Below are positions 1 through 64,000 of a stretch of DNA of 64,000 nucleotides, in pieces. Location of the stretch: positions 43,377 through 107,376 of the forward strand of contig JBIKKO010000001.1 of assembly GCA_044360315.1 (NCBI GenBank). Reading direction: 5' to 3'. Position numbers and translations under genes: made by a program. The notes under the pieces are model-generated. The model worked only from the letters and a program-made list of their open reading frames with translations, was not told the DNA's origin and made no database searches. How positions within the stretch are numbered: position 1 is the stretch's first letter; each line of letters begins with the position of its first letter. This stretch comes from Oligoflexales bacterium (lineage in GTDB: Bacteria > Bdellovibrionota_B > Oligoflexia > Oligoflexales > RGVZ01).

Positions 1-866
1 AAAACCTCGGCTATAGTTTCATGGAGACCGTACCAATTTTTGTTCTTCACCACCTCAATAAGACGCTCCCATAGACGACGCTGTCCTGAAATAGCGGCAT
101 GCTTAAGAGCCTCTGCAGCTCCGCTCTTTAAATTCGCCTCATCAAGGGTCGCGAGCCATGCGGCACAAATACTAACGCTTGCTGGGGGGTAGAACAAACC
201 AAGTTGGTTTTTACCCCAAGGTTCAAAATTCACTCCAACCTTACCCCCCGTCGAGCTATCAACCATCGCCAGCAGGGTCGTCGGTACAAAGTGACAAGGT
301 ACATCGATCAAACCACACACAAACCCAACGACATCGCAAGCAACCCCCCCTCCAACGACCACAACATTATGATAGGTACCTTTTCTTGATCTTAAAATCG
401 CTGCAATTGCGGCGCTTGATTCCAGGTTTTTTCCAGCTTCCGATATGTCCAGCGTTAAGAAATGAAAAGGAATAACATGCCACCAAAACTCCGCGACCTT
501 TCGATCTACAAAAATCAGATCGCCTGAATCAAAGGAACTAAAGACATCCCTGATGTCACTAAAGAATTTAATTGTAGACTCCAAACAATCAGATTGAGCG
601 TGATCAACGCCAACGACGCCAACGACGCCAACCCCCCGCTTATAAACCTTCGCTGCCTTTACGTAAGAGCTTTGCGCCTTGGGCTCAATATCGGAGATAT
701 CCCATACCATCTCACGCGTTAACTTTCGGGAAAACGCTACCCGTAGGACCGCCATCACAGATTCATCGCCAAACAAGTGGACTGACAAAGACCGCTCATT
801 CTGGGACAACGGTTCGAATAGCCCATGGGTCCAAATAAATCTAGTTTGCTCCGGATTGTATGGCAT
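1..866 (-). CDS. aroB: 3-dehydroquinate synthase, partial (start codon at 866-864; C-terminus lies beyond the window start)
   Basis: Absent from the ORF track because it runs off the edge. My translation of the minus strand is open for 288 codons. It contains VVVVGGGVACDVVGFVCG, VPTTLLAMVDSSTGGKVGVN and GKNQLGLFYPP, the hallmark AroB motifs. Confidence 0.8.
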   Translation of the reverse strand, partial: MPYNPEQTRFIWTHGLFEPLSQNERSLSVHLFGDESVMAVLRVAFSRKLTREMVWDISDIEPKAQSSYVKAAKVYKRGVGVVGVVGVDHAQSDCLESTIKFFSDIRDVFSSFDSGDLIFVDRKVAEFWWHVIPFHFLTLDISEAGKNLESSAAIAAILRSRKGTYHNVVVVGGGVACDVVGFVCGLIDVPCHFVPTTLLAMVDSSTGGKVGVNFEPWGKNQLGLFYPPASVSICAAWLATLDEANLKSGAAEALKHAAISGQRRLWERLIEVVKNKNWYGLHETIAEV

Positions 867-1063
867 GAACCTAGGGGTGTTTATGATGAATTTATGAATG
901 AGCAAATTTGAAACCTTTTCTTTGTAATTTTAGCCTAATGAGGACCCGGCTGACCTCCATCATAACACACCAAACTTAAGAGTCAGACCCCACCCTCCGA
1001 ATCTATCCTATCAGATTCAGGTTTGGACGGCGCCAGGATGGCACCGCAGTAAAGGACTCAAGG

Positions 1064-1573
1064 ATGAGTTTGACCCACAAAATGGCTGGACCCTCGGGAA
1101 AACACTTCCGAAAACAGCTGGACAACATCACACGCCGCAAGCTCAATGAGTCAAAAGTCGTTTCGCTATCTGACTACAGAGACATTAAAAAGTCCAAAAG
1201 TAAGAAAACTGTGCTCGTCGTAGACGACGAGGAAATCATGCGTAACGCCTTAAAGCGCGTCCTAGAAGGTGAAAGCTATAATGTTCTCCTAGCTGAAGAT
1301 GGCTATGCACTTAGTCACTTTTTAGAAACAACCATCTTGGATGTCATTTTACTCGACGTGAATCTACCCTGGGTGGATGGTTTTGAGCTCGTGCACCTGA
1401 TTAAAAGTCATAATGTTTTGAAGGACGTCCCCGTCATCATGGTATCTGGACGCAAATCTACGGAAGACATTCAGCGGGCGATGGCTCTCGGAGCCAACGA
1501 TTTTATTGCAAAACCTTTTGACGTGGACTTCCTCCTAAACGCCATCCGCAAGAATCTGCAAAGTGCTGTCTAA
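1064..1573 (+). CDS. single-domain response regulator (CheY-like receiver) with a basic N-terminal extension
   Basis: VLVVDDEE...DVILLDVNLPWVDGFEL...VPVIMVSGRKS...GANDFIAKPF carries the acidic pocket, the phospho-acceptor Asp and the conserved Lys of REC domains. No output domain is present. Confidence 0.85.
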   Translation: MSLTHKMAGPSGKHFRKQLDNITRRKLNESKVVSLSDYRDIKKSKSKKTVLVVDDEEIMRNALKRVLEGESYNVLLAEDGYALSHFLETTILDVILLDVNLPWVDGFELVHLIKSHNVLKDVPVIMVSGRKSTEDIQRAMALGANDFIAKPFDVDFLLNAIRKNLQSAV

Positions 1574-1632
1574 AAGGTGATAAGTAAGCTAAAAATTTAA
1601 CCTTTTCAGCATCCCTATCACCTAAAAACTTA

Positions 1633-1661
1633 TTGACACACCCCAACATGGTCAGTTATAC
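1633..1661 (+). promoter_or_regulatory. candidate sigma70-type promoter for tRNA-Asn
   Basis: TTGACA (1633-1638), a 17-nt spacer, then TTATAC (1656-1661), about 19 nt upstream of the tRNA 5' end. Confidence 0.35.
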
Positions 1662-1680
1662 CATTTATCCCGCGGTTTAT

Positions 1681-1756
<76 letters not shown>

Positions 1757-1866
1757 TTCCCATCAACTTCACACTTTTTCTTCCTCAAGTTAACAGACCT
1801 TAAGGACGGCGGATCGCCATAGAACTCAATACTGAGTTTATTGCATTTCTGGACCGTAATCTTTTT

Positions 1867-2652
1867 GGCTCTTCCCCAGAATTTGTGGGCGTGAAATCCG
1901 CTTAGCGACCTAGTTCAGCTCGCCCATCACCAGTCCATTTCAGCATTGTGCTCGACCGCGTCAAGGTTGCCCTCGCATGCGCTCGGCGGCTCCGCCGACC
2001 CTGACGCTGGCCTGCGCGCATTGCTGAAGCTGGACTGTGGGTGATGGGGAGCAGTTGGGTATTGCCTCCGGCGGGGGTTCCGAAGAGCGGTAAAAAAAGG
2101 CGTGCATGCCTTACAATTTTCTGCGATGGATATTTTACTAGGAATATTTAACCGCAAAACAGGGCAAGGCATGCACATACGTTCAATCCTAAATCGCGTC
2201 GAAAAACTCAAGGGTTTTGTTTACACCTCTGAAAAATATGTTGGCTCTGGTGATCGTCCGAGCCTTGAAGTGACCGTAAGACCGCGAAAAGGTTGCAAAG
2301 GCCTCTGCGCTAGCTGCGGTAAGAAAGGTCCTACCTACGACACCGGGGAGCCTCGGAGGTTCAAGTATATACCCATATGGGGGATTATGGTGTTCTTCAT
2401 ATATTGTATGCGACGCATAGATTGCAAGAAATGCGGTGTGACGACCGAGATGATCCCGTGGGCTTGACGGCATCATGACCCACTTCTCAAAGGCTATCGA
2501 TGAGATCCGAGCTGGCGAGCATAGATCTTTAAAGGACAAAGGGCTTGAGACACTCAAACACTCGCGTTGGTGCCTGCTCAAACGCGAAGAGAACCTAACC
2601 GACAAGCAACGCAATCGCCTAGCCGACCTGCTAGCATACAAGGTGACGCCGT
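1867..2652 (+). mobile_element. decayed ISL3-family insertion sequence remnant (transposase broken by a frameshift and internal deletion, 3' end missing)
   Basis: ORF 2102-2467 has the Cys-rich zinc-finger N-terminus typical of ISL3 transposases (CASCGKKG...CKKCGV). After a frame change, 2466-2652 reads HFSKAIDEIRAGEHRSLKDKGLETLKHSRWCLLKREENLTDKQRNRLADLL, a region that lies much later in intact ISL3 transposases. GGCTCTTC at 1867 resembles an ISL3 terminal repeat start (from memory, tentative). Confidence 0.65.
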
Positions 2653-2849
2653 AGTTCTTGCCACTGGGGGCCTTTGTCAGGTGGCTGTGCCTTACGCGGC
2701 TCAAGTAGGCAGCAAACTTAAAACAGGTCACATTGTCATTGTACTTCAGCCGGCGACAAGCAGTGGCTACAGTATTAAAAGTGCCGTAGAGTTTCCGGGG
2801 ACAGTCCACTGATCGGCTCTAGCAATTGCGGCCTGCGCCTTAGCCGTCA

Positions 2850-3248
2850 CTAAGCTCTGCAAATCACCCGAATGCCAATACATTCGCCAATGGTTACATC
2901 TAAGTCGTTGCTGATAAGCGTGAGCCCATACTGCTTTGCGGTAGCGACGATCCAGGCATCTTGAGAAGTGAGAAACCGTCCGGCCTTCTTTGAGACCGCA
3001 CGAACGGCTGCATAATGCATCGCGGTCTCATGATCTATCGGCAATACGACATACTCGCTAACAAGTGAATCAATCTTTTGTTGCTTAGGCTTTCCCCAGC
3101 CTTTATATTCCGCTCCAAAATAAAGCTCACCGATAGTCTGAGCTGACAAATAGAGCGGTTGATCCGATTCAAGCTCAGGCCGATAGGGAAGTGCTAAAGG
3201 ATCGCCTCGAAAAATATAGGAAACCAGCATGGTGTCGACAATATACAT
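2850..3248 (-). CDS. vapC: PIN-domain toxin, VapC family
   Basis: 132 aa. N-terminal MYIVDT acidic residue and C-terminal LISNDLD. The size and spacing fit a PIN ribonuclease, and a small upstream partner gene sits 10 nt away. Confidence 0.75.
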   Translation of the reverse strand: MYIVDTMLVSYIFRGDPLALPYRPELESDQPLYLSAQTIGELYFGAEYKGWGKPKQQKIDSLVSEYVVLPIDHETAMHYAAVRAVSKKAGRFLTSQDAWIVATAKQYGLTLISNDLDVTIGECIGIRVICRA

Positions 3249-3258
3249 GGCTGATCAA

Positions 3259-3501
3259 TCAAAAAGACTTTTTGCGAGATTGCATAGCATCTTCTCGTCG
3301 CGCTTCAACGATCGCCTGAGCAAGTTCCTCGGCAGCCGCAGGTTCTAAATTTAATCGCAGGTCCTCAAGTTTGCGCCCAAACTTTGCTCCTTGGGCCTTT
3401 GCAATTTCTAACGCCTTGCGCTGAGCGGGGGAAAGATTGCTTTCATCAAATGAATTCTTTGACGGCTTCATGGGCTGACGCTGCCTTTCTGTATCTTGCA
3501 T
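3259..3501 (-). CDS. putative antitoxin partner of VapC
   Basis: An 80-aa charged protein immediately upstream of vapC on the same strand. No DNA-binding fold could be recognised by eye. Confidence 0.45.
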   Translation of the reverse strand: MQDTERQRQPMKPSKNSFDESNLSPAQRKALEIAKAQGAKFGRKLEDLRLNLEPAAAEELAQAIVEARREDAMQSRKKSF

Positions 3502-3668
3502 TCTTTCTCCTTAGTATCGGCTGCAGACTAGATTTCTAAAGCCCGCTTTAGCAAAGTTCGTCGAATTATAGCGAGAACCGAGTGTTTTGACTTCTCAAAT
3601 AATTGGGTCATACTCTTATGAATATCGGACATTTCGACGCTCTCGCCTCATCTATCAGTCCTAGAGGC

Positions 3669-3884
3669 CTTCAATATCTTCATCACTGTCGCAGCCTGCC
3701 ATTTAGCACGCCGCGACTTCGTCGGCACTCCCATGGAATTCAGGATATCGGCAATTTTCCAATAGCTGACACTTTGTCACGGAGATCAGCCATATGCTTC
3801 ATGGTATCTAATTCACGCTGGCTCACCTCAACCCGCCCCTTGATTACTTTTGATCCATATCCAATCTGCCCAGGCCGATACCAC
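3669..3884. repeat. 216-bp direct repeat, copy 1 (partner at 13714-13929)
   Basis: Aligned by hand. About 12 mismatches, all within the first ~95 bp. The last 122 bp (3763-3884 versus 13808-13929) are identical. Confidence 0.9.
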
Positions 3885-3934
3885 TGCGTCTTGTCCGGTT
3901 CACGAAGCGGTATGCCGAACCCCTGTAGTAGCAA
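3669..3934 (-). pseudogene. fragment of a large serine recombinase (Recombinase-domain portion only, frameshifted)
   Basis: The minus strand reads ...WYRPGQIGYGSKVIKGRVEVSQRELDTMKHMADLRDK, then shifts frame to SYWKIADILNSMGVPTKSRRAKWQAATVMKILK. This matches the PFGY...EA..V..IF...G.S...IA..LN..G..T..G..W....V..IL pattern. No catalytic resolvase domain is attached. Confidence 0.6.
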
Positions 3935-3953
3935 TAGACATTTTTCACTTTAG

Positions 3954-4622
3954 AACGCTGAAAATGAAAACAGAGGTAACGCCCTCACGGACCTCCAAAG
4001 CCTTCTTGAGTGTATGTATCTACACTTTCGTGATGTCGCAAAGGCCGTCGATTTTGGCGATAACCATGTCGATAAAGGCGTCTCCGGCAAAACCATTGAA
4101 CGCCCTGCACTTCGAAAGTTGATAGTGGATGTCAAAGCTGGAAAACTCACAACAATAATTACTTTCGAATTGTCGCACCTTAGCCGGAATTTTTTGGACA
4201 CATTATTTGTTATGCAAACAATCACTGCGGCTGGGGTAGAGGTTGAGTGCCCAGGCGATGGAGTAGTTCAATTCGAAAACACCCTTGAGCAGTTTATGGT
4301 TGCTGCATGCAGCCTCTCATCAGCTCAGGAGCGAGAGCGGATTTCCGAACGGACCAAGGCAGGTCTGATGGTGGCAAGAGCCCGGGGCGTCAAACTCGGT
4401 GCGAAGTCCGGTTGGACAAGAAAACTTGGGTGGCGAAAAGACTATCACGCAACCGAACCGCAACTTATTGAAAAAATTGTCTCCAAAAGACAACGTGGCA
4501 GATCATATGCCGAAAACGCAGGCGATCTCGGCATTTCAGTTAACAAGAGGTTTCGAATAGCGAAGCGTATTGCCATGCAACATCAGCAAGGCCGGATTGT
4601 TAACTCTGCAAAGGGGAATTAA
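3954..4622 (+). pseudogene. small serine recombinase (resolvase/invertase), 5'-truncated and lacking the catalytic-Ser segment
   Basis: DKGVSGKTIERPALRKLIVDVKAGKLTTIITFELSHLSRNFLD...SSAQERERISERTKAGLMVARARGVKLG matches the resolvase core, with a C-terminal HTH-like tail. The reading frame is closed by TAG at 3951-3953, before the expected YxRVSTxxQ region. Confidence 0.7.
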
Positions 4623-6045
4623 TCAAAAATTTCAAAATCACGCGCACCCCTTGTTGCGTATTTTCAATGCGGGCCCTTCCGCCGTGAAGTCTTGCAATTT
4701 CCTGTACAAAGGCTAACCCTAGACCGCTACTTTTTCGTCCAGTACTTGCCCGGGGCAAGGAGTAAAACCGCTCGAAGACCCTTGGGAGCGCATAATCGGG
4801 GATCTGTGATCCGACATCTTCGACCGATAATTCTACGTGTCGTAAATCGGAATTCCGGGCCGTAACTTCAATCGCTGTCCCCTGAGAGGCAAACTCCATA
4901 GCATTTTGAAGCAAATTTGAAATCGCCTGCGTTAAAAGGAATTCATCTCCCCAAAAGACGAGATTGGAATCTACATGCGTCTTCAGACTGAGTTGCCGCT
5001 GCTTGAGTGTTGCTTCTATTGAATGTGTCAATTCGTCGATTAATGCACCTAGCTCAACCCGTTCGCAATTCACTAGCTCTTTACTTCGCTCGATTTCACT
5101 TAAATTTAAAAGACGGTCCGCAATATCCTGTAGCCTGGCTGTCTCTGTTGCGATGTTCTTTAAAAATTTCGTTCGATCCACTTCCGTCATGGTTTCTTGC
5201 AACAGTTCGGATGCCGACCGAATACCGGTTAGCGGACCTTTGATTTCATGCGTCAGATTCTGGACATAGTTCTCTATGTATAGCTTTCCCTCCAATGTCT
5301 CCCGCATATGCTCAAATGCTTGGGCAAGCTCCGAAAGTTCTCGCGGTGCGAGTACCGGCTTCGGAGGATTTTGTCCTTCAGATATTAAAGAGGCATAGTC
5401 TTTCAGCCTTAGAATAGGCTTGGTAATGACGAAAGTTATGAAGATGATCAGCGCAACAAATACCAAAGCCGACGCGACCCCGATCAAAGTAATTCTCTTT
5501 TGCGCCGCGTGAATAAAAATATTCATCGTCTCTGGCGGCTTCGCGACCGTCAATACGCCTTTGATCTGTTTATCAACAATGATCGGAGCCGAAACATGCA
5601 TGACGGAAGTGAAAGGGTCATCGGTATTCGTTCGTGTTGCACGCGCGCCGTATTCGCCTCGTAGTGTTTTTACGATATCATTCCATTGACTAAAATCGGC
5701 GCCTACCTCCTTGCCTTTTGAATCGAAAACTACAATGCCATGTGCATCGGTAACGTAAACCCTTAGATCTATATTTGCTTTCACAACATCGTAGATTTTA
5801 GCTTCAAATCGCTTCTTGTATGCGTTGTCGAATGATCCCTGCAAAAATATGTTGGGGTTACCACCCTGCTCTTGGGAATTCTCAACCATCGCAGCCAGCA
5901 CGTTGGCAAAGTCGATGAGCGAATCCTCAATGCCTTCAAGATAACGTGGCCGAAGTTCCGATCTGACCCAGTCGGTTAGATAAAAAAAGAAAAAGCCATT
6001 AAGGATCAAAAATCCTAGGATTAGACGAAATCGTATGCTCACCAC
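4600..6045 (-). CDS. creC: sensor histidine kinase, CreC-like
   Basis: Two TM helices flank a periplasmic domain with YVTDAHGIVVFDS...FSQWNDIVKTLRGEYGARATR, as remembered for E. coli CreC. H-box LTHEIKGPL. C-terminus IPDYALPRVFERFYSLPRA...SSGLGLAFVQEIARLHGG. Confidence 0.8.
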   Translation of the reverse strand: MVSIRFRLILGFLILNGFFFFYLTDWVRSELRPRYLEGIEDSLIDFANVLAAMVENSQEQGGNPNIFLQGSFDNAYKKRFEAKIYDVVKANIDLRVYVTDAHGIVVFDSKGKEVGADFSQWNDIVKTLRGEYGARATRTNTDDPFTSVMHVSAPIIVDKQIKGVLTVAKPPETMNIFIHAAQKRITLIGVASALVFVALIIFITFVITKPILRLKDYASLISEGQNPPKPVLAPRELSELAQAFEHMRETLEGKLYIENYVQNLTHEIKGPLTGIRSASELLQETMTEVDRTKFLKNIATETARLQDIADRLLNLSEIERSKELVNCERVELGALIDELTHSIEATLKQRQLSLKTHVDSNLVFWGDEFLLTQAISNLLQNAMEFASQGTAIEVTARNSDLRHVELSVEDVGSQIPDYALPRVFERFYSLPRASTGRKSSGLGLAFVQEIARLHGGRARIENTQQGVRVILKFLINSPLQS

Positions 6046-6767
6046 GATTCCTTTACCGAATAACCTAATCCGCGATGGGTGATTACGGCCTCAATATCGG
6101 GTCGGATAGCATTCAGTTTTGTTCGCAAGGTTTTGATATGAGTATCGACGGTACGATCCAAACTTGCTTCTGGCTGCTCCCAGGCCATTTCCATAAGTTT
6201 ATCTCTGGAATAAACCCAGCCAGGTCTTTTGATGAGTACGCAAAGGATACGGAATTCCTGACGTGAAAGATTGAGAGGGCTGTCAAAATAAGTGATGGAG
6301 CAACGGTCCTCATCAACTCGGAAAGGAAAATTCTTTGGTGTGGTAGTTTTTGGTGCTGAATGATTATATGCACCTTCAGTCGCCGTCTGCTGGCGCAGCT
6401 CTTCTGTAAACCGAAGTATTGCGCGGACCCGCGCAGTTAATTCTCGGGGACTAAATGGTTTAGTAAGATAATCGTTTGCCCCAATCTCCAAACCGACGAC
6501 ACGATCAATTTCGCCGTCTCTTGCAGTTAGAAAAATTATTGGGATAGCCCTGGTAGCTAATTTCAGTTGGCGACACAGATCAAAGCCGCTCATGTCCGGC
6601 AAGCCTACGTCGAGAACAATTAGATGGAAAGGTTCCTTGTCAACGCGAGCCAAAGCTTCGGTTCCAGTCGTAACGTGGACTGCTGAAAACCCTTCGGATG
6701 AGAGCGCATAGAGCACGCTGTCCGCAATTGATTGTTCATCTTCGATAATAAGTATATGTGTTTTCAA
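6039..6767 (-). CDS. creB: OmpR-family response regulator, CreB-like (TTG start)
   Basis: ILIIEDEQSIADSVLYAL...LIVLDVGLPDMSGFDLCRQL...IIFLTARDGEIDRVVGLEIGANDYLTKPFSPREL plus winged-helix DRTVDTHIKTLRTKL...THRGLGYS. The gene overlaps creC by 7 nt. Confidence 0.85.
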   Translation of the reverse strand: MKTHILIIEDEQSIADSVLYALSSEGFSAVHVTTGTEALARVDKEPFHLIVLDVGLPDMSGFDLCRQLKLATRAIPIIFLTARDGEIDRVVGLEIGANDYLTKPFSPRELTARVRAILRFTEELRQQTATEGAYNHSAPKTTTPKNFPFRVDEDRCSITYFDSPLNLSRQEFRILCVLIKRPGWVYSRDKLMEMAWEQPEASLDRTVDTHIKTLRTKLNAIRPDIEAVITHRGLGYSVKESW

Positions 6768-6828
6768 ACCCTTACCGTTCCCGCGCTCTGAATCTTGTCC
6801 GCTCCAAAAAGTTTGAGTTTACACCGAT

Positions 6829-6844
6829 TTCACATCGATTTCAC
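6829..6844. promoter_or_regulatory. exact match to the CreB cre-tag consensus TTCACnnnnnnTTCAC
   Basis: TTCAC (6829-6833), atcgat, TTCAC (6840-6844). It lies mid-way in the 147-bp divergent intergenic region between creB (start 6767) and the exosortase gene (start 6915). Confidence 0.5.
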
Positions 6845-6914
6845 GCTCTTTTCAAATAATTCCCACAACCAAATCCGATAGTTAGTGTTAGGCCACAGCT
6901 GAAGAGAGGAACGG

Positions 6915-8450
6915 ATGCTAAACGAACCCAAACAAAACGCGACCGAGAAGGCCCACGTTCATACCAAGTATGCTTCGGCCATCCTCGGAGCTGGAGTGCT
7001 TATACTATGGATGTGGCATGTAGCGCCGAGTTTCTCCTGGTATCTGAAAAACTTGTTTGCCGGTCACGCTACGTTCAGCCTTCTGGCCTTTTCACTAGCA
7101 TCCGTTTTCTGGTTCCGCGATTTCAGAATTAAAAAAGAACTACCAATCTTTGAATTCAAAGATAGCAAATTGGCGCTCGTGTTAGTGGCGATTGCGCTCA
7201 CTATCATGGTGAGTAATCGCTACTACCTCCATTTAAATACCCTACGGGCATTTTCATCGTCGCTCCTTACGCTAGGCGTTGTTGGTCTTGTCACTGACCG
7301 CTACCGCTATTCTCGATCCCTTCCTCTTGGGATTTTCATTTGTGCGCTGGTGCCCTTGGAAAAACACATCGAAACCTTTGTTGGTTTTCCTCTGAGGTTA
7401 CTCACCGCAGAAGCCACAACATATCTGCTCGGCTCACTTGGAATGAATATTCAAGGGATGTCGACCATTTTGGTTGTCGAGAATGCCGCATCATCGGTCG
7501 ATTCAGTTTGTAGCGGAGTAAAGACCATATGGGCGGGGATGCTTTTTTTCATGTTGGCTAGTTATACTTCGCAGCAAAAATTCAACGTGAAATGGATTAC
7601 GAAAGCATTTCTGATTCTAATTTTGTTGGTATTGGCAAACTTCCTACGTGTCCTTTTACTGTCGGTGATCGCCCTCGCCATCCAAAGCAAGGAAATTTTT
7701 AATCTTTTACATTTACCATTAGGCGCTTTCGCTTTTGCCGCTGTTTGTCTTTATGCCAGCCAGATTCTCCCGAGAAACGGTGGCACAACTGAAATCGACA
7801 ACCTAAAGTGTCGCAATGGATCACTCAAATCTCCGATAGCAGCATTTAGCTTACTTATTTTTTCAGTACTACTCACACCAATGAGTATCGAAGGATCGAT
7901 AGCTTCTGAGCGTAAGTTTGATAAGGGCCTTAACATCAATTTCACGGCAAATATGATCACAACACCAATACCACTTACCGATCAAGAAAAAGCATTCTTC
8001 ATCCAGAATCAGGGTGCAAGTGTTTCTAAATGGAGATTTACCCACAACAATGACTCCAGAATGACTGGCACGTTGATCATTAGCCTTTCACGCTCCGGAA
8101 TTGCTCAACACGACCCACTTCAATGTCTCCTTGGAAGTGGCAATGAAGTTCAGTCGCTAAATACGATATTAGTCAGCCGGGATTTTCCGGCAAAAGTAGC
8201 AACCATTAATCGTGGACATTCGCAGGTCTTCTATTGGTTTCAAAGTGAACAAGGATTGACCGACGAATTTTCCCACAGATTCTGGGCGGGTCTGTTTAAT
8301 AACCGCCCTTGGGTAATGGTATCCGTTTTATTCGACAGCGCGGCCAACAACAGTCCAAACGACATCCTAAATTTTCTGAAAAAAATTCGTATCGATATCG
8401 CACACATTTTTTCTGACGAGGAGATTAATCATGACGTACGCCGCATCTAA
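6915..8450 (+). CDS. exosortase-family transpeptidase fused to a C-terminal EpsI-like domain
   Basis: Polytopic N-terminal ~300 aa with FPLRLLTAEATTYLLG, catalytic-type Cys in SVDSVCSGVKTIW (Cys199, 7509-7511), Arg in LANFLRVLL and His in LHLPLGAF. The C-terminal ~180 aa carry HDPLQCLLGSG and VFYWFQSEQG, resembling EpsI/DUF3485. Confidence 0.8.
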   Translation: MLNEPKQNATEKAHVHTKYASAILGAGVLILWMWHVAPSFSWYLKNLFAGHATFSLLAFSLASVFWFRDFRIKKELPIFEFKDSKLALVLVAIALTIMVSNRYYLHLNTLRAFSSSLLTLGVVGLVTDRYRYSRSLPLGIFICALVPLEKHIETFVGFPLRLLTAEATTYLLGSLGMNIQGMSTILVVENAASSVDSVCSGVKTIWAGMLFFMLASYTSQQKFNVKWITKAFLILILLVLANFLRVLLLSVIALAIQSKEIFNLLHLPLGAFAFAAVCLYASQILPRNGGTTEIDNLKCRNGSLKSPIAAFSLLIFSVLLTPMSIEGSIASERKFDKGLNINFTANMITTPIPLTDQEKAFFIQNQGASVSKWRFTHNNDSRMTGTLIISLSRSGIAQHDPLQCLLGSGNEVQSLNTILVSRDFPAKVATINRGHSQVFYWFQSEQGLTDEFSHRFWAGLFNNRPWVMVSVLFDSAANNSPNDILNFLKKIRIDIAHIFSDEEINHDVRRI

Positions 8451-11193
8451 ACGCTCCATACCTTCCGTGATAACAATGGGGTCATTCTGGACCTTCAACT
8501 TACTTGCGGGATTTGTTGGGCTTTTGGTCTTGCTTCCTGCCTTTGTGACGCTTCTGGGGGCCTTCATCTCATCTGGCCAGGCTTCTATTGAATACCCCTT
8601 CATGCTACTTCTGCTTAGTATTTTACCGCTACTTAGCATTTACGTCGCATTACGACACGTCCCGACCGGAGATTGGCGTCGGCTCCTCACCTTTTTTTGC
8701 ACTATCGAGTACCCGCTAATTATCTTGTTTCTTTGTCGATGTGTCCTGTTTCAGGATTTATCGTGGGGTCTAATCGCGAATCAGATTGTTTTGGTGTTAG
8801 GAGTCATTACCCAAGGCTGCCTCATGATTACGGGGCAAGAACGTCTCAAAAAATCAGCCCAGGCACTCACTTTCTGCGTCCAGATAATTTACCTAATATT
8901 TCTGTTCAAAATCGCGCTGATTGTATTGATCCCAGTGCTACCCGGTATTGTTGGGCTTATGAAATCAGTTCCTACTTTTCTTCTAGACTCACGTATGATT
9001 GCGAGCTTACTCATGATTGTTGTAGTCCTTGGCCCAATCGCCTTGCTCGTATTTTTCCTAACGGTATTTCCGACGTTTGCATTGACATGCACAAGTCTTC
9101 TCCAGTTGAAAGAATCGTTCCACACGGTGAAATCTCGGATTGGAGTAGCGCAATCCACCGGAATAATCGGTCTCGCAATCTTGGCTTTTGTAGGAATCAG
9201 GCAAATTGCGTTAATTCAGCCGCAAGAAGGCGTTTTTGAGCTGTTGGACAAAGACTTCAATGAACCGAGTGGCAAGCGCTTACTTTCTGATCAGGAAGGA
9301 CATATTAGACGAGGTTTGCTCAATGCGTACTTATCCTCTTATAGATACCTTACTGATCAGACCCGTCCTCCGAATGTTGGTCAAACGTACAGCAGGTATA
9401 TAGAAACCGTTGGGCGCAAGTCAGAAGAGCGAATCAATCACTTTTACAATGGCCTAATAGCGGAATTCATCTATCAAGGTGATCGCAATGCGGATTCCGC
9501 ATTGGCAGAACAGTGGTATTTGCGCTTCTTTGACAAAGATATGCAAGAAGCTGAACGCTCGGCTATTAATACCGCACTTAGGTCGTCATTGTTTAGCGGG
9601 GAGAGTGCGGGCGGTCTCATTGACATTGATGCCGAGAACGTCTTGCTCCGAAAGCAGCAAATTGAAATTACGGAAGCGGATGATTTGGCGGAAATCACGG
9701 TCCACGAAAGTTACTCGTCCGAATCTGTTCGCATTGAGGAAGTGGTTTATCATTTTGCACTTCCTGAAGATACCGCTCTGACCGGACTCTGGCTTAGTGA
9801 TGGTAGCAATCCCGAGAAAAAGTTTGCCTTCCGAATCAGCCCACGTGGAGCAGCTCAAAGCGTCTACAACAGCATTGTTGCTGAGCGGCAGGATCCAGCA
9901 CTCCTGGAACAGGTTGGTCCCAATATTTATCGTTTACGCGTGTTTCCAATTACTCAAACAAATGTGGGCCGCGCGGCAGAACGTGTCGATATGCATATGT
10001 GGTTTTCCTATGTTGCAGCTCCTGATGCTACGGGTAATTGGCCGGTCCCGCAGCTAATCGAAAGGCGAAACGTATACTGGGACGATAGAACAGAGCGCAC
10101 GGTTAATGGGCAAACAGTCAAAAATTCTGACGATTGGTTTACAAAATTTTCGGTGAAACCCAGTCATAAAGCGAGCGAACTCGAATTTCTTTGGAATCGC
10201 TATAAAGTGAGCAGGAGTTTACTGACGGACGAAAACAGTTTGGCAGCGGGGAAAATCGGTCCAGTGGCAGTTATCATTGATACGTCGCGCAGTATGAAAG
10301 AATATCTTCCTGGTATTCGCGATCAATTGCCCAGATATTCACAATATAATCTTGAGTTTTTTACGTTAGATAACGGCAAGCTGGTGCTCCATGGTTCACC
10401 TAAGTCTGGCGAGTTGCAGCTGTCGGCTTTTGGGCGGTCTTCCATAAATCAGCTCATCGATGCCTATCAAGAGAATAATAAAAACTATAGTGCGCTCCTT
10501 ATCTTAACAGATGAGGGTAACTACGATGAGAAATGGCTCTTACGCGGAAATCTTCCACCAACTTTCATCATCCATTATGGGCAGAAACATCCACGAGATT
10601 ATGGCGACGATTTGAGCGTTTTTCTAATGACCAGTGGTAACGGAATAGCATTTTCAATCGATGAAGCACTAAAGCGACTCACTGTGATTGAGCGACTGTC
10701 AGAAACGAACGACTCGTCGTATTTTCGGATTACCGAAAACTCAATCTGGCGCTTTGCGGAACAAAAGGAAGGCGTTGATCCTCGTCAGAAGACCTTAAAG
10801 CCAAGCGCACCTATGCAAGCATTGGCAGCGAAGGAGCTTATTCCTTACTTGGCGCATTCTAGGAAGGAAGTGGACAGTAAAGTCAAAGTAGAAGCGTTGA
10901 ATCGGGTCCACGAGCAAGCCATTCAGAATGGAATCGTGACTTTATTTTCGTCTATGATCGTTCTGGTAAACGACCGACAACAAAAGGCTTTGGACGAGGC
11001 TGAGACCAAGAGCAATAAATTTGAGCGTAAGACAGAAACGGGCATTGAAGCTTTGCAAGGAATGGTTGGTAGCATTTCAGCAACCCCTGAACCGCATGAA
11101 TGGGTTCTATTCGGTCTTGTCATGATCGCACTCCTGGTCTTTCTCAAGAAACAGGATTTAAGACCGGTGTTGGCTTTGTACAAACGGAAGTAA
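8431..11193 (+). CDS. 920-aa polytopic membrane protein with VIT-like and von Willebrand A domains and a PEP-CTERM-like C-terminal sorting tail
   Basis: About 8 hydrophobic helices in aa 15-260. VIT-like VVYHFALPEDTALTGLWL...QDPALLEQVGPNIYRLRVFPI. vWA MIDAS VAVIIDTSRSM and LLILTDEG. Tail TPEP-HEWVLFGLVMIALLVFL-KKQ (PEP at 11086-11094). There is a 20-nt overlap with the exosortase gene. Confidence 0.75.
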   Translation: MTYAASKRSIPSVITMGSFWTFNLLAGFVGLLVLLPAFVTLLGAFISSGQASIEYPFMLLLLSILPLLSIYVALRHVPTGDWRRLLTFFCTIEYPLIILFLCRCVLFQDLSWGLIANQIVLVLGVITQGCLMITGQERLKKSAQALTFCVQIIYLIFLFKIALIVLIPVLPGIVGLMKSVPTFLLDSRMIASLLMIVVVLGPIALLVFFLTVFPTFALTCTSLLQLKESFHTVKSRIGVAQSTGIIGLAILAFVGIRQIALIQPQEGVFELLDKDFNEPSGKRLLSDQEGHIRRGLLNAYLSSYRYLTDQTRPPNVGQTYSRYIETVGRKSEERINHFYNGLIAEFIYQGDRNADSALAEQWYLRFFDKDMQEAERSAINTALRSSLFSGESAGGLIDIDAENVLLRKQQIEITEADDLAEITVHESYSSESVRIEEVVYHFALPEDTALTGLWLSDGSNPEKKFAFRISPRGAAQSVYNSIVAERQDPALLEQVGPNIYRLRVFPITQTNVGRAAERVDMHMWFSYVAAPDATGNWPVPQLIERRNVYWDDRTERTVNGQTVKNSDDWFTKFSVKPSHKASELEFLWNRYKVSRSLLTDENSLAAGKIGPVAVIIDTSRSMKEYLPGIRDQLPRYSQYNLEFFTLDNGKLVLHGSPKSGELQLSAFGRSSINQLIDAYQENNKNYSALLILTDEGNYDEKWLLRGNLPPTFIIHYGQKHPRDYGDDLSVFLMTSGNGIAFSIDEALKRLTVIERLSETNDSSYFRITENSIWRFAEQKEGVDPRQKTLKPSAPMQALAAKELIPYLAHSRKEVDSKVKVEALNRVHEQAIQNGIVTLFSSMIVLVNDRQQKALDEAETKSNKFERKTETGIEALQGMVGSISATPEPHEWVLFGLVMIALLVFLKKQDLRPVLALYKRK

Positions 11194-11198
11194 TTGAA

Positions 11199-11939
11199 AT
11201 GCCATTCACAGTTTCCCATATTGCGGCAGTACTACCCCTAAAACGGTTGCCGTTATGTTTTCCCGCTCTGGTTATTGGGGCGATGAGTCCCGACTTTACT
11301 TACGTTATCGAAGTTTTCGGTCCGAGCATCGAAGCTCATTCCATTTATGGAATCTTGTATTTTTGTCTGCCAGTTTCATGGTTGGTTTTATTTGTCTACA
11401 AATCCTTTCTTAGATACGCCTGGGAAAAATTGTTCCCGTGGCTCAACGGTGAGAGTCGCCCATATGGGTGGTATGTAATTCCACTCTCCATCATCCTAGG
11501 AGCCGCAACACACGTAGTTTGGGATAGTTTCACCCACCGCCACGGGTACGCCGTCATTCATATAAATGCCCTACAGTGGATGCTCTTCAGAGTCGGAACG
11601 TATCCCGTGACGGTCTTTAAGATTCTCCAACATGGAAGCACTGTAGGTGGGGGATTTGCAGTTGCCGTGGGAATTTATCGAGCCGCAAGACGCTCGGACC
11701 AAAGAAAATTTGTGACGTCGAAGCCAACTCTGGCTGCGTTAGTGATTGCAACTTTCTTCGTTACCCTGCTTATCAGTTTTCAATTTTTATTAAGTCTGGA
11801 AGCGCAATTTCACATGCCGCATGGGCTATTAGTTATGCGAATGGCGATTCGATTGCTTGCAGCATTGGTGGTTGTCACGATTACCTACCCATTTTCTGTC
11901 TGGGTTCAGAGAAAGACCGGAGGAAACCCATGCAGATAG
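11199..11939 (+). CDS. DUF4184-like membrane protein
   Basis: I prefer the internal ATG at 11199, giving MPFTVSHIAAVLPL, over the track start at 11100 inside the upstream gene. That N-terminus is the one I recall for DUF4184. Multiple TM helices and His-rich HVVWDSFTHRHG. Confidence 0.6.
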   Translation: MPFTVSHIAAVLPLKRLPLCFPALVIGAMSPDFTYVIEVFGPSIEAHSIYGILYFCLPVSWLVLFVYKSFLRYAWEKLFPWLNGESRPYGWYVIPLSIILGAATHVVWDSFTHRHGYAVIHINALQWMLFRVGTYPVTVFKILQHGSTVGGGFAVAVGIYRAARRSDQRKFVTSKPTLAALVIATFFVTLLISFQFLLSLEAQFHMPHGLLVMRMAIRLLAALVVVTITYPFSVWVQRKTGGNPCR

Positions 11940-12397
11940 AGGTGAGTCGCATTGTTCGCAAGACTATTCGGTTTATGTTTTGGGTTGTTTTTGCCCCGGT
12001 CATTCCGTTAGTCGCTACCCTTTTAGTCTCCATTGTGGGGTCTATCTATGAAGATTTTCGTCTCCGAAACATCAAGACACCTGGTTTTTTCAACGTCTGC
12101 TTTGATGTGACTTATCCAGGCGCGGGTGACCGATATAGAGAATATTTTGTAGTAGACTGCAAGGACAGGGACAAAAATTTCGCCGCTCAAAGTATCGGTG
12201 CCAACTGGGGTGAACTTTCGTATGACGACCTGGACGGCGATGGTGTAGCCGAAGTGATACTTACTTCCGAACGAGGGATATTCGATGGGTCTTGTGCCGA
12301 CGAGACGAAAACTGTTTACAAGCTACATGTCGGACCTCCTGCTGTGATTTCCGAAATCAGTGTTCGGAAACGAACCGGTCCTAGATATGACGTATAA
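11930..12397 (+). CDS. hypothetical N-terminally anchored protein with an FG-GAP/calcium-loop-like DDLDGDGVAEVIL motif
   Basis: 10-nt overlap with the DUF4184 gene. One TM helix, then a soluble domain. No recognisable family. Confidence 0.45.
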   Translation: MQIEVSRIVRKTIRFMFWVVFAPVIPLVATLLVSIVGSIYEDFRLRNIKTPGFFNVCFDVTYPGAGDRYREYFVVDCKDRDKNFAAQSIGANWGELSYDDLDGDGVAEVILTSERGIFDGSCADETKTVYKLHVGPPAVISEISVRKRTGPRYDV

Positions 12398-12632
12398 ATT
12401 TTACGAAGCGCATCTAAAGTTCCACCCCATAAGACTGAAGCGTGTTTGGATTAGAAGTATTTTCGGTTCACCGGCTGAGGCCCCCAATTGGGTAGTTTAG
12501 CCGTTCGCAAATCGCGGCAGATTGCCCGGTATAGACACTCCCGTCGATCTTAATGTTCTCAAAGGAACGTTGGAGGACCTTTCGTCATTTTGACGGTGTT
12601 AGGCGGTCAGTTGATTTGTAAGTGATGACGTC

Positions 12633-12983
12633 ATGCGGAGATTTGAAAGAACCAAAAAAGTGCTGGCCAGTCTTGCTTGGATCACATTTGTCTTTTTTCA
12701 CGTGATCACGATTTTCCTTTATGTCACTATGGGTCTTCCAGAGTACCTTTGGTTTTGTTCTGTAGAAGGGATGCATTTATGCTCTTTGCATCCTATGAGT
12801 TGCCCAATTGAAGGAGGAGAGGAAATCGTTCCTACACAACCATTTACAGCAAGCGAATTAGCGGCGGTTGAAGCCGGAGGCGGGTTGGACCCTCACTCTT
12901 TCGGCATTTTACATACAGTGATTGTTTTGGCAATAATAATTTACATCGGAAAGAAGGTGTACACTCGCCATGTGAGGAGCTAG
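12633..12983 (+). CDS. hypothetical small membrane protein
   Basis: Two hydrophobic helices (WITFVFFHVITIFLYV, ILHTVIVLAIIIYIG). No family recognised, and coding status is uncertain. Confidence 0.3.
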   Translation: MRRFERTKKVLASLAWITFVFFHVITIFLYVTMGLPEYLWFCSVEGMHLCSLHPMSCPIEGGEEIVPTQPFTASELAAVEAGGGLDPHSFGILHTVIVLAIIIYIGKKVYTRHVRS

Positions 12984-13282
12984 CTAGGTTGGATGTTACC
13001 CTTTATGATCTTCATTACGGTCGCTGGCTGCGACTTGGTCGGCACTCCCATTGAATTTGGGATTTCAGCGATCTTCCAATAGCTGTAGCCCTGGTCCCGA
13101 AGAGCCACCATCCGTTCGACAGCCTCAATCTCCCGTTGGTTCACCACCAGTCGCCCGTTTACGACGCGCTTGCCATACCCAAATTGGTGTCCGCTGTGAT
13201 ATAAGATTGACTGAAGCACTTGACCATGAATACTTTCACAGGAACCTGACCCATGAAACCAGTCGCGGTTCGGCTGCTGCAC
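12980..13282 (-). pseudogene. third, diverged fragment of a large serine recombinase (Recombinase-domain only)
   Basis: HQFGYGKRVVNGRLVVNQREIEAVERMVALRDQGYSYWKIAEIPNSMGVPTKS is homologous at protein level to the fragments at 3669-3934 and 13714-13929. No catalytic domain is present. Confidence 0.55.
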
Positions 13283-13304
13283 TAGAACTATAAAACGTTT
13301 AGGT

Positions 13305-13685
13305 TTGATTTCGATGAAGCATAAGAAATTACGAGGGCACTACTGCTGGGTGTGCGATAGAATGCTGGCCAATGAGCGATTCAGTGGCGGTGGTCACAGC
13401 CGCCATATCTGTAAAGACTGCAGCAAGCTTGGTTCAGAAGAACTATCATACCGGCAAGATGTTCGTAACATTGATCGATGCATTGGTTTCGATGGCGGCA
13501 TTAGACGGAAACAACGCAAAACTTTTGATCGTTTTCTAACCCACGAAAATCCACGAGTAAGGGAATACACATTGAAAATAAAAGAGGACATGGAAAGAAG
13601 GCGTAACACGTGGAACGAGAATGAGGATGAGGATGATTCTTACTGCGATTTTGAGATAGCCTTTATGGACGACCTGTACCGTTAG
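13305..13685 (+). CDS. hypothetical zinc-ribbon protein with an acidic C-terminus
   Basis: CWVCDR...HICKDCSK forms a CxxC...CxxC pair. The tail is charged (NENEDEDDSYCDFE). Confidence 0.45.
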   Translation: MISMKHKKLRGHYCWVCDRMLANERFSGGGHSRHICKDCSKLGSEELSYRQDVRNIDRCIGFDGGIRRKQRKTFDRFLTHENPRVREYTLKIKEDMERRRNTWNENEDEDDSYCDFEIAFMDDLYR

Positions 13686-13713
13686 CAGGCGATATCTCTG
13701 TCACCTATGATAC

Positions 13714-13929
13714 CTTCAAAATCTTCATGACTGTTGCAGGCTGCCATTTTGCTCGCCAAGACTTCGTCGGCACGCCCATGGAATTGAGGATATCGGTAAT
13801 TTTCCATTAGCTGACACTTTGTCACGGAGATCAGCCATATGCTTCATGGTATCTAATTCACGCTGGCTCACCTCAACCCGCCCCTTGATTACTTTTGATC
13901 CATATCCAATCTGCCCAGGCCGATACCAC
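13714..13929. repeat. 216-bp direct repeat, copy 2 (partner at 3669-3884); also a dead large-serine-recombinase fragment on the minus strand
   Basis: Same alignment as copy 1. The minus strand reads GRGWYRPGQIGYGSKVIKGRVEVSQRELDTMKHMADLRDK. It has the same frameshift as copy 1 plus an extra TAA (13807 mismatch). Confidence 0.9.
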
Positions 13930-13996
13930 CCTCGACCAGACCCACCATGATCATAAACCTTGGCCGAGGAACCATTCCGAAATCAAAAGATTTAAC

Positions 13997-14587
13997 TTAA
14001 TAGACAAACAATACCCCCGCAAACCAGCTCAGAACATTCCCTGTGATAGCCAAATCTTTACCAGCTGATGTGCGCTCCGTGTCAAGCCACGCCCACTCAC
14101 CGCGCCCGCCCGCCGTCAATCCAAAATTTGAACCAAGCCCCACGCGGACTCCGACATCCATCAGCAACTCAGGACGTATACTGGACTCGTCAATCCCTAG
14201 CTCCGGAATTTTTACATTCGTTAAAACCCATGATAAACCCGGTTTGAAGTAGAAAAAACCCAATGACAAGGGCAAATGAAACCAATCCCACGTAAAACGA
14301 CGATAATGTCCTGCGGCATCTCCTTTTAGAGCATGATCTGAGTAGGTAAAGTCCCAGCCCAGACCAACGGCGCCGATATATTTAACATCAACCTTGGCGC
14401 CACCGAAAATATTCAAATGATAAGCATTGGCTGGCTTCAGATAATCACGAAGCTTTCCTTGGGGAGATGCTTTACCTGCCTCCAGAAGAAGTTGTGCCGT
14501 GGCCTTGGGAGCCTCTGCGGTTGCAGTCGTCGCCAATGAAAAGCAGAATATTAGTTGAATGATGCGAACAAAGTAAGAGCGTGTCAT
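13997..14587 (-). CDS. hypothetical outer-membrane beta-barrel-like protein
   Basis: Internal ATG at 14587 gives the signal peptide MTRSYFVRIIQLIFCFSLATTATAEA. The body has alternating beta-strand-like sequence and ends in an aromatic residue (...VLFVY). Confidence 0.5.
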   Translation of the reverse strand: MTRSYFVRIIQLIFCFSLATTATAEAPKATAQLLLEAGKASPQGKLRDYLKPANAYHLNIFGGAKVDVKYIGAVGLGWDFTYSDHALKGDAAGHYRRFTWDWFHLPLSLGFFYFKPGLSWVLTNVKIPELGIDESSIRPELLMDVGVRVGLGSNFGLTAGGRGEWAWLDTERTSAGKDLAITGNVLSWFAGVLFVY

Positions 14588-14742
14588 TGCAAGTTTCTCC
14601 AAATTACATGTTATGCCTAATTTTACACAACCTCTTTGATGATACATATCTAACAATGAAATTTCCATCGTTGCCTCTGAAGCCAGACCTTCAACTGGAC
14701 CCCTGATAAGCAACTCGATCGACTCACAAGCGGAAAGAGCAC

Positions 14743-16098
14743 TTAGATTGATTGATCTTTTTCACTCAAATGTTTTATGTGAGCCAAAACACGCAAATGA
14801 ATCCTGTGAATAAACCAACGTCCATAAACCTGCCAATACCAGCCTGGCTGCATGTCAACTTGATACCACGTGCGTCCTTCAAGGCGAGTTTTACCATCCG
14901 CAGTTGGCACCAAACGAAACTCACCGCGTATAGATCTAAAGTAACCATCAAGGTGGGGGGCATCGATATGATCGTAAAACGACAGTTCCTTCATCGGCTG
15001 CGGCTGATACATAACATCAAACGCGAGTCTATTGGGCTCATCCCAAATCGTAATTGGCTCAACGAAGGCACCGGTGGAAAATTCACAGTGCCGTATCGCT
15101 CCAACTCCTTGTCCCTCAATTCGAGCACGGAGCGGATGAGCAACACCCAACTTAAATAGCCAGTCATCAGTAGGCGGCAAATCAGAAAAGCTTACGACGT
15201 TCGGCCACACTCTTGTTGTAGGAGCTTCAATCTCTATAGTTGAGAGAACAACATCTTGATGGGGACTAGTTATTTTCGACTCAAGAACTGGCATTAATGG
15301 AAGTGCTAACATCATCATTACCGGTGGAGACCTGCTAGGTTTACCATAACTTGCAATCCCAGAACCAAAGATCGCTCCAATTACCCCCAAAACAAAGCTA
15401 ATCGGAAACGACATTGCGAGACAAATGACACCCTCGAGCGCAAAAAACAGCAAGAGAAGGTGAATCATCATTATAGTCATCGCAACCACCCCCACGGTTT
15501 TCCTAAATGTCCAGGATCTTTGGTAATTAAGTAAGTACCCTTGTACAAGACCAAGAATAAATGGACTACCGACGAACAGCGAACTCGCATAAAGTTTGAG
15601 AAAATTCGTATTGAACCAAGCCAACAACACCCCGACTAGTGCAAAGACAACCGACAGCAAAAGAGGCGACATCACTAAGGATTTCGAATCTCTCTCATCA
15701 TCAAGCCTCCAGAGAGCCCTTTCTGATGACTTCACAATTGACAACCCTAAAATCAATACATAATTCAAACCAGGTACAAAAAACAAAACTCCTAACCATG
15801 GCGATAAATTGGCATCAGCGGCACGTCTAATACTCATACCCACGCCAATCCAGATAAATGGCAGACTCCACAACACAATTGCTGGTGTAAACCAATCTGG
15901 TAAAGTTCCAAAGCCAGGATACCTCGACAACACAAGCGGAGATAAGAAATTTATCGGCGTTAAAATTTTTTCTGTGGCTAAATAGTAAAGGACCAATTCA
16001 CCTAGATATTTTAGCGTCACAAGGAGCAATCCCCAGGTCAGGTATTGAACTCTGATCACACGCTGGCTTAATCCAAAAAGAAATCGCAGTTTACTCAT
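14743..16098 (-). CDS. membrane protein: DUF805-like polytopic N-terminus fused to an SRPBCC/START-like C-terminal domain
   Basis: RRAADANLSPWLGVLFFVPGLNYVLILG resembles the DUF805 signature. The C-terminal ~150 aa (WPNVVSFSDL...HCEFSTGAFVEPITIWD...RLVPTADGKTRLEGRTWY) look like a polyketide-cyclase/SRPBCC fold. Confidence 0.5.
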   Translation of the reverse strand: MSKLRFLFGLSQRVIRVQYLTWGLLLVTLKYLGELVLYYLATEKILTPINFLSPLVLSRYPGFGTLPDWFTPAIVLWSLPFIWIGVGMSIRRAADANLSPWLGVLFFVPGLNYVLILGLSIVKSSERALWRLDDERDSKSLVMSPLLLSVVFALVGVLLAWFNTNFLKLYASSLFVGSPFILGLVQGYLLNYQRSWTFRKTVGVVAMTIMMIHLLLLFFALEGVICLAMSFPISFVLGVIGAIFGSGIASYGKPSRSPPVMMMLALPLMPVLESKITSPHQDVVLSTIEIEAPTTRVWPNVVSFSDLPPTDDWLFKLGVAHPLRARIEGQGVGAIRHCEFSTGAFVEPITIWDEPNRLAFDVMYQPQPMKELSFYDHIDAPHLDGYFRSIRGEFRLVPTADGKTRLEGRTWYQVDMQPGWYWQVYGRWFIHRIHLRVLAHIKHLSEKDQSI

Positions 16099-16298
16099 CT
16101 TCGTTCCTCACAATTAAGCGCTGTAAAATCACTGAACACGCTTCCAAATCGTTGACTAGACCGCTGCCGAGATGTTACACCGAAAACGCGAGTCTGAAAA
16201 TAGTGCCTCATCCCACTCGTCAGCGACCTCCTATCAGGCCGCTGCGAGTCCATTGTATTTCGAGTTTGTAAGGTGCCCCCGAAAGTCTTGCTGCAACT

Positions 16299-17012
16299 TC
16301 ATTCAGCAATCGTTTTTGCTTTCCACGATGCTAGCCAACCATGTAGCAGCACAATCACCCCTGACATGAATGCTCCAAGCATAAGAATAGATAGAGGCTC
16401 ACTTAAACCAGCTTTCGCTACGCTATCTGAGATTAGTCCGTCTGACCACTTCGAAAAAACAATGCGATAACCAGCCGCTGCCGCGACAACACCGACCAAA
16501 AAAACTCCCGCAGCAAGATACAGTGGACCATTGGTAAACCCGCGCAATGATTCAAGAGAGTGATCTCTGAGTAAAAACCATCGGAAAACGTGCTTAAAAT
16601 TGATGAGAACACCCAAGAGACCCAAACCCAATACCGTCACAACACCTGGCCATCCTCCTTCTCGCAAAAACTCGAACATAAAACCCTCCCTTAGTACATA
16701 AAAATTAAATATGACCAGCGGCACCACACCGCTAAAGTCCACTAAGACCTGGCGCATTCCGGATGGAAGCTTGTTCAAAGTCTTTATCAGACCACTTTCA
16801 TGTAAAGCATTCAGTGACTGGATATCATCCGCCTTTAGCTCTAACTGTTCAAGCGCCCTAACTTTAGCTTCAGATTCAGAATAGCCCTCGGCACAAAACT
16901 CTTCATAGGCGCGTTCCAAATCAGACGCAACCTCTGCGATAAAAGCGCTTCGCTCTGGGTATGGGATATTTAGACGGTGCTCTAAACATCGCAATTCAGC
17001 GTCAAATCTCAT
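16299..17012 (-). CDS. membrane protein partner of the PadR regulator
   Basis: 4-nt overlap with padR. N-terminal helical domain (ERSAFIAEVASDLERAYEEF) followed by 4 TM helices, the usual architecture downstream of PadR genes. Confidence 0.55.
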   Translation of the reverse strand: MRFDAELRCLEHRLNIPYPERSAFIAEVASDLERAYEEFCAEGYSESEAKVRALEQLELKADDIQSLNALHESGLIKTLNKLPSGMRQVLVDFSGVVPLVIFNFYVLREGFMFEFLREGGWPGVVTVLGLGLLGVLINFKHVFRWFLLRDHSLESLRGFTNGPLYLAAGVFLVGVVAAAAGYRIVFSKWSDGLISDSVAKAGLSEPLSILMLGAFMSGVIVLLHGWLASWKAKTIAE

Positions 17013-17341
17013 ATCGAAAGCTCCATCAAGCCGACCATGACACTGACGAACTCCTTGTACTGGGAAACTTCCAACTCAAGACCCTTGCGCCCTTTCGCGG
17101 TGAGGCTGTACACTTTTTTTGTTTTAGCATTTCCAACGTCTTTCCAAGCCCCCTTGATCAACCCATCCTTTTCTAGCTTGTGAAGAACCGGATATAGAGA
17201 GCCAAACGATATTGAGAAGAATCCTTTGCCTTTTTCCTTCACGTAGGTCGCAATCTCATACCCATGTTTCGTCCCATCTCTTAAACTCAAGAGCACCAAA
17301 AAAGAGCTCCTTGCGCGCAGCGTTTCTGTCATACTGACCAC
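17009..17341 (-). CDS. PadR-family transcriptional regulator
   Basis: LVLLSLRDGTKHGYEIATYVKE...SFGSLYPVLHKLEKDGLIKGAW...KKVYSLTAKGRKGL is the winged-helix PadR signature. Confidence 0.85.
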   Translation of the reverse strand: MVSMTETLRARSSFLVLLSLRDGTKHGYEIATYVKEKGKGFFSISFGSLYPVLHKLEKDGLIKGAWKDVGNAKTKKVYSLTAKGRKGLELEVSQYKEFVSVMVGLMELSI

Positions 17342-17355
17342 CTATGTTTAGAATA

Positions 17356-17378
17356 GATATATCGTCTTCCGATATATC
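17356..17378. promoter_or_regulatory. perfect 9-bp inverted repeat, candidate PadR operator
   Basis: GATATATCG-tcttc-CGATATATC, 15-37 nt upstream of the padR start codon. Confidence 0.35.
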
Positions 17379-17532
17379 ATATCTCAATATAAATTCGAAC
17401 GCAACATTGCGAAGATTAATGCGTATTCGCTGAGCGGCACCCCCTCTCTGAGAGCCACTCATTAGCAAATCCAAAAAAAACGGCACAGACCACAAGGGTG
17501 ACTGTGCCGTCATGAATGCGGATATTTGACTC

Positions 17533-18954
17533 TTAGAAACCTCTCCATGTGTAAGAGGCGGTGAGCTCTAGACCCCATTTTGCAGGTGGATAATCTTCAA
17601 AAATCTTATGCTTTGGCTGACTTGTATGAACGTAGTACGGACCGAAACCCAACTGGGCACCTTGTAAGGATCCCATTAACAGATGAATTCTCGGACGAAC
17701 GAAGAACAAAGACTCGTTTTGATCGTAGGTATTTTTTTCTGACTTATCATCCGGCTTTGATTGAGCTTCTTTGGCTGCCTGCACATCACGAATACGGTAG
17801 GTTAATCCACCGACAGCGGCACCCGTCATGAGGCGCCAGCGATCTGAAAGATCCCATTCAAGATCATTAGACAAACCAAACGCAGCGGACGAAACCTCAT
17901 ATTTCTTGCCAAGATAGGTAAATTTTGGCGCATTTAAATTAAAAAACACGTCAGCACCTACACGGTATAGGTTATAAATACGAGACGATACATTCACATG
18001 CAGCCGACCAACAATTTCTTTGCCTATCTGTGACCCACTTGCACCAAGTTGAAACCGATGGTTGGAAAAATGCTCGTATTCAATCAAATTGGCTTCCGAT
18101 GGATTAAGCGGGAGCGTCATCGCAAAATCGTCGAAAGACCCCGAAAATGAGGGCTCACGATCGGGGAATCCTGGAAAACGGGACCCGTGACGCTCACGCT
18201 CAAAACTAAAACTCGACGGGTTTACAAAATCAAAAGCATCAGGAACATCTAATTTGATATTCTGATCCTCTTTCGGGATTTTCCCGAAAAAACCCGGCTT
18301 TTTAAATCGCATGATATTGGAGTTCGTAGGCCTTAACTCCTTTTCGCCTATCCACACCGTCTTTGCCTCTTTTGCGTCCCACAAAGCCAACTTTACGGTC
18401 ATATTACGGGTTGAATGATATACCTTTTCAACATAATGCTTCTTCTCTGGTCGACGATACTCGTAGGCAAATGTTAGTGACTCCTTGGCAAAGACAAAGA
18501 AGAACACAAACCGAATATCTTGATTTGCGGCTCTGATTTGCTGCACATCCTCGGGGGGCAACGTCTCCTTCCGAAGCACCTTGGCTCCAATGTCTTTAAG
18601 ATTTTGGATTTTGCTGATTTTCTCAAAAGCTCCCCCCGCTCCAAATACCCGAATGTCTTTTCGACGCTTGAAGAACGCTTGTTTGAAAGACTCCGGGTAA
18701 TCTAGTGACTCTTTCTCAGAAAACGCCCCGACGGACTGGTCAAATCCTGGCGGTGTCTCAACATTTTGACGAAGATCAAGTAAGGGCGTCATCACAATTT
18801 GATCACGCTTTAGCGCATTCCAATCAAATCCCTGATCTGCGTCAACCTTCGAGAGATTCGCTGATACACAAGATAACAAAAAAATTAATGGGAAGACGAC
18901 GACGTTAATCAAAGGAACCAAGGGCGACCGTGGCTGATGTCTCAAATGAACCAT
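17533..18954 (-). CDS. hypothetical lipoprotein with a C-terminal beta-barrel-like domain
   Basis: Lipobox-like FLLSC at aa 25-29. The C-terminal third has alternating strands and ends ...SYTWRGF. Confidence 0.45.
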   Translation of the reverse strand: MVHLRHQPRSPLVPLINVVVFPLIFLLSCVSANLSKVDADQGFDWNALKRDQIVMTPLLDLRQNVETPPGFDQSVGAFSEKESLDYPESFKQAFFKRRKDIRVFGAGGAFEKISKIQNLKDIGAKVLRKETLPPEDVQQIRAANQDIRFVFFFVFAKESLTFAYEYRRPEKKHYVEKVYHSTRNMTVKLALWDAKEAKTVWIGEKELRPTNSNIMRFKKPGFFGKIPKEDQNIKLDVPDAFDFVNPSSFSFERERHGSRFPGFPDREPSFSGSFDDFAMTLPLNPSEANLIEYEHFSNHRFQLGASGSQIGKEIVGRLHVNVSSRIYNLYRVGADVFFNLNAPKFTYLGKKYEVSSAAFGLSNDLEWDLSDRWRLMTGAAVGGLTYRIRDVQAAKEAQSKPDDKSEKNTYDQNESLFFVRPRIHLLMGSLQGAQLGFGPYYVHTSQPKHKIFEDYPPAKWGLELTASYTWRGF

Positions 18955-19293
18955 TGAGTTTTCTCTCTTGTTATACGTTGATGAACAATCATGATAAAAC
19001 CTCCAAATGCTACCATCAAAATATCAACCTGGGAATATCTGCGATCACAAATCAGCCATCTCAAATCCACGATAGTCTTTCGATAATTTTAACAAGTCAT
19101 AGGCTGAAGCGTTTGCGCATTGCCTTTCATCGAGGTTCTAGGAAAAAGCTGCGTGATAATTAAGCAAAGGAATCGCAAAAACAGGGGCTTCTCGTTTATC
19201 ACATCATAAGAACTATAGTGATATTTGCCCGATTTGAACCAAATGGCTATACTTTCGGCTGGAAACTTTATTTTTAAGGAAGTGGATCTTTTG

Positions 19294-19767
19294 ATGCCTC
19301 ATTTAGTTCTTATTTTAGCCCGACACGCCGAGGCCTCCCTTGATTCAGACACCGACCATGGTCGGATGCTGACAAGCCATGGACGTACACAGTCCCATCA
19401 GGTAGGGATTGCTCTCGCCATGCGCCAGACAAACTGTGACCTTGCCATCATTAGCTCAGCAACCCGCGCACAGCAGACGTTTGAAGGAATCTCACGTTCA
19501 TATCCGACAGCGCGTCAGGATATTGTTGATGAACTATACACCGTAAAAACAGTCCAAGATTTTACGCTAGCACTAAAGTCACGTGTTGAAGATCCTGTCA
19601 TGACCCTACTGGTCGTAGGGCATAACCCGATCATCAGCGCAGCCGCCTCAGTTTACACGGGAGCATCCGTTCAGTTTGCTCCGAGCGAATTCATAGTCTT
19701 AACACAAAATGCACCGTCTTGGACAGAAGCGTTCGATTTAGATGGTTGCTGGTCGATCACACCGTGA
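19294..19767 (+). CDS. histidine phosphatase superfamily protein, SixA-like
   Basis: Internal ATG at 19294 gives MPHLVLILARHAEA (RHG/RHA motif). Later LLVVGHNP. Small size fits SixA. Confidence 0.65.
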   Translation: MPHLVLILARHAEASLDSDTDHGRMLTSHGRTQSHQVGIALAMRQTNCDLAIISSATRAQQTFEGISRSYPTARQDIVDELYTVKTVQDFTLALKSRVEDPVMTLLVVGHNPIISAAASVYTGASVQFAPSEFIVLTQNAPSWTEAFDLDGCWSITP

Positions 19768-19806
19768 TGACTCATTCATTAACCCTCAGTAGACAACGAA
19801 TCCAAC

Positions 19807-20856
19807 ATGAAGGAGCGACTTGATATGCTACCAAAGAGCTGGGATGTTCCGCACGAGTCAGGCGCAACGCTGCGCTATTTTCGACTATCCAGTGAATGCC
19901 TAAAAGCCACCACTCGCTCTGGACTAGATTCAACCAGAACTCACGTGGCGTTCATACCGGCGAACCTGGACGAACAGACCAGACTACCTGCAGTGTACAT
20001 CTTTGCCCCATGGACCAGTGCAGGCCGTAATATGTTTAATTGGGAACCATTTCGAGAGGATCTACCGACGAGACTTAGCCGACTGATGCAGGAACGATCG
20101 ATCCCGCCTTGTATCATGATTGCTCCAGATCTTTATACAGATTACGGAGGAAGCCAGTATATCAATAGTTCTCTGGTTGGACACCATGCTGATCATATCA
20201 TGCATGAGTTGATTCCTTGGGTTGAGGATCATCTTCCAGTTAAGCGCGGATGGAATCATCGAGCCGCACTAGGAAGGTCATCCGGTGGTTACGGAGCCTT
20301 ACGGTTGGCCATGGACTTTGATCAAGCCTTTGCTGCAATCGCTTGTCATGCGGGTGATATTGGGTTTGAGCTGACATACAGAAGAAGCCTTGTTGATATT
20401 TGCACAGGACTATACAAATTCCGAGATCCTGTTTTGTGGATTAGTGAACTCAAGAAGCAGAAGAAGATATCTGGATTTGACACACATGTTTTGATGATGC
20501 TTGGCATGGCTGCGTTTTACAGCCCCAATCCGTCGTCGCCAGCGGGATTTGACCTCCCCATCACCCTTCGCAATGGGGAGGTGATAGAGTCAGTTTGGCA
20601 GCGCTGGCGGGAACACGATCCTCTCTACATAATCGAAAAAGGCGTAGCCCAACTGCGCCTGTCAAAGCTTAAATGTCTTTTCTTGGATTGTGGGAATAAG
20701 GATCAATATTACCTTCAATACGGGGCACGTCAGTTTTCTGAGAAACTTCAAAATTTTGAAATTAGTCACACTTATACGGAGTTCGATGATAATCATAACG
20801 GCACATCGTATCGCTTCGATGTCAGTCTTCCCCAGCTGCTATCGGAGATTAGTTAA
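19807..20856 (+). CDS. putative esterase (alpha/beta hydrolase, enterochelin-esterase-like family)
   Basis: Nucleophile elbow-like ALGRSSGGYGAL. Overall similarity to the 'putative esterase' family; the C-terminal His region is present. Confidence 0.6.
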   Translation: MKERLDMLPKSWDVPHESGATLRYFRLSSECLKATTRSGLDSTRTHVAFIPANLDEQTRLPAVYIFAPWTSAGRNMFNWEPFREDLPTRLSRLMQERSIPPCIMIAPDLYTDYGGSQYINSSLVGHHADHIMHELIPWVEDHLPVKRGWNHRAALGRSSGGYGALRLAMDFDQAFAAIACHAGDIGFELTYRRSLVDICTGLYKFRDPVLWISELKKQKKISGFDTHVLMMLGMAAFYSPNPSSPAGFDLPITLRNGEVIESVWQRWREHDPLYIIEKGVAQLRLSKLKCLFLDCGNKDQYYLQYGARQFSEKLQNFEISHTYTEFDDNHNGTSYRFDVSLPQLLSEIS

Positions 20857-20920
20857 TCAAAACTCTGACCAAAGGTTCAATCAAGTTTAGCCCCGATGCC
20901 CGCTTATCGGACTGTGAGAA

Positions 20921-22381
20921 CTATTGGGCTTCGACTGTTTGCTGAGCGGTAAGCTTTTGGACACAATCACGAATCCTAAATCTCACCATTTCTCGACCAA
21001 TCAGCCCCATACTTTCAAAAAGCGGCGGCGAATCCTTACGACCCGTTACAACGAGGCGCAACGTCATAAAGACATCCTTTGGCTTCCAACCAATCTCATC
21101 TTTGTAGGCTTCGACAACCGCCTTAATTTTTTCATGATCCCAATCATAAAGATCGTCTAGCTTTTCAACTAGTCCGGTTAGCATCTGAATCAATTCGACA
21201 ATCGTTTTACCCTTCGGCAGAACATCGACGCCACTATACTCCAATGCCCCGTTAAAAAAGAAAGAATTGTTATCAACAAACTGCTCAAACCGAGTCATTC
21301 GCTCCAACACGAAAGGCTTCAATGCCTTCAGATAATCGTCAGGGAAAACTTCATCTTTAACAAACCGAATAAATTCTTGCTCCGACATTTTATGCATGTA
21401 GTGGGCGTTCATCCACGTCAACTTCACCATATCGAAGACAGGCCCGCCGAGATGAATGTCCTTGAACTCAAACTTCTTCATCATTTCATCAATCGTAAAA
21501 AACTCTACGTCGTTGCCAAAGCTCCAGCCCATATTCGCCAAAAAGTTCAAGAGCGGTTTAGGCAAAATTCCAGCCCGCTGGTAGTAGGTTAAAGCTACAG
21601 GGTTCTTCCGTTTTGAAATCTTTGACTTATCGGCATTTCGCAGCAAGGGAAGATGGGCGAATTTTGGCTTTTCCCAGCCAAATGCATCGTATAGGACCAC
21701 ATGCTTAGGCGTTGAGTTGATCCATTCTTCGGCGCGGATCACATGGGAGATTTTCATGAGATGATCATCAACCACATTGGCCAAGTGGTAGGTTGGATAC
21801 CCGTCACTCTTTAACAAGACTTGATCATCGAGCCGAGAATTGTCGATCTCTACATTTCCACGAATTTCATCCACAAAACTTGTGGAACCAGACAACGGCA
21901 TTTTAAGACGGATCACAAACGGCACACTTTGGGCCAGCTGAGATGCAACATCCTCGGGTGATAGGTCACGGCAATGACGATCGTAGGCTGTTGTTATACC
22001 AGCCTCCCGTTGTTTCGCACGAACGCCTTCGAGCCGCTCAGCCGTGCAGAAACAGCGGTAGGCGTGACCAGACTTAACCAACAATTCAGTATGCTCTTGG
22101 TAGATCGCCGTTCGTTCAGACTGACGGTACGGGCCAAAGCTACCGCCTTTATCCGGCCCCTCGTCCCACTCAAGACCGAGCCAACGCAAGCTTTTCATGA
22201 TCATAGCCTCTGAACTAGACTTAGCTCGAACCTGATCTGTATCCTCAATGCGAAGCAAGAAGTCTCCGCCGTGCTTCTTAGCAAAAACGTAATTGAAAAG
22301 AGCAACATACGCTGTCCCAACATGAGGGTCCCCAGTTGGGGATGGCGCGATACGAACCCGGATTTTGTCGAAATAGCTCAT
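20921..22381 (-). CDS. gltX: glutamate--tRNA ligase
   Basis: RIAPSPTGDPHVGTAY (HIGH-type), LLRIEDTD and KISKRK (KMSKS-type). 486 aa. Confidence 0.95.
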   Translation of the reverse strand: MSYFDKIRVRIAPSPTGDPHVGTAYVALFNYVFAKKHGGDFLLRIEDTDQVRAKSSSEAMIMKSLRWLGLEWDEGPDKGGSFGPYRQSERTAIYQEHTELLVKSGHAYRCFCTAERLEGVRAKQREAGITTAYDRHCRDLSPEDVASQLAQSVPFVIRLKMPLSGSTSFVDEIRGNVEIDNSRLDDQVLLKSDGYPTYHLANVVDDHLMKISHVIRAEEWINSTPKHVVLYDAFGWEKPKFAHLPLLRNADKSKISKRKNPVALTYYQRAGILPKPLLNFLANMGWSFGNDVEFFTIDEMMKKFEFKDIHLGGPVFDMVKLTWMNAHYMHKMSEQEFIRFVKDEVFPDDYLKALKPFVLERMTRFEQFVDNNSFFFNGALEYSGVDVLPKGKTIVELIQMLTGLVEKLDDLYDWDHEKIKAVVEAYKDEIGWKPKDVFMTLRLVVTGRKDSPPLFESMGLIGREMVRFRIRDCVQKLTAQQTVEAQ

Positions 22382-22529
22382 AACAGGTAAACCTTCGATT
22401 TCTTAGTCTTGAATCCTGCCGCAAGTCACTGTATACAAGCGGTCCGAAACTAACGTTTTATGCCCACCCCGAGCCACAGTACTGGCTTTTCACGGTGCGG
22501 AACATCACTTTCTCGAGGGTTTCTTTTAA

Positions 22530-23498
22530 ATGAATGGTCCAAATTCCTCAACAGATACCTTAGGACAAAATCCTTCGATCGATGCTTCGCCGGACGAGCA
22601 TAAAAGCACCCTGTTCGTGCGGGACGTAGGCAAGATCGATAGCGCATTGTTTGACCCTGGTCTCGGAATTATAGGTCAAAGCTGGTATGTCGACGTTTGG
22701 CTGACCGGAACACTGGATGAAAATGGCTTTGTGTTTGACTTCAGCCCGCTCAAAGCACTGATTCGTCAGACTTTATTGAGCACCCTCGACCACGCTTTGA
22801 TCATCCCCGTAGGCAGCCAAACGGTCCAATTTAGTGAATTCGGCAGCGGAGAGCGCTGGACGTTGCGCAGCAAAGCCCGGGGAGACAACCGCGAGGCCAA
22901 GTGGGAGTATTCGTCCCCGAAAGGCGCAGTATTCCCGGTGCATACGGTTGCACTAAAAACAACCAATATTGAACAGGAGTTCGGAAGAATTCTTCGTCAC
23001 AGGCTACCGCCGAGTGTCCATCATCTTGCGGTGAAGCTTCGCGAGGAGCAGATTGCCCCCACAGAGGCGAGCTTTCGCTATACCCATGGCATCAGAGGTC
23101 ACAATGGACTGTGTCAAAGGCTTTTCCATGGGCATCGTAGCCGCATAGAAATATATATCGGCGAGGAACGTCGCCCCGACCTCGAACACTTTGTGGTTCG
23201 TGAGATTTTTGGCACCAATGTCCACATCGCCACCCTTGAACAGATCAAGTCGGGTAACGGTGAAGTTGGCCAAAGAGGAAAAACAGATGCGCCGATAACT
23301 TTGGCATTCACAGGCTCTTTGGGCACTTATGAGGCCACTCTTCCAGCTAATCGTGTCTTTTTTATTGAAGGCGAAACCAGTATTGAGTCCATGGCACGCG
23401 AAGTAGCCAGATTGATTAAACGCGAGGAAAACCCTACTGAGAAAATTCGAGCCGTCTGTTACGAAGGTATCGATAAAGGCTCGGAGTTTGTGTTGTAA
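22530..23498 (+). CDS. tandem PTPS/QueD-fold protein (6-pyruvoyl-tetrahydropterin/6-carboxytetrahydropterin synthase family)
   Basis: The C-terminal half has CQRLFHGHRSRIEIYI (Cys...HGH zinc/catalytic motif). The N-terminal half has the later-fold motif ENGFVFDFSPLKALIRQTLLSTLDHALI but lacks the His triad. Confidence 0.5.
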   Translation: MNGPNSSTDTLGQNPSIDASPDEHKSTLFVRDVGKIDSALFDPGLGIIGQSWYVDVWLTGTLDENGFVFDFSPLKALIRQTLLSTLDHALIIPVGSQTVQFSEFGSGERWTLRSKARGDNREAKWEYSSPKGAVFPVHTVALKTTNIEQEFGRILRHRLPPSVHHLAVKLREEQIAPTEASFRYTHGIRGHNGLCQRLFHGHRSRIEIYIGEERRPDLEHFVVREIFGTNVHIATLEQIKSGNGEVGQRGKTDAPITLAFTGSLGTYEATLPANRVFFIEGETSIESMAREVARLIKREENPTEKIRAVCYEGIDKGSEFVL

Positions 23499-23534
23499 CG
23501 CCAAGTCAAGTCGACGAAGCTAAGGATCTCGGCG

Positions 23535-24323
23535 TTAAATGCCCAGGGATATCTTGGCGCTGTAGGTTGCCACGTCACGATCCATCTGAGAATACTCAAA
23601 AGCCATGATCCAAAATGGTGGAAGTAACTGATACTGCAAACCAACTGATCTAGCGCGGCGTAGAAAAACGGCAGACTGGCGACCTTCGGCCTCATCCGAC
23701 AACAACAGGGTTGTCCCATAGTTTGCGCCAAACCGCATCTGCAGATCGTTGCGACTGACACCGTAAGAGCCGTATAGTGTAAAAAATCTAAGAAATCCAT
23801 AACTACCAAAAGCACCGAGCCCCACCGTCGACACATCTGATGTTGCTAGGCCCCAAAGTCGACTATACTGCACCCTTAGTCCAATCGCGGGACGCGCAAA
23901 CGCCTCATAAACAGCCCAGTGCACGTAACCTGAGACACTTTGCGCCTCCGATTGCCGATCACGCCCATAGCCTCCACCAATATCGAGTGACCAAGGCAAA
24001 CCTTTAAGCACATGAATCTGCGGTATCACCAGGCGCCCGTTTGGCACCTTATTGGACCTCGGATCTTGCCCAGGCCTACGCCAATGCTCGCGCCAAGTAT
24101 CAACTCCATTTGGAGGGCGCACACTGATCAGACCGACACCAACGCTCGCCCCTAAGGTTCCATGACTACCAGCGTGCTCTAGTGGTGAATAATGATTTAC
24201 CCTGGTTAAAAATGCAAAATATTCATCAACATCTGTCTCAGTCAGCTGTGCATGCACAAGACTGCACCCAGCCAACCAAACAATTAAACCTAAAAACATC
24301 CTAGACGCCGTCACGTAAACCAT
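23535..24323 (-). CDS. hypothetical outer-membrane beta-barrel-like protein
   Basis: Signal peptide MVYVTASRMFLGLIVWLAGCSLVHA. The body is Gly/aromatic-rich with alternating strands. Confidence 0.45.
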   Translation of the reverse strand: MVYVTASRMFLGLIVWLAGCSLVHAQLTETDVDEYFAFLTRVNHYSPLEHAGSHGTLGASVGVGLISVRPPNGVDTWREHWRRPGQDPRSNKVPNGRLVIPQIHVLKGLPWSLDIGGGYGRDRQSEAQSVSGYVHWAVYEAFARPAIGLRVQYSRLWGLATSDVSTVGLGAFGSYGFLRFFTLYGSYGVSRNDLQMRFGANYGTTLLLSDEAEGRQSAVFLRRARSVGLQYQLLPPFWIMAFEYSQMDRDVATYSAKISLGI

Positions 24324-24370
24324 GGTTGTATTCGACTCCAGACTTGTTCATGAAGCACGCAGGAATAAGC

Positions 24371-24961
24371 ATGAAAATAGCATTCATTGATCATTATGAC
24401 AGTTTCAGCTTCAACGTTCTAGACTGGCTACAATCTGCCGCAGGAGGTCGCCTTGACATTCAAAGGATTCTCACCGACGACATGCTCTCTTTGGCAAGAT
24501 TGAAACAATCACCAGCTCCCCTAGTCATTTCACCAGGTCCTGGTCATCCACATCAGTATCCTCAAACATTGGAAGTAATCCGTCACCTTTTACCCACAGT
24601 GCCAATTCTTGGCGTTTGCTTGGGTCATCAAATGATTGGAGCTATTGCAGGGTACCCCATTGTAAGGGCTGAAAACCCCTGGCATGGGAAAACCACCACG
24701 ATTGAAATCAAACACCCTCATTGGTTCACCCAATCACTGCCTGAGCGCTTTCAAGCCGTTTGCTATAACTCGTTGGTTTTAGACACTACTGCGGTTCCAT
24801 CTACCAATTGGCTCACACTGGCAACAAACCCGATGGGAGAGGCAATGATGCTAGCCCACACATCACTGCCGATCGTATCTGTGCAATTTCACCCCGAATC
24901 ATTTGCCTCTGAATACGGCCCACAACTGGCAGAAAACTTTATCAAAAACCTTCTGAGATGA
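24371..24961 (+). CDS. aminodeoxychorismate/anthranilate synthase component II (class I glutamine amidotransferase)
   Basis: The ATG at 24371 gives MKIAFIDHYDSFSFNV. ISPGPGHP, catalytic ILGVCLGHQ and VQFHPES are present. Confidence 0.85.
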   Translation: MKIAFIDHYDSFSFNVLDWLQSAAGGRLDIQRILTDDMLSLARLKQSPAPLVISPGPGHPHQYPQTLEVIRHLLPTVPILGVCLGHQMIGAIAGYPIVRAENPWHGKTTTIEIKHPHWFTQSLPERFQAVCYNSLVLDTTAVPSTNWLTLATNPMGEAMMLAHTSLPIVSVQFHPESFASEYGPQLAENFIKNLLR

Positions 24962-25179
24962 TGAAATCAGACCGTTGCCCTCCAAAAGTAGATTGAAAGC
25001 TAATATCAATGCGCCCAACGAATTCAAAACTATCTGAGTTTTTAAGGCTATAGGAAGCCATGCTAATATAGTCCGTAAATCTAGAGATCGCTAAAGTAAC
25101 ATAATAAACGATGGCTTTTTCATTGGATCAAAAGTTCTTGATCTCACCAGCCACCCCTGCCCTCGCCAAGGAGCGTTTC

Positions 25180-26007
25180 ATGAAGCAACTCATTGCAAAG
25201 CTCTCAAAACTCACACGACTCATATTACTCCTCATTTGTTTCGAATCAGCGTTTGACTCCGCATATGCCGCAACAAATCAATCGTCAAGATCGACGGCTA
25301 AGCCTTGGCTTGGTATTGCGATCGACAAAGGAAAAACAGGAGTATTGGTCAAAGGCATTATGCCAGACACACCGGCTGCATTAGCTGGACTTAAGGAAAA
25401 TGATGAAATCATAAGAATCGACGGACGCAAAGTGGCAGAGCCAAAGGAACTTATTCATGTGGTTCAAGCATCAGGGATCGGCCAAACCGTGAAGCTCGAT
25501 ATCCTGAGAGACGGGGCGATCCTTCAGAAAAATCTTAAACTCGCTTTAAAGCCAGATGAGATTAAACTACTGAAACAGCGTCTTGAGGGCAAGCCCGCCT
25601 CAACGTTCGATCTCCCAGTGATCATTGGGAAGGAACCGGGAAACCTTAAGAAAGTCCTCGGCCGTGTGGTGGTCGTTGAATTTTGGGCAACATGGTGCGC
25701 TGCTTGCCGTGCGACCCATAAGCGTCTTTCAGAATTTGCAAAAACCAACCCCTCTATTGTCGTCTATGCTATAAGCGACGAAGATGATGACACTTTAAAG
25801 AACTATGCTCGCAAACAGAGTCCTGATTTTACAATTCTACGAGACGACAAAGGAAAGACCCAAGCCGACTGGCTTGTATCAGCAATACCGATGATTGCCG
25901 TGCTCGACAAGGATGGAAGAACTGCCTTTGTTACAGTAGGCGCGGGAGATGCGGTCGAAGATGCTCTAAATACGGCGAGGTCACTTGCTAGGACCTCAAA
26001 GCCATAA
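25180..26007 (+). CDS. secreted PDZ-domain plus thioredoxin-fold (TlpA/redoxin-like) protein
   Basis: The internal ATG gives signal peptide MKQLIAKLSKLTRLILLLICF. PDZ segment WLGIAID...GVLVKGIMPDTPAALAGLKENDEIIRIDG. Redox motif FWATWCAACR. Confidence 0.75.
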   Translation: MKQLIAKLSKLTRLILLLICFESAFDSAYAATNQSSRSTAKPWLGIAIDKGKTGVLVKGIMPDTPAALAGLKENDEIIRIDGRKVAEPKELIHVVQASGIGQTVKLDILRDGAILQKNLKLALKPDEIKLLKQRLEGKPASTFDLPVIIGKEPGNLKKVLGRVVVVEFWATWCAACRATHKRLSEFAKTNPSIVVYAISDEDDDTLKNYARKQSPDFTILRDDKGKTQADWLVSAIPMIAVLDKDGRTAFVTVGAGDAVEDALNTARSLARTSKP

Positions 26008-26045
26008 GCCACCTGCAAGAGACTCTAAACTGAATTCCTACAAGA

Positions 26046-27113
26046 CTAACGCAGCGGTAGAACAGAAAGAATCTCACCGACAATTTTTGCTGGTACCGTG
26101 TCGGCCTTTACAAGTGATTGAGCCATAATCATTGCTGACTTAGAATCTTCAAGCTTTGAGATCGCTTGATAAAAAGTTTCTGACGTCAACGCTGCTTCAC
26201 TCAGTTGATGAGCCCAACCATTGGCCTGAAAGCTACGAGCATTTAAAATCTGATCACCACGGCTTCCAATCTCTAATGGAATCAGTAACATCGGCTTTCT
26301 GAGCGCCAATAATTCAAAAATACTATTTGCACCCGCACGACTCACCACAAGATCAGCAGCAGCAAACACATCCTTCAACTGCTCGCCTAAAAACTCAAAC
26401 GAGCGATAGCCCGGATCGACAAAGGAGATCGACTTGCCCTTCCCCGTTAGATGGATAACGTTATACGTTTTGAGCAGCCTAGGTAAAATGTCACGCAAAG
26501 CATCATTAATCCGCTGCGCACCTTGACTACCACCCATAACTAAAATACTTGGCTTTTTTTCCGTAAACGCACACAACTCGTGGGCTTTATCGGCACTTCC
26601 TAAAAACAACTCTGGCCTGACAGGAGATCCCACCAATACTGACTTAGAAGGCTTAAGAAATCTCGCTGTTTCTGGGAAGGTAAACAATATCTTCCTTGAA
26701 AACGGCGCGATAAGCTTATTGGCCAAACCAGGCGAATAATCGGACTCATGAGTCACAACAGGAACCCTCCACATCCATGCTGCAACCGTCACAGGAACCG
26801 CCACAAATCCACCTTTACTAAAGACGACATCTGGCCTCAAACGAATCATTAAGTTTAAAGATTGCAAAAATCCATAAATAATCCGAAAGACGTCCAAAAA
26901 ATTATCGATACTAAAATAGCGTCTCAGCTTACCCGTTGAGATTTGGAAGAATGGCACATCATACTTCCGAGCAATATCTTTCTCGATGCCCCCTGAGCCA
27001 ATATAAATTGGGTTAAATCCATTACGTCTTAGCTCGGGTAAAATCGCCATATGCGGCATGACGTGACCTGCCGTACCACCACCGGTAAGAATAATCTTTC
27101 TTGCTATCGTCAC
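26046..27113 (-). CDS. murG: undecaprenyldiphospho-muramoylpentapeptide beta-N-acetylglucosaminyltransferase
   Basis: LTGGGTAGHVMPHMAI at the N-terminus, GGSQGA in the middle, and a GT28 two-domain length of 355 aa. Confidence 0.9.
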   Translation of the reverse strand: MTIARKIILTGGGTAGHVMPHMAILPELRRNGFNPIYIGSGGIEKDIARKYDVPFFQISTGKLRRYFSIDNFLDVFRIIYGFLQSLNLMIRLRPDVVFSKGGFVAVPVTVAAWMWRVPVVTHESDYSPGLANKLIAPFSRKILFTFPETARFLKPSKSVLVGSPVRPELFLGSADKAHELCAFTEKKPSILVMGGSQGAQRINDALRDILPRLLKTYNVIHLTGKGKSISFVDPGYRSFEFLGEQLKDVFAAADLVVSRAGANSIFELLALRKPMLLIPLEIGSRGDQILNARSFQANGWAHQLSEAALTSETFYQAISKLEDSKSAMIMAQSLVKADTVPAKIVGEILSVLPLR

Positions 27114-27637
27114 GCCTCATGCCCTCCACCACCATCAAAAGCAGCCAATAAACTCGGCAACTGCATGTTTAAAGGATAATGCCTTTGAATCGCAGCGACG
27201 ATCTCCGATCGTTCACCAACTACAAGCTCAACAGACTTTCCCGTGAGCTCTGATAGATCCTTTCGCAACAAAATGCTAGTAGGATCAGCCACGGCAACTT
27301 TCAATTTATTCCTTTCAAGATCAATATCAAATGGATACACCAACTGTTCGAGGGCATAGTTGTAGGGCACTAACTTTAAAGCTTCATCCCTGACAACCTT
27401 TGCCACCAATCCCTGGACCCTTTCTAATTTAAGAAAGTCAGATAAAATATCGGCCATCTTTGACTCCTGGATGATGTTTGTCTCAAGACAGGCACGAAAT
27501 TGGTCAATCTTCCACTGGTTCATAAAATTTTGTAATACACGCAAACTCGAACCAGACAGCACTCCTCTGGCTCTCAAAATTTCAAATACACTCGTCGATC
27601 TATCACTGTTCACTTTGGACCATCCATTCAACAACAT
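27110..27637 (-). CDS. T2SSE_N (GspE/MshE N-terminal)-like domain protein
   Basis: LVPYNYALEQLVYPFDIDLERNKLKVAVADPTSILLRKDLSELTGKSVELVVGERSEIVAAIQRHY matches the pattern of the type II secretion ATPase N-terminal domain. No ATPase domain is present. Confidence 0.55.
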   Translation of the reverse strand: MLLNGWSKVNSDRSTSVFEILRARGVLSGSSLRVLQNFMNQWKIDQFRACLETNIIQESKMADILSDFLKLERVQGLVAKVVRDEALKLVPYNYALEQLVYPFDIDLERNKLKVAVADPTSILLRKDLSELTGKSVELVVGERSEIVAAIQRHYPLNMQLPSLLAAFDGGGGHEA

Positions 27638-28328
27638 AATCCTTTAAGCCGGTAATTGTTAGCAACCGACCATTCTTTGTCTGCTCCCGACAAATTAGCA
27701 TCTTATTCTTAAAAAAACCTAAAAAGCCCCCCCAGCGCAATGTTGCGCAACTTTGAATATCATCTTGTCTTTCTGAGTTTTGCGTCTGGGTCACCTTCAT
27801 GGAGACTTCAATCCCTCTCAGTTCGTCCGAACCCATTAACAGAAAAGAGCCGTCACTCTGACGACTCAAAGATAAAAATCGCAACCAAGTAACAGGCCAC
27901 GTCCCAGAAAGAAGGCAGCCGATCTCATTAGCGAAGATCGGCAGCTCAATCTTATTCACTTTAATAACTCGGTTTTTTGCTTCAGAAATTACGAGTCCAT
28001 CAGATCCGGTAATCTTCCACTCCGGCTGCGAGCGCGATAACTGAAAGATCGTATCGCCCAAGACAGAATTAAACTGAAGATCTGCTGATCGATCATCAGG
28101 GATGTTCCAAACGACTTCCGAACTAAAAATTCTCGTTCCGTTCATTGAAACATTTAGCGAGGCATCACGATCACTGGGAGTGCAGTTCAAAAAAAGCGGC
28201 TGAAAGACAACAGGCAAAACAGTGGGTTGAGAGGGCTTTGAAACCGTCACGCACGAAACCAGAAACCAAGTCGCAGATCCTAAGGCTAGTGCATAAGTAA
28301 TTATTGAATTGCCTCGAAACAATCTCAT
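27603..28328 (-). CDS. hypothetical lipoprotein
   Basis: Lipobox FLVSC. Beta-rich and no family recognised. It follows a TPR lipoprotein gene with a 4-nt overlap. Confidence 0.45.
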   Translation of the reverse strand: MRLFRGNSIITYALALGSATWFLVSCVTVSKPSQPTVLPVVFQPLFLNCTPSDRDASLNVSMNGTRIFSSEVVWNIPDDRSADLQFNSVLGDTIFQLSRSQPEWKITGSDGLVISEAKNRVIKVNKIELPIFANEIGCLLSGTWPVTWLRFLSLSRQSDGSFLLMGSDELRGIEVSMKVTQTQNSERQDDIQSCATLRWGGFLGFFKNKMLICREQTKNGRLLTITGLKDYVVEWMVQSEQ

Positions 28329-30133
28329 CCCCCGACTTTGAGTTCTTTGGTAAGGGATTCATACTTTTTTTGAATTCTATCTTGATCTCGTCGATCGTTC
28401 TTACATTTGACTGCCTTTGTAAAGGCATCCAAAGCCTTTTGTTTGTCTCCAAGTGCAAGATGCACATCACCCACATGCTCCCAAATCACGCCCTCTTCCG
28501 GCTCATTGGCAACAGCTTTTTCAAGAATCTCTAGAGCTCTTTTGTATTGCTTCTTCTGGTAGTAAAGCCAACCGAGTGAGTCCAAATAGGCACCATTTTC
28601 TGGTTGAATTTTCAAAGCCCTCTTTACCAATTCCTCAGCCTCATCTAGGTTCTCATTGATTTCAATCAGCATATAGCCTAAAAAATTCAAAGCAGCCGCA
28701 TGGTTTGGAGATATCGCAATCAGCTCTCGCATGACAGACTCCGCTTCTTTCCGGTCACCGTTTCTTTCGAGAAAAGCACCCTTCGCAAACAAAATCCTGT
28801 CATTTTTAGGGAACTTTTTAAGACCATCATTTGCGACTTCAATAGCTTCCTTTACCTGATCGTCTTCCACCAATATTTCACCCAAGATGAGGAACGCAAG
28901 TGGCTGCACCTCTGCTCGCTTACAAAGCTGACGAAGAATCTCAATTGCCTCTCTTTTCTTCCCGCGTTCTACCAGCAATAGTGCTTGCAGACGTAAAGCA
29001 TCACTTTTAAGAGGAGATTCATTTTGGATCTTGGCAAATTTTTCCAATGCCTCGTCTATTTTACCAATCCGCTGCAATGCCACCGCATATAGAAACATGG
29101 TTCTATCAGAGTCTGGTAATGAGGAGACTAAAGCCTGAGCCTCCTTAAACGCATCATCATTGCGATTCATCTCCCACAAAATGATCACCCGCTGCATCCT
29201 TAGTCCTGGGACTTCGTCTTTAGCGTTTTCAATCATATCATCCAAAAGAGTCAAGGCGTCATCAAGATTCCCAAGCTCTTTATAGAGAGAAACCATACGC
29301 TCAACCAATTCAGAATTACTTGGATTAAAGCGATACAACTGCTCATAAAGCTTGACGGCTTCTCCACTACGTTTGTTCAAATCAAGCGATAACGCATAGA
29401 TGAGGGCAAGCTCAGGATTATTTTCTTGCAGCTCCCAGGCTCGCCTGGCTGGTTCAAGACTCTCCTTAACTCGCTTTGAGGATAAAAAAATCCTGCTTAA
29501 CATCGACCAAGACTGTGGACTCTGCGGATTAGCTTTGACCATCTTTTTAGCAGCATCAATCGCAGCATCAGTCTTAGATTGATCTTGATAGCCACGTATC
29601 AAAAACAAGTAGGCACTCTCTAGACGCGGATTCAACTCAATCGCTTTTTTGAGTTGGACCTCAGCCTCCCTAAAGTCACGCGCAATCATCAAAGACTGAC
29701 CAAAAAGAAGTCTAATATCCGCATCCTGCGGGTACAGCAAAGCCATCCGCCGAGCCTCTGTGAGGGCTTCTGAGTCCTTGGGGTTAACAAGAATTTTCGA
29801 CCGCACCAGCTGCGATCCTGTAAAGGAGTTGGGATCAAGATTGTACGAAGACTCGAAGTGCTCACCAGCCGTAAATGCATCGCCAGCGAGTAAACTCTTT
29901 TCAGCGACTAAAAAATGATAGATTGCGTTAGCACGACGATTCCCAGGAGACCACATGTTGGCCGTGTCTAATCCAAGGGTATCATCCATTCCTGGAATGT
30001 TTTTAGTACCGTCTCTACTCTCCACGTCACTACCATCTAACACATCACTTGATGTTCGCGGCGACGTTGTTCGACAGTTGCTACATAAAAAAACTAACGT
30101 GACGACCAAAGATTTTCTGATTGAATTTATCAA
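28325..30133 (-). CDS. TPR-repeat protein (probable lipoprotein)
   Basis: A long series of 34-aa repeats with the A..Y/F..AL...P pattern (for example ALEILEKAVANEPEEG, AEELVKRALKIQPENG). Confidence 0.8.
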   Translation of the reverse strand: MINSIRKSLVVTLVFLCSNCRTTSPRTSSDVLDGSDVESRDGTKNIPGMDDTLGLDTANMWSPGNRRANAIYHFLVAEKSLLAGDAFTAGEHFESSYNLDPNSFTGSQLVRSKILVNPKDSEALTEARRMALLYPQDADIRLLFGQSLMIARDFREAEVQLKKAIELNPRLESAYLFLIRGYQDQSKTDAAIDAAKKMVKANPQSPQSWSMLSRIFLSSKRVKESLEPARRAWELQENNPELALIYALSLDLNKRSGEAVKLYEQLYRFNPSNSELVERMVSLYKELGNLDDALTLLDDMIENAKDEVPGLRMQRVIILWEMNRNDDAFKEAQALVSSLPDSDRTMFLYAVALQRIGKIDEALEKFAKIQNESPLKSDALRLQALLLVERGKKREAIEILRQLCKRAEVQPLAFLILGEILVEDDQVKEAIEVANDGLKKFPKNDRILFAKGAFLERNGDRKEAESVMRELIAISPNHAAALNFLGYMLIEINENLDEAEELVKRALKIQPENGAYLDSLGWLYYQKKQYKRALEILEKAVANEPEEGVIWEHVGDVHLALGDKQKALDAFTKAVKCKNDRRDQDRIQKKYESLTKELKVGG

Positions 30134-30161
30134 AACATCATCCTTTTCGACTGCTCGAAAA

Positions 30162-31031
30162 TCACATCCATTCGCCCGCTAATGACATATTATACCCGTT
30201 CTTAGCATCCTGAACCAAAGACTCTGTCGTCGTTTCATCACCATAGAACACTTTAGCTAGACTTAGCCCATTCGCCGGTGCCGTTGCAGGTGCAAGCTCA
30301 CGGTTTTTTGCGGCGAGAATCTGTCTGAGATCATCTGTCGAAATCTTACCTTTACCGATGGCTACCAAGGCTCCGACCATATTTCTTACCATCTGTTTCA
30401 AAAAACCATCACCCAAAACCCATACTTCAAGCATGGCACATTTATCCAAAATCAAAATCTCACGGACAGTTCTAATTTTTGATCGCGCTGAACTGTCAAC
30501 AGCGCAAAAGCTCGTAAAGTCATGGGTTCCAATAAAAACACGAGACGCCTTTTGCATAGCTTTTACGTCCAAAGGAATAGTCTGAATCCAACAATAAGGG
30601 GTCACAATTGGACTCTCACCGGTCACCCTCCAAATTGAATAGCGGTAAGCTTTACAGGTGGCATTTATAATGGGGTGAAACCGCTCGTCAGTAGTGGTGG
30701 CATTTTTAATACGGATATCAGCCGGCAGCAGAGCATTCAAAGATCTCACAATTCGAGCTAAATTAAGTCCAGCTGAACTTTTGAACGTGACCACCTGCCC
30801 CTCGGCGTGGACACCAGCATCAGTGCGACTAGCAGCGGTGATTCTTACTGGGTGGCGGCAAAACGTCGCGAGTGCTCGCTCTAAATAATCTTGGATACCC
30901 ATCCCGCTAGGCTGACTTTGGAATCCCTGATATCTAGTTCCAAGATAAGAAACGTCTAGCCGGTATAAACTCTGCGTGACAAGACTCTTACTAAGCAGAT
31001 CGGTCGATGAATTATCATTTGTAGGTTTCAA
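30162..31031 (-). CDS. truA: tRNA pseudouridine(38-40) synthase
   Basis: SYLGTRYQGFQSQP, catalytic ASRTDAGVHAEGQVV, and GDGFLKQMVRNMVG. Confidence 0.9.
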   Translation of the reverse strand: MKPTNDNSSTDLLSKSLVTQSLYRLDVSYLGTRYQGFQSQPSGMGIQDYLERALATFCRHPVRITAASRTDAGVHAEGQVVTFKSSAGLNLARIVRSLNALLPADIRIKNATTTDERFHPIINATCKAYRYSIWRVTGESPIVTPYCWIQTIPLDVKAMQKASRVFIGTHDFTSFCAVDSSARSKIRTVREILILDKCAMLEVWVLGDGFLKQMVRNMVGALVAIGKGKISTDDLRQILAAKNRELAPATAPANGLSLAKVFYGDETTTESLVQDAKNGYNMSLAGEWM

Positions 31032-32109
31032 AAGTGAATCCTAATCCATAAACCTGCCGGCCAAAGGTTAATCCTTTGTCAGACAGAGGCGATACGCGTT
31101 CGGCAAAACCAGTCAAATAAACATAGCCAATACCCATAGAATCAACCATCGACCTAACCGTTGACTCATCAATGTAATTCAATAACAAATGCACCGAGAC
31201 TCCAGTACTAAGTCCCAACTTTCGACCAGTGCTTGTATAAACCTTATTCTTTTGAGTCTTAGACTCGTCACCGGCTAAAGCGGTCTCTGAGGATGTCTCT
31301 GCATCCCTTGTCTCTTGCCACCAACCGAGCTCTCCTGCGGCCCAAACATCGAGCACCAACCATTTGCGACTAAAGGGAGTTATCTGAATTTTAGTCCCAA
31401 CCTGGATTGGTAAAAATAAGAGTGTTGTCTTACTGGATTCATCTACCTGGAGCTGGTCACAAGACGTAGTTTCAGACTGACGCACTGTACCCTTCACCGT
31501 TCGACCTCTAGCCGTGAGTGAACCAATTCGCATAGTAATACCAGGATTCACCCACCAGTCCGCTGGAAACCAATCACCCGAGAGCGAAAAATACGGTTCG
31601 GGGGAGCCATAAAACTTATCAAAACAATTTTTTTTAATGTCAAAGGTTGGCTTATTTCCAGACAGCTGCATCTTATATCGCCCAAACACTCGGCCTCCAT
31701 AGGTACCGACAACGGGCTGATCTGACTCCACTACATCCTGTTTTACAGCTCTGAAGTCCGAGGACCCAGCATTGCCACCATCATTCGTCACGGCGGAAGA
31801 ATCCGGGGGAGACTGTTGGCGATCTTCTGATGGAGGAGTGACTTCTGGCTCTGAGTTCTCTGAGACCTCATCAGCGGATACAGTTTCCGACTGTGATCCA
31901 GACTCACCCGGCGCAGTGCCAGTTAGCGGCACTGAATCACTAGGCGTGGTCGAGGATTCAACTGAAGGTTCGCTTGAACCGTCTAGGGTCGCATCTTCGA
32001 TAGGAGACAGAGGCTCCACTGGGATGTCGTCTTGAGCTACAAGGCCTTGGGCTAAACTCAAGCAAAGGAGAATCGATGAACCAATAAATTGAATCAGTGA
32101 CAAATGCAT
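31015..32109 (-). CDS. hypothetical secreted protein: acidic Ser/Pro/Glu-rich N-terminal region plus beta-barrel-like C-terminal domain
   Basis: Signal peptide, then ~100 aa of low-complexity sequence (SSEPSVESSTTPSDS...), then alternating strands ending in ...GLGFTFETYK. Confidence 0.45.
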   Translation of the reverse strand: MHLSLIQFIGSSILLCLSLAQGLVAQDDIPVEPLSPIEDATLDGSSEPSVESSTTPSDSVPLTGTAPGESGSQSETVSADEVSENSEPEVTPPSEDRQQSPPDSSAVTNDGGNAGSSDFRAVKQDVVESDQPVVGTYGGRVFGRYKMQLSGNKPTFDIKKNCFDKFYGSPEPYFSLSGDWFPADWWVNPGITMRIGSLTARGRTVKGTVRQSETTSCDQLQVDESSKTTLLFLPIQVGTKIQITPFSRKWLVLDVWAAGELGWWQETRDAETSSETALAGDESKTQKNKVYTSTGRKLGLSTGVSVHLLLNYIDESTVRSMVDSMGIGYVYLTGFAERVSPLSDKGLTFGRQVYGLGFTFETYK

Positions 32110-32125
32110 AATCAGCCTCCATCCT

Positions 32126-33133
32126 TTAATGGTAACTGATCGCCTCTAGAATTTGAACCGCGTTAGTCGCTGCACCCTTTTTAAGGTTATCAGCTACAAT
32201 CCACATTTGCAGCCAAGGACTATTTAGGACATCGATAGGAGTCCTAATCCTAGCCACATGCACCGCCCGGTCACCAGCAATGGCACGAGGAGTGGGGAAT
32301 GCAGCATGAGAATCGTCCAAATGCAGCTTCAAGCCTGCAAACCCAGACATTGCTTTGATGGCTTCCTCTCTAGTTACGGCTTTACCGAGCTTAACACTCA
32401 CAGCCTCGCTATGGGCTTGATATACAGGAACCCGGACGGTGGTGGCCAAAACGGATAAGTCAGGCTTCCCGAAAATCTTCCGAGTTTCACGAACCATTTT
32501 CTCTTCTTCAAAGCAGTGCCCTTGACTATCCACAACATCAATCCCCGGTAGAACGTTGAACGCTATCGGCTGGGCATAGACCTCGCACTTTGGCTCTTGG
32601 AAACGAAATAGCGACTCCACCTGGTGAGCAAGCTCTTTAATCCCCCTTTGACCCGTGCCTGAAACCGATTGATAAGTGGATACATGAATTTGCTCAATTC
32701 CAAACGCATCGAGTAACGGCTTTAGCGCCACGACCATCTGAATTGTGGAGCAATTGGGGTTCGCAATTATTGTGCCTTTTTTAATACCGCGCAAAGCCTC
32801 CGGATTAACCTCCGGAACAACCAGAGGAACCCCTTCAACCATGCGCCAGGCTGAACTGTTATCAATCACCGTTACGCCCATATCTGCAATAGCTTTGGCT
32901 GACTGTCGGGAGAAGGCTCCTCCTGCACTCATCAGGCACGCGTCCATTCCTTGCATCTTATCCAGCGAAAATGCCTTCACCTCCATCGACTTGCCGCGAA
33001 AAGGCAGCGACTCCCCAGCACTTCGCTGAGATGCGAACAAGGAAAGACTGATCTCTGGAATTTTTGAGTCCTCAAGATCGGCAAGCATCTCACGACCGAC
33101 AGCTCCTGTAGCACCAACGATTGCAATCTTCAT
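32126..33133 (-). CDS. asd: aspartate-semialdehyde dehydrogenase
   Basis: MKIAIVGATGAVGREM, active-site ANPNCSTIQMV and VHVSTYQSVSGTG. Confidence 0.92.
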   Translation of the reverse strand: MKIAIVGATGAVGREMLADLEDSKIPEISLSLFASQRSAGESLPFRGKSMEVKAFSLDKMQGMDACLMSAGGAFSRQSAKAIADMGVTVIDNSSAWRMVEGVPLVVPEVNPEALRGIKKGTIIANPNCSTIQMVVALKPLLDAFGIEQIHVSTYQSVSGTGQRGIKELAHQVESLFRFQEPKCEVYAQPIAFNVLPGIDVVDSQGHCFEEEKMVRETRKIFGKPDLSVLATTVRVPVYQAHSEAVSVKLGKAVTREEAIKAMSGFAGLKLHLDDSHAAFPTPRAIAGDRAVHVARIRTPIDVLNSPWLQMWIVADNLKKGAATNAVQILEAISYH

Positions 33134-33969
33134 TAGTGGTCCTCATCACCCGTAGGTGTCGCAAAAATCTCATCTTCACTTGTCAACTTGGTCCAACCAA
33201 ACGCCCATGAAATAGGCCCAGTGAGCACGTAGACAAATATCAGGACAAATCCCACAACCTCAGGGGCATAAGCGACCAAGGAAATCAGCATTACAAGTAA
33301 GACAAGCAATTGAAACGGCTTAATGGCACTGAATTTCAAAACCTTGTGGGATTTATAAACAATATTACTCACCATCAGTAAAGCCAAAAGAGGACCCATG
33401 ACGACAAGGAAGATCTTTCTAAAATCCGTATCTAACAACACTGACATAAGAGGGATATCCACCAAATTATCCACCGCTTGCCTCTGATCTAAGTCAACCA
33501 TCAAAGAGATAAAACTCGCCACCGTGATTGCAGCCATCGGAATCGGCAAACCCGTGAAGTCTCCTGAAGCTTTTCCTATTGAACTCAAAACATTAAATCG
33601 CGCTAAACGCAAAGCCCCACAGGCCATAAACATGAAGCAAGCCACCCAACCAATCCGCCCAAGCTCCAATAAGCCAAACTGATACATCAAAAATGCTGGA
33701 GCGACTCCGAAGGACACGCAGTCACACAATGAATCATACTGCACACCAAACTCACTCGTGCCTTTTGTAAGCCTCGCTACTCTTCCATCCAGAACATCAA
33801 ATATTGCTGCCAAAAAAATTGCTGCCGCCGCCCAACCAAACTGACCATTCAAACTCTTGATGATTGAAAAGAAACCAAAAAACAGGTTACCAGTTGTAAT
33901 CAAGTTTGGGAGGATGTACACGGCTCCGCCCAATCGACCTCGACCTTCGGATAGATTTTGAATATTCAT
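33133..33969 (-). CDS. pssA: CDP-diacylglycerol--serine O-phosphatidyltransferase
   Basis: LPNLITTGNLFFGFFSI and the CDP-alcohol phosphatidyltransferase motif DVLDGRVARLTKGTSEFGVQYDSLCD. Confidence 0.88.
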   Translation of the reverse strand: MNIQNLSEGRGRLGGAVYILPNLITTGNLFFGFFSIIKSLNGQFGWAAAAIFLAAIFDVLDGRVARLTKGTSEFGVQYDSLCDCVSFGVAPAFLMYQFGLLELGRIGWVACFMFMACGALRLARFNVLSSIGKASGDFTGLPIPMAAITVASFISLMVDLDQRQAVDNLVDIPLMSVLLDTDFRKIFLVVMGPLLALLMVSNIVYKSHKVLKFSAIKPFQLLVLLVMLISLVAYAPEVVGFVLIFVYVLTGPISWAFGWTKLTSEDEIFATPTGDEDH

Positions 33970-34158
33970 AGCTACTTAAGTCCTCACCACAGTATTATGG
34001 CTCAACACATTGCATCGCCTCAGCTAACACAGTTGACTTCAGTCGTAAGTTTTGCACGACCGCCAGCCGCACTACCTCATCCTCAAACCCTGACCCCTAC
34101 CTTCACCGACCCTGCGTATTTGTAACACCAAGGGCCTTTGGGGTGACCATCTATAGAT

Positions 34159-34884
34159 CTAGCCACCAGCATCCGCTTTTTCCTCAACGGTTGACTTCCG
34201 TAAATAAAGCGCTGTCGGCATCTCATTTGACCAGGGAAAGTCATCAGTGAGGCCCAGTCTATCACTTATTACCTGCAAAGCCAGCTGCGCATTTTCCCGG
34301 GGATCTAAATTTTCGCAAGTGCCCCCCCATTGGGAACGCTTCAGATCAGCTAAAGAATCCCACGATCCCAAAACAATCCAATCGAGTGACGCAAAATGAT
34401 CCGCCAACCCCTTTCCCACATCCACGGCCTCAAGACCAGTGGTCACACCGTTTGCGTAGGCAACAAACCCCGTAGTCTTGGTGGAGGGCAAAAACAAGGC
34501 GACCCCTTTTTGGCGTTGCCTTGCAACGTGATCTGCTAAAAGACTTAGAGACGACACTCCTGAAATCTTTACAAACTCTCGGTCGGAGGCAGTTAAGCCT
34601 GCAAAAAAACCAAAAGCGTAAGCAATTCCCACCCGTATTCCTGTGAACGATCCAGGACCTCGCGCAACGATGATCCGACTGACTTGATTAGACGAAATGT
34701 GTAGCTCTTTAAATGCACGATCTACAACAAGTGGTAACTGTTTGGCACTGCTTTGGACGTCTGGCGTTACCGAAGACCATAGCAATTTTGCAGCAGCACC
34801 AGACGCTTGGCTCGGCTCATAGGAAGAAACTCCAACAGCTGCTCCAAAGATGGATGTATCAATCAGTAATACATAATGACCCAT
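34159..34884 (-). CDS. tsaB: tRNA threonylcarbamoyladenosine biosynthesis protein TsaB
   Basis: LLIDTS at the N-terminus and IIVARGPGSFTGIRVGIAYAFG. Confidence 0.8.
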   Translation of the reverse strand: MGHYVLLIDTSIFGAAVGVSSYEPSQASGAAAKLLWSSVTPDVQSSAKQLPLVVDRAFKELHISSNQVSRIIVARGPGSFTGIRVGIAYAFGFFAGLTASDREFVKISGVSSLSLLADHVARQRQKGVALFLPSTKTTGFVAYANGVTTGLEAVDVGKGLADHFASLDWIVLGSWDSLADLKRSQWGGTCENLDPRENAQLALQVISDRLGLTDDFPWSNEMPTALYLRKSTVEEKADAGG

Positions 34885-34885
34885 G

Positions 34886-36604
34886 TCAGTTTAAGATACT
34901 CCCAATCATTGAACTCCAAAACCGGCTCAGGTCATTGTATAGTGCTAAAACAATAAGCGACATTACTATGACAAATCCGATCTTTTGAAAATTTTCGATG
35001 GTCGATTCCTCGATCGGCGCACCTTTTGCACCCTCTGCTGCCAGAAGCAGAAGCTGCCCCCCATCTAAAACGGGAATCGGAAAAAGATTAACAAGCCCAA
35101 GGTTGATAGAAATAATAGCCATACTTGCAAAGAAGGCCATCCAGCCCGCTTTAGCAGAGTCGCCAGCTACTTTTGCAATCATGACCGGACCACCCAGAGC
35201 CTTAACCGGCATTGCACCACTGATAATCATCCATAAACTTGTAACCATCATCGATGTCTGCGTGTAGCCTTCCTGAATTGCAAGACTCGCCGCTTTAAAG
35301 GGATTACGCTCCTGATGAACCACAGGATCTGGAAGAACTGTCTGACCAAGCATACCGACGTCGAGTACATAGGCCGTGACCGCACCCTCGGGAAGCTGCA
35401 TCTCTACTGGTTTCAGCGGAACGGACAATGTTAATGATTTAAACTCACGCACAATTTCAAGGTCAACGGTTGGTTTGCGCCACTCTTCCATCAACTCCTG
35501 GAGATTAAAAATCGTTTGAACTCGCTTGCCATCCCAAGAAACAAGACGATCACCAGGCCTTAGAGTATTGACCAATTGTCCCCTAGCCACTCCGACCGTC
35601 AAGTGGCTGTCCACCGCACCTAGCTGCATGGCATAAGAACGATCCGATTCCGTGTTTATTTTAGGCCACTGGCCCACATTGAGGCGTATCACACGAGCCT
35701 CACCAACGACCTTCTCAACGAGTTTTCGAGAATCATCCTCTACAACACTAACGGGTTGAACCGATACCTGCACAGATGACAGCCCCATACGTGACCAACG
35801 TGCAAATAAGTGGAACGTTTCATGTAAGCCATTGATCTTGTGCGACGAGCCACCCTCGTCAATCCAAGATTCAAACCGATCACCGGTTTTTAAACCGTCT
35901 TTAGCCAGGATAGATTCCTGGGAAACAATAGTAACAACTGCACTGGGATATCCAAGGGCCACCCCAACTCGCCCTATTTTTGAGGTGGAGCCAAAAATGC
36001 TTCGACCTGTCACAGCCTCAGGGGTGACCTCTCTATCAATCCTGGACCCGTCCCGCTCAATCACAACTCGTAAAGTTTGATCTGGACTCTTTTGAAAAGC
36101 CCTCTCAATATCCGCCCAACCTTTAACCTTTTTTCCCTCGACCTCTAAAAATTTGTCGCCAGGAAAAATGCCAGCCTGCTGCGCACGGCTGCCTTCGATC
36201 ACATCACCCACAGCTGCGGGAGGATGCTCAATCCCGTACATGACCATCCCCCAAAAAATTGCAAATGCTAGCAAGAAATTAGCCAAAGGCCCTGCAACAA
36301 TGATAAGGGCCCGCTTCCAAACCGGAGCCTTCCAAAACAAAACCCCTTCAACAGAGTCCGGTACGTCTTCGTTGCGATAGCTACCGTAAAATTTGACGTA
36401 TCCACCCAAGGGAATCCAACCAATCAAGAAATCGGTTTGCCCCCGACGAAAAGCAGCAAGTCTGTGACCAAATCCAATGGCAAACTTTTCTATGGCTACG
36501 CCACACCAACGTCCCACAAGGTAATGACCAAGCTCGTGAAACAAAATTAAAGAACCTAGCATAACCAACATGGCTATAATCGGATGCGAAAATATATTTT
36601 GCAT
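34886..36604 (-). CDS. rseP: RIP (site-2) zinc metalloprotease RseP with an expanded PDZ region
   Basis: HELGHYLVGR zinc motif, PDZ-like segments, and C-terminal NLFPIPVLDGGQLL. Confidence 0.9.
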   Translation of the reverse strand: MQNIFSHPIIAMLVMLGSLILFHELGHYLVGRWCGVAIEKFAIGFGHRLAAFRRGQTDFLIGWIPLGGYVKFYGSYRNEDVPDSVEGVLFWKAPVWKRALIIVAGPLANFLLAFAIFWGMVMYGIEHPPAAVGDVIEGSRAQQAGIFPGDKFLEVEGKKVKGWADIERAFQKSPDQTLRVVIERDGSRIDREVTPEAVTGRSIFGSTSKIGRVGVALGYPSAVVTIVSQESILAKDGLKTGDRFESWIDEGGSSHKINGLHETFHLFARWSRMGLSSVQVSVQPVSVVEDDSRKLVEKVVGEARVIRLNVGQWPKINTESDRSYAMQLGAVDSHLTVGVARGQLVNTLRPGDRLVSWDGKRVQTIFNLQELMEEWRKPTVDLEIVREFKSLTLSVPLKPVEMQLPEGAVTAYVLDVGMLGQTVLPDPVVHQERNPFKAASLAIQEGYTQTSMMVTSLWMIISGAMPVKALGGPVMIAKVAGDSAKAGWMAFFASMAIISINLGLVNLFPIPVLDGGQLLLLAAEGAKGAPIEESTIENFQKIGFVIVMSLIVLALYNDLSRFWSSMIGSILN

Positions 36605-36648
36605 AAACTCTCCAAACGCTTTGGCTCAAAGGAACCAACATCGGATCT

Positions 36649-37545
36649 CTAAAGGGCCGACGCCACATACAGGATAAACCAAATCACGGGCGCAGCAAAT
36701 AAAACTCCATCAATACGATCAAGTAATCCACCATGACCCGGCAAAAGAGATCCTGAATCCTTTACCCCTGTAAACCTCTTGATCACTGACTCGACAAGGT
36801 CACCCAACTGCCCGGCGATCCCACCAAATAATCCGCAAAGCAGGGCTATTAGGACACCACCTTTCAATTCCTTATAAAAATAGGTATGCCACACCACAGC
36901 TCCAAGCATGCTCACAAGCAATCCAGCAACCGCACCTTCCCAGGTTTTTTTTGGACTTTTATGCGGAGCTAACTTGGTTTTTCCAAAGAACCGGCCTCCG
37001 AAGTATCCGCCCGTATCTCCCAACCACACAACGACCAATACAAGCAACAACTGACGGCTATGTGGTTCACTCGTGTGCAAATCCCAAACCACGAGCCAAG
37101 GAAAGCCAGCGTAGGCCAAGCTCAGTGTGAAACCGAGAACGCGTGCCATTTCTGCCTCGATACCACGTGTTGCAAAAACAGCCACCATCATCGAAAGCAT
37201 CAAACCAAACACAACAATACCGCGATCTGCGGGCATATTATAGAATGCCGAAACAACAAAAATCAGAGCCATAACAGCACTACAAAACAGAGCTAAGATT
37301 CGGTAATGCGGGGTTCGACTAGCAGCAACGTAAATTTCCGACGTTTCTGACCGGCCCGCACCGACGACAGAGTAGTTCCGGAGCATTTCATCAAGCCGAG
37401 GCTGAATCATCATAGACATCTCAAATACTGAGAGACAGATGGCAGATAAAATCAGGAGAGCGGCCGCCCAAACCGGTCCATCAATAAGGGACCACAAAAC
37501 AAGCGGCAATAGTGCTGCCGCAGTCAAGACACGAGTTATCAGCAT
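36649..37545 (-). CDS. cdsA: phosphatidate cytidylyltransferase
   Basis: SVIKRFTGVKDSGSLLPGHGGLLDRIDG is the CdsA signature. The protein is polytopic. Confidence 0.88.
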   Translation of the reverse strand: MLITRVLTAAALLPLVLWSLIDGPVWAAALLILSAICLSVFEMSMMIQPRLDEMLRNYSVVGAGRSETSEIYVAASRTPHYRILALFCSAVMALIFVVSAFYNMPADRGIVVFGLMLSMMVAVFATRGIEAEMARVLGFTLSLAYAGFPWLVVWDLHTSEPHSRQLLLVLVVVWLGDTGGYFGGRFFGKTKLAPHKSPKKTWEGAVAGLLVSMLGAVVWHTYFYKELKGGVLIALLCGLFGGIAGQLGDLVESVIKRFTGVKDSGSLLPGHGGLLDRIDGVLFAAPVIWFILYVASAL

Positions 37546-38342
37546 TGACGACGTTCCTCAGAACCAGGCACAACTGGGGCCTCAGAACTCAAAATCTGGG
37601 CTGACGTCAAGCCGAACCTTCGTTCTCGACCAGAAAAGGCCTCCAACGCCTTTGCAAACTCTTCCTTGGTGAAGTCAGGCCACATGACAGGAGAAAAATA
37701 GAACTCTGCGTATGCTGACTGCCAGAGAAGAAAATTACTTATTCTCATCTCCCCGCTCGTCCGGATGACCAAGTCAGGATCAGGCAATCCAGACGTATCG
37801 AGAAAAGACGATATGAGATTTTGGTCTACTTGATCAGGACGTAGCACACCCAGCTCCACCTGCGCCGCAATCGCTGCAACGGCCCGCGCTATCTCTGATC
37901 TGGCGCCATAACTCACCGCAATATTTAATATAAGTCCGGTGTTACCTTGAAGCATAGATTTGGTTTCCATGATCAAAGAACGTAGAGATGACGATAATCG
38001 ACTTAAATCACCGATGACCCGAAACTGAACATTTTTCTTGTTTAGCTCAAGGCGCTCCTTACGAAGATAATGCTCCAAAAGATGCATGATCACGCCGACC
38101 TCATCGCTGGGCCGATTCCAATTTTCTTCACTGAATGCATACAGCGTCAGGACTTCAATGCCCCATTGTCCAGCCTGCTCCACAATGTCACGGACTCGTT
38201 CGGCCCCATGCTTATGTCCGAAAACACGGGGGCGACCTCGCTGCTTTGCCCAGCGGCCATTACCATCCATGATCATCGCGACGTGGCGAGGGCGTGAAGC
38301 ATTCCCAAAACTTGTAGGTTTCGATGTACCGATGAGCGGCAT
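37539..38342 (-). CDS. uppS: isoprenyl transferase (undecaprenyl-diphosphate synthase)
   Basis: HVAMIMDGNGRWA, LTLYAFSEENWNRP and RTSGEMRISNFLLWQSAYAEF. Confidence 0.92.
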   Translation of the reverse strand: MPLIGTSKPTSFGNASRPRHVAMIMDGNGRWAKQRGRPRVFGHKHGAERVRDIVEQAGQWGIEVLTLYAFSEENWNRPSDEVGVIMHLLEHYLRKERLELNKKNVQFRVIGDLSRLSSSLRSLIMETKSMLQGNTGLILNIAVSYGARSEIARAVAAIAAQVELGVLRPDQVDQNLISSFLDTSGLPDPDLVIRTSGEMRISNFLLWQSAYAEFYFSPVMWPDFTKEEFAKALEAFSGRERRFGLTSAQILSSEAPVVPGSEERRQC

Positions 38343-38633
38343 CCACAGGTCCTAAACAACAACCAATTCACTCTTTTAGTGCAAACGACGAAGCTTGAGA
38401 TTTAACACATTGACCCGGCAGCGTCTAGGATATTGACGCAACCATAAATAAGCATCCTAAAAAATCACTTAGAACAATGAATTCAGGTTGTTGCAATAAT
38501 TGTCAGAGCCCCCATGAGCAAGATCGATCACCCACTGTGACCCAACCCTTCGCTTTAGCTAAAGTTGATTGACATTTAAGCGTTTTCTAGCGAGCTTAGG
38601 CGGCTCCGAACAAATCTAACCACCGGACATCAA

Positions 38634-39440
38634 ATGCCTCATCAAACACAACGTCCACAACTTGGAACCCTCTGGATTGCAGCTACTTCTTTGGGCGATC
38701 CAAGAGATATCCCTTCAAGATCCCTAGATTTATTACGGAGCTGTCCATTTCTCGTTTTTGAAGAGGATAAACAAGCGCGGCAATTTTTAAAGGCAGCTGG
38801 GGTCCAACGGCAATGGATGCGTTACACGGAACAACGGGAGACGTTCACCCTAGAGGAGCTCGAAAAGGAGTTAAGAGCTGGCCATGATGCCGTTTATATG
38901 AGCGACCAAGGGACACCCGGCCTAGCGGATCCGGGCCGCGATCTTGTCGAAGTCGCCGTTCGGATCGGAGCGAAAGTTAGACCGGTACCTGGACCAAGCT
39001 CTTTGACAGCGGCAATCTCTGTCTGCCCCATCGACTGCAGACGATTTCAATTTGCAGGCTTCCCACCTCGCGATGAAAACGAGCGAGAAGCATTTTTAAA
39101 AAGCCATCTAAACCATCCATGGCCCACGGTCGTCTTTGATACGCCGTACCGTATGAAACAATTTTTTGAGACCCTCGATAAAGTGCTCCGTGGGAGTGGC
39201 CGTAAAGTGTTTGTCGGTGTTGATATTAGCAGTGAGAACGAGGACTACTGGTGGGACACAAGTGAGCTGATTTTAAAGCAGGTCATGGCCCAAACTGAAA
39301 AGCGAAACTATGTTGTGATCGTGGCAGGAAACGGGAAATCGCCAACACAACCTCCGCGGCAACAGAACAATTCACAACGCAAGCATCCATTTCAAACCAA
39401 GTCTAAACCCAACAAGGGACCGTCGTCTAGACATAGGTAA
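38634..39440 (+). CDS. rsmI: 16S rRNA (cytidine1402-2'-O)-methyltransferase-like (tetrapyrrole methylase fold) with a basic C-terminal tail
   Basis: GTLWIAATSLGDPRDIPSRSLDLLRSCPFLVFEED and MSDQGTPGLADPG match the RsmI N-terminal and SDAGTPxxSDPG motifs. Confidence 0.72.
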   Translation: MPHQTQRPQLGTLWIAATSLGDPRDIPSRSLDLLRSCPFLVFEEDKQARQFLKAAGVQRQWMRYTEQRETFTLEELEKELRAGHDAVYMSDQGTPGLADPGRDLVEVAVRIGAKVRPVPGPSSLTAAISVCPIDCRRFQFAGFPPRDENEREAFLKSHLNHPWPTVVFDTPYRMKQFFETLDKVLRGSGRKVFVGVDISSENEDYWWDTSELILKQVMAQTEKRNYVVIVAGNGKSPTQPPRQQNNSQRKHPFQTKSKPNKGPSSRHR

Positions 39441-39673
39441 ATCTCTCCCTTAGTGAGCTCACAGTAACAACAGTTTTGTCTGCTTATCACCCATTATTGC
39501 GTAGTCCCTCTCGCAAACCCGTCGTTCCCTATCTTTAACTTTGACACTACGCCTTACGGTACGGGGAGGCTCGCCATAACGTGCACGCCTTCGTAAAAGC
39601 CTTCTTTGATTTTTGAGGTCCTATTTATCGAACGCGACGAGCTGACGAGACAAAACCCATTCATGTGCTGTTA

Positions 39674-41062
39674 TCATTCAACGGGCGGCCAAATTTTTGG
39701 TGCCCAACCTTTTTCAACTGCGCGAATCGGGTCCACGCTGCCGCCGGGAGCTCCTTCCAAAGAAGCGAGAAATCCGAAGCAATACACCCGTCCTTTTGAT
39801 AGTGCGCAGAGGCCACCGTAGTCAGAGTTTATGACCCCGCGAGCCATTGTGGAAAAGAAGATGATATCTTCAACATCACTTAGCTCCTCAGGATAGCTTG
39901 GCGCATCTACGGATTGTGACTCCACCCACCGCGCATGCTCGGAAAACAAGCGCCGGTGATTACTCCAACACGTGACGCGACGATCTATGGTGATACCGCA
40001 ATGATGATATTGCGTCGTTATAATCTTGGTCATGGGCGGCAGTCCAACAGGGAAGCGCCAGGGTTCTTCGCCGGGAATCGCGTGAGCCTGGATGACAGTT
40101 GATCGGCCATCAGCAGGGCGTAGTCCAAATGACCAACAGATAGGAATTTTGCCGGGCTTCATCGCACAAAAATTATCAAAAGAAGACGCTCGTCCAACTA
40201 GATTTGCGTTTGATAACGATACGACCCCGCTACTTAAATCAGATTGCAGTTGCCTCGTCTTGCTCGATGCACTCCATTCTTCCCCAAACGCAACCTCTAC
40301 AATCGGATCGTGAGGACCAGACCACAGCGTACTGGGTAATTGATGCCGATAACAACGAACTCGACCGGACGTTAACGTGCAGTAGTGTCGACCACCTACC
40401 GATATCTGATCAAATGGCTCAGACGGCAGCGTTCGCGATACCCGATACAATTCATCCCATGAGATCAGGCAAGAGTCACTTGTCCGAAACTGTGGTACAC
40501 AGGTCTTAGCAGCTTCTACCTGAAGACTACGAAGATAAAAACAGACTTTTCCTCTTGGTCCTACAAGACATTGGTTGTTAGGGTCAATGTCAGACAAACC
40601 AATTTTCGCATTAAGTACGACTTTCTTGTCAACTAACTGAACATGGAGAAGGTGAAAAATTAAATTACCATCAGTGGTTAAAGCCATTTGCCCATCATAT
40701 GAGGTGCGCAGATAAGCGATTTTTTTTTGATCTGCTAGGCTCTGGAGAATCGTCGGCAGTTTAAAACGATAGTGCGATTCATTTAAGTTTCCAGGCTCCC
40801 CTGTAAAACCAGTATCATCACCGTTCGGATTACCGAAGCACTCCACCTTGCCAGATAGGCGCTGAACGCAGTAGTTAGTTCCATTATTTGCGTGGAGCTT
40901 CACAACCGGATCTAGAGGAATTGACAATGGGACCCTTGGATTTACCGGGAAACCGGGATGTTCAATCGGTATTTCCCGATCTTTGGATAGTCCCCGCTGA
41001 GCAACTCCTAGACCGACAACCAGCATCAGAAGGGCCACAGTCTTTTGGCGTATTTGACTCAT
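39674..41062 (-). CDS. secreted protein with degenerate, Cys-containing RCC1-like beta-propeller repeats
   Basis: Internal ATG at 41062 gives a signal peptide (MSQIRQKTVALLMLVVGLGVAQ). Recurring blade-like motifs: GKVECFGNPNG, GRVRCYRHQL, KIPICWSFG, RRVTCWSNH, GRVYCFGF. Confidence 0.5.
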   Translation of the reverse strand: MSQIRQKTVALLMLVVGLGVAQRGLSKDREIPIEHPGFPVNPRVPLSIPLDPVVKLHANNGTNYCVQRLSGKVECFGNPNGDDTGFTGEPGNLNESHYRFKLPTILQSLADQKKIAYLRTSYDGQMALTTDGNLIFHLLHVQLVDKKVVLNAKIGLSDIDPNNQCLVGPRGKVCFYLRSLQVEAAKTCVPQFRTSDSCLISWDELYRVSRTLPSEPFDQISVGGRHYCTLTSGRVRCYRHQLPSTLWSGPHDPIVEVAFGEEWSASSKTRQLQSDLSSGVVSLSNANLVGRASSFDNFCAMKPGKIPICWSFGLRPADGRSTVIQAHAIPGEEPWRFPVGLPPMTKIITTQYHHCGITIDRRVTCWSNHRRLFSEHARWVESQSVDAPSYPEELSDVEDIIFFSTMARGVINSDYGGLCALSKGRVYCFGFLASLEGAPGGSVDPIRAVEKGWAPKIWPPVE

Positions 41063-41348
41063 AAATATGATCCTTTCGGTGTTTGAGGATTGACGATTCG
41101 ATGGGAAGCGTCGTGTTCGTAGACTATCTGGTGTCCAAACTCGCCTCAATGTAAAGCATCGTAAATTCATGATGGCTAATGACGGGATTTGGCGTGATGG
41201 AGATCTAAAATCTCGGGCCATTCGAAATCTTCAAGGACCCAGTAATATCCCGTAAAAAGGAAATAAAAATATCCTATTCACACCATCGAAGGCAGGGAAA
41301 TTAAAGACTCTAATGCATGGACGTCTTTGCAAAAAATCGTCAATGAGG

Positions 41349-42458
41349 CTAGCGAACACCAGTAAACCAACTTGAATCGCGGTAGATGGGAAGAATCTCT
41401 TTGTAGAGGGCCTTAATGACAGCTGCACCCGGGATTGCCAAAATCACTCCCCAAAAACCAAACTGGGAACTTGCGGCAATCACCGTCAAAATGACCACTA
41501 ACGGATGAAGCCCCACCCGCTCTCCGATGAGCTTAGGCGTGATAAGAGCGCCGTCAAGAATCTGCACAGTGCCAATAACACCCGTTAGATAAAACACCTG
41601 CACCAATGGCAGCTGCTGCGTAAAGATATAAGTCACACCTAAAGTCATTCCTACAACAACATCGAGATAAGGGATGACCCGACAGACCCCGGACGCAATC
41701 CCAATCGCAACCCCAGCACTAAGTCCTATGGCAGAAAATCCAATCGAATAGAGACAAGACAAAGCAAGAGCTACTTTAAGATGCCCGCGAACAACGTTCA
41801 CAAGAGCAACGTCAATGATTGCTGCAAGCTTAATCCCATATGGCCTCAAATCTCTCGGTGTGATGCTTCTCAATGCCTGAACCAGGCGAGCCTTTTCAAT
41901 CAAAAAATAAAACGTCAAAATTGGAATCAACACAAGACTGACCAAGGACCCCATAAAGCCTGCCCCAAAGCCCAAAACCCTTTCAGCCGCCCCCTGAATA
42001 TTCGCAACAGCTTTATCGACAACATTAAATCCACGAAGCGCGCGACTAACGGCACCTCGGTCATTGATGCCATAGTCATCTAATTTACTACGAATAAATG
42101 TACCAGCATTCTGAGAGATATTCTCTAAAAGAGACGGGATCTGCTGGATAAGTCCCATCAATTGATCATAAAGGAAGGGAAATAACTTTATCAAAATCCA
42201 ACCAAGCCCACCGAGGATAAGACCCATCATGACTAGGGATGCAATGGTCCGATTGACTCGTCGACGCTCCAAAACGTTAACCAGGGGATTCAATAAGTAC
42301 GCAAGAAAACCTGATATAAAAATTGGAACGATGACCTTCTGATAAAACATGCTAGCAAGGTATAGCGTAGTCACGAGTAATAGAATAAAGATTGCGAAAC
42401 GCTTGATGGCTTGCCAATCATGCCGATGACCTGGGATTTCTTGCTTTTCAGCCATCAT
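41349..42458 (-). CDS. AI-2E family transporter (PerM-like permease)
   Basis: About 8 TM helices. The overall pattern (...LVSLVLIPILTFYFL..., ...GFWGVILAIPGAAVIKAL) is typical of the AI-2E/UPF0118 family. Confidence 0.75.
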   Translation of the reverse strand: MMAEKQEIPGHRHDWQAIKRFAIFILLLVTTLYLASMFYQKVIVPIFISGFLAYLLNPLVNVLERRRVNRTIASLVMMGLILGGLGWILIKLFPFLYDQLMGLIQQIPSLLENISQNAGTFIRSKLDDYGINDRGAVSRALRGFNVVDKAVANIQGAAERVLGFGAGFMGSLVSLVLIPILTFYFLIEKARLVQALRSITPRDLRPYGIKLAAIIDVALVNVVRGHLKVALALSCLYSIGFSAIGLSAGVAIGIASGVCRVIPYLDVVVGMTLGVTYIFTQQLPLVQVFYLTGVIGTVQILDGALITPKLIGERVGLHPLVVILTVIAASSQFGFWGVILAIPGAAVIKALYKEILPIYRDSSWFTGVR

Positions 42459-43390
42459 TCACCGCTGGAGAGAGAGGTGCTTGACCTTTCGGCGGAGATA
42501 ACTCTATCGTGGCCGGACAGATCTTTAGCTACTTTTATTTTCTCCCATCCGGCTGCAGCAAACAAATGGGCAACTTTTGCACTCTGAGAAAACCCCACCT
42601 CAAGGAAGATTTTTCCGCCCGGCCTAAGAATTCTATGATAGTTGGAGGCATAGTGCCGATAGAAGCCTAACCCCTCTGGATCGGTCGCAAACAGCGCTGT
42701 TCTTGGCTCATAGTCTAAAACGCTACGCCCCATCAACCCTGTCTCAGACGCGGCAATATACGGAGGATTTGAAACAATCAAATCAAACGAACTATCTTCA
42801 ATAGCATCAATGCAAAGAGCATCTTGACTCACAAAATTAATGTTATGAACTTCATTGTCGACAGCGTTCTTACGGGCCAAGTCTAAAGCATCATCATTCA
42901 CGTCCCAACCAACAACGGACGCTGAGGGCAACTCACTGCCGATTGATACTGCAATACATCCAGAACCGGTACCTACATCTAAAATCTTTGGACTAGATAA
43001 GGCCTGAACTGCGCGAGAGGCCAGCTCAACCAAAAGTTCAGTTTCAGGTCGCGGGATTAGAACATGACGATTGACCTGAAAACGATGCCGATAAAAGTCT
43101 CGATAGCCGAGGATATAAGCAACTGGCTCAAACTCATAGCGACGCTTCAAAAAAATCTTAAAACTATTGCGTTCTTCTTTTGTGAGTGGTCTATCAAGTT
43201 GAAGAAAGAGATTCACCCTGTCAAATCCCAAGGTTGCGGCCAAGAGAATCTCTACATCGAGCCTCGCCGTCAACTTTAACTCGGGGTCACGGTTGGTTAA
43301 ATACTCACAAGACCAGGCTAGAACACGCCGCACCGTCCACAGATCTGGATGGCTCTTTGCTTCAGACTCTTGATCATAATCACTGCTCAC
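42455..43390 (-). CDS. prmC: peptide chain release factor N(5)-glutamine methyltransferase
   Basis: LIPRPETELLVE, SAM motif ILDVGTGSGCIA and catalytic IVSNPPYI. It is translationally coupled to prfA. Confidence 0.88.
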   Translation of the reverse strand: MSSDYDQESEAKSHPDLWTVRRVLAWSCEYLTNRDPELKLTARLDVEILLAATLGFDRVNLFLQLDRPLTKEERNSFKIFLKRRYEFEPVAYILGYRDFYRHRFQVNRHVLIPRPETELLVELASRAVQALSSPKILDVGTGSGCIAVSIGSELPSASVVGWDVNDDALDLARKNAVDNEVHNINFVSQDALCIDAIEDSSFDLIVSNPPYIAASETGLMGRSVLDYEPRTALFATDPEGLGFYRHYASNYHRILRPGGKIFLEVGFSQSAKVAHLFAAAGWEKIKVAKDLSGHDRVISAERSSTSLSSGE

Positions 43391-44457
43391 AGTGCTTTCT
43401 CTAACTGCTCTTTGAGCAACTCGGCCTGATGATGGGTTCCTAACTTATCAAGAACGTCATCGAGATCACCATTGATAACTTCTGGTAAATTATACACGGT
43501 ATAATTTATGCGATGATCGGTCATCCGCCCTTGTGGAAAGTTGTAAGTTCGAATCCTCTCGCTTCGATCCCCGGATCCTACGAGACTCTTGCGCGTGGCT
43601 GAGATCGCTGCATCCTGCTCTGCCTGGGCTTTTTCAAGGATTCTTGCCTTCAAAATCTTTAGCGCACGTTCCTTGTTTTTAAGCTGGCTACGCTCATCTT
43701 GGCACTCGACAACTATTCCCGTAGGAATATGCACCATGCGAACCGCAGAGTCCGATGTGTTGACATGCTGGCCACCAGCTCCTGATGATCGACAAACGGT
43801 TATATCTAAATCTTGAGGTCTTATATTTACCTCAACTTCATCAGCCTCGGCCAAAACCGCTACCGTGCACGCTGACGTGTGAATCCTTCCTTGGGCTTCG
43901 GTTTCAGGAACCCTTTGTACACGATGCACACCACTTTCAAACTTCATACGACTATAAACACGGTCGCCTTCCACCATAACCACAACTTCTTTAATACCGC
44001 CCCGTTCTGCCGTCGTACTCGACAATATCTCAGTCCGCCAACCAACCTTCGAGGCATAACGCGTATACATACGAAGTAGATCACCAGCAAACAATGCCGC
44101 TTCCTCACCACCCGTTCCCGCGCGGATTTCAAGCATTACATTTTTTTGATCATTTGGATCTTTTGGCAGCATCAGGATTGTGAGTTGACGTTCTGCTGCT
44201 TCTAGCTTACCGGATACGTCGTCAAGCTCATCCTTGGCCATTGCGCGCACATCGGAGTCACTATCATTAAGCATAAGCTTAGCGTCATCACGAGCCTTCA
44301 AAAGATGCTTATAGGCACGAAACGCCACAACGATATCCTCAATCATGGCGCGCTCTTTCGATAAACGCGTCAACTCTCGAGAATCCAATCCATCCTGCGA
44401 CAACGCCGCCTCGATCTCATCGAAGCGGCGCTCAACTGTTTCCAATCTCGTAAACAT
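43387..44457 (-). CDS. prfA: peptide chain release factor 1
   Basis: [18 protein letters not shown] (GGQ motif) and a PxT-type recognition region; 356 aa. Confidence 0.95.
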
Positions 44458-44478
44458 CAGACTCTACTTATATCCAAT

Positions 44479-45975
44479 TCAGCCGTTCATAGATGCAATA
44501 AACTCTGCATTCGTCTTTGTCTTTTCCATTTTTTCCAACAAAAACTCCATCGCATCGACAGTGCTACGCGGTGCCAACAACTTCCGAAGAATCCACATAC
44601 GATTCAGGATATCACGAGGTAGCAACAAATCCTCTTTCCTCGTTCCAGACTTGTTGATGTCGATCGCAGGGAATACTCGCTTCTCGGCCAGTTTCCGATC
44701 TAAATTCAACTCCATGTTGCCAGTACCCTTGAATTCCTCGAAAATCACTTCGTCCATTCGAGAGCCTGTTTCAATTAGCGCCGTCGCAATGATGGTCAAT
44801 GAGCCACCATTTTCAATGTTTCGAGCGGCTCCAAAAAAGCGCTTGGGCTTATCAAGAGCGTTAGAATCCACACCACCGGAAAGAATCTTACCCGAGGGAG
44901 GAACAACCGAGTTATAGGCACGTGCTAAACGAGTGATTGAGTCCAGAAGAATAACCACATCGTTTCCGTGTTCAACAAGACGCTTCGCCTTTTCAATTAC
45001 CATCTCAGCAACCTGGACGTGACGTTGCGCAGGCTCATCAAACGTCGAACTGATGACCTCGCCTCTCACACTACGCTGCATATCGGTGACCTCTTCCGGG
45101 CGCTCATCGATCAGCAACACAATCAAAATCACTTCAGGGTGGTTTTTCGCAATCGCAGCTGCGATGTTTTGAAGGAGAACGGTCTTACCAGTCCGTGGCG
45201 GCGCCACAATGAGAGATCGCTGGCCTTTACCGATTGGCGCTAAAAGATCGATGATACGAGTGGCAAGATTCTGCGGCTCGTACTCCATCTTGAATTTCTC
45301 CATCGGATAGAGTGGCGTTAAGTTATCAAAGATAATCTTCTCAGCACTTTGGTCCGGAGATGTCCCATTAACTTTTTCAACCTTCAATAGCGCAAAATAG
45401 CGCTCTCCGTCCTTCGGTGGACGAATTTGACCCGAGACCGTGTCACCGGTTCGAAGATTAAACCTACGAATTTGACTCGGCGACACGTAAATATCGTCTG
45501 GACCCCAAAGGTAGTTATAATCAGGGGCGCGGAGGAAACCAAATCCATCAGGAAGCGTCTCCAAAACGCCCTCACCATAGACGACACCGCCTCGTTCCGA
45601 GAGGTTTTTAAGAATCGCAAACATGAGTTCATTCTTGCGCAAGTTGCTTGCGCCCTCGATCTCTAACTCACGAGCAATCTTGTTGAGGTCGTTGATGTGT
45701 CGATCTTTAAGCTGCTTAAGATTGATCTCACCTGCGATGGCATCCGCCAATGTTTTAGGCAGAGGTTTGGCTACGCCACCTGGAGCAACGGGTGCTGCCG
45801 CCTTGTCAACTGGCAATGTTTTTGCTTGACCCGCGACGACCGCCGGCTCTGGTTCAGCCACGGCTACTGCAGTCGCGGGCGGATCCTTGTGCATCTGGTG
45901 ATGGGGGCGGGCTGGTCTCGACGGTCGCTTTTTAGGAGCTGAATCGTCGCCGTTGTTGCCTTGCGTCATGGGCAA
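44479..45975 (-). CDS. rho: transcription termination factor Rho with a ~80-aa Pro/Ala-rich N-terminal extension
   Basis: Walker [19 protein letters not shown], and [39 protein letters not shown]. The canonical N-terminus ([23 protein letters not shown]) begins only around aa 85. Confidence 0.95.
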
Positions 45976-46378
45976 TCTTCCTCTTAATGAATGTTTTTAT
46001 AGGTGTTGATGTTTTGAATCTATGGAATGACTTGGAGGAATCTTGAAGATATTATGTTTTGTTGGGAATCGATCTCAATTTTTTGAGCGGTGCAACAGTA
46101 TATAAATTTCTTTTTAAATTTGTGCAAGAGAGAAATTTGGTTAGCTCCGCAACCACTCCGGCACTATGCATTTGGCAAAAGATTCAGGGACCTAGCTCGT
46201 TTAGGCCCCCAAAAAAACTGTAGTGGAAGCTCTAAATTTAGAGGCTCTTACAACTGAAACGTGGGTACGATTCTTTTAATAACGGTAGAAAGTCTTTGGG
46301 AAGTTTGACCTCCCCGCAAAGGGCGTAGCCTTAATCTTAAGACCATGGCATGATGAAAAGCGCAGTCACCTTGGGGAG

Positions 46379-46804
46379 TTGAAGAAGGCTATGACCTATT
46401 TACGAGTTCGTTTCATTGGATTCATCTTGTGCCTCGCCTGGCTCAAGCCACCATCGGCTTTAGCAGATTCTGAAATGGAAGAAAAATTTCAAGATATGTT
46501 TATAACCGCTGGCTACTCCGCCGCTGCCGGAGCCGCAATCGGTGCGGCCATTTTAGTCTTCCATGACGATCCTAAAAGAAATTTACACTATATCTCCATG
46601 GGGGCCTCGGTTGGCTTTCTGGCAGGCACCGCCGTCGGTGGTTGGATGGCGTTTTCTCCAGCATTTACGGAAAACTCAGCGCCTCGACCGTCACTCTATG
46701 TTGAGCAGACAAGGCAAGAGCGCATTGTTTTACGCCCCTGGATTAATATCGATCGTTTAAACATTCAGGGGTTTGAGGCTGCTGCGGTCTTGGCCCGATT
46801 TTGA
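46379..46804 (+). CDS. hypothetical glycine-zipper membrane/lipoprotein-like protein
   Basis: Signal-like N-terminus. Gly/Ala-zipper stretches AGYSAAAGAAIGAAIL and GASVGFLAGTAVGGW. Confidence 0.4.
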   Translation: MKKAMTYLRVRFIGFILCLAWLKPPSALADSEMEEKFQDMFITAGYSAAAGAAIGAAILVFHDDPKRNLHYISMGASVGFLAGTAVGGWMAFSPAFTENSAPRPSLYVEQTRQERIVLRPWINIDRLNIQGFEAAAVLARF

Positions 46805-46834
46805 CCTACAAAGGCACGCGGACGATCCTTCATC

Positions 46835-47710
46835 ATGGCAGGACAACTACTCATTATCGGTGCAGGCTACCTTGGGCAACGGATCGCACACTTTGCGACG
46901 CAGCAGGGCGCTACTGTATGGACTGCAAGAAGAAGCTCGGTTACCGAAGATGTAAACCAGAGAATTATCCCCATAAAAATGGATGTCAACGTCAGTTCTT
47001 CGGTACGGGAGCGACTCAGTGAACTAGCGAATAAAGCCGACCTTGACGCTGTGGTTTACTGCGTCTCAGCCGGATCAGGCACGGAAAGTGCTTATCAGCT
47101 CGCTTATGACGTAGGTGTTCGTAACGTCATTGAACACTTACCTCAAAGCACACCTCTTATTTTTGTTTCAAGCACCGGGGTCTATCACCAAAACGATGGC
47201 AAATCTGTAGACGAAAACTCGCTAACTGATGCCGCTCGTCTATCAAGCACTCAACGTTTCTTACTATCCGGAGAGTCCTCGGTGATGGCTCGTCCAAACT
47301 CCTGGATCGCGAGATTTTCGGGTATTTACGGACCAGGCCGAACGCGACTCATCGCGATGGCTAGGGCTTTACAAGACCCATTTATTGTTCGCGAGCGTGC
47401 CTACACAAATCGTATTCATGTAGACGATGGTGCACGGGCCGTACTTTATTTACTGAGCCAGAAACCTGAGGACAAGGTTTTTTGTATCACAGACAGCAAC
47501 CCCGCCTTGCAACACGAAGTCATGACCTGGCTTCGGCTTGTGCTTGGTCTCCCAGAAATCACCCCGAGATTTCAATCCGACACCGGGTTTCATGAAGGAC
47601 CTGAATTTTTGCCTGCTTCAAACAAACAAATTAGCAATCAACGGTTGACGAGTCTTGGCTTCAAATTCTGCTATCCATCCTACCAAGACGGATACGCAGT
47701 ACTTATTTAG
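46835..47710 (+). CDS. NAD(P)-binding Rossmann protein (SDR/NAD-dependent epimerase-dehydratase family)
   Basis: LLIIGAGYLGQRIA glycine-rich loop at the N-terminus; extended-SDR length and pattern. Confidence 0.7.
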   Translation: MAGQLLIIGAGYLGQRIAHFATQQGATVWTARRSSVTEDVNQRIIPIKMDVNVSSSVRERLSELANKADLDAVVYCVSAGSGTESAYQLAYDVGVRNVIEHLPQSTPLIFVSSTGVYHQNDGKSVDENSLTDAARLSSTQRFLLSGESSVMARPNSWIARFSGIYGPGRTRLIAMARALQDPFIVRERAYTNRIHVDDGARAVLYLLSQKPEDKVFCITDSNPALQHEVMTWLRLVLGLPEITPRFQSDTGFHEGPEFLPASNKQISNQRLTSLGFKFCYPSYQDGYAVLI

Positions 47711-47963
47711 TTAAAAACGAGGAAACGCCTCGCTCTGCCAATACGAACGTGGCTTTCAGCAACCACTTTTTGATACCCTTTATAAGCTCAAGACGCTTGC
47801 ACACGTTGATGGACGGGTTCAGCCAGGCCAAGATTCGCTAACATAATAAAATTACTGATTTTATTTTTTTCGAATCAAGCACAACCAAGACTATACCGAC
47901 TCGACCCCCAAAGCCGCTGCCTGACGGTAGCTTTAAAGTTTAACTTTTTTTGGAGGATCCCCT

Positions 47964-48458
47964 ATGACGCGCTACCCAACGAAAATGAAGACGATATGTA
48001 CGGCGATTTTGTTAGTTTCTGGAACAGCCACAATGGCCTTAGACCTTGACCTTGAGCTCAGAGTCACCGGTACAATCTCTGGCTCGCCACAGTGGCGTGA
48101 TCAAAGTGATCAAGTTATTAACTTCACCGAGCTTAGTTTTGCCTCAGGTTTACCCAAAGAACCGGATACCCACCGCGATTCAGCCGCGAACACGGTGAAG
48201 CTCGTGAACATGCGGACTGGTTACGCCAGTGTTGAAGTTACCGTTCCTAGCGGTTGCAAAATCGGCGAAACCAATGTCGACGGCCAACACGTCAAAGTAC
48301 TTGTTGCAGGAGCACCGAAGTCCAACTCCGAAATCATCTCCTTTAGTGAAGGAGTCCAATATCCCGTTGCGCTACGATTTGATGCCGCGGGTCGCTACGG
48401 AGACAAGATTGGTGACGTCCGTTGTACTCCCGGAAAACTTCGTTACAACTACATGTGA
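47964..48458 (+). CDS. secreted pilin-like protein, paralog 1 (family shared with 52013-52516 and the C-terminal half of 49233-50063)
   Basis: GGAGG 8 nt upstream. After the signal peptide comes an alternating strand LDLDLELRVTGTI. Conserved motifs P.W, GC.IG and RC..G.LRY.Y (PSGCKIGETNVDG...VRCTPGKLRYNYM). Confidence 0.5.
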   Translation: MTRYPTKMKTICTAILLVSGTATMALDLDLELRVTGTISGSPQWRDQSDQVINFTELSFASGLPKEPDTHRDSAANTVKLVNMRTGYASVEVTVPSGCKIGETNVDGQHVKVLVAGAPKSNSEIISFSEGVQYPVALRFDAAGRYGDKIGDVRCTPGKLRYNYM

Positions 48459-49219
48459 CAGTTCGATAGTTTCTGCAAAGACTTTGTCGACAACCACTGT
48501 ATGATCACTTCAAAGCAGGCATTGCTTGTGTCTTTAGGCGGGGCATAGCCTGCTTCTAGCGTCACGGTCTTGCGATATGGATCAATAATTTTATCACTCG
48601 CCAACCGAACAAAGCGCATCATCTTTTTGCTATCTTTGTCCATAATCTTTGCGGAAATTGACGCCACAGCAGGCATAGTCATGGTCTGCAAATCCAAATC
48701 AAAAACCGCAATTTTTTCTGTATCTGTCACGCGGGTTGAGAACTTTGGTGTAGCAATACTTACGGGATCTGCATTCAAGATATACAAGATCCCAGGCTGA
48801 TAACTAAAATCAAAGGCCACACTGTTGGATCTCGAGTCTCCCGCTACAATCGGCGAAAATACAGGCTTAAATAGCGCATAACGTTTGGCGGCCTGTATCA
48901 TCTGCACATAAGCTTCAACGCTTCCAGAACTTTGGATCTCAAATTTTTTCGGGTTTATCTCATTGGAAATCTTCAGATTGAAGTACCGTGTGCACTCGTC
49001 ACTCTTAATAGCTACGCCATCAACTTCGCACTCATAAGCCACGTCCATCGTCATTGGGTTCTTTAACTGGTTATGCACATTGAATGAAGCCGTCTTTTCC
49101 TGCTTCATTAAATACTGCGACATTGGCATAATCACAGCCGAGCCTTGGGCTACTGCCCGTGTTTCAAAGCCTAGAAGGATATAATACATTAAAAGACTAA
49201 GACTGCCCGATAAGCGCAT
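48449..49219 (-). CDS. periplasmic chaperone-like protein (two beta-sandwich-sized halves)
   Basis: GAGGAG RBS and signal peptide. Its size is similar to PapD-like chaperones. The N-terminal pattern AVIMPMSQYLMKQEKTASFNVHNQLKNPMTMDV resembles the first chaperone strand region. Last gene of the operon. The assignment is inferential. Confidence 0.35.
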   Translation of the reverse strand: MRLSGSLSLLMYYILLGFETRAVAQGSAVIMPMSQYLMKQEKTASFNVHNQLKNPMTMDVAYECEVDGVAIKSDECTRYFNLKISNEINPKKFEIQSSGSVEAYVQMIQAAKRYALFKPVFSPIVAGDSRSNSVAFDFSYQPGILYILNADPVSIATPKFSTRVTDTEKIAVFDLDLQTMTMPAVASISAKIMDKDSKKMMRFVRLASDKIIDPYRKTVTLEAGYAPPKDTSNACFEVIIQWLSTKSLQKLSNCHM

Positions 49220-49232
49220 TGCGACATCTCCT

Positions 49233-50063
49233 CTAATATGAATAGGTTAATGAACCCCTGCTATCACACCGAATCAAACCAAACTTATCTCCCATGCGCG
49301 CCTCAGACTTAATCCGAAGTGCCAACGTCACAGAGGATGCGTGCGCTATACTTAGAGTCCCACCATCAGGAATGATCAGTGAGCCCGACTTCAAAACAAG
49401 AGCACCGCGACTAATCGCATGCCCTCCGATTTTACAACCGTCCGGAGCTAAATACATGGTTGATGCGGGATAAGAAACAGCATCAACCAATCGCACCGTC
49501 ACCGCACGCGAGTCTACATCCACATCAGCCTTTTTACCTGCGATCAAATCATCAAATGAAAAGTAAACCTGCGATAGCTCTTGGCCCTGGGATGATTGCC
49601 ATTTAGGTAGCCGACGGACGTAGCCGACCACTTGAAATTCAACGATAACGGTACCCGTATTGAGTTCACGTAGCTCTGCGCTTGTGCAACTCAAAACACC
49701 TTCCGTGTCCGATGGAGTGCGAATACTCACGTCGACAGGAAATCCAGACTGGAGAAGATCAACTGAAGAAAACATACTCTTTCCAGCGATCTTAAGTTCC
49801 AACCGATCCATGCGACGCCCAGACACTAAGCAACTCGGCATCTCTAAAACAAAATTTGCACTCGTGGACTCACCCCGAAACGAATACTCAAGATTAAAAC
49901 GTCTAGACGTAGTCTGACCCGCAAAGACGTCTTGAATATCAAGACTGACTTTATCGATCGACGCACCCGTCGATGTGACCATCTTAGTGACGCCAACGGC
50001 TCGATTCGCCAAGCTCATCATAAGCACAGCCATCAATAATGTTGTTAACGTTTCAGCTCGCAT
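49233..50063 (-). CDS. two-domain secreted protein: unique N-terminal domain plus C-terminal pilin-like domain (tip-adhesin-like architecture)
   Basis: ATG at 50063 gives signal peptide MRAETLTTLLMAVLMMSLA; the track's upstream start is GTG. The C-terminal half (LPKWQSS...APDGCKIGGHAISRG...IRCDSRGSLTYSY) aligns with the two small paralogs. Confidence 0.5.
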   Translation of the reverse strand: MRAETLTTLLMAVLMMSLANRAVGVTKMVTSTGASIDKVSLDIQDVFAGQTTSRRFNLEYSFRGESTSANFVLEMPSCLVSGRRMDRLELKIAGKSMFSSVDLLQSGFPVDVSIRTPSDTEGVLSCTSAELRELNTGTVIVEFQVVGYVRRLPKWQSSQGQELSQVYFSFDDLIAGKKADVDVDSRAVTVRLVDAVSYPASTMYLAPDGCKIGGHAISRGALVLKSGSLIIPDGGTLSIAHASSVTLALRIKSEARMGDKFGLIRCDSRGSLTYSY

Positions 50064-50067
50064 CACG

Positions 50068-51990
50068 TCACTGACCTCGACCACGCAATATCACTTTGAT
50101 CCGCCCTCGATCCTTAATTGCACCATCCACAGCCTCATGGTCAAAACCACCAAACTGATAAGAAAAGGGCAACAGACTTTCATTAATTAATAGTTTAACA
50201 TTAGAACGTCTTGATACATAAACATAATTATTTGCATATCGACAGCCATCACAACTCACTATAGACTCACTTAACTCACTAATATGATTATTCAACGCAA
50301 CAGCCTCGAACGAGCCATTGGGAGCTTGGACGACGAAGTCAACAAGCATCTCACGATGATCACTCAACGTTAACGTGACGGATTTTTCCTGCCATACTTC
50401 AGACACAAACACCCCTTGTCGCACCTCTTCAGTCCCGTTTACAAAGCGTAGCTCATAGTCTCCGCAGCATTTGGCTTCAAAAAATTCTGTAACGCCATCA
50501 CCCTGGAGCTGTCTACTTACCAACAACTGTCCGTTTTGTAACAGCTCCATATTGCCATCAACCACTGCGGCTCCTGGGGCATTAGATCGCACATTAACTT
50601 TGATCAGACGCTTGACCAGTTTCTGCGATATCGACCTCAAGTTGTCGGAGAAAAAATACCGTAGATTACCAATAAAGGAAGATTGTCGAACTTTTTTACC
50701 CTCGAATGAAGCACCAACCCCAGCCACGATCTGATCGCCGTCATAGCGAACGCCCAAGGTATTAGACCATAATTTTCGTTGTAAGATACTTGCTGACTGA
50801 TCCCAAAAATAAGTCCATCGATCACCCCTCACCTCGATATGCCCACCCGTTGACTCAGAAAACGTATCGGGCAAACCATCCTTTGCAAACTGACGAAAAC
50901 GACTAACAAAAGACTTCCGCTGTAACGTTCGACTTATCTTCACCGACAGGCGCTGACGACCAAAGGCTTCCGCGTTGAATCCTGTTGTAATCATATGCGG
51001 CAATAAGCCATACTCCAAGGATAACTCGGTACGCGCGTACGTGAAAAAAGACTTAAGAATCCATTGATCGATGAGACAGCCTTTATGGTGAGGACAGCTG
51101 AGACTATTAAAGTTTGCCAAGCGCAAGACGTTAAACGGTCGAAACGTTCCTTCAGCTCGAACGTTATAACGACCCTCCGTGGATCCCAATTCATCCTTCC
51201 TCCATTGATACCTAGTTACAATCCCTAGGCCGAACGACCCTGCACTGACTGACATGTATCGGTCAAACGTGTGTGAGACCTTCCCAGTCGATGCCTCCTC
51301 ACGACCATATCCAAGGCCAAGGGGCTGCGGCGTCCGAAACCATGTGATGTCTTGCCATCCGTCTCGATCCATGTAAATGGACCGGGAGTGACTCAAACTA
51401 AATCCAAGCAAGCCGCCGTTAAATCGAAACAACATGTCATTCTGCTTCGGACCAATGGTGCGTTGATGTCCGTATCCTAAATAGTGCTCCCCAAATTGAT
51501 GTAGGACATCAGCCGAGTCAGAGGCAATAATGGCACCAAAATTATTCTGATGGGACTTCCTTACGGTTAACTGCAATTGGTCCAGACTCCGATCACTAAT
51601 CTCAACGTCATAAGACCTGACGTCTGCACCTCGATGAAACACTGACAATCCTACGGATGAATTTGGCCGTAACACTTTGGACCCTATGTCGCTTAGGGAG
51701 TGACGGGATCGACTTTTAAACTCCAAAGAATACACAAGCGATCGATCCGGGCAGTCAATCAGCAGTGTGGCTGATCGATCCGAAACACCAAGTGCTATAA
51801 CCCGCAGTTGGCTATTTGGCTCGATCTCAAATTTATAGTTCGACGTATCATCAAGAAACGCAAGACACGACGAATCCGGCAAAGAAACGTTTTGTTCGGT
51901 GTCATCTGTGTAAAACGTAAGAGTCTTAAAATCCTCAGCCAGTAGGGCAATGGGGACTAAAAGAAGCCCAATTGAGAAAACTAGCCTCAT
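50068..51990 (-). CDS. usher-like large secreted/outer-membrane protein
   Basis: Internal ATG at 51990 gives signal peptide MRLVFSIGLLLVPIALLA. An N-terminal ~100-aa domain, a central ~330-aa Gly/aromatic-rich beta region, then a carboxypeptidase-regulatory-like beta-sandwich (IKVNVRSNAPGAAVVDGNMELLQNGQ...GDYELRFVNG). The assignment rests on context and architecture only. Confidence 0.35.
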   Translation of the reverse strand: MRLVFSIGLLLVPIALLAEDFKTLTFYTDDTEQNVSLPDSSCLAFLDDTSNYKFEIEPNSQLRVIALGVSDRSATLLIDCPDRSLVYSLEFKSRSRHSLSDIGSKVLRPNSSVGLSVFHRGADVRSYDVEISDRSLDQLQLTVRKSHQNNFGAIIASDSADVLHQFGEHYLGYGHQRTIGPKQNDMLFRFNGGLLGFSLSHSRSIYMDRDGWQDITWFRTPQPLGLGYGREEASTGKVSHTFDRYMSVSAGSFGLGIVTRYQWRKDELGSTEGRYNVRAEGTFRPFNVLRLANFNSLSCPHHKGCLIDQWILKSFFTYARTELSLEYGLLPHMITTGFNAEAFGRQRLSVKISRTLQRKSFVSRFRQFAKDGLPDTFSESTGGHIEVRGDRWTYFWDQSASILQRKLWSNTLGVRYDGDQIVAGVGASFEGKKVRQSSFIGNLRYFFSDNLRSISQKLVKRLIKVNVRSNAPGAAVVDGNMELLQNGQLLVSRQLQGDGVTEFFEAKCCGDYELRFVNGTEEVRQGVFVSEVWQEKSVTLTLSDHREMLVDFVVQAPNGSFEAVALNNHISELSESIVSCDGCRYANNYVYVSRRSNVKLLINESLLPFSYQFGGFDHEAVDGAIKDRGRIKVILRGRGQ

Positions 51991-52012
51991 AGGCGGTCCT
52001 AAAATCGACCAA

Positions 52013-52516
52013 TCAATCGTAGGTATACCGCAAACGACCGGGGGTCTGGCAGACCACCGCACCACTGAGATGTGCATAGCCTCCTATGGCCGAAAAACGG
52101 ATATAAAAGTCGTGTAAAACCCCAGTTCTGAGGGGAATCATTCCATCTGTATAATACTGAAGTCCGTGAACAAAGTAAACATGTCCATCTGCAACGCGTT
52201 GATCGCCAATGAAGCACTCCTTCGGTCTACGCATCTCAATTGAAACATTCGTAATGACACCATTTATATCCAACATTGCCTTGCGGATATCAGAATCCAC
52301 ATTCCTAAACCGATCGATCGTATTTGAGATCCGATTGAAGTTAAAACTAAGATTGTCGATCACGTCTTTATTCTCGTTACGCCAGACAGGCGCTGGACGA
52401 ATCATACCGCCGACATCAAGACGCAAGTCGATACTGTCAGCCCATGCAGCAGAATTAATAAAAAGCGTAATCGACGCGAGGACACCGATAGGGATCTGTT
52501 TAAATTTACTCACCAT
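52013..52516 (-). CDS. secreted pilin-like protein, paralog 2
   Basis: After the signal peptide comes the alternating strand SIDLRLDVGGMI. It shares the family motifs of 47964-48458 (PAPVWRNENKDVI, PKECFIGDQRVADG, VVCQTPGRLRYTYD). Confidence 0.5.
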   Translation of the reverse strand: MVSKFKQIPIGVLASITLFINSAAWADSIDLRLDVGGMIRPAPVWRNENKDVIDNLSFNFNRISNTIDRFRNVDSDIRKAMLDINGVITNVSIEMRRPKECFIGDQRVADGHVYFVHGLQYYTDGMIPLRTGVLHDFYIRFSAIGGYAHLSGAVVCQTPGRLRYTYD

Positions 52517-52540
52517 GATCTTGCCCCCTAGAAGATACCT

Positions 52541-53284
52541 TCAAGCACAGGCACGCGACGCATTTAAAAGATCAAGGAACTCATGTAGTGTTTGCAAAGG
52601 AAGCTGACTAAATTCAAGCCCCAATTGGACTCTCCCCACTCCCTCATCTGCATTTTGCTTCTCGGTCCAGCGTAAGCGACCATAGCCATCTAAATGGAGT
52701 GTCTTGTCGCTTTTCTTCGGAATAGAAAAACGAATCTCATCCCCTGCCGTCCAGTCCTCACATGAGCGTTCTAAAACAATCTTCATCCCCTTTGGGCTTA
52801 GGTCGCAAATATTTCCATGTAGTAACCCAGATGTACCGAGCTTTTTCAGTAAACAAGGTACTTGTACCGTATTCCGGATGCGCCCAGGACCATATCCCTG
52901 CTTTCTTGCATCCAGAAATTTATCAAGGGCTGTGATGATTCTAGCTACATTTGGCAAACCTGAAATCACAGCGTAAACAAGCTCTTCAACCATCAAATCC
53001 ACATGATCAACATGACTAGCATTCACCAAAAAAACGGGGCGCGCTTTGGCAACACTACGAATCTTCTGTAATAAAAATACCGCCTTCATTTTCCTTTGCT
53101 CGCAATACTGTCCATCGATCAGTATTGCCACTGGCTTTGATGAAATGATGTCGTCAATCAAACGAGCCTTGTTCTTGGAGTAAACAATGTTATAACCGCT
53201 AGACTTCGCCTTCTCCGACTCTTCGCTTGAAAACTCGGTATTGGAGTAAAAAAGTATATTTTGAACATTCTCGATGGAAGACAC
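52541..53284 (-). CDS. degenerate receiver-like domain fused to a PilZ domain (GTG start)
   Basis: The N-terminal ~125 aa have a REC-like alternation but lack the acidic pair (ILFYSNTEF; AILIDGQ). The C-terminus has DLSPKGMKIV (DxSxxG) and the beta-barrel pattern of PilZ. The RxxxR motif is degenerate (GRIRNT). Confidence 0.65.
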   Translation of the reverse strand: MSSIENVQNILFYSNTEFSSEESEKAKSSGYNIVYSKNKARLIDDIISSKPVAILIDGQYCEQRKMKAVFLLQKIRSVAKARPVFLVNASHVDHVDLMVEELVYAVISGLPNVARIITALDKFLDARKQGYGPGRIRNTVQVPCLLKKLGTSGLLHGNICDLSPKGMKIVLERSCEDWTAGDEIRFSIPKKSDKTLHLDGYGRLRWTEKQNADEGVGRVQLGLEFSQLPLQTLHEFLDLLNASRACA

Positions 53285-53796
53285 TGGTGCACCCCCCCGG
53301 TTCGCCCGCGCCGCTTCCAGGCGACACTCACATAAGAATTATTCCTACTCATCATCATGAAATGCTGCATCAATCGGGTCAACCCCCAGCCAATCAACCT
53401 GACTAACTATGAAAAAATCTCTCGCTACGTAGGCGCCAGAGACTGGTGAATTGGCGATGCCTAAGAGTCAGCAACATTTGATTTTATGCCTCTGAATAAT
53501 AATTTTACAAAGGGCAAGAAAATTCTCATCATGACCGCTGGGTCACACATAATTTATCTTTATGAATATCAAGACAAACTCGCCGCACTAGGTAAAATCG
53601 ATCCAGGAATAAAGACAAGTTTCTACATTTTCACGTGTGAATCTAGCCATTCAGAGCCCACTGCCAGTGTTTTCTTTGGAAAATCCAAAAGAATTCCATT
53701 GCGTGTAAACGCTATCGTCATCGCATTGACGTGAACGATACCTAATGAGGTGACAACTTTCGCCGATAAAGCCTGTACTTGAAAAGGAGTCAGTCT

Positions 53797-54843
53797 ATGC
53801 GCTCTGAAATACAACATCAGAAAGACGACAACATCATGACTGAGGATCGTCTCCGTAGGCATCTATTTTCAAAACCTAAAGCAAAATTTTGGGGCTTTGA
53901 TGAAGCGAACCTGACCATTGGGTTGGAAGTCGAATACTTTATCGCAAAAATTTCAGGGTCAAAATTTCGACTTGCGACGAAGGATGACTATATTCAAGTC
54001 ACAAGCATTCTAAAGGAGCGTTTTAACTACATCGACCAAAACCTGCTTGATCAGCCAGGGCGTCTAAGTAAAGATACAGAGTCTGGCTTTATTGCAATTA
54101 AGCCAGATTTTGCATGGCACATTCTAGAGATTTCGTTTCCACCAAGACAGAATTTGGACCAATTACGTGACATCATCACAACCGTTTTCACGGAGGTTGA
54201 CACCGCACTATCAGAGCTTCATTTGGAAAGACTAGATCTAAGCTGCTTACCCAATACCCCCAATGACATTGATTTCGTTGCCCTTGATCGACTCAGGGAT
54301 ATATCGACAACATTTCGACCAAAGTCTCTTACAAATCCCACTCAAGATCCAAATTTCCCTGCTTATATCGCCGCCACGCATATTCACCTCAACGCTGGCT
54401 CTGAAGATATACTAAAGCACATGCCTCAACTATTCGCACTAGACCCTTTGATTAGTAAGAAGTTTACAAGAGCCAACGAATTTAACGGCCGATTTTATGA
54501 AAATGCCCGTACACGGATGTATCGCGATACGTTGGGAGACGACTACCTCCTCCACACTTATCCCAAGGATCCGGCATACGATTTGGCCTCATTGGTTAAG
54601 CTGATGAATAATTCTCCCAAGCTCTTTCCATCCGATCCTTTTTTTCCAGTTAGAGATATGTCGTACATAAGGATAACGCGGTTTGGAACGCTCGAATTCA
54701 GATCATGTTGCTCATTTAAATCGGTCAATACACTATTAAAAATCGCAGAGTGTCGCATTGCGCAGCTTCTTGCCGCTACGGCCATTGACACACATAGACT
54801 AGTTACACTACTTGGTGATGATTATCAGGAGAAGCCTGCGTGA
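53797..54843 (+). CDS. GCS2/YbdK-like carboxylate-amine ligase
   Basis: I prefer the ATG at 53797, with AAAGGAG 7 nt upstream, over the TTG track start. Motifs IGLEVEYFI, ILEISFPP, ATHIHLN, RTRMYR and GTLEFRSCCS follow the order of glutamate-cysteine ligase family 2 motifs. Confidence 0.6.
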   Translation: MRSEIQHQKDDNIMTEDRLRRHLFSKPKAKFWGFDEANLTIGLEVEYFIAKISGSKFRLATKDDYIQVTSILKERFNYIDQNLLDQPGRLSKDTESGFIAIKPDFAWHILEISFPPRQNLDQLRDIITTVFTEVDTALSELHLERLDLSCLPNTPNDIDFVALDRLRDISTTFRPKSLTNPTQDPNFPAYIAATHIHLNAGSEDILKHMPQLFALDPLISKKFTRANEFNGRFYENARTRMYRDTLGDDYLLHTYPKDPAYDLASLVKLMNNSPKLFPSDPFFPVRDMSYIRITRFGTLEFRSCCSFKSVNTLLKIAECRIAQLLAATAIDTHRLVTLLGDDYQEKPA

Positions 54844-57698
54844 ATGTCGCGGCCGAGAAAAATGTAAGAAATGTATGTACTGCCATCTTTCTATTTTCGG
54901 CGGTTCTATACATCCTTTCTGGCTTAATAACACATTTAAAGCTAACCACACTTGAAGCTTCCAAGATTAATTTAAGACAAATTGAAACTAACTGCACAAG
55001 CGACATATGTTCGGCTCGGTGGACCTTCATTCCAGATTCGCGATTTATTCTACTCGGGCAAATTCTTCGAACACATGAACTAATCGATACAACTTCTGGA
55101 ACATCTTTGGCCCCGGTTAACCGGGTCAAAGGCACCATTTCAGACAGTTGGCTCCGGCTACAGGTGTACGAGGTTAAACCCGGTAACGTGTATGAGGTGC
55201 GCGCCTCCAAACCATCAAGCGCGAAACTTGGATTTTTTGTCGGCATACTTCCTCGTCAAACCAATAATATGGGGATTCTTAGTGTACCAGAGCTCGGCCA
55301 AACGATAACAAGCCTTTGCCTACTATTAACCCTAACAACATTATGCATCATTATTTCAGCCAATCTTCTGTCACTCAGCCGCCAATTCGCATTGACGCCA
55401 GAAAAGAGAAGTCAGATTGTAGCGGCTATTATAGCATCCTTGTTAATTGCACTCTCAGCTCAAATCAGCTCTGGAGTCTTCGATTCACTATTCCCTGAGG
55501 GTGACTCTCGAAATCGGCTGCTTCGAACCTTCTTCCTTGCAGGGTCGATTGTATTTGCAGCCCGAAACAGACTGCATTTGCTTGGAAAGACAAGCAGAGC
55601 GCCAATGTTTTTTTACGTATCGATAATTTTTTTGGGATCCTACCTAGCATGGCCATTATTACGACAAGGAACATACTGGGCCTTCACAGTCGGGACCGTC
55701 TCGGTGCTCGGTGCGATCCAGCTATTTCGGAATCGTGAGATATTTCTTGGAATATTTTGGCTTTCAGGCATCATTGACGCTTTACGAATTCTGGGACACC
55801 TCTCGATTGGAGACTATCCACCAATATATGTCAACATTATTTTTGCGCTAGTTACACTTGGCATGGCTGCGGGCAAAGCAGGTGGATTCACAACCATCGC
55901 TCTCGCAGGTGGTATGTTCCACCGCCTGAGAAGAGACGTTCTTATTGAGTCTATTAAACGACGACTAAGTGAAACGAAAAACATCGATAGTTCAGCAAAG
56001 ATCTTTGCGCTAAAACCGGTAATGCCAATGATAGCAGACTTTCTTCAGGCACAACGAATAGCCCTGACCATTAACCTCCCGCTCGGGCGACCTATTACAC
56101 AGATTCATGATAACCATTTGGAGTCCGACATCTGTTTTGATGACGGGACCATTCCGGGCGCCGTTACAATGCGCACAATTCTCTATGGTGATAATATTTT
56201 TTTTGAATCTTTTTCAGACTACGCAACACGACTTGGCCTTGATTCAAACCCAAATTTGATATCAGCAAAATATTTCTGCACAATCCCAATACGAGTCAAC
56301 AAAAGCGTAGTCGGAACTCTGATGCTTACAAAATTTTGCGATTCAGTTATTGAAAAAAAATTAGCTTCAGGTGACCGGTTAAATGAAGAACGGCAAAATA
56401 TTGACGCTGTAGTAGTTGCACTGGAAAGTTGTATTTCTGATCTAATTGTTCAAAACCTCGACACATCCGTAAATTTATCAAAAACGTTACACAAAAGACT
56501 TCACGAGGGATTATCAAAATGTAGTAGCTTCTCAGACTTCGTCGCAATGTATGCTCAGCGGATCGGTGAAATCTGTGATAGTGGCGTGATAATACATACT
56601 CGTGTCGAAAACTTGGGAGTAGCCGTGACACATTTCGGCCTGCCCAACAGCGCATGGGATTTCTTGTGCCATAATCCACTCAATCTAGATCCACTATCCG
56701 CATCACCAGTTGGTCCAACTATCGTGGCATTCGTTGAGTCTCGAAGTAGCTATGTAAAAAAAGTTCGCGAAATTTCACATCAGCTTCACCATAAAACGAT
56801 TGCCTTGTTTGATATGATCGGAGCCGAAAGTCTTGCAGCGATACCCTTAGTCTCTGATTCAAGAGTATTCGTGGTCACATTATTCAGGTCTGGTGACACA
56901 GGCGCTACGGATCCAGCCGTTGTTCAGATAGTCGAGTCCACAGAAGCACTTTTTATAGCGGCTCTAGAAATCATGAGCCAACGAACCTCCGTTGTTGCTC
57001 TCGGTGAACTCACAAGTAGACTTATTGGTGACGCGGAAATAAGAACAAAAATTGTTGAGGCGGCAAAAACTAAAACCTTACCTACAACGATAGGAAGCCC
57101 CAGGTCATCGCTATTACTCCTGTTCGATTTGGTCGGGAGTTCTGACCTGACTAAAGATACCGAACTCAAGGCACGGGCATACGGAGTTTTCTACGACTCT
57201 GTAAACCGGATGGCCCAGGATTTGTTTCAAGGAACAATTCGGAAGACCATTGGTGACGCTGTCATTATTACATGGGACGGTCACATCACTGGTCCCTCAA
57301 CCGATCCAAAATTCCTGCCTAAGCTATTCTCTTTAGCTAACTATGCAGACCAGATTGCAAATGAAATTGGTTGCCGGGGGGCACGAGCACTTCTGCATCA
57401 TGGTAACTATTTTCTTGGTTTAGTTGGTACCGAGACTTTTGGTCAAATCGATGTCATCGGAACAGGAATAGATGAGGTATGCAAAATGGAAGGGCTTATG
57501 AAGCACCTTGATATTGACGGTAAACCAGCAAAAATAGCAATCTCCGAAAGGGCTGTCCAATATTTGGAGCCCGTGTTTACGTTAGATTCCAGTCTGAAGT
57601 ATTTTATCGATTTACAAGATAAAGGTTTGTCAAAATCCAAAATTAGATTTGCATCTGCAACGTTAAAAACCCTAAAGGCGGACTCTAATGTCGCATGA
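54840..57698 (+). CDS. 7TM receptor (7TMR-DISM-like) with GAF-like middle region and a divergent class III nucleotidyl cyclase domain
   Basis: N-terminal anchor plus a ~130-aa extracytoplasmic domain, ~7 TM helices (aa 150-370), and a ~350-aa alpha/beta region. The C-terminus carries LLLLFDLVGSSDL...IRKTIGDAVIITW...LLHHGNYFLGLVG...IDVIGTGIDEVCKMEG. A GTG start overlaps the ligase stop by 4 nt. Confidence 0.65.
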   Translation: MNVAAEKNVRNVCTAIFLFSAVLYILSGLITHLKLTTLEASKINLRQIETNCTSDICSARWTFIPDSRFILLGQILRTHELIDTTSGTSLAPVNRVKGTISDSWLRLQVYEVKPGNVYEVRASKPSSAKLGFFVGILPRQTNNMGILSVPELGQTITSLCLLLTLTTLCIIISANLLSLSRQFALTPEKRSQIVAAIIASLLIALSAQISSGVFDSLFPEGDSRNRLLRTFFLAGSIVFAARNRLHLLGKTSRAPMFFYVSIIFLGSYLAWPLLRQGTYWAFTVGTVSVLGAIQLFRNREIFLGIFWLSGIIDALRILGHLSIGDYPPIYVNIIFALVTLGMAAGKAGGFTTIALAGGMFHRLRRDVLIESIKRRLSETKNIDSSAKIFALKPVMPMIADFLQAQRIALTINLPLGRPITQIHDNHLESDICFDDGTIPGAVTMRTILYGDNIFFESFSDYATRLGLDSNPNLISAKYFCTIPIRVNKSVVGTLMLTKFCDSVIEKKLASGDRLNEERQNIDAVVVALESCISDLIVQNLDTSVNLSKTLHKRLHEGLSKCSSFSDFVAMYAQRIGEICDSGVIIHTRVENLGVAVTHFGLPNSAWDFLCHNPLNLDPLSASPVGPTIVAFVESRSSYVKKVREISHQLHHKTIALFDMIGAESLAAIPLVSDSRVFVVTLFRSGDTGATDPAVVQIVESTEALFIAALEIMSQRTSVVALGELTSRLIGDAEIRTKIVEAAKTKTLPTTIGSPRSSLLLLFDLVGSSDLTKDTELKARAYGVFYDSVNRMAQDLFQGTIRKTIGDAVIITWDGHITGPSTDPKFLPKLFSLANYADQIANEIGCRGARALLHHGNYFLGLVGTETFGQIDVIGTGIDEVCKMEGLMKHLDIDGKPAKIAISERAVQYLEPVFTLDSSLKYFIDLQDKGLSKSKIRFASATLKTLKADSNVA

Positions 57699-59604
57699 TT
57701 CGATAAAATTACAGTTCAATCCAAAACCGCGCGTGATCTGCAAATCACGCGTGATCGCTGGAATTCTTAGCGAAATGGAGGCCGCTGAGGCTACAATATT
57801 GATTCGATCGTCAAACACAAATAATAGCATACCTTTCAAAATGAATTGTGATTTTAGACTACCATTTGAAGAATCAACTATCCGCCTCTCTGGAGAGGCG
57901 ATTAAGGCGGGCACCTATCAAGCAACAGTATTGTTTGCAGGCCAGAGAATCCTTTTCGAAATTCATGTAAATGATCAATCAGGCATCTGCCAATTCCCGA
58001 GAAAAATAGATATTATTGATCTTAGACAGAGTAAGCGCAGAACGTTCGGTCCAGAGTCCCAAACCGCCGAGATTTTTTCAAACCATGTGGTAATTTTTGC
58101 CGTGCCGGTTGATCTCAGTCTAAATTCACTTGCGTTAGTGTCAGCTGTCTCGGATCCGCCATTGCGCATTGGGGAGCAAGTAGCTGTAAGAATTCGCGGA
58201 GGAGTCGATTCTAAGGATGTATTTTCCTCAGAAATGGAAGTGAAAGATGTTGATCGTTCTTCCGCAACAACCCGAATACTTCTTGGAATGATCCAACCAA
58301 AATCTCGCGACGTCGAGGCAAACTATAGGAGACTGGAGCGAAAGGCATTAGCCAACATATCCTTACAAATTGTGCCTATGGATCATAGTATTGGCGAACC
58401 GTTGACAGTTCAAGTAAAAGACATTTCACTAACGGGTCTAATGATTGAGTGCGATGATAGTCCAAAAGTAGCCTGGCTGACCCCAGGACTGCACATAAAG
58501 TTAGATACCGGCGTCGTTCACGCAACTGTAATGTGGCGTGATGGACAAAAAGCGGGGTTGAGGCTTGATGCGTTGGATGAATCCAGAACGTTATCAAGCT
58601 GGTTTGATGTTCTTACGCGCCTGATCCCAGCGAACTCAATCCATCACTCTCAGGTGGATGATCTAGTTAATTTGTTCACGGAGTCTGGATTACTCAAGGG
58701 ATCCAGACGAAAGGTTTACGGGACACGACCGGGAAAGTTTCTGCCGCCGGAGACGGTTACTGGAAACCCTCTTTTATATCATCGATTTGCCTCTCATATA
58801 GAGGGCGGCATAATCGCAAGTCAGCTAAGCATGGTTCGTTTAACAGATGAGTTTTGGTGCATCCAAGAAGGAAGTCATAACGGGGAAACTTCAGCGCTTT
58901 CGTATGATGAAATTGCTATAAGAATATTCAAGATTGCTGAAAACCTAGCAAAGGGATCCCTTTTAGCTCCTCGTTTTTTTGGAGGGTTAATACATGGATC
59001 CGTTAAGTCATCTGTAAACATCATGGAAAAAATGCTTCTAAAAACCTCAAATTATAGATACGAGGCGTTTCATTTATCATTGACAGCGCAATCCTTTGTT
59101 CAAGAGCGAAAACTTTCTGATCTTAGACTAGCTGATATAAGAATGATGCCTGCTGAGAAACGAAGACAGGTTGCTAACTCATTTGACGCGACGCTTTTTG
59201 AGATCTTCTCAGGATTAAATGGATCACACCCGAGATTAAATTCAGAACTTAGTAAGCTTGGCCCATCGCATCACGCCAAAACCTTTGCTATTTCTCTGAA
59301 CAATTCTTTTTTGGGACTGGCTTACAGGCTTTCTAGTTATTACACGCTTAGCAGCACGGGCGTTATAAATAGCCTGTTTTTTGTAATTAAAGAAGGAATT
59401 GATCCAGATGTAGTTTACTGTGGTATCAATCAGCTTCAAGAAAGCGGGCTGATGCGCGGTACAGACGATATTGTTTTGATAATGGATAAAACTTCAGAGA
59501 CGATAGGATGTACCAATGATACATGGTCCAAAGAACTCAACTCATCATTTAAAAATTTGAAACCGTTTGCGTTATACGTTATCGATGCGCTGCTAGGTGT
59601 CTAA
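57688..59604 (+). CDS. tandem PilZ-domain protein with an unassigned ~330-aa C-terminal domain
   Basis: PilZ 1 has RQSKRR...DLSLNSL (second motif degenerate). PilZ 2 has RRLER...DISLTGLMI (both motifs canonical). 11-nt overlap with the cyclase gene. Confidence 0.65.
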   Translation: MSHDSIKLQFNPKPRVICKSRVIAGILSEMEAAEATILIRSSNTNNSIPFKMNCDFRLPFEESTIRLSGEAIKAGTYQATVLFAGQRILFEIHVNDQSGICQFPRKIDIIDLRQSKRRTFGPESQTAEIFSNHVVIFAVPVDLSLNSLALVSAVSDPPLRIGEQVAVRIRGGVDSKDVFSSEMEVKDVDRSSATTRILLGMIQPKSRDVEANYRRLERKALANISLQIVPMDHSIGEPLTVQVKDISLTGLMIECDDSPKVAWLTPGLHIKLDTGVVHATVMWRDGQKAGLRLDALDESRTLSSWFDVLTRLIPANSIHHSQVDDLVNLFTESGLLKGSRRKVYGTRPGKFLPPETVTGNPLLYHRFASHIEGGIIASQLSMVRLTDEFWCIQEGSHNGETSALSYDEIAIRIFKIAENLAKGSLLAPRFFGGLIHGSVKSSVNIMEKMLLKTSNYRYEAFHLSLTAQSFVQERKLSDLRLADIRMMPAEKRRQVANSFDATLFEIFSGLNGSHPRLNSELSKLGPSHHAKTFAISLNNSFLGLAYRLSSYYTLSSTGVINSLFFVIKEGIDPDVVYCGINQLQESGLMRGTDDIVLIMDKTSETIGCTNDTWSKELNSSFKNLKPFALYVIDALLGV

Positions 59605-59700
59605 TGGGAGGGTCATAGTCTTCACCTCTGAAAATCTTAAATATATGCTTGATAATTACTAGCACCTCATCCAAAAAGTTTTTCCCTGTCCTGATTTCGG

Positions 59701-60837
59701 ATGATCTGCGCTGATTTGTCTTTTTGCCACAAAGATTGGGCGAATGATGAAAGCGCTGACATTGAATATGAAGAGCCCCGTGTCATCCGACGTGCCGATA
59801 TCCTAAGCTTCTTGCACAACAGAATGAGCTCGGGACTCATTACCAAGGTGTTGCACGTTGACCCGAAGACTGTTCGGAATGTGGCACATGTGCACCTCGA
59901 AGACGGCACGGATGCGGCTCTGTAATAGGACGAAAGATCTGGTCGCCCGATTGATTTTGATGATCATGAACGTTCTCGGATTGTTACTATTGTTTGTAGT
60001 GACCCACCCAAGTGCAGCTATAGTTGGACGCTTGATCTCAATGTAGAAGAGACAAATAAGCGTTGTTTGACGGACGGTACTATAAGTAGGGAATAAGTGT
60101 GTATTATCTTGGAATAGCATGAAGTCAAGCCTTGGCAAGAAAAAATGTAGCGTGTTCCAGAGCTAACTACGGGGTTTATTGATAGAATGGAAGACGTGCT
60201 TGATATTTATTCGGGGCCCTACAACCCTGAATACACTGTTGTTTGCGTAGATGAAAAGCCAGTGCCTCTTGTGGGGGATACAAGGGATCAGGTGCCCATG
60301 AAAGAGGGATCCGTCAGAAAAGTTGACTATGAATACGGAAGAAACTGCTCAGTACACGTATTCGTAGGGGTTGAGCCTAAAATTGGGCGATATTTAAATG
60401 AAGTGACGGAGCAGCGCTGCAGTACTGACTTTGCAATGATTCTGTATACACTTGCAGCTGCGTATTCTGAAGCGAGGAAAATTATTCTAGTCATGGATAA
60501 CCTATCGACGCACAGTAAGATGCCGCTGACAGAGTCCTTGGGAGAGGAACTCGGCACGCAGGTTTGAGAGCGTTTCGAAGTACACCATACGCCCAAGCAT
60601 GACAGATGGCTGAATCACGCTGAAACAGCCATTGGTAGGTATTCGCACCAATGCTTAGGAAGTGGACGGGTCGGCGATATCAAGTACAGCAAGGCTCTGA
60701 CGTCGGCTGGGAACAAGTCGATTAATAAAAAGACCACTAAGATTCATTGGCGATTTACAAAGGCAAAAGCTAGAAAAGGCTTCAGATTTGAAACGACGGT
60801 ATCAGGAAAGGGAAAAAATTTTTGGACGAGGTTCTAG
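59701..60837 (+). pseudogene. IS630-family transposase pseudogene (multiple in-frame stops and frame changes)
   Basis: Reads through as ...DERSGRPIDFDD...YSWTLDL...HEVKPWQEKM..., then MEDVLDIY...VVCVDEKPV...ILVMDNLSTHS...EVHHTPKHDRWLNHAETAIG (DDE triad context). It is interrupted at 59924-59929 (TAATAG), near 60085 and 60115, and at 60565. Confidence 0.8.
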
Positions 60838-60919
60838 TTCCCAACATATTGGTGGCCAGTCTCTTTTAACGTCACTTTGGTTAATTAATAGAATTTAGCT
60901 TTAAAATTCGATAAGATGT

Positions 60920-61726
60920 TTACTTCAAACCAAACATATCGATGGTTAGAACAGATAAATCATCGGCGTTCCCAGGATCATTCGATTGGCGAATCTGCTC
61001 AACAAAATCGATGACTATCTGTTTCAGACGCCTCCGATCATCGGTTGAAAGAGCGACGGGAAGGGTGATAAACCTATCGTTTTCAAGGTTCGTGTTTATA
61101 CGATCAATAGCTTTTAGACGCCAGTTCATATGAAATCGTCTGGCATCGAGAAACTGACTAGACTCTAACGGGACTGGACTTGCGACAATTCGGTCACCAT
61201 CGGCTATGACTAAACCCAACTGCACCAAAGTATCGACCGCTTCGTCGATCACTGCCGTTGGTAGGTGCAGATATCTTGCAAGAGCGCTAACGGACTGATA
61301 CTTAGGTATCTGACACAGCAAACAAACCGCAGGATAAAACCAATTTGAATTCAGGCGCTCCACGTTTGCTTTGTTGCTTGCACTGGGATTATTGGGATTA
61401 TGGGTTGGGCGTTGACTGGCAACGCTGATGAGGCGATCACGCTTACCCAATAGAAATGACTTCAATTTGGACGTGCCGGCTCTCTCAATGTCAACTAAAC
61501 ACATGAAGTATTCTGTTGCCGCGTCATCCATCCCGAGGAATGCGGCCACATCTCTGGCCTGTTCAGGGCTAAAATCCTTCTGACCTTTAAGGATTTGACT
61601 AATAAGGCTTGGATGAACACGCAGGAACTCAGCAATCTTTTTAACACTTCCTCGGCCAAGAGCGGGATCAGACTCGATACGGCTTACCATGTACCTTTTG
61701 TAATCGGTGAATTGATAGATGTTCAT
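60920..61726 (-). CDS. TIGR02147-like HTH protein (DUF4423-type C-terminus)
   Basis: Internal ATG at 61726 gives MNIYQFTDYKRYMVSRIESDP...GSVKKIAEFLRVHPSLISQILKGQKDFSPEQA. I recall this N-terminus for the TIGR02147 paralog family of Bdellovibrio and Fibrobacter. Confidence 0.55.
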   Translation of the reverse strand: MNIYQFTDYKRYMVSRIESDPALGRGSVKKIAEFLRVHPSLISQILKGQKDFSPEQARDVAAFLGMDDAATEYFMCLVDIERAGTSKLKSFLLGKRDRLISVASQRPTHNPNNPSASNKANVERLNSNWFYPAVCLLCQIPKYQSVSALARYLHLPTAVIDEAVDTLVQLGLVIADGDRIVASPVPLESSQFLDARRFHMNWRLKAIDRINTNLENDRFITLPVALSTDDRRRLKQIVIDFVEQIRQSNDPGNADDLSVLTIDMFGLK

Positions 61727-62130
61727 GGAACTGCACTCCCGCATTAACCGTGGACTAGAAATCACACCGCACCGCTACCGAATGCTTTCATGAAGGCTCG
61801 ACTCGTATCTCTTACACGTCACCCCCCTAGGTGTACAAAACAACTCTAGGGTTAGTCATGACATGCGACCCCTTCAAGGGTCATCAAATACGCTTAGGGA
61901 GGAAGTCGTAACTTAGACCAAGTTATTTAGGCCACACTGATTCACTCAATATTCCAGGGCCTTAGGCATAGGATTTAACTCTGGGGATACTAATTTCTAG
62001 CTGGCAAAGCGGTAGGGACATGGCAGTCTAGACCAGGGCCTGCCAAATTGGCGGGTTACTGGATCAGGAGCGCTTTATGAGCAAACGGTCAACTGTCAAC
62101 GGTAAGGGGCTAGGATTAGGACGTCCAAGC

Positions 62131-63480
62131 TTACTGAATCACCCGCCCGACTAAATCATATTCATATGAGTCCGTAATCTCAACCAACTGAATCTGACCA
62201 GCCTTAACGGGACCATCATTTAGATAAACGATCCCATCAACCTCCGGAGCCTGAACACTCATGCGCCCCTGCCAAACGAGGTCACTTTCTTCGCTAGGAC
62301 CAGCAACAAGAACAGGGAGCCGTTTGCCAACAAAGCGTCGTAATTTTTCTCGTGAGATGTCTTTCTGAATTTCCATGATTTCAGCCATTCGCTCTTGCTT
62401 CGTCTGGTCGTCAATTTGGCCATCCATTCGGCCCGCAACTGTACCCTCTTCTTGGCTGTAGGTGAAACAGCCAAGGTGCTCAAACTTCAGATCTTTCACT
62501 AAAGATTTTAGATCGGCAAACTCCTCTTCCGTCTCGCCTGGAAAGCCCACCATGACGGATGTTCGAATGGCAACTGATGGAACCATGGAGCGTAGCTTGG
62601 TGACGGACGCAATAAGGTCTTCGCGGGTCACGTCCCGATTCATTCGCTTCAGCACAGCGTTACTTCCGTGCTGCACAGGAATATCCAAGTATTTGACAAT
62701 TTTCTCTTCCTTAGCGAAAAACTCAAGAAACTCATCACTGATATTTTCCGGATAAACATACAACAACCTAATCCACCTCAAATCCTCTATTTTCACGAGC
62801 GCTCGGAGCAGTTCCATCAAATTCGTGTCACCGGTTTCCCTGCCGTAGGCTGCAAGATCTTGGGCGATTAAATTGACTTCTTGGACTCCCTCATCCACAA
62901 GCTGCATCACCTCCTTGACAACACTGTGAACTGGTCGGCTACGCAGCTTGCCGCGGATTGCAGGAATAATGCAAAAGGCACAATTGTGCTGACAGCCTTC
63001 GGCAACTTTCACGTACGCACTGTGAGCCGACAGCGTGTTAACTCTCGGTATATCTTCGTTGTAGAGATAATTCGTTCGCTTTGCATGAATCTTTGCAAGC
63101 GGTTCATTTGAATCCAAAAGCTCACCAATCCGCGAGAACTCGTCTGTTCCGATAAAAAGATCAACCTCTGGTAAACCCTTCACCAGCTGGGATTTGTAAC
63201 GTTGTGTCAGGCACCCTGCCACGACGAGCTTTAGGCTTGGCTTTGTCTTTTTCAACTCCGCCATGGACAAAATTGTGTCTATACTTTCTTCCTTCGCCGA
63301 CGCAATAAAACCACATGTATTGACAACGACAGCGTCGGCAGATCCTGCATCATTCACCGAAGTCCAGCCCCCGCGCAGCAATGTACCTATCATGACCTCT
63401 GAATCGACGCGGTTACGCGAGCAACCAAGTGAGACGAGATGAATTTTTCGGGTCTTATCAACGAGGGACACCTCTGACAT
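62131..63480 (-). CDS. rimO: ribosomal protein S12 methylthiotransferase (radical SAM MTTase)
   Basis: KIHLVSLGCSRNRVDSEVMIGTL...VVVNTCGFI (RimO-type UPF0004 domain), radical-SAM CQHNCAFCIIP, and a C-terminal TRAM-like domain. Confidence 0.82.
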   Translation of the reverse strand: MSEVSLVDKTRKIHLVSLGCSRNRVDSEVMIGTLLRGGWTSVNDAGSADAVVVNTCGFIASAKEESIDTILSMAELKKTKPSLKLVVAGCLTQRYKSQLVKGLPEVDLFIGTDEFSRIGELLDSNEPLAKIHAKRTNYLYNEDIPRVNTLSAHSAYVKVAEGCQHNCAFCIIPAIRGKLRSRPVHSVVKEVMQLVDEGVQEVNLIAQDLAAYGRETGDTNLMELLRALVKIEDLRWIRLLYVYPENISDEFLEFFAKEEKIVKYLDIPVQHGSNAVLKRMNRDVTREDLIASVTKLRSMVPSVAIRTSVMVGFPGETEEEFADLKSLVKDLKFEHLGCFTYSQEEGTVAGRMDGQIDDQTKQERMAEIMEIQKDISREKLRRFVGKRLPVLVAGPSEESDLVWQGRMSVQAPEVDGIVYLNDGPVKAGQIQLVEITDSYEYDLVGRVIQ

Positions 63481-63734
63481 ACAGCCACTCCATTTCTTAA
63501 AATCAGAACGGTAGTTATCACAGTATTTAATTTATTCAATGATTTTATAGACGCCGCAGAGAATTAAGTTAACACCATGAAATTATTGATTTAATTAAAA
63601 ATCTCTGGAAGCAAAGGCCTAGAATCTTACCCGGGTGAGCTCGCCATGCAAACAGGCCATCATCGGTCAGCCTGATATGATCCAACGGTTTGACGTCATA
63701 TTTGATCCTCAAAACATCGCGCCTTGCGTGTCCG

Positions 63735-64000
63735 CTAGACCATGAGACCAACTTTAGAGATCCAGGTCTGATATAGGCGCGACACATGGGAAAACACACC
63801 ATTTTTACGTAATGTATGCAGGCGATGAGCCCCTATCTGATTGACTGGAACAAGGCCTGCAATACTGGAGCTCGTAAAAGCTTCATCGAAGCGAGGAACT
63901 TCGTCATCTGTTATCACACGCACGGTCACCGGAATCTGTGCATGACCCAGAAGCTCAATGATCCGCCGGCGAGTGATACCCTCAAGGATACCGCTTGAGG
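63735..64000 (-). CDS. class IV (D-amino acid/branched-chain/ADC-lyase type) aminotransferase, C-terminal part only (N-terminus beyond the window end)
   Basis: My translation of the minus strand reads SGILEGITRRRIIELLGHAQIPVTVRVITDDEVPRFDEAFTSSSIAGLVPVNQI. This is the GILxGITR...E.F.tss...v.PV pattern of fold-type IV enzymes. Confidence 0.7.
   Translation of the reverse strand, partial: SSGILEGITRRRIIELLGHAQIPVTVRVITDDEVPRFDEAFTSSSIAGLVPVNQIGAHRLHTLRKNGVFSHVSRLYQTWISKVGLMV

Follow-up and report, generated by a model that had tools for sequence, protein, structure and literature searches.

Exosortases of the EpsH type have been described as carrying a Cys-Xaa-Gly motif, and among the PEP-CTERM proteins a family of integral membrane proteins was flagged early as an exception (Haft 2006; PMC1569441). 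Family databases (NCBIfam/TIGRFAMs) now hold a pair composed of exosortase O (XrtO) and the TIGR02921 'PEP_integral' family, on neither of which a full-text literature search found any experiment. In organization, this pair resembles a dedicated sortase system of proteobacteria, which consists of a sortase, a VIT-vWA target with an LPXTG signal (TIGR03788), a kinase (TIGR03785), and a regulator (TIGR03787), and it also resembles XrtN with its VIT target (TIGR04476 and TIGR04477) and the MSEP-CTERM proteins (TIGR04286). A separate line of work concerns the CreBC/BlrAB two-component systems of Escherichia coli, Aeromonas, Pseudomonas, and Stenotrophomonas, for which the consensus of the cre/blr tag and its role in CreB/BlrA binding have been described; in S. 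maltophilia, the tag of creD lies at -80 to -65 (PMC4689548).

The locus considered here lies in a 64-kb stretch of DNA (hereafter the window), and its main gene pair, with the adjoining downstream gene, comprises the following features:

6915–8450, plus strand: xrtO, exosortase O, 511 aa (TIGR04489, 271.9 bits; cutoff 250)
7509–7511, plus strand: Cys199 codon; predicted nucleophile of catalysis, in a Cys-x-Gly motif, invariant in 44 XrtO family members
8431–11193, plus strand: TIGR02921-family PEP-CTERM protein, 920 aa, predicted single XrtO substrate (TIGR02921, 492.3 bits over its full length; cutoff 200)
8458–9216, plus strand: N-terminal seven-helix membrane domain, aa 10–262, followed by an invariant QPQ (263–265), from the AlphaFold (AF2) model
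9640–10110, plus strand: VIT domain, aa ~404–560 (PF08487, 39.4–41.7 bits; cutoff 26.5)
10258–10770, plus strand: vWA-like alpha/beta domain, aa ~610–780, with MIDAS-type D617-T-S619-R-S621 and D694 (Foldseek fold match, invariant MIDAS)
11077–11193, plus strand: sorting tail S-A-T-P-E-P-H-E-W, transmembrane helix 889–905, and basic tail KKQDLRPVLALYKRK (sequence and AF2 model)
11199–11939, plus strand: DUF4184/Zn-dependent phospholipase C-like membrane hydrolase gene (PF13803, 155.9 bits, profile matched from residue 1)

The coordinates, the 20-nt overlap of the two main genes, and every motif quoted in the original prediction were found in place. A GAGGAG Shine-Dalgarno sequence lies a few nucleotides 5' of the target's ATG, within the 3' end of xrtO, and the same overlap is retained in two relatives (contigs L088 and L003). 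The scores of the two genes exceed the curated cutoffs, and on these matches they are exosortase O and its TIGR02921 partner; JGI labels for the same sequences read 'exosortase O' and 'putative PEP-CTERM system integral membrane protein'. The pair had been proposed as a new exosortase counterpart of the sortase pair; since it is already catalogued, the annotation stands and the novelty is lost, as the original prediction had itself provided for. What was upheld is the coupling of an exosortase to one large polytopic VIT-vWA protein, a pairing kept, in the order xrtO then target, in every XrtO locus examined. The DUF4184 gene begins 6 nt past the target stop codon and is present in the window and its closest relative, L088, only, being absent from L087, L003, and L004; it is an accessory gene outside the core module.

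XrtO consists of a polytopic EpsH core (aa ~22–285; Exosortase_EpsH, 75.6 bits, above the Pfam cutoff), one further transmembrane helix, and, at the C-terminus, a domain resembling EpsI (aa ~330–511). The TIGR04489 match spans residues 32–478 and profile positions 1–449 of 451, with a margin of only 22 bits above the cutoff. The proposed Cys/Arg/His signature is borne out by SVDSVCSGVKTIW with Cys199, LANFLRVLL at aa 240, and LHLPLGAF at aa 265, and R161, C199-S-G, N242, R245, and H266 are invariant in 44 family members. For the fused EpsI-like domain, with HDPLQCLLGSG at aa 399 and VFYWFQSEQG at aa 438, 24 of the 44 members match the DUF3485/EpsI model at E<=1 (best 6.5e-4) and H399-x-P401-x-x-C404 and G409 are invariant in all of them, but the window's own domain matches no EpsI or DUF3485 model. 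With XrtO 22–26% and the target 27–31% identical to the cyanobacterial core, the window clade is, judged by sequence, a deep and divergent branch of the XrtO/TIGR02921 system.

The AF2 model of the target (pLDDT 86.8, pTM 0.85) shows seven N-terminal membrane helices (10–48, 54–76, 82–105, 112–134, 141–185, 187–237, and 239–260), a VIT-vWA ectodomain, and a C-terminal PEP helix. Hydrophobic segments and basic loops in the membrane domain fit an N-in, C-out topology, its conserved residues include E93, P95, R103, and P171, and a Foldseek search of the PDB gave no fold match for it (best E 1.7). The VIT domain, whose quoted strings lie at aa 438 and 487, is modeled as a beta-sandwich in which PRGAAQ and DPALLEQxG are invariant. 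For the vWA domain, with VAVIIDTSRSM at aa 612 and LLILTDEG at aa 689, HMM searches returned no vWA match even at E<=10, and the assignment is made because of the fold match and the MIDAS residues D617-x-S619-x-S621 and D694, which are invariant in 106 sequences; the vWA-like region also matches ArnB vWA2 (5a8j; Foldseek E 1e-3).

The pieces of the predicted sorting tail are TPEP at aa 885, HEWVLFGLVMIALLVFL at aa 889, and KKQ at aa 906; the model places a helix at 888–907, with low confidence in the linker at 880–886. The generic PEP-CTERM model TIGR02595 reaches 13.4 bits, below its cutoff of 16, which weighs against the PEP-CTERM reading of the tail. A six-frame scan of the 64-kb window for PEP-like motifs that precede a hydrophobic stretch and then a cluster of basic residues matched the target alone, as had been noted. 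Of the 79 TIGR02921 loci that could be used, 43 have XrtO directly 5' of the TIGR02921 gene, and a [ST][GA][VT]PEPxxW tail, to which that of the window conforms, is present in all 43 XrtO-adjacent targets and in none of the 36 without an adjacent XrtO (Fisher p 4e-17, without correction for phylogeny). In a neighbor-joining tree, this correlation reduces to about four independent state changes, with all deep non-cyanobacterial branches in the XrtO-linked state, and its weight is therefore that of about four evolutionary events, not 79. Such covariation supports one dedicated target per XrtO, within a scope of 64 kb of one genome from which the claim of a single target is itself beyond proof. 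XrtO might instead be a general exosortase whose numerous PEP-CTERM substrates are encoded outside the window, the TIGR02921 neighbor being just one target among them. XrtA, CrtB, and other generic exosortases have dozens of substrates (in Nostoc punctiforme, for example, CrtB is the sole exosortase; PMC12188702), the substrate search covered the window, and about half of the TIGR02921 genes have no adjacent XrtO and must be processed by another enzyme, if any does so. The position of xrtO directly 5' of its partner in every XrtO locus examined, the confinement of the tail signature to XrtO-linked targets, and the lack of a second PEP-type tail in the window make this very unlikely.

A dedicated substrate need not be cleaved, and the PEP-CTERM helix might serve as a permanent second anchor, with XrtO and its EpsI-like domain acting in assembly or as a stable partner. 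That seven membrane helices prevent tail removal from freeing the target is in keeping with this idea, which nonetheless appears highly improbable, given that Cys-Ser-Gly, Arg, and His are invariant across XrtO sequences just 22–26% identical, which argues for retained catalysis, and that P-E-P is (nearly) invariant among TIGR02921 targets.

Divergent from xrtO lies a pair of regulatory genes, and between them and xrtO a conserved block:

4600–6045, minus strand: CreC-type sensor histidine kinase, 480 aa (NF008312 CreC, 556.5 bits; cutoff 356; Pfam HAMP, HisKA, and HATPase_c)
6039–6767, minus strand: response regulator of the OmpR family, CreB type, 242 aa, transcribed away from xrtO (NF008296 CreB, 304.4 bits; cutoff 273)
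6818–6884, plus strand: regulatory block conserved in the clade, four TTCAC-like half-sites followed by CAAATCCGATAGTTA

The kinase is co-conserved with the xrtO-target pair (91, 83, and 56% identity in L088, L087, and L004), as is the regulator (95, 89, 76, and 67% in L088, L087, L003, and L004), which keeps its position and orientation. The half-sites are spaced by 11 bp (6818 TTTAC, 6829 TTCAC, 6840 TTCAC, and 6851 TTCAA) and include a perfect cre tag, TTCAC-N6-TTCAC (TTCACATCGATTTCAC), at 6829–6844, 86–71 nt 5' of xrtO. This tag and about 65 nt are kept in five of five clade members whose XrtO proteins are just 45–83% identical, the link being a property of the window's small clade of five contigs, all metagenomic. 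The CreB/CreC-type system thus seems to control the xrtO-target operon through this candidate tag, and the shared intergenic tag could equally serve creBC autoregulation. That a neighboring CreBC-type sensor system would switch on such a pair appears to be undescribed, and it is the co-conservation of CreBC, the perfect tag, and the seven-helix domain without a PDB fold match that go beyond the earlier finding.

The core module and the DUF4184 gene lie between two direct repeats:

3668–3884, strand not assigned: left copy, 217 nt; on the minus strand, a frameshifted recombinase-like C-terminus
13713–13929, strand not assigned: right copy, 217 nt, 94% identical, 10,045 nt from the left copy

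The original prediction placed the pair on an apparently mobile 10-kb segment, and by extension the pair could be cargo of a mobile or excisable element, present here through a recent horizontal transfer and not for an envelope function of the chromosome. The bracketing of 10,045 bp, which hold a resolvase ORF, creCB, xrtO, the target, and DUF4184, was confirmed; a third, diverged copy of the repeat lies in an ORF at 12980–13282 on the minus strand with weak Recombinase (E 0.025) and HTH_7 (E 0.12) similarity, the segment is closely preceded by a tRNA-Asn gene and a toxin-antitoxin pair of the PIN type, an independent assembly contig (L001) covers exactly 3855–13804 and ends within both repeats, and the flanks of the four-gene module in relatives are unrelated. 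However, the recombinase pieces in the repeats are frameshifted remnants, the resolvase lacks the first 34 profile positions, among which is the catalytic Ser region, segment and flanks are alike in GC content, a search of 72,556 plasmids found no XrtO, and assemblies commonly break at repeats as an artefact. No sign of active mobility of the segment was seen, and the occurrence of the module in other contexts further weakens the claim for the segment. Mobile cargo is thus an unlikely explanation, and one that concerns the history of the segment and is compatible with the function proposed below.

In our judgement, the locus is probably an envelope module of four genes, which encode a kinase resembling CreC, a regulator resembling CreB, XrtO, and a single TIGR02921 protein as its dedicated substrate. 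An envelope or metabolic signal would cause the kinase to phosphorylate the regulator, which, going by sequence conservation and published CreBC work, would bind the TTCAC-N6-TTCAC array and activate the overlapping operon. The target would enter the inner membrane by its seven N-terminal helices with the N-terminus inside, place about 620 residues of VIT-vWA ectodomain, like an inter-alpha-inhibitor heavy chain, in the periplasm, and use the PEP-CTERM helix as a second anchor with its basic end in the cytoplasm, a topology predicted from the AF2 model and the positive-inside rule, with which the loop charges agree. XrtO would then recognize the S-[GA]-[VT]-P-E-P-x-x-W signal at the periplasmic face, and Cys199, with Arg245 and His266, would remove the C-terminal helix via an acyl-enzyme intermediate, by homology with sortase-like exosortases and archaeosortases. 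More speculatively, the new C-terminus would be released by water or passed to an envelope acceptor. Processing could not release the target, because the seven-helix domain remains in the membrane; it would convert a doubly anchored ectodomain into one that is singly tethered or cross-linked to an acceptor.

The genes of the window match the catalogued XrtO and TIGR02921 pair over their full length and have the gene order, the catalytic residues, the VIT domain, and the PEP tail in common with 43 other loci; the window differs in that its clade alone has the divergent CreBC-type system and cre tag. Local similarity over the VIT domain and tail is shared with XrtN, its VIT target, and MSEP-CTERM, likewise exosortase-type enzymes with a large VIT-containing protein; the XrtN system had been the original lead, but scores of 54.9 (cutoff 200), 43.4 (cutoff 250), and 25 bits (cutoff 150) for TIGR04476, TIGR04477, and TIGR04286 mark distinct families, and with XrtO and TIGR02921 above their own cutoffs, membership of the XrtN system is rejected as a practically negligible possibility. 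The dedicated sortase system follows the same logic, in that a single sorting enzyme has a single VIT-vWA substrate and a two-component system of the OmpR type lies beside them, yet here the enzyme is an unrelated polytopic exosortase, the signal is PEP-CTERM and not LPXTG, a seven-helix membrane domain takes the place of a signal peptide in the target, and TIGR03788, TIGR03785, and TIGR03787 score far below cutoff (34.7 vs 551.65, 121.6 vs 612.2, and 151 vs 335.7 bits). The structure that the ectodomain matches best (E 1.3e-12, ~600 columns) is that of inter-alpha-inhibitor heavy chain 1 (6fpy), a VIT-vWA protein of eukaryotes with a MIDAS-type motif, at 12% identity and with TM-scores of 0.26 and 0.36 that denote different domain packing; heavy chain 1 lacks a membrane domain and PEP tail. 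Inter-alpha-inhibitor heavy chains are cleaved C-terminally and the new C-terminus is esterified to a glycosaminoglycan, a chemistry that offers a speculative analogy for a transpeptidase-processed target C-terminus. With the CreBC/BlrAB systems, the locus shares CreB and CreC equivalog matches above cutoff and a perfect tag at -86 to -71 before the xrtO start codon, close to the -80 to -65 of S. maltophilia creD (PMC4689548); no CreD was detected among the neighboring ORFs scanned, and in this host, which its Rho protein places in an uncultured proteobacterial or Oligoflexales-like lineage and which is not a classical CreBC organism, the tagged neighbor is xrtO, not creD.

The exosortase module in the window consists of four genes, the first two of which are divergent from the other two:

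4600-6045 (-), creC-like kinase
6039-6767 (-), creB-like regulator
6915-8450 (+), xrtO, ORF1, 511 aa
8431-11193 (+), predicted target of XrtO, ORF2, 920 aa

The two plus-strand open reading frames (ORFs) are present as originally predicted, with an overlap of 20 nt, and every motif quoted for them was located at the position given, including Cys199 at 7509-7511. A GAGGAG Shine-Dalgarno sequence lies just 5' of the target ATG, within the 3' end of xrtO. One JGI gene call (P0013, 789 aa) places the target start 131 residues too late; the 920-aa start overlapping xrtO, rather than this shorter call, is backed both by the alignment of the family and by the profile of TIGR02921.

The product of ORF1 scores 271.9 bits on the NCBIfam model for exosortase O (TIGR04489; curated cutoff 250), with nearly the whole profile covered, and all other exosortase subfamilies fall far under their own cutoffs, the runners-up XrtQ, XrtT, and XrtN reaching 60.3, 55.5, and 54.9 bits. 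It also passes the exosortase/archaeosortase signature TIGR04178 (32.2 bits, cutoff 23) and Pfam Exosortase_EpsH. Across 44 aligned XrtO sequences, the majority of which are only 22-26% identical to that of the window, the residues R161, C199-S200-G201, N242, R245, and H266 of the core are invariant, as are G385, H399-x-P401-x-x-C404, and G409 of a C-terminal domain that is preceded by an extra hydrophobic helix at about residues 305-327. The original prediction regarded this protein as an EpsH-EpsI fusion. The exosortase core is borne out by TIGR04489 and TIGR04178, but the fused EpsI part was not recovered in the window's own copy, since Pfam and NCBIfam sub-region searches of its C-terminal domain (of which the TIGR04489 model covers residues 339-478) gave no match to EpsI models. 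A fusion is nevertheless plausible, if faintly marked, because Pfam DUF3485, the family of EpsI, is matched at E<=1 by 24 of the 44 family members (lowest E 6.5e-4), and because the window's domain is weakly similar to its counterpart in XrtD (E 0.003).

At E<=1e-30, a search of 1.84 billion proteins recovers 378 XrtO-family sequences, each representing a cluster at 50% identity. In one cyanobacterial metagenome-assembled genome (MAG; locus L021), the XrtO frame is divided between two ORFs (4312-5223 and 5213-5884), a split that would mark a pseudogene unless it stems from a frameshift or an error in sequencing. In the 846-aa protein P0150, the XrtO region occupies residues 359-842 after approximately 358 extra N-terminal residues, which may represent a fusion or a mis-called start. 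The host of the window belongs to an uncultured lineage; its Rho protein is 80-87% identical to MAG proteins labelled Pseudomonadota, Proteobacteria, or Oligoflexales bacterium, and reaches 90-92% identity to those of closer relatives. A GTDB genome scan returned no close relative of the xrtO/target pair among the matches listed, the best being 31% identical.

The ORF2 product is a member of TIGR02921 ('PEP_integral') at 492.3 bits (cutoff 200), with residues 13-908 aligned to positions 7-921 of the 922 in the profile. An AlphaFold2 (AF2) model built from a 106-sequence alignment (mean pLDDT 86.8, pTM 0.85) gives the following architecture:

Residues 10-260, seven long helices, found in two AF2 models and matching hydrophobic segments
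Residues 268-384, helical region
Residues 404-560, beta-sandwich corresponding to the VIT domain (PF08487, 39.4 bits, cutoff 26.5)
Residues 612-780, alpha/beta domain
Residues 784-858, helices
Residues 880-886, low-confidence linker entering the PEP motif (886-888)
Residues 888-907, final helix

The VIT domain had been anticipated, as had a vWA domain with a MIDAS motif. For the latter, vWA HMMs of Pfam and NCBIfam, applied to sub-regions as well, gave no match to the target at E<=10; the call is instead upheld by fold and motif. Foldseek comparison of the model with the PDB retrieved inter-alpha-inhibitor heavy chain 1 (ITIH1; 6fpy; E 1.3e-12, about 600 aligned columns) together with the vWA2 domain of ArnB, an archaeal vWA protein (E 1e-3), and the MIDAS-type residues D617-x-S619-x-S621 and D694 are invariant in the 106 target sequences. 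A profile search of PDB sequences with the target family alignment yielded only a marginal VIT match to PARP4 (E 0.17). The seven-helix domain (residues 1-262, window 8431-9216) carries conserved E93, P95, R103, and P171 and is followed directly by an invariant QPQ at 263-265; it has no match in Pfam or NCBIfam, and Foldseek of the isolated domain against the PDB gave nothing significant (best E 1.7). At the other end of the protein is a tripartite tail of PEP motif, transmembrane helix, and basic residues, in which P886-E887-P888 is invariant or nearly so in the family, and which scores 13.4 bits (cutoff 16; E 0.11) on the generic PEP-CTERM model TIGR02595. The hydrophobic segments and loop charges are consistent with a single topology, predicted to place the N-terminus inside, followed by seven spans, a periplasmic ectodomain, the PEP motif at the outer face, and a last helix returning to a basic cytoplasmic tail.

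The exclusiveness of this tail, also part of the original prediction, holds across the 64-kb window, where ORF2 was the sole hit of a six-frame scan for ORF ends combining, in this order, a PEP-like motif, a hydrophobic segment, and clustered basic residues. Beyond the window, a TIGR02921 gene lies directly downstream of xrtO and on the same strand at every XrtO locus examined, namely the window (together with two further assemblies of it), four metagenomic relatives (XrtO identity 83, 71, 51, and 45%), a distant metagenomic locus, a Chloroflexi MAG, and 43 loci among the matches listed from GTDB species representatives. The converse does not hold: among the matches listed in the GTDB scan, 36 of the 79 usable TIGR02921 loci, mostly from Nostocales and other cyanobacteria, lack an xrtO gene within 6 kb (including L013, L016, L018, L019, L023, L027, L030, L042, and L046). 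No conserved partner was found beside these XrtO-less genes, whose neighbors are unrelated housekeeping genes. The two groups are separated by their tails, with [ST][GA][VT]PEPxxW present in all 43 XrtO-adjacent targets and in none of the 36 others among the matches listed (Fisher's p 4e-17, uncorrected for phylogeny). Five of the XrtO-less targets have PEPxxW alone, and the rest end in sequences such as VPEASGGW, VPESSNG, or VPEPG; the window's SATPEPHEW is of the XrtO type. In a neighbor-joining tree of 81 targets, the state changes about four times, and all deep non-cyanobacterial branches are in the XrtO-linked state. The simplest reading is that XrtO linkage is ancestral and that, wherever XrtO was lost, the tail was readjusted to suit the general exosortase of the lineage. 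In Nostoc punctiforme, for example, CrtB is the sole exosortase (PMC12188702). Taken across these genomes, the covariation of tail and adjacency is good evidence, of a comparative kind, for recognition by XrtO of the tail on its neighboring target, the evidence on its substrate in the present host coming from 64 kb of genome.

The two genes divergent from xrtO encode a CreBC-type system, the regulator scoring 304.4 bits on the CreB model (cutoff 273) and the kinase 556.5 bits on the CreC model (cutoff 356). The same divergent pair is present in the four metagenomic relatives of the window's clade (regulator identity 95, 89, 76, and 67%) and is missing at the XrtO loci compared from cyanobacteria, myxobacteria, and Chloroflexi. 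The 147-nt intergenic region between xrtO and creB contains the following elements:

6818-6884, block with four TTCAC-like half-sites at 11-bp spacing (6818, 6829, 6840, and 6851)
6829-6844, perfect cre tag, TTCAC-N6-TTCAC, 86-71 nt 5' of the xrtO start

The perfect tag, within a block of approximately 65 nt, is kept in all five clade members (the window, L088, L087, L003, and L004), down to an XrtO identity of 45%. Exact copies are rare elsewhere, with two in the window and eight in 1.0 Mb of fetched loci, mostly the xrtO-upstream sites of the clade. The sole second copy in the window, at 56774-56789, is inside a 952-aa ORF (54840-57698) and is probably due to chance. The cre/blr tag has been reported to be critical for binding of activated CreB/BlrA, and in S. 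maltophilia it is located at -80 to -65 from creD (PMC4689548). No CreD-family match was obtained among the neighboring ORFs scanned, and it is xrtO that holds the tagged position. We infer that the CreBC-type system may directly control the xrtO-target operon, with xrtO standing where creD stands in the studied species; the conserved tag could also be a site of creBC autoregulation. Scans of 6000-12600 for sigma-70 promoters and terminators were uninformative, as they gave fewer matches than shuffled sequence.

The module had been placed on an apparently mobile 10-kb segment, and its surroundings include several features relevant to that proposal:

1681-1756, tRNA-Asn, just upstream (left) of the module
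2850-3501, PIN toxin and small upstream antitoxin-like ORF, just upstream (left) of the module
3668-3884 and 13713-13929, 217-nt direct repeat, 94% identical, spacing 10,045 nt
4014-4622, resolvase ORF, first 34 profile positions missing
12980-13282 (-), third, diverged copy of the recombinase-like sequence in the repeats

The minus strand of both repeats, like the third copy, encodes pieces of a recombinase-like C-terminus with the motif SYWKIADILNSMGVPTKS, which weakly match Recombinase and HTH_7 (E 0.025 and 0.12); in the two copies that flank the segment, these pieces contain frameshifts. An independent Logan contig (L001, SRR27421096) is 100% identical to window 3855-13804, and both of its ends fall inside the repeats, as would be expected if the assembly had broken at the repeats or if the segment existed as a circle. 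The repeats do bracket a 10,045-nt segment, but the recombinase pieces are decayed, the GC content is not anomalous, and relatives have only the four-gene core (kinase, regulator, xrtO, and target) in common, with differing flanks. It has the appearance of an ancient, degraded islet, which could still be excised by homologous recombination. Elsewhere, the window carries the genes of an ordinary chromosome (gltX, murG, rseP, and rho), an Rfam scan of the window found tRNA only, and tblastn of XrtO against 72,556 plasmids (PLSDB) gave no match. A gene for a DUF4184/Zn-phospholipase-C-like membrane hydrolase (11199-11939) starts 6 nt past the target stop; among the relatives, only the closest, L088, also has this gene, which is thus accessory and outside the core. 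Elsewhere in the window, a 602-aa TPR protein (28325-30133, minus strand) scores 182 bits (cutoff 312) on PrsT, the TPR protein of the XrtA/PEP-CTERM system, a likeness that is probably generic TPR similarity.

A mechanism can be proposed in which CreC and CreB would activate the xrtO-target operon, and Cys199 of XrtO, together with Arg245 and His266, would cleave the target at the PEP signal via an acyl-enzyme intermediate, the route that has been suggested for exosortases and archaeosortases in general. The new C-terminus of the target might then, speculatively, be resolved by hydrolysis or transferred to an envelope acceptor. Processing of this kind would leave the distal end of a tethered domain, one that binds in a metal-dependent manner, either free or cross-linked; it would be unable to secrete the target, because the seven-helix domain stays in the membrane. 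The ectodomain (VIT-vWA with MIDAS) structurally resembles the heavy chains of inter-alpha-inhibitor, in which the cleaved C-terminus is esterified to glycosaminoglycan, and this ITIH-like fold invites, by analogy and speculatively, a C-terminal transfer hypothesis for the target. In its full form, a CreBC-type envelope or metabolic stress system would turn on an exosortase, and this enzyme would attach the C-terminus of its membrane-tethered, ITIH-like substrate covalently to an envelope polymer. We regard this full form as very unlikely; if true, it would represent, in bacteria, an equivalent of the cross-linking of heavy chains to glycosaminoglycan and would give the first defined exosortase acceptor chemistry, in a one-enzyme, one-substrate system.

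To our knowledge, exosortase chemistry, in terms of cleavage site, acceptor, and substrate fate, is not yet worked out, and most exosortase systems have dozens of substrates. The XrtO/TIGR02921 pair is a minimal system of one enzyme and one predicted substrate with a sharply defined signal, S-[GA]-[VT]-PEPxxW, to which the window's clade adds an apparent on-switch in CreBC and the cre tag, and these properties make it practical for testing cleavage and acceptor transfer. CreBC control, if true, would also introduce an unexpected member into the cre regulon, the physiological role of which is, as far as we know, poorly understood. As an annotation the module is ordinary; some value is added by the CreBC/cre-tag coupling in the clade, the XrtO-specific tail signature, and the seven-helix domain without a known fold, three points that make a minimal exosortase system experimentally approachable rather than surprising.

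In relation to known systems, the xrtO/TIGR02921 pair is, as judged from its sequences, already catalogued and not a new kind of system, because the TIGR04489 and TIGR02921 cutoffs are passed, JGI labels these exact sequences 'exosortase O' and 'putative PEP-CTERM system integral membrane protein', and Haft et al. (2006; PMC1569441) mention a small integral-membrane PEP-CTERM family as an exception among PEP-CTERM proteins. EpsH-EpsI fusions and the Cys-x-Gly motif are described in the same work. Within the literature library searched, no paper dealing with exosortase O or TIGR02921 was found. XrtN, a catalogued exosortase with a VIT target and the nearest pair in the original prediction, does not accommodate the module, with scores of 54.9 against 200 bits (TIGR04476) and 43.4 against 250 bits (TIGR04477). 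The models for the XrtN VIT target, the marine sortase target, and MSEP-CTERM match ORF2 only locally, over the VIT domain and tail, and membership of all three was rejected on score. The module had further been viewed as a counterpart of the dedicated sortase pair of proteobacteria. The window's target, kinase, and regulator score 34.7 against 551.65, 121.6 against 612.2, and 151 against 335.7 bits on the models of that system (TIGR03788/03785/03787), all below cutoff, and the XrtO pair is not new; what stands is the analogy, as the dedicated sortase system likewise possesses its own kinase and regulator, in parallel to the CreBC-xrtO arrangement of the window, which is an analogue and not a member of that system.

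Follow-up and report, generated by a model that had tools for sequence, protein, structure and literature searches.

The window analyzed here, a 64,000-nt stretch of Oligoflexales bacterium DNA (GCA_044360315.1, JBIKKO010000001.1:43377-107376), contains between positions 47964 and 53284 a compact cluster of six genes, five of them on the minus strand and the sixth convergent with them:

Gene A, 47964-48458, plus strand: 164-aa predicted secreted protein, a subunit paralog
Gene B, 48449-49219, minus strand: 256-aa periplasmic chaperone-like protein
Gene C, 49233-50063, minus strand: predicted secreted two-domain protein of 276 aa from its ATG, or of 277 or 283 aa from upstream GTG codons
Gene D, 50068-51990, minus strand: 640-aa usher-like outer-membrane protein
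Gene E, 52013-52516, minus strand: 167-aa predicted secreted subunit, the first structural gene
Gene F, 52541-53284, minus strand: 247-aa PilZ-domain protein, the first gene of the operon

An earlier interpretation made from the DNA alone (hereafter, the sequence-only reading) had described a tightly packed operon of five open reading frames, each with its own ribosome-binding site, and a convergent sixth, and all of these elements are present. As read from the sequence, successive genes of the operon are separated by 24 nt (F-E), 22 nt (E-D), 4 nt (D-C) and 13 nt (C-B), a purine-rich Shine-Dalgarno-like element precedes each start (GGGGG, AGGA, GAGG and AGGAG, with GGAGGA before A), and the convergent genes A and B overlap by 10 nt. 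We propose that proteins A to E are Sec-exported, judging their signal peptides by inspection; that of E ends in AWA. In Pfam, NCBIfam and PDB sequence searches of the window proteins, a family was recognised for the PilZ protein alone and A to E were unmatched; by the measure of sequence, the five structural proteins belong to no described protein family.

The PilZ domain, which the sequence-only reading had already assigned to the operon, occupies residues 139-240 of F (PF07238, E = 2.8e-9, Pfam) and is preceded by about 130 residues without a family match. PilZ receptors of c-di-GMP carry the motifs RxxxR and D/NxSxxG. The second is present in F as DLSPKG; the upstream motif reads GRIRN, and RSERVR in an ortholog from the Oligoflexales metagenome-assembled genome (MAG) L004, neither of which is canonical. 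This ortholog, 59% identical to F and also a PilZ protein, holds the same upstream position.

Relatives of the structural proteins were collected with an exhaustive HMMER scan, which returned about 35 usher-like proteins (mostly 630-720 aa, with 803 aa at one locus), about 27 chaperone-like proteins and 84 subunit-like proteins, a ratio of roughly 1:1:3. According to the family HMMs, the three families are adjacent in every fetched locus with enough flanking sequence (L001, L004, L005, L006, L008 and L009). Gene order is identical in Oligoflexales MAGs, the convergent, overlapping arrangement of A and B recurs in L004, L005, L008 and L009, and at a distant locus, whose B protein is 25% identical, the cluster is rearranged and includes five genes for subunits. 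The clustering of subunit, chaperone and usher genes in a single locus, a trait of chaperone-usher (CU) systems, is thereby seen here.

The subunit family

The sequence-only reading had linked the two small secreted proteins to the C-terminal half of C through shared motifs, and BLASTP identifies them as true paralogs: A and E are 31% identical (E = 3e-19), A and the C-terminal half of C 33% (E = 6e-16), and E and C 20% (E = 2e-5). The motifs it quoted are present and are common to the whole family of 62 homologs, in which G36, C98, G150, C154 and G157 are invariant, P42, W44, Y161 and Y163 are nearly so, an invariant Gly lies 14 residues from the C-terminal end, and the last residue is Tyr or Phe in 54 of 62 sequences. 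The N-terminal strand follows the pattern ΦxΦxΦxGxΦ, its positions 28, 30, 32, 34 and 38 being hydrophobic at frequencies of 0.78-1.00 and G36 occurring in 62/62 sequences, so that, as a sequence pattern, the subunits appear to possess the alternating-hydrophobic N-terminal donor strand of CU pilins. Because these features are kept across many metagenomic relatives, they amount to far more than chance. Their locations in the window are as follows:

52400-52438, minus strand: donor-like strand of E, DSIDLRLDVGGMI
48039-48077, plus strand: donor-like strand of A
48411-48452, plus strand: C-terminal GxVxCxxGxLxYxY motif of A
49617-49649, minus strand: junction strand of C, VIVEFQVVGYV

E matches the family HMM at E = 3.5e-46; in C, residues 135-277 form the subunit-family domain (E = 2.1e-35). 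In homologous two-domain proteins, the N-terminal domain is a weak second match to the family (P0142, iE 4.5e-6; P0120, 1e-4), and the N-terminal half of C is probably such a domain in degenerate form, without the N-terminal strand. The description of C as a two-domain secreted protein with a subunit-like C-terminal half stands, but its reading as a tip adhesin needs revision, since its N-terminal domain looks like this degenerate form of the subunit domain. A donor-like strand recurs inside multidomain proteins, at the domain junction of C and at the domain boundaries of P0100, a natural protein with three domains, and could be no more than the first strand of each domain; internal tandem copies of the subunit drop the YxY motif.

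The subunits had been judged to fall outside the Fimbrial and SCPU patterns, and with Pfam and NCBIfam models at E ≤ 1 no Fimbrial or SCPU match was found among the 62 members except for one to SCPU at E = 0.087; PapD and Usher models gave no match to them either.

Predicted structures of the chaperone-like and usher-like proteins

AlphaFold2 (AF2) predicts B to consist of two Ig-like, all-β domains (pLDDT 91.8, pTM 0.81). When this model was compared with the PDB using Foldseek, CU chaperones made up 44 of the top 50 matches, spanning the classical, alternative and archaic classes about equally (CfaA, FimC, Caf1M, CsuC, PapD, SafB, DraB, CupB2 and FaeE), with E values of 7e-8 to 3e-6 and target-normalised TM-scores of 0.46-0.54; the best chaperone match was CfaA (4y2o_A, 6.9e-8; 4ncd, 1e-7). 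TM-scores across the fold matches of B were modest, at 0.4-0.5, with an rmsd of about 9 Å or more. The sequence-only reading had staked its case on a two-domain Ig-like chaperone, and the confident model with its overwhelmingly CU-type matches points to B having the PapD-like fold of a periplasmic CU chaperone. PapD_N and PapD_C models (Pfam/NCBIfam, E ≤ 1) matched none of 26 B-family members.

Conservation among these 26 sequences also marks a candidate G1 donor strand in B:

48791-48820, minus strand: V134-x-F136-x-F138-x-Y140-Q-P142-G143

Hydrophobic residues make up 96-100% at its alternating positions, and P142 occurs in every sequence. The motif falls within the one part of the unbound model that is both lower in confidence and irregular, with pLDDT values of 72-75 at residues ~121-140 and no regular strand over residues ~125-142. 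Conserved basic residues are K118 in domain 1 (22/26 sequences) and R216 in domain 2 (near-invariant), and none was found at positions 27-38 or 133-148 of the 26 sequences.

The AF2 model of D (pLDDT 85.3, pTM 0.62) comprises four regions:

51715-51930, minus strand: N-terminal periplasmic β-sandwich, residues 21-92 (DSSP strands, pLDDT 73-84)
50653-51660, minus strand: β-barrel region, residues 111-446 (DSSP, pLDDT mostly above 90)
50326-50610, minus strand: transthyretin-like (CarboxypepD_reg-type) β-sandwich, residues 461-555 (PF13620 in the family, model strands)
50080-50310, minus strand: second C-terminal β-sandwich, residues 561-637 (DSSP, pLDDT 85-92)

The N-terminal domain carries a conserved Cys pair (C42/C80) and a conserved P..C...LDD..N motif. 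By DSSP, the barrel region contains about 22 strands, antiparallel and 8-14 residues long; barrel closure and domain placement are likewise read from DSSP strings. The strands are connected by 2-7 residues, with one exception of 20 residues (355-376), and the DSSP element list contains no plug-sized insertion. PF13620 was detected in 19 of 27 D-family members (best E = 3.8e-9), and NOMO2 and the B domains of SdrD are PDB matches of the family profile. The six best Foldseek matches of the model are FimD structures (top 3rfz_E at 4.5e-9), and PapC (7lhg_C) follows at 1e-6, all with modest TM-scores of about 0.3 and an rmsd of about 9 Å or more; alignments to ushers span about 760 columns, compared with about 600 for TonB-dependent receptors. 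A membrane β-barrel, on which the sequence-only reading equally depended, is thus what AF2 predicts, and combined with the β-sandwiches, one periplasmic at the N-terminus and two at the C-terminal end, it gives D the expected make-up of an usher, in a protein that is, as had been remarked, compact and shorter than classical ushers at 640 aa. Usher, PapC_N and PapC_C models (Pfam/NCBIfam, E ≤ 1) matched none of the 27 D-family members.

A proposed assembly pathway and its alternatives

We consider it probable that the locus directs the assembly of a pilus or fibre in the manner of a CU system, with proteins too divergent for family databases to recognise. The predicted folds of B and D, the subunit motifs and the gene clustering support the original suggestion of a CU-type or CU-analogous fibre system. 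Pfam, NCBIfam, PDB profile searches and hhalign gave no sequence link to a CU family, and this, the absence of a plug insertion and the transthyretin-like domain of the usher are the departures from known systems.

In the pathway we propose, B, judging by its fold, would capture subunits E, A and C in the periplasm, its V-x-F-x-F-x-Y strand probably lying beside the C-terminal G-x-L-x-Y-x-Y strand of the subunit, with K118 and R216 as candidate basic residues that hold the terminal carboxylate. D would receive the chaperone-subunit complexes and thread the fibre outwards, and polymerisation would proceed by donor-strand exchange, the N-terminal Φ-x-Φ-x-Φ-x-G-x-Φ strand of each incoming subunit replacing the chaperone strand. 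Because the barrel of D has no plug domain, a terminal domain, for example the transthyretin-like one, may gate the pore, though this is speculative. By analogy with MrkH, which serves Klebsiella type 3 fimbriae, F probably ties assembly or expression to c-di-GMP.

A CU-analogous export route without donor-strand polymerisation is an unlikely alternative. In it, B would chaperone complete β-sandwiches and D would export them, to serve as a coat or as surface adhesins of monomeric or tandem-domain form; the N-terminal strand would then be part of each protein's own fold. The presence of the "donor" strand at the internal junctions of C and P0100 is what an ordinary first strand would show, but the invariant Gly in that strand and the strict C-terminal aromatic residue fit donor-strand systems (PMC4654587). 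Likewise, the lack of CU sequence homology and of a plug in D would suit such a route, whereas the PapD-like two-domain fold is the signature of donor-strand chaperoning and several paralogous subunit genes per locus are typical of hetero-polymeric pili.

We regard it as improbable that the operon, instead of being a branch of its own, belongs to the archaic (σ, Csu/CupE-type) CU pathway as an ordinary if highly diverged member, even though no other class is as widespread as the archaic one (PMC4654587). CsuC is among the matches of B, but so, to about the same degree, are chaperones of the other two CU classes; one of 62 subunits gave the SCPU match at E = 0.087, but no other member is matched by SCPU, PapD or Usher models, and the family profiles, that of the subunits against CsuA/B included, miss CsuC, CsuA/B and CsuE in the PDB even at E ≤ 10. 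The aromatic last residue of the subunits, as in CsuA/B, and the conserved basic residues in both chaperone domains, which fit a two-domain carboxylate anchor, have to be set against a D protein that is far shorter than ~800 residues, lacks a plug insertion and carries a CarboxypepD_reg domain.

Least credible, and in our judgement very unlikely, is the absence of any fibre system, with D a TonB-dependent-receptor- or LptD-like transporter or receptor barrel, B a periplasmic or matrix tandem-Ig protein like RbmA or WxLIP, and the small proteins accessories of the outer membrane or periplasm with YxY as a BAM β-signal: TonB-dependent receptors (22-strand barrels) and LptD do match D at 1e-7 to 1e-5 in Foldseek, close behind the ushers, but at fold level only, as Plug (PF07715) and TonB_dep_Rec (PF00593) have no Pfam match in 27 D-family members, and D has, like ushers, an N-terminal β-sandwich (~70 aa here) and two more behind the barrel; the matches of B do include the tandem-Ig proteins Vpr fibril, RbmA and WxLIP, but CU chaperones have higher TM-scores against it than RbmA or WxLIP; and a terminal aromatic residue in an alternating strand resembles the outer-membrane protein β-signal, but the small proteins are aromatic-poor (Y 3.7%, F 2.4% and W 0.6% in A), with an invariant Cys pair and tandem copies without YxY, which is atypical of 8-strand barrels.

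Comparison with known fimbrial systems

Set beside the known classes, the proposed fibre operon shares features with each. The alternative (α, class 5) systems include CFA/I, whose chaperone CfaA scores best among the chaperones that match B, and the E. coli common pilus (Ecp), and this class, like the operon, has no detectable sequence similarity to classical components; however, the operon has no sequence similarity to EcpB, EcpC or EcpA either, its subunit motifs differ, and EcpC is 841 aa long.

The likeness to the classical Fim and Pap systems of E. coli lies in the folds, with FimD and PapC the best PDB folds for D and FimC and PapD among those for B, and in the subunits, whose N-terminal strand has the alternating-hydrophobic pattern with Gly of pilins from the E. 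coli fim operon and whose other Gly is likewise 14 residues from the C-terminus. In contrast, hhalign probabilities were <2% for all three components, although this test does not connect the classical with the alternative class either, and the subunits have Tyr at the very end and not in the penultimate position. The barrels of FimD and PapC have 24 strands; that of D has about 22 by DSSP and no plug. At 640 aa, D is also short for a class in which ushers are typically roughly 800 residues (826-878 aa in E. coli K-12). In the classical chaperone Caf1M, the anchors are Arg20 in strand A1 and Lys139 in strand G1 (PMC4654587), whereas in B neither the first strand nor the G1 region, the sites of PapD-type anchors, has a conserved basic residue.

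The archaic Csu (Acinetobacter baumannii) and CupE (Pseudomonas aeruginosa) systems differ from the operon in that its proteins have no SCPU (PF05229), PapD or Usher signal, its disulfide spacing is different, and D, with 640 aa, a transthyretin-like domain and no plug insertion, is unlike their ushers. K118 and R216 of B are candidate anchors that may not correspond to Arg89, Arg174 and Tyr196 of CsuC. Alike are the set of several ~150-aa subunits with a two-domain subunit, the two-Ig-domain periplasmic chaperone of ~230 aa (mature) and the outer-membrane usher, as well as the invariant cysteines of the subunits, the place of CsuC among the fold matches of B, and an occurrence outside Proteobacteria. 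CsuA/B ends in an aromatic residue, Phe152, whose carboxylate sits in the chaperone cleft and is held by residues of both chaperone domains (PMC4654587), and the subunits of the operon end in an aromatic residue as well.

For F, the closest parallel is MrkH, a c-di-GMP-dependent activator with a PilZ domain that acts on the mrk operon of Klebsiella, which encodes type 3 fimbriae (PMC3161979). F differs in being co-oriented with the structural genes as the first gene of their operon, in an N-terminal domain that matches no family and in its non-canonical RxxxR motif, but MrkH is likewise small, at about 240 aa, has a PilZ domain and is encoded beside a CU-type fimbrial operon (PMC3161979).

The gene cluster, its families and its neighbours

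We propose that the genes at 47964-53284 of the window probably encode a system of the chaperone-usher (CU) type for assembling fibres, made up of three undescribed protein families, with a compact usher that has no plug insertion and carries a transthyretin-like domain. Six tightly spaced open reading frames with ribosome-binding sites had been placed here by the sequence-only reading, and all six are present at those positions.

Genes of the cluster (window coordinates, strand, product)
47964-48458, +, A, small subunit, 164 aa
48449-49219, -, B, chaperone-like protein, 256 aa
49233-50063, -, C, two-domain protein, 276 aa counted from ATG
50068-51990, -, D, usher-like protein, 640 aa
52013-52516, -, E, small subunit, 167 aa
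52541-53284, -, F, PilZ-domain protein, 247 aa (PF07238, E = 2.8e-9)

From F to B, the gaps between the minus-strand genes measure 24, 22, 4 and 13 nt, and each gene has a Shine-Dalgarno-like element on its 5' side. The longest frame for D is 669 aa (ATG at 52077; 50068-52077) and would share 65 nt with E; the gene calls instead use the start at 51990, which gives 640 aa, has an AGGA element and is followed at once by a signal peptide, and this choice is consistent with the homologs. A converges on B with an overlap of 10 nt (48449-48458), and an overlap of 4-10 nt between this convergent gene and the 3' end of the chaperone gene is kept in all close relatives (8747-8753 in locus L004; 3608-3611 in locus L008). 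No terminator-like site lies between A and the chaperone gene, so that the transcripts of A and B would be antisense at their ends. Promoter and terminator scans gave sites no more numerous than in shuffled sequence.

A-E had no match in Pfam or NCBIfam at E ≤ 1, B and D had none among PDB sequences by phmmer, and the exact window proteins were found only in metagenome-derived records, each labelled 'hypothetical protein'. A word-indexed protein search returned nothing for D, and a profile of the three paralogs found nothing beyond the proteins of the window itself, results that reflect a limit of sensitivity and do not imply absence. When mature D, B and A were concatenated into a single query and run by phmmer exhaustively against 1.84 billion representatives, 146 proteins were returned; these were assigned to three classes by the part of the query matched: ~35 D-like proteins (full-length ones mostly 630-720 aa), ~27 B-like proteins (243-275 aa) and ~84 A-like proteins (mostly 155-170 aa, plus multi-domain versions of 260-370 aa). 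P0132 (1571 aa, six 'B-like' stretches), one of the 146, is an MBG_2 repeat protein and was set aside as a false positive. The Pfam models for PapD, Usher, Fimbrial and TonB receptors matched no scanned family member, and CarboxypepD_reg (PF13620) matched 19 of 27 D-like proteins. Against PDB sequences, the D family profile matched transthyretin-like domains only, and the B and A family profiles matched nothing.

Species-representative genome contigs scanned with D alone yielded no relatives; a seven-sequence alignment of B against species-representative genomes found two Oligoflexales MAGs (phylum Bdellovibrionota). One of them, L004, matches the window in full (PilZ, E-like, D-like, C-like, B-like and then a convergent, overlapping A-like gene), and the other, L005, repeats the window order from the E-like gene onward, its contig stopping before the PilZ position. 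Two further loci, L008 and L009, keep the window order as far as their contigs extend. A distant cluster, L006, whose B-like protein is only 25% identical to B, has a divergent D-like gene (803 aa, CarboxypepD_reg) that adjoins a single A-like gene, the gene for that B-like protein and a further four of A-like type. That gene content is conserved while order is not argues for a functional module. The L006 usher-like protein (4881-7292, -) is 160 aa longer than D and has a weak subunit-family match (E = 4.7e-5), so some members of the usher-like family may carry an extra domain. In L007, a long-read metagenome contig, D-like and subunit-like genes are split into many short frames at 4720-8978, probably through assembly frameshift errors rather than as pseudogenes.

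The claim of a PilZ protein in the operon is borne out by F, which has a 59% identical ortholog, also PilZ, at the matching position in L004. Its DxSxxG motif is intact, and its upstream arginine motif is not the canonical RxxxR. PDB matches of this protein to designer PPR proteins are spurious. No PilZ gene was seen beside the L006 cluster, and the PilZ linkage may therefore be clade-specific; MrkH (PMC3161979) is an earlier example of a PilZ regulator next to a CU operon. At 57688-59604 (+), 4.4 kb away from F, another PilZ-domain protein is encoded (638 aa; PF07238, E = 2.1e-8); the two intervening genes, 53779-54843 (354 aa) and 54840-57698 (952 aa), have no Pfam match. Elsewhere in the window, at 44479-45975 (-), gene calls on L001 give a Rho homolog (Rho_N, Rho_RNA_bind, ATP-synt_ab) with a Pro/Ala-rich N-terminal extension of ~90 residues ahead of its conserved part.

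Subunits and the two-domain protein

Paralogy of A, E and the C-terminal half of C, which had been read from shared motifs, was recovered by BLASTP (E = 3e-19, 6e-16 and 2e-5), and the motifs themselves proved to be family-wide among 62 subunit sequences. The mature N-terminus is a strand with alternate hydrophobic positions (frequencies 0.78, 0.92, 1.00, 0.94 and 0.89) around Gly36, which never varies, and P42-x-W44 comes next. Both C98 and C154 are likewise invariant, and the C-terminus reads G150-x-V-x-C-x-x-G157-x-L-x-Y-x-Y, with Tyr or Phe as the exact last residue in 54 of the 62. That the small proteins form 8-strand barrels was judged unlikely.

The reading of C as a two-domain tip adhesin calls for revision. 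The N-terminal domains of several C-like proteins have a weak second subunit-HMM match that starts after the N-terminal strand (P0142, iE 4.5e-6; P0120, 1e-4; P0140, 2e-4; P0085, 7e-4), and the N-terminal half of C in the window (49650-50063) contains degenerate echoes of the subunit motifs, MPSCLVSG and GVLSCTSAELREL. C thus fits the description of a duplicated subunit better than that of a pilin domain fused to an unrelated adhesin domain, and the weak second matches of its homologs suggest that the N-terminal half arose by tandem duplication rather than as a foreign receptor-binding domain. A metagenomic protein of 367 aa, P0100, strings together three subunit-family domains in tandem through linkers of 5-6 residues, and its internal domains lack the terminal YxY. 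At every such junction, in C as in P0100, the strand may close the domain before it as a hairpin or, just as plausibly, begin the next domain as its first strand.

A CU-like exporter whose exported proteins do not polymerise is an alternative that we consider unlikely.

Predicted folds of the chaperone-like and usher-like proteins

AlphaFold2 models were obtained for B (26 aligned sequences; pLDDT 91.8, pTM 0.81) and D (27 sequences; pLDDT 85.3, pTM 0.62).

Elements of the models (residues)
B, 28-147 and 159-252, two all-β domains
D, 21-92, β-sandwich
D, 111-446, ~22 antiparallel strands of 8-14 residues each
D, 461-555, β-sandwich, the CarboxypepD_reg region
D, 561-637, further β-sandwich

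Pilus chaperones account for 44 of the 50 best PDB fold matches of B and represent all three CU classes: classical (FimC, PapD, Caf1M, SafB, DraB, CupB2, FaeE), alternative (CfaA) and archaic (CsuC), with E from 7e-8 to 3e-6 and target-normalised TM-scores of 0.46-0.54. The non-chaperones among the 50 include the Vpr fibril (rank 1, TM 0.31), RbmA and WxLIP. With its two all-β domains, B fits the chaperone role first assigned to it. Its sole internal segment of lower confidence (121-140, pLDDT 72-75) overlaps a stretch modelled without regular strand (~125-142) and holds the strongly conserved V134-x-F136-x-F138-x-Y140-Q-P142-G, as would be expected of the F1-G1 loop and donor strand of an unbound chaperone. 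In the archaic system, one residue of chaperone domain 1 and two of domain 2 anchor the carboxylate of CsuA/B in the cleft (PMC4654587); in B, K118 of domain 1 is conserved and R216 of domain 2 nearly invariant, and their equivalence to the CsuC residues is putative.

The usher-like character claimed for D likewise agrees with its predicted barrel and terminal β-sandwiches. Its top six Foldseek matches in the PDB are FimD chains (4.5e-9 to 1.9e-7), and PapC also matches at 1e-6, over ~760 alignment columns; TonB-dependent receptors and LptD follow from 2.7e-7 over ~600 columns, and TM-scores are ~0.3 throughout. The reading of D as a TonB-dependent receptor was rejected, as neither Plug nor TonB_dep_Rec matched any of the 27 D-family members scanned. 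Strand connections in the model are 2-7 residues long with one exception of 20, and there is no plug-sized insertion in the barrel region. The model can safely be taken to predict that D is a large barrel of the outer membrane, its domains arranged in usher order but lacking the usher plug.

Relation to known chaperone-usher systems

We compared the three family alignments by hhalign with profiles of 7 chaperones, 6 ushers and 15 pilins of E. coli K-12. With signal peptides trimmed, every probability was below 2%, which is no argument against CU membership because a control of classical profiles against EcpB/EcpE, EcpC and EcpA was equally negative (0.5%, 3.4% and 0.2%) and the method cannot discriminate. 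A probability of 54% for the subunits was a signal-peptide artefact that disappeared on trimming. The control agrees with the little sequence homology published among CU classes (PMC4654587). An ordinary archaic CU system that has diverged very far would accommodate the CsuC match, and the archaic-type model SCPU touched one of the 62 subunits (E = 0.087); we regard this explanation as improbable. That the cluster brings together an unrelated barrel and Ig-like proteins is the least credible reading.

Gram-negative bacteria adhere mainly by fibres of the CU type, which are detected in genome surveys through Pfam usher and chaperone models. The three co-occurring families are invisible to these models and are 'hypothetical protein' in every source, so pili in Oligoflexia and other environmental lineages are being missed; our literature search found no paper linking CU systems to Oligoflexia or Bdellovibrionota. 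A compact, plugless usher with a transthyretin-like domain would reveal a minimal usher and an alternative solution to gating, and c-di-GMP-controlled surface fibres in a relative of Bdellovibrionota would be plausible tools for surface or prey attachment. More speculatively, and with considerable doubt, the system might be a fourth, hitherto unseen lineage of donor-strand pilus machinery, one that branched off earlier than the classical, alternative and archaic classes or arose independently out of Ig-like and barrel parts. The minimal ~22-strand usher would have no internal plug and be gated by the C-terminal transthyretin-like domain, its subunits would also occur as fused, pre-linked tandem domains, and assembly would be directly coupled to c-di-GMP through the operon's PilZ protein.

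The putative new pilin family, with its different disulfide and terminal aromatic residue, widens the sample for the origin of donor-strand assembly. Type 1 pilins of E. coli K-12 (fim, sfm, elf, yad, yeh and yra operons) show an analogous pattern, in which the alternating N-terminal strand contains a Gly, another Gly stands 14 residues from the C-terminus and Tyr is the penultimate residue, and archaic CsuA/B has Phe152 as its last residue (PMC4654587).

Follow-up and report, generated by a model that had tools for sequence, protein, structure and literature searches.

Three overlapping genes and their surroundings

The window, that is, the whole 64,000-nucleotide stretch of DNA analysed here, contains three plus-strand genes that follow one another with overlapping ends (53779/53797-54843, 54840-57698 and 57688-59604 in the window's ORF list), referred to below as genes 1 to 3 or the triad (Table 1). 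The GTG start of gene 2 (54840-54842) overlaps the TGA stop of gene 1 (54841-54843) in the tetranucleotide GTGA, and the ATG of gene 3 (57688) lies inside gene 2, sharing 11 nt with it up to the end of the TGA at 57696-57698. Both overlaps, reported in the earlier note, are real and exact. As comparable start/stop overlaps occur in the homologous loci L001, L002, L013, and L028, this layout is not a product of chance. The mechanical ORF of gene 1 opens at TTG 53779, while its likeliest start is ATG 53797, 6 nt downstream of the Shine-Dalgarno sequence AAGGAG (53785-53790); the public gene model has 348 aa.

Table 1. Features of the triad and its immediate neighbours (positions in the window).
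Feature	Position	Strand	Basis
247-aa protein, C-terminal PilZ and degenerate receiver-like N-terminus	52541..53284	-	Pfam PilZ, E 2.8e-9
Gene 1, putative divergent GCS2/YbdK-type ATP-dependent carboxylate-amine ligase (348 aa)	53797..54843	+	ORF, fold, profile
Gene 2, membrane sensor with tandem GAF and class III cyclase homology domain (952 aa, GTG start)	54840..57698	+	ORF, overlap
Gene 2, N-terminal sensor	54873..55892	+	Hydropathy scan, invariant columns
Gene 2, tandem GAF region (approx. aa 375-530, 545-715)	55962..56984	+	Family-level GAF matches
Gene 2, divergent class III cyclase homology domain (aa ~750-915)	57087..57584	+	hhalign, custom HMM
Gene 3, PilZ-PilZ-acyltransferase protein	57688..59604	+	ORF, overlap; 23 homologs
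Gene 3, PilZ-like domain 1 (aa ~106-200)	58003..58287	+	R113xxxR117, D142xS144xxS147
Gene 3, canonical PilZ domain 2 (aa ~210-300)	58315..58587	+	R214xxxR218, D245xS247xxG250
Gene 3, predicted tandem-GNAT/Fem-like acyltransferase fold (aa ~360-638)	58765..59601	+	AF2 and Foldseek
Decayed IS630-family (DDE_3) transposase remnant	59695..60834 (about)	+	DDE_3 match on ORF 60187-60567; stops break the frame

The triad diverges from a minus-strand gene for a 247-aa PilZ protein, followed by genes for 167, 669, 283, and 256 aa, in agreement with the divergence from a neighbouring operon noted previously. The N-terminus of the 247-aa protein gave a weak match to an NblR-type receiver (E 0.03). Homologs with 58-59% identity occupy the equivalent position in L001, L005, and L006, and the gene is missing from L002 and L007-L013; its linkage to the triad is confined to the closest relatives. 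On the other side, the IS630 remnant sits between gene 3 and a DUF4423 gene, which lies directly 3′ of gene 3, without an IS, in L001 and L005. The remnant is a secondary insertion outside the module. The earlier description of an IS-bounded block was not borne out: no second IS630/DDE_3 copy was found within the window, the single decayed copy lies on one side, the block is flanked by housekeeping genes (rho, prfA, prmC, and a rimO-like gene), and the block is free of IS in relatives.

Conservation of the triad across genomes had been set as a test beforehand, and the triad was present in every related locus of sufficient length (Oligoflexales MAGs). The order is gene 1-gene 2-gene 3 in L001/L006, L002/L003, L005, L007, L008, L009, L010, and L011, within contig reach; gene 3-gene 2 in L028 and L030; and gene 1-gene 3-gene 2 in Bacteriovoracaceae UBA4573 (L013), this permuted order belonging to distant lineages. 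In L008 (MCX6119880.1), genes 2 and 3 are fused into a single 1561-codon ORF with a clean, in-frame junction, a fusion seen in one MAG contig only. The proteins show 34-66% identity across related loci and synteny is stable in Oligoflexales and related lineages, which fits vertical inheritance, and the triad is restricted to Oligoflexia-type relatives of predatory bacteria. As the neighbours beyond the triad change between loci, the module is self-contained. Tight packing by happenstance of three genes with no functional tie is disfavoured and hardly credible: gene overlaps are common in compact bacterial genomes, but the three genes co-occur in all informative loci while other neighbours change, and their adjacency survives both a permuted gene order and the gene 2-gene 3 fusion. 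Because they are always found together and are fused once, the three genes probably form one signal-controlled enzyme module, hitherto undescribed.

A divergent ligase and a membrane sensor with a cyclase homology domain

Every motif quoted in the earlier note (the gene 1 set, and RRLER and DISLTG of gene 3) was found in the translations. The domain calls made from these motifs alone failed ordinary HMM validation for genes 1 and 2, on which Pfam and NCBIfam were silent (a PilZ domain, detected once, was the sole triad domain found with these libraries), but fold or profile tests were positive for all three proteins. The AF2 model of gene 1 (pLDDT 91) had plant glutamate-cysteine ligase (GCL; 2gwc) as its best Foldseek PDB match (E 1.9e-13, TMq 0.66), with YbdK (1r8g, E 6e-10) among the top matches, and hhalign against a Pfam-validated GCS2 set gave 92.2% (E 5.9e-7, 225 columns). 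Gene 1 shares the GS/GCL fold with the GCS2 family (PF04107: E. coli YbdK, plant glutamate-cysteine ligase, EgtA), and the ordered ExE, E, HxH, R, and ExR motifs align in register; E50, E52, E117, H201, H203, R298, E306, and R308 (counted from TTG 53779) are invariant in 36 homologs. Identity to solved GCS2 members is just 14-17%. Gene 1 falls short of the Pfam and NCBIfam thresholds and represents a family of its own, comprising at least 62 clusters, every one of which comes from MAGs of Oligoflexia type. The GCS2-type assignment, which had also been set as a test beforehand, holds by fold and profile: gene 1 encodes a predicted ATP-dependent carboxylate-amine ligase of the GCS2/YbdK type, strongly diverged but with all the catalytic motifs in place.

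The gene 2 family is rare (70 matches among 1.84 billion representatives). A hydropathy scan placed TM1 at aa 12-30 and seven hydrophobic segments at aa 156-351, enclosing an extracytoplasmic domain of ~125 aa (aa 31-155) with invariant C52 and C57. The Pfam 7TMR-DISM HMM matched neither the window protein nor 10 diverse family members; the proposed likeness to 7TMR-DISM sensors is limited to this 1+7 TM topology. The GAF-like region fared better. The window protein gave a GAF_2 match at E 0.066 only, but distant family members exceed the Pfam GAF threshold at both positions (P0138 aa 389-514; P0151 aa 613-685; P0143 aa 532-638 and aa 572-635), and the homologs P0070 and P0074 carry a precomputed PF01590 annotation. 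From its N- to its C-terminus, the membrane receptor encoded by gene 2 comprises a single TM helix, an extracytoplasmic domain containing Cys, another seven TM helices, two GAF domains in tandem, and a divergent domain homologous to class III cyclases.

A cyclase homolog that shares a compact operon with proteins resembling effectors, next to an IS remnant, could also suggest anti-phage defence by a cyclase and its effector (Pycsar- or CBASS-like). We regard this as very improbable, since an extracytoplasmic domain with 7 TM is typical of environmental sensing, PADLOC matched none of the proteins, housekeeping genes surround the locus, synteny is stable at the identities given above, and the IS is secondary and missing in relatives.

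Aligned by hhalign with eight Pfam-validated cyclases, the close gene 2 family reached 92.2% and the wide family 98.2% (E 3.4e-14); a GGDEF identity for the C-terminus was rejected, at 0.3-1.3% only. An HMM built from the eight cyclases matched gene 2 alone among 159 window ORFs (E 1.3e-6) and gene 2 homologs alone among 754 locus ORFs. The domain has the metal-binding residues D763 and D806 and the substrate pair K802/D871; D878 and K882 stand in place of the canonical transition-state Asn and Arg. The class III call stands as one of homology. D878 and K882 are invariant in the close family, whereas these positions vary in distant members (N/D/V/I and K/R/A), which retain the metal Asp pair and the Lys/Asp pair. 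As the canonical Asn/Arg are gone and their positions vary in distant members, the domain may not cyclise nucleotides.

Cyanobacterial CyaB1 and CyaB2 are class III adenylate cyclases of the GAF-GAF type. Gene 2 shares with them a tandem GAF N-terminal to the cyclase domain and the metal Asp and Lys/Asp substrate pairs, and differs in its N-terminal 1+7 TM sensor, in having no PAS domain and, by inspection, no NKFDE motif, in the Asp/Lys replacing the transition-state Asn/Arg, and in being too divergent for Pfam Guanylate_cyc.

It is possible, although we consider it unlikely, that the cyclase-like domain is inactive and serves dimerisation or regulation only, a pseudo-enzyme sensor steering gene 3 (and gene 1) by contact, with c-di-GMP from GGDEF enzymes elsewhere in the genome as the sole nucleotide. 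The substitutions and their further variation favour this, as do the failure of Pfam Guanylate_cyc to detect the domain and that of the gene 2 family profile to retrieve canonical cyclases from 1.84 billion proteins; regulation by contact would also fit the gene 2-gene 3 fusion and strict adjacency, and both PilZ domains of gene 3 carry c-di-GMP-type motifs. However, distant members retain the metal Asp and Lys/Asp residues, which would make little sense if the domain bound neither nucleotide nor metal, and the D878/K882 swaps are chemically conservative as well as invariant in the close family.

A PilZ-PilZ protein with a predicted acyltransferase domain

Of the two PilZ barrels claimed for gene 3, the second is canonical (Pfam PilZ E 2.1e-8, 34.9 bits, cut-off 22.5), with R214, R218, S247, and G250 invariant and D or N at position 245 in 22 of 23 homologs. 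The first is a PilZ-like domain with RxxxR that falls under the Pfam threshold (E 0.006, 17.3 bits), though Pfam matched it in 6 of 16 family members (best E 1.2e-4); R113, R117, and D142 are invariant, and S144 and S147 are kept in 22 of 23 homologs. As c-di-GMP-type motifs are kept in both domains, their sequences favour ordinary c-di-GMP binding, which is predicted for gene 3.

The alternative that the gene 2 nucleotide is read directly by the gene 3 PilZ domains, independently of GGDEF-made c-di-GMP, appears improbable. The earlier note had proposed such a reading, along with the conjecture that the GAF domains may sense a small molecule made by the gene 1 ligase. The cyclase and PilZ genes are obligately adjacent in either gene order and once fused, D878/K882 is an unusual, invariant pair, the DxSxxS motif of the first PilZ domain departs from the canonical one, and neither the window nor ~200 kb of sequence from related loci showed any GGDEF gene. 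Against this, the domain is class III rather than GGDEF, and its retained Lys/Asp pair, characteristic of cyclases that use ATP, makes cAMP the expected product. The second PilZ domain carries the c-di-GMP signature in full (RxxxR and D/NxSxxG), two PilZ surveys name no cyclase association, and we know of no cNMP-binding PilZ domain.

The C-terminal ~330 aa, in which no motif had been recognised and which had been taken for an effector of unknown type, gave no Pfam match but matched known folds. The AF2 model of aa 296-638 (pLDDT 79.6) had the tandem GNAT MAB_4324 among its Foldseek PDB matches (E 9e-10), together with VipF, clavulanate tandem GNAT, GlcN N-acetyltransferase, FemX, Eis, and MprF DUF2156, all with probability 1.00, yet with TM of just 0.25-0.42. 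Ahead of the fold lies a basic linker that is strongly conserved (aa ~325-345, GLLKGxRRKxYG). On this model, the region is a tandem-GNAT/Fem-like acyltransferase fold with a predicted enzyme function. Inspection showed no obvious Q/RxxGxG/A acyl-CoA loop, and the domain may therefore lack catalytic activity or draw on a different donor.

With this fold, gene 3 has a characterised architectural precedent, which weakens the view that nothing like it is known. PixB (MXAN_2604) of Myxococcus xanthus, a c-di-GMP effector with two PilZ domains and a GNAT acetyltransferase domain, requires c-di-GMP binding for its developmental role, and the acetyltransferase domain is required as the output (PMC8316039). 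Compared by described architecture, orthology not being implied, both proteins are PilZ-PilZ-acyltransferases with RxxxR in each PilZ domain. Gene 3 differs from PixB in an additional ~105-aa N-terminal domain, a PilZ spacing of ~100 aa against ~210, a second-motif Ser that PixB lacks, and an acyltransferase that is a tandem GNAT invisible to Pfam; it is also firmly linked to genes for a ligase and a sensor of cyclase type. The neighbours of pixB are not named in PMC8316039. HfsK of Caulobacter crescentus is a c-di-GMP-regulated Fem-like GNAT proposed to acylate holdfast polysaccharide (PMC5362036). It shares the Fem-type double-GNAT fold with gene 3, FemX being among the gene 3 matches, but its c-di-GMP binding relies on an Arg-rich tail at the C-terminus, not on PilZ, and it has no ligase or cyclase partner.

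Mycobacterial Rv0998/MtPat is a cAMP-regulated GNAT protein acetyltransferase. As in gene 3, a nucleotide-sensing module is fused to a GNAT and a second messenger gates acyl transfer, but its sensor is a CAP-type cNMP-binding domain rather than PilZ, its GNAT is single, and its operon is not known to hold a dedicated cyclase or ligase. ATP-dependent amide-forming enzymes are paired with (tandem) GNATs in the mycothiol pathway (MshC/MshD, MshD being a tandem GNAT) and in that of N-acetylglutaminylglutamine amide (Ngg); the likeness to the triad is a chemical analogy only, as their ligases belong to other superfamilies (aaRS-like, ATP-grasp) and are not known to involve second-messenger domains.

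A proposed signal-controlled amide/acyl-transfer step

The reading we prefer, with belief and doubt evenly balanced, is that the triad is an Oligoflexia/Bdellovibrionota-restricted, translationally coupled three-protein module in which nucleotide second messengers govern an amide/acyl-transfer step carried out by two enzymes. The gene 2 and gene 3 proteins would form a physical complex, and c-di-GMP on the PilZ domains would gate the gene 3 acyltransferase, as proposed for PixB. The gene 2 sensor may act as an additional gate on gene 3, through a local cAMP-type nucleotide or direct contact. Gene 1 would make or consume the amide-linked substrate of the gene 3 acyltransferase. The step could be a ligation with subsequent N-acylation, of the kind found in pathways for N-acetylated dipeptides or thiols, or the module may modify a polymer at the cell surface, the role proposed for HfsK.

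Operon layout and genomic surroundings

The three reading frames of the triad, encoding a putative divergent GCS2/YbdK-type ligase (gene 1), a membrane sensor with a predicted class III cyclase homology domain (gene 2) and a protein with PilZ and predicted acyltransferase parts (gene 3), are listed with other features in the table below. Both start/stop overlaps described in the earlier note were exact when the ORFs were checked: the TGA of gene 1 (54841-43) overlaps the GTG of gene 2 (54840-42), and the final 11 nt of gene 2 are covered from the ATG of gene 3 at 57688. The longest form of gene 1 begins at TTG; the ATG at 53797 that had been taken as its start is likely correct, since AAGGAG is located six bases 5′ of it and 348 aa is also the length of the public gene model. 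The same two junctions overlap again, by 4 to 16 nt, in the related loci L001 and L002, and overlaps are likewise present in L013 and L028, where the junctions are rearranged. As the overlaps recur across loci, coupling is a conserved property of these genes.

Features of the triad region in the window and of related loci (positions in the window unless a locus is named)
Feature	Position	Strand	Remarks
Direct repeat	3668-3884 and 13713-13929		217 nt, 94% identity, copies 10 kb apart, far from triad
Fibre-like protein set	47964-52516		167-aa, 164-aa and 283-aa putative subunits; adjoining 669-aa and 256-aa proteins
REC-PilZ gene	52541-53284	-	
Gene 1 ORF	53779-54843	+	354 aa counted from TTG
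Gene 2 ORF	54840-57698	+	952 aa
Cys-x4-Cys pair of gene 2	54990-55010		C52, C57
Extreme C-terminus of gene 2	57672-57695		
Gene 3 ORF	57688-59604	+	638 aa
Decayed IS630/DDE_3 transposase	~59695-60834		between gene 3 and DUF4423/TIGR02147 regulator gene; frame broken into four pieces
DUF4423/TIGR02147 HTH gene	60920-61765	-	3′ of gene 3
DUF4423/TIGR02147 HTH genes, L001	L001:1264-2079 and 13770-14579		both edges of block
Gene 2 homolog, L007	L007:11038-13894		broken over two frames
Gene 2-gene 3 fusion, L008	L008:1227-5909		JAPLFV010000416.1, MCX6119880.1; 1561 codons
Gene 3 homolog, L012	L012:6378-7676		broken over three frames
Permuted triad, L013	L013:3973-9834		Bacteriovoracaceae UBA4573
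Gene 3 then gene 2, L028	L028:83-4854		unbinned contig
Gene 3 then gene 2, L030	L030:1-3508		unbinned contig

The genes around the triad block, among them rho, prfA, prmC and one similar to rimO, have housekeeping roles. Given this context and the lack of any PADLOC match for genes 1-3 or the upstream PilZ gene, a reading of the region as a defence island was rejected. The block had also been described as IS-bounded. The only IS-related sequence in the window is the single decayed IS630/DDE_3 copy downstream of gene 3; no second copy of the element was present in the window, and in relatives the DUF4423 gene lies directly 3′ of gene 3. The view of the block as an IS-bounded mobile unit was therefore unsupported and was discarded. 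Independent contigs with the identical gene 3 carry the same IS630-family insertion.

HTH genes of the DUF4423/TIGR02147 type ('Fsuc_second') were found on one side of the triad in the window and at both edges of the block in L001, and their products may be local regulators. The REC-PilZ arrangement encoded in the window recalls PixA-type regulators, its two domains standing in the opposite order. In the fibre-like set, a C-terminal domain of ~140 aa is common to the proteins of 167, 164 and 283 aa, which are thus paralogous putative fibre subunits; none of the proteins of this set matched a Pfam or NCBIfam model. Only in L001, L005 and L006, the closest relatives, does the triad have the fibre-like operon and the upstream PilZ gene as neighbours, and because its linkage is confined to these, the operon was left out of the module.

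Superfamily assignment of the three gene products

Standard annotation recovered little of the operon. Neither gene 1 nor gene 2 matched any Pfam or NCBIfam model, and gene 3 generated a single PilZ hit (aa 218-298, E 2e-8). Scanning sub-regions at E ≤ 10 added only sub-threshold matches, to GAF_2 in gene 2 (E 0.066) and to PilZ at aa 112-194 of gene 3 (E 0.006). HMMER searches of PDB sequences with single-sequence and family-profile queries produced only noise, and a profile search of 1.84 billion representatives with gene 2 retrieved just 70 proteins: members of the family and, in a few cases, proteins matching in the GAF region. Canonical cyclases were absent. Because HMMER alone was unable to bridge this gap, profile-profile comparison was used.

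Gene 1 did not match the PF04107 family HMM in Pfam or NCBIfam even at E ≤ 10, and no precomputed Pfam domain is recorded for any of its 62 homologs. An AlphaFold2 model was built from an alignment of 36 homologs (pLDDT 91, pTM 0.89) and compared with the PDB using Foldseek. The best matches were the plant glutamate-cysteine ligase 2gwc (E 1.9e-13, TMq 0.66-0.67) and E. coli YbdK, 1r8g (E 6e-10), followed by weaker matches to glutamine synthetases, E. coli GCL and PafA/Dop at ~1e-5 to 1e-4. The modelled fold is thus of the glutamine-synthetase/GCL type, with GCS2 members nearest. The gene 1 family was further aligned by hhalign with six GCS2 proteins from plasmid records, whose own matches to Pfam GCS2 had E values of 1e-52 to 1e-98, giving a probability of 92.2% (E 5.9e-7, 225 columns). 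The motifs fell in register in this alignment, GLEVEY on GiEeEf (ExE), LEIS on qiE (E), THIH on HVHV (HxH) and LEFR on vE.R (ExR), and the ExE, E, HxH, R and ExR motif residues are invariant among the 36 homologs. As judged from model and alignment, gene 1 is a very divergent, probably active carboxylate-amine ligase of the GCS2 type. The GCS2/YbdK call of the earlier note is supported in this respect; HMM validation, which had been set beforehand as a test that could refute it, yielded no Pfam or NCBIfam match, and it is the fold and the profile-profile homology that speak for the ligase.

The C-terminus of gene 2 was treated in the same manner. Guanylate_cyc (PF00211) did not match the whole protein or the isolated C-terminus at E ≤ 10, while three gene 2 homologs carry the JGI label 'class 3 adenylate cyclase'. 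As a reference we used eight plasmid-encoded cyclases, each confirmed by a match to the Pfam model Guanylate_cyc (E 3e-14 to 1e-30). Comparison by hhalign with this reference gave 92.2% (E 5.8e-7) for the close gene 2 family and 98.2% (E 3.4e-14, 155 columns) for a 23-member alignment including distant relatives. An HMM made from the eight cyclases matched gene 2 alone among 159 ORFs of the window, and gene 2 homologs alone among 754 ORFs of related loci. A cryptic diguanylate cyclase at this position would have explained the PilZ partner, but was ruled out by a comparison with six GGDEF domains, which scored only 0.3-1.3%; no ORF of the window contained a GGDEF motif or HMM match, and no GGDEF genes were seen in the window or the fetched related loci. 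The predicted domain is a genuine class III homolog, and the cyclase call made from the sequence was upheld.

Residues D763 and D806 of gene 2 fall on the metal-binding aspartates (FxDixGFT and IGD) and are kept in the wide family except in the member P0143. K802 and D871 fall on the ATP-type substrate pair, D871 being kept throughout and K802 mostly. The transition-state Asn and Arg are replaced by D878 and K882, both invariant in the close family; in distant members the Asn position is filled by N, D, V or I and the Arg position by K, R, A or D. We consider a variant of the picture proposed below, with the cyclase domain as a pseudo-enzyme, rather unlikely.

Ahead of the cyclase domain, the hydropathy profile of gene 2 contains one N-terminal TM segment, an extracytoplasmic stretch of ~125 aa and seven hydrophobic segments up to ~aa 351. 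The sensor had been called 7TMR-DISM-like, but the likeness is limited to this 1+7 TM topology: in ten diverse family members the first 375 aa gave no match to the models PF07695 and PF07696 at E ≤ 1, nor did the window protein match. The proposed GAF region fared better. The window protein itself stays below threshold, whereas the homologous positions in relatives exceed it (P0138, 31.6 bits; P0142, 30.6; P0144, 31.4; P0143, 28.8; cut-off 22.4), and distant full-length relatives exceed the Pfam GAF threshold at both positions. The presence of two GAF domains in gene 2 is thus supported transitively, through these relatives.

Two further features of the gene 2 family were observed. A Cys-x4-Cys pair (C52 and C57) within the extracytoplasmic domain is invariant and may be a disulfide or a redox or metal site. 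The extreme C-terminus is kept as [V/A]-A even in very distant members, with variants such as NVA, HVA, KAA and RAA, and is lost in the L008 fusion; this conserved end may serve as a tag for degradation or as a recognition motif.

Of the two PilZ barrels ascribed to gene 3, the second is canonical: it reached 34.9 bits against PF07238 (cut-off 22.5), and in 23 sequences R214xxxR218, S247 and G250 are invariant, with D or N at position 245. The first, at aa 106-200, scored 17.3 bits against Pfam PilZ, under the cut-off, and PilZ was matched there in 6 of 16 family members at sub-threshold level (best E 1.2e-4). Its R113xxxR117 is invariant and its second motif reads DxSxxS; hhalign between the two domains returned no significant match. 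This region is a probable divergent PilZ domain.

The ~330-aa C-terminal part of gene 3, previously left without assignment, was modelled as aa 296-638 (pLDDT 79.6). Foldseek generated 163 PDB matches at E ≤ 1e-3, and nearly all of the best 50 were tandem or double GNAT proteins (probability 1.00, TM 0.25-0.42, rmsd ~10 Å), the low TM scores probably reflecting a different packing of the two GNAT halves. Matches included MAB_4324 (E 9e-10), VipF, the clavulanate tandem GNAT and glucosamine N-acetyltransferase, as well as FemX, Eis, the MprF DUF2156 domain and N-myristoyltransferase. The family alignment contains conserved HxxVKSS and GTDD segments in this region; no Q/RxxGxG/A acyl-CoA pyrophosphate-binding loop was recognised on inspecting it, and no Pfam acetyltransferase model matched gene 3. 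According to the model, this part of the protein has a tandem-GNAT/Fem-like acyltransferase fold.

Distribution and linkage of the triad

Homologs were found in unnamed clusters with 34-66% identity (62 for gene 1, 12 for gene 2 and 23 for gene 3). In a scan of species-representative genomes, relatives of gene 1 were confined to MAGs of Oligoflexales and Oligoflexia, a single MAG of Bacteriovoracaceae, and a few additional MAGs loosely labelled Proteobacteria or Pseudomonadota, plus one labelled Polynucleobacter. Going by isolate names, several of the carrier MAGs came from freshwater lakes.

The triad was present in every related locus of sufficient length. The order gene 1-gene 2-gene 3 is found in L001/L006, L002/L003, L005, L007, L008, L009, L010 and L011, with non-triad neighbours that differ from locus to locus. 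The Bacteriovoracaceae locus L013 has the order gene 1-gene 3-gene 2 with overlaps retained, its third gene being a distant relative of gene 2 (hhalign 97.6%, 811 columns), and in L028 and L030 gene 3 is followed by gene 2, again with overlaps. In L008, genes 2 and 3 form one in-frame ORF, so that 7TM-GAF-GAF-cyclase-PilZ-PilZ-tandem GNAT is the architecture predicted for a single polypeptide. The junction passes in frame from position ~919 of gene 2 to position ~20 of gene 3, so that the C-terminal tail of gene 2 and ~20 aa at the start of gene 3 are missing. A single MAG contig is the only one known to carry this fusion. The broken frames of the homologs in L012 and L007 probably reflect frameshift errors made in sequencing or assembling low-coverage MAGs, not pseudogenes.

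Co-occurrence, a permuted order with adjacency kept, and the fusion argue strongly that the triad is a functional unit, and they favour in particular a physical partnership between the products of genes 2 and 3. Taken together, the triad is a real, conserved, lineage-specific module of extremely divergent members of known superfamilies. The observation in the earlier note was thereby largely borne out and its interpretation in part.

Proposed role of the module

Gene 3 shares its predicted PilZ-PilZ-acyltransferase architecture with PixB of Myxococcus xanthus, a likeness drawn at domain level from the published description (PMC8316039). PixB combines a pair of PilZ domains with an acetyltransferase domain of the GNAT type and binds c-di-GMP; its function depends on the acetyltransferase domain, and development depends on the RxxxR motifs (PMC8316039). 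In Caulobacter, c-di-GMP affects the localisation and activity of HfsK, a Fem-like GNAT for which acylation of the holdfast polysaccharide has been proposed (PMC5362036). Two published surveys of PilZ architectures made no mention of acetyltransferase or cyclase associations, and limited searches, in which absence is not proof, found no description of a ligase-cyclase-PilZ/GNAT triad.

We propose that gene 3 would be a PixB-like effector, an acyltransferase gated by c-di-GMP. Gene 2 would then be an envelope sensor that modulates gene 3 through a locally made cAMP-type nucleotide or through contact, and gene 1 may supply or process an amide-linked substrate. Our confidence in this overall picture is evenly balanced. 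A further explanation draws on the substitutions D878 and K882 and on the L008 fusion: the Asp/Lys-variant cyclase would make a nucleotide that is read directly by the adjacent PilZ domains, fused to it in one lineage, and that turns on the ligase and tandem-GNAT pathway. We regard this as improbable; if true, it would constitute a GGDEF-independent class III cyclase-PilZ second-messenger axis driving a dedicated pathway for an amide-linked product.

Adjacency, order permutation and one fusion couple a cyclase-type sensor to a putative PilZ-gated acyltransferase, and the coupling could represent cross-talk between cNMP-type and c-di-GMP signals or a new ligand for a PilZ domain. Each part of the module belongs to a known superfamily, yet divergence leaves genes 1 and 2 'hypothetical' in standard annotation. 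The carboxylate-amine ligase is a conserved partner for PixB-like PilZ-acetyltransferases and could help find their substrate, and the triad contributes three uncharacterised protein families that are specific to Oligoflexia, a group with few studies.
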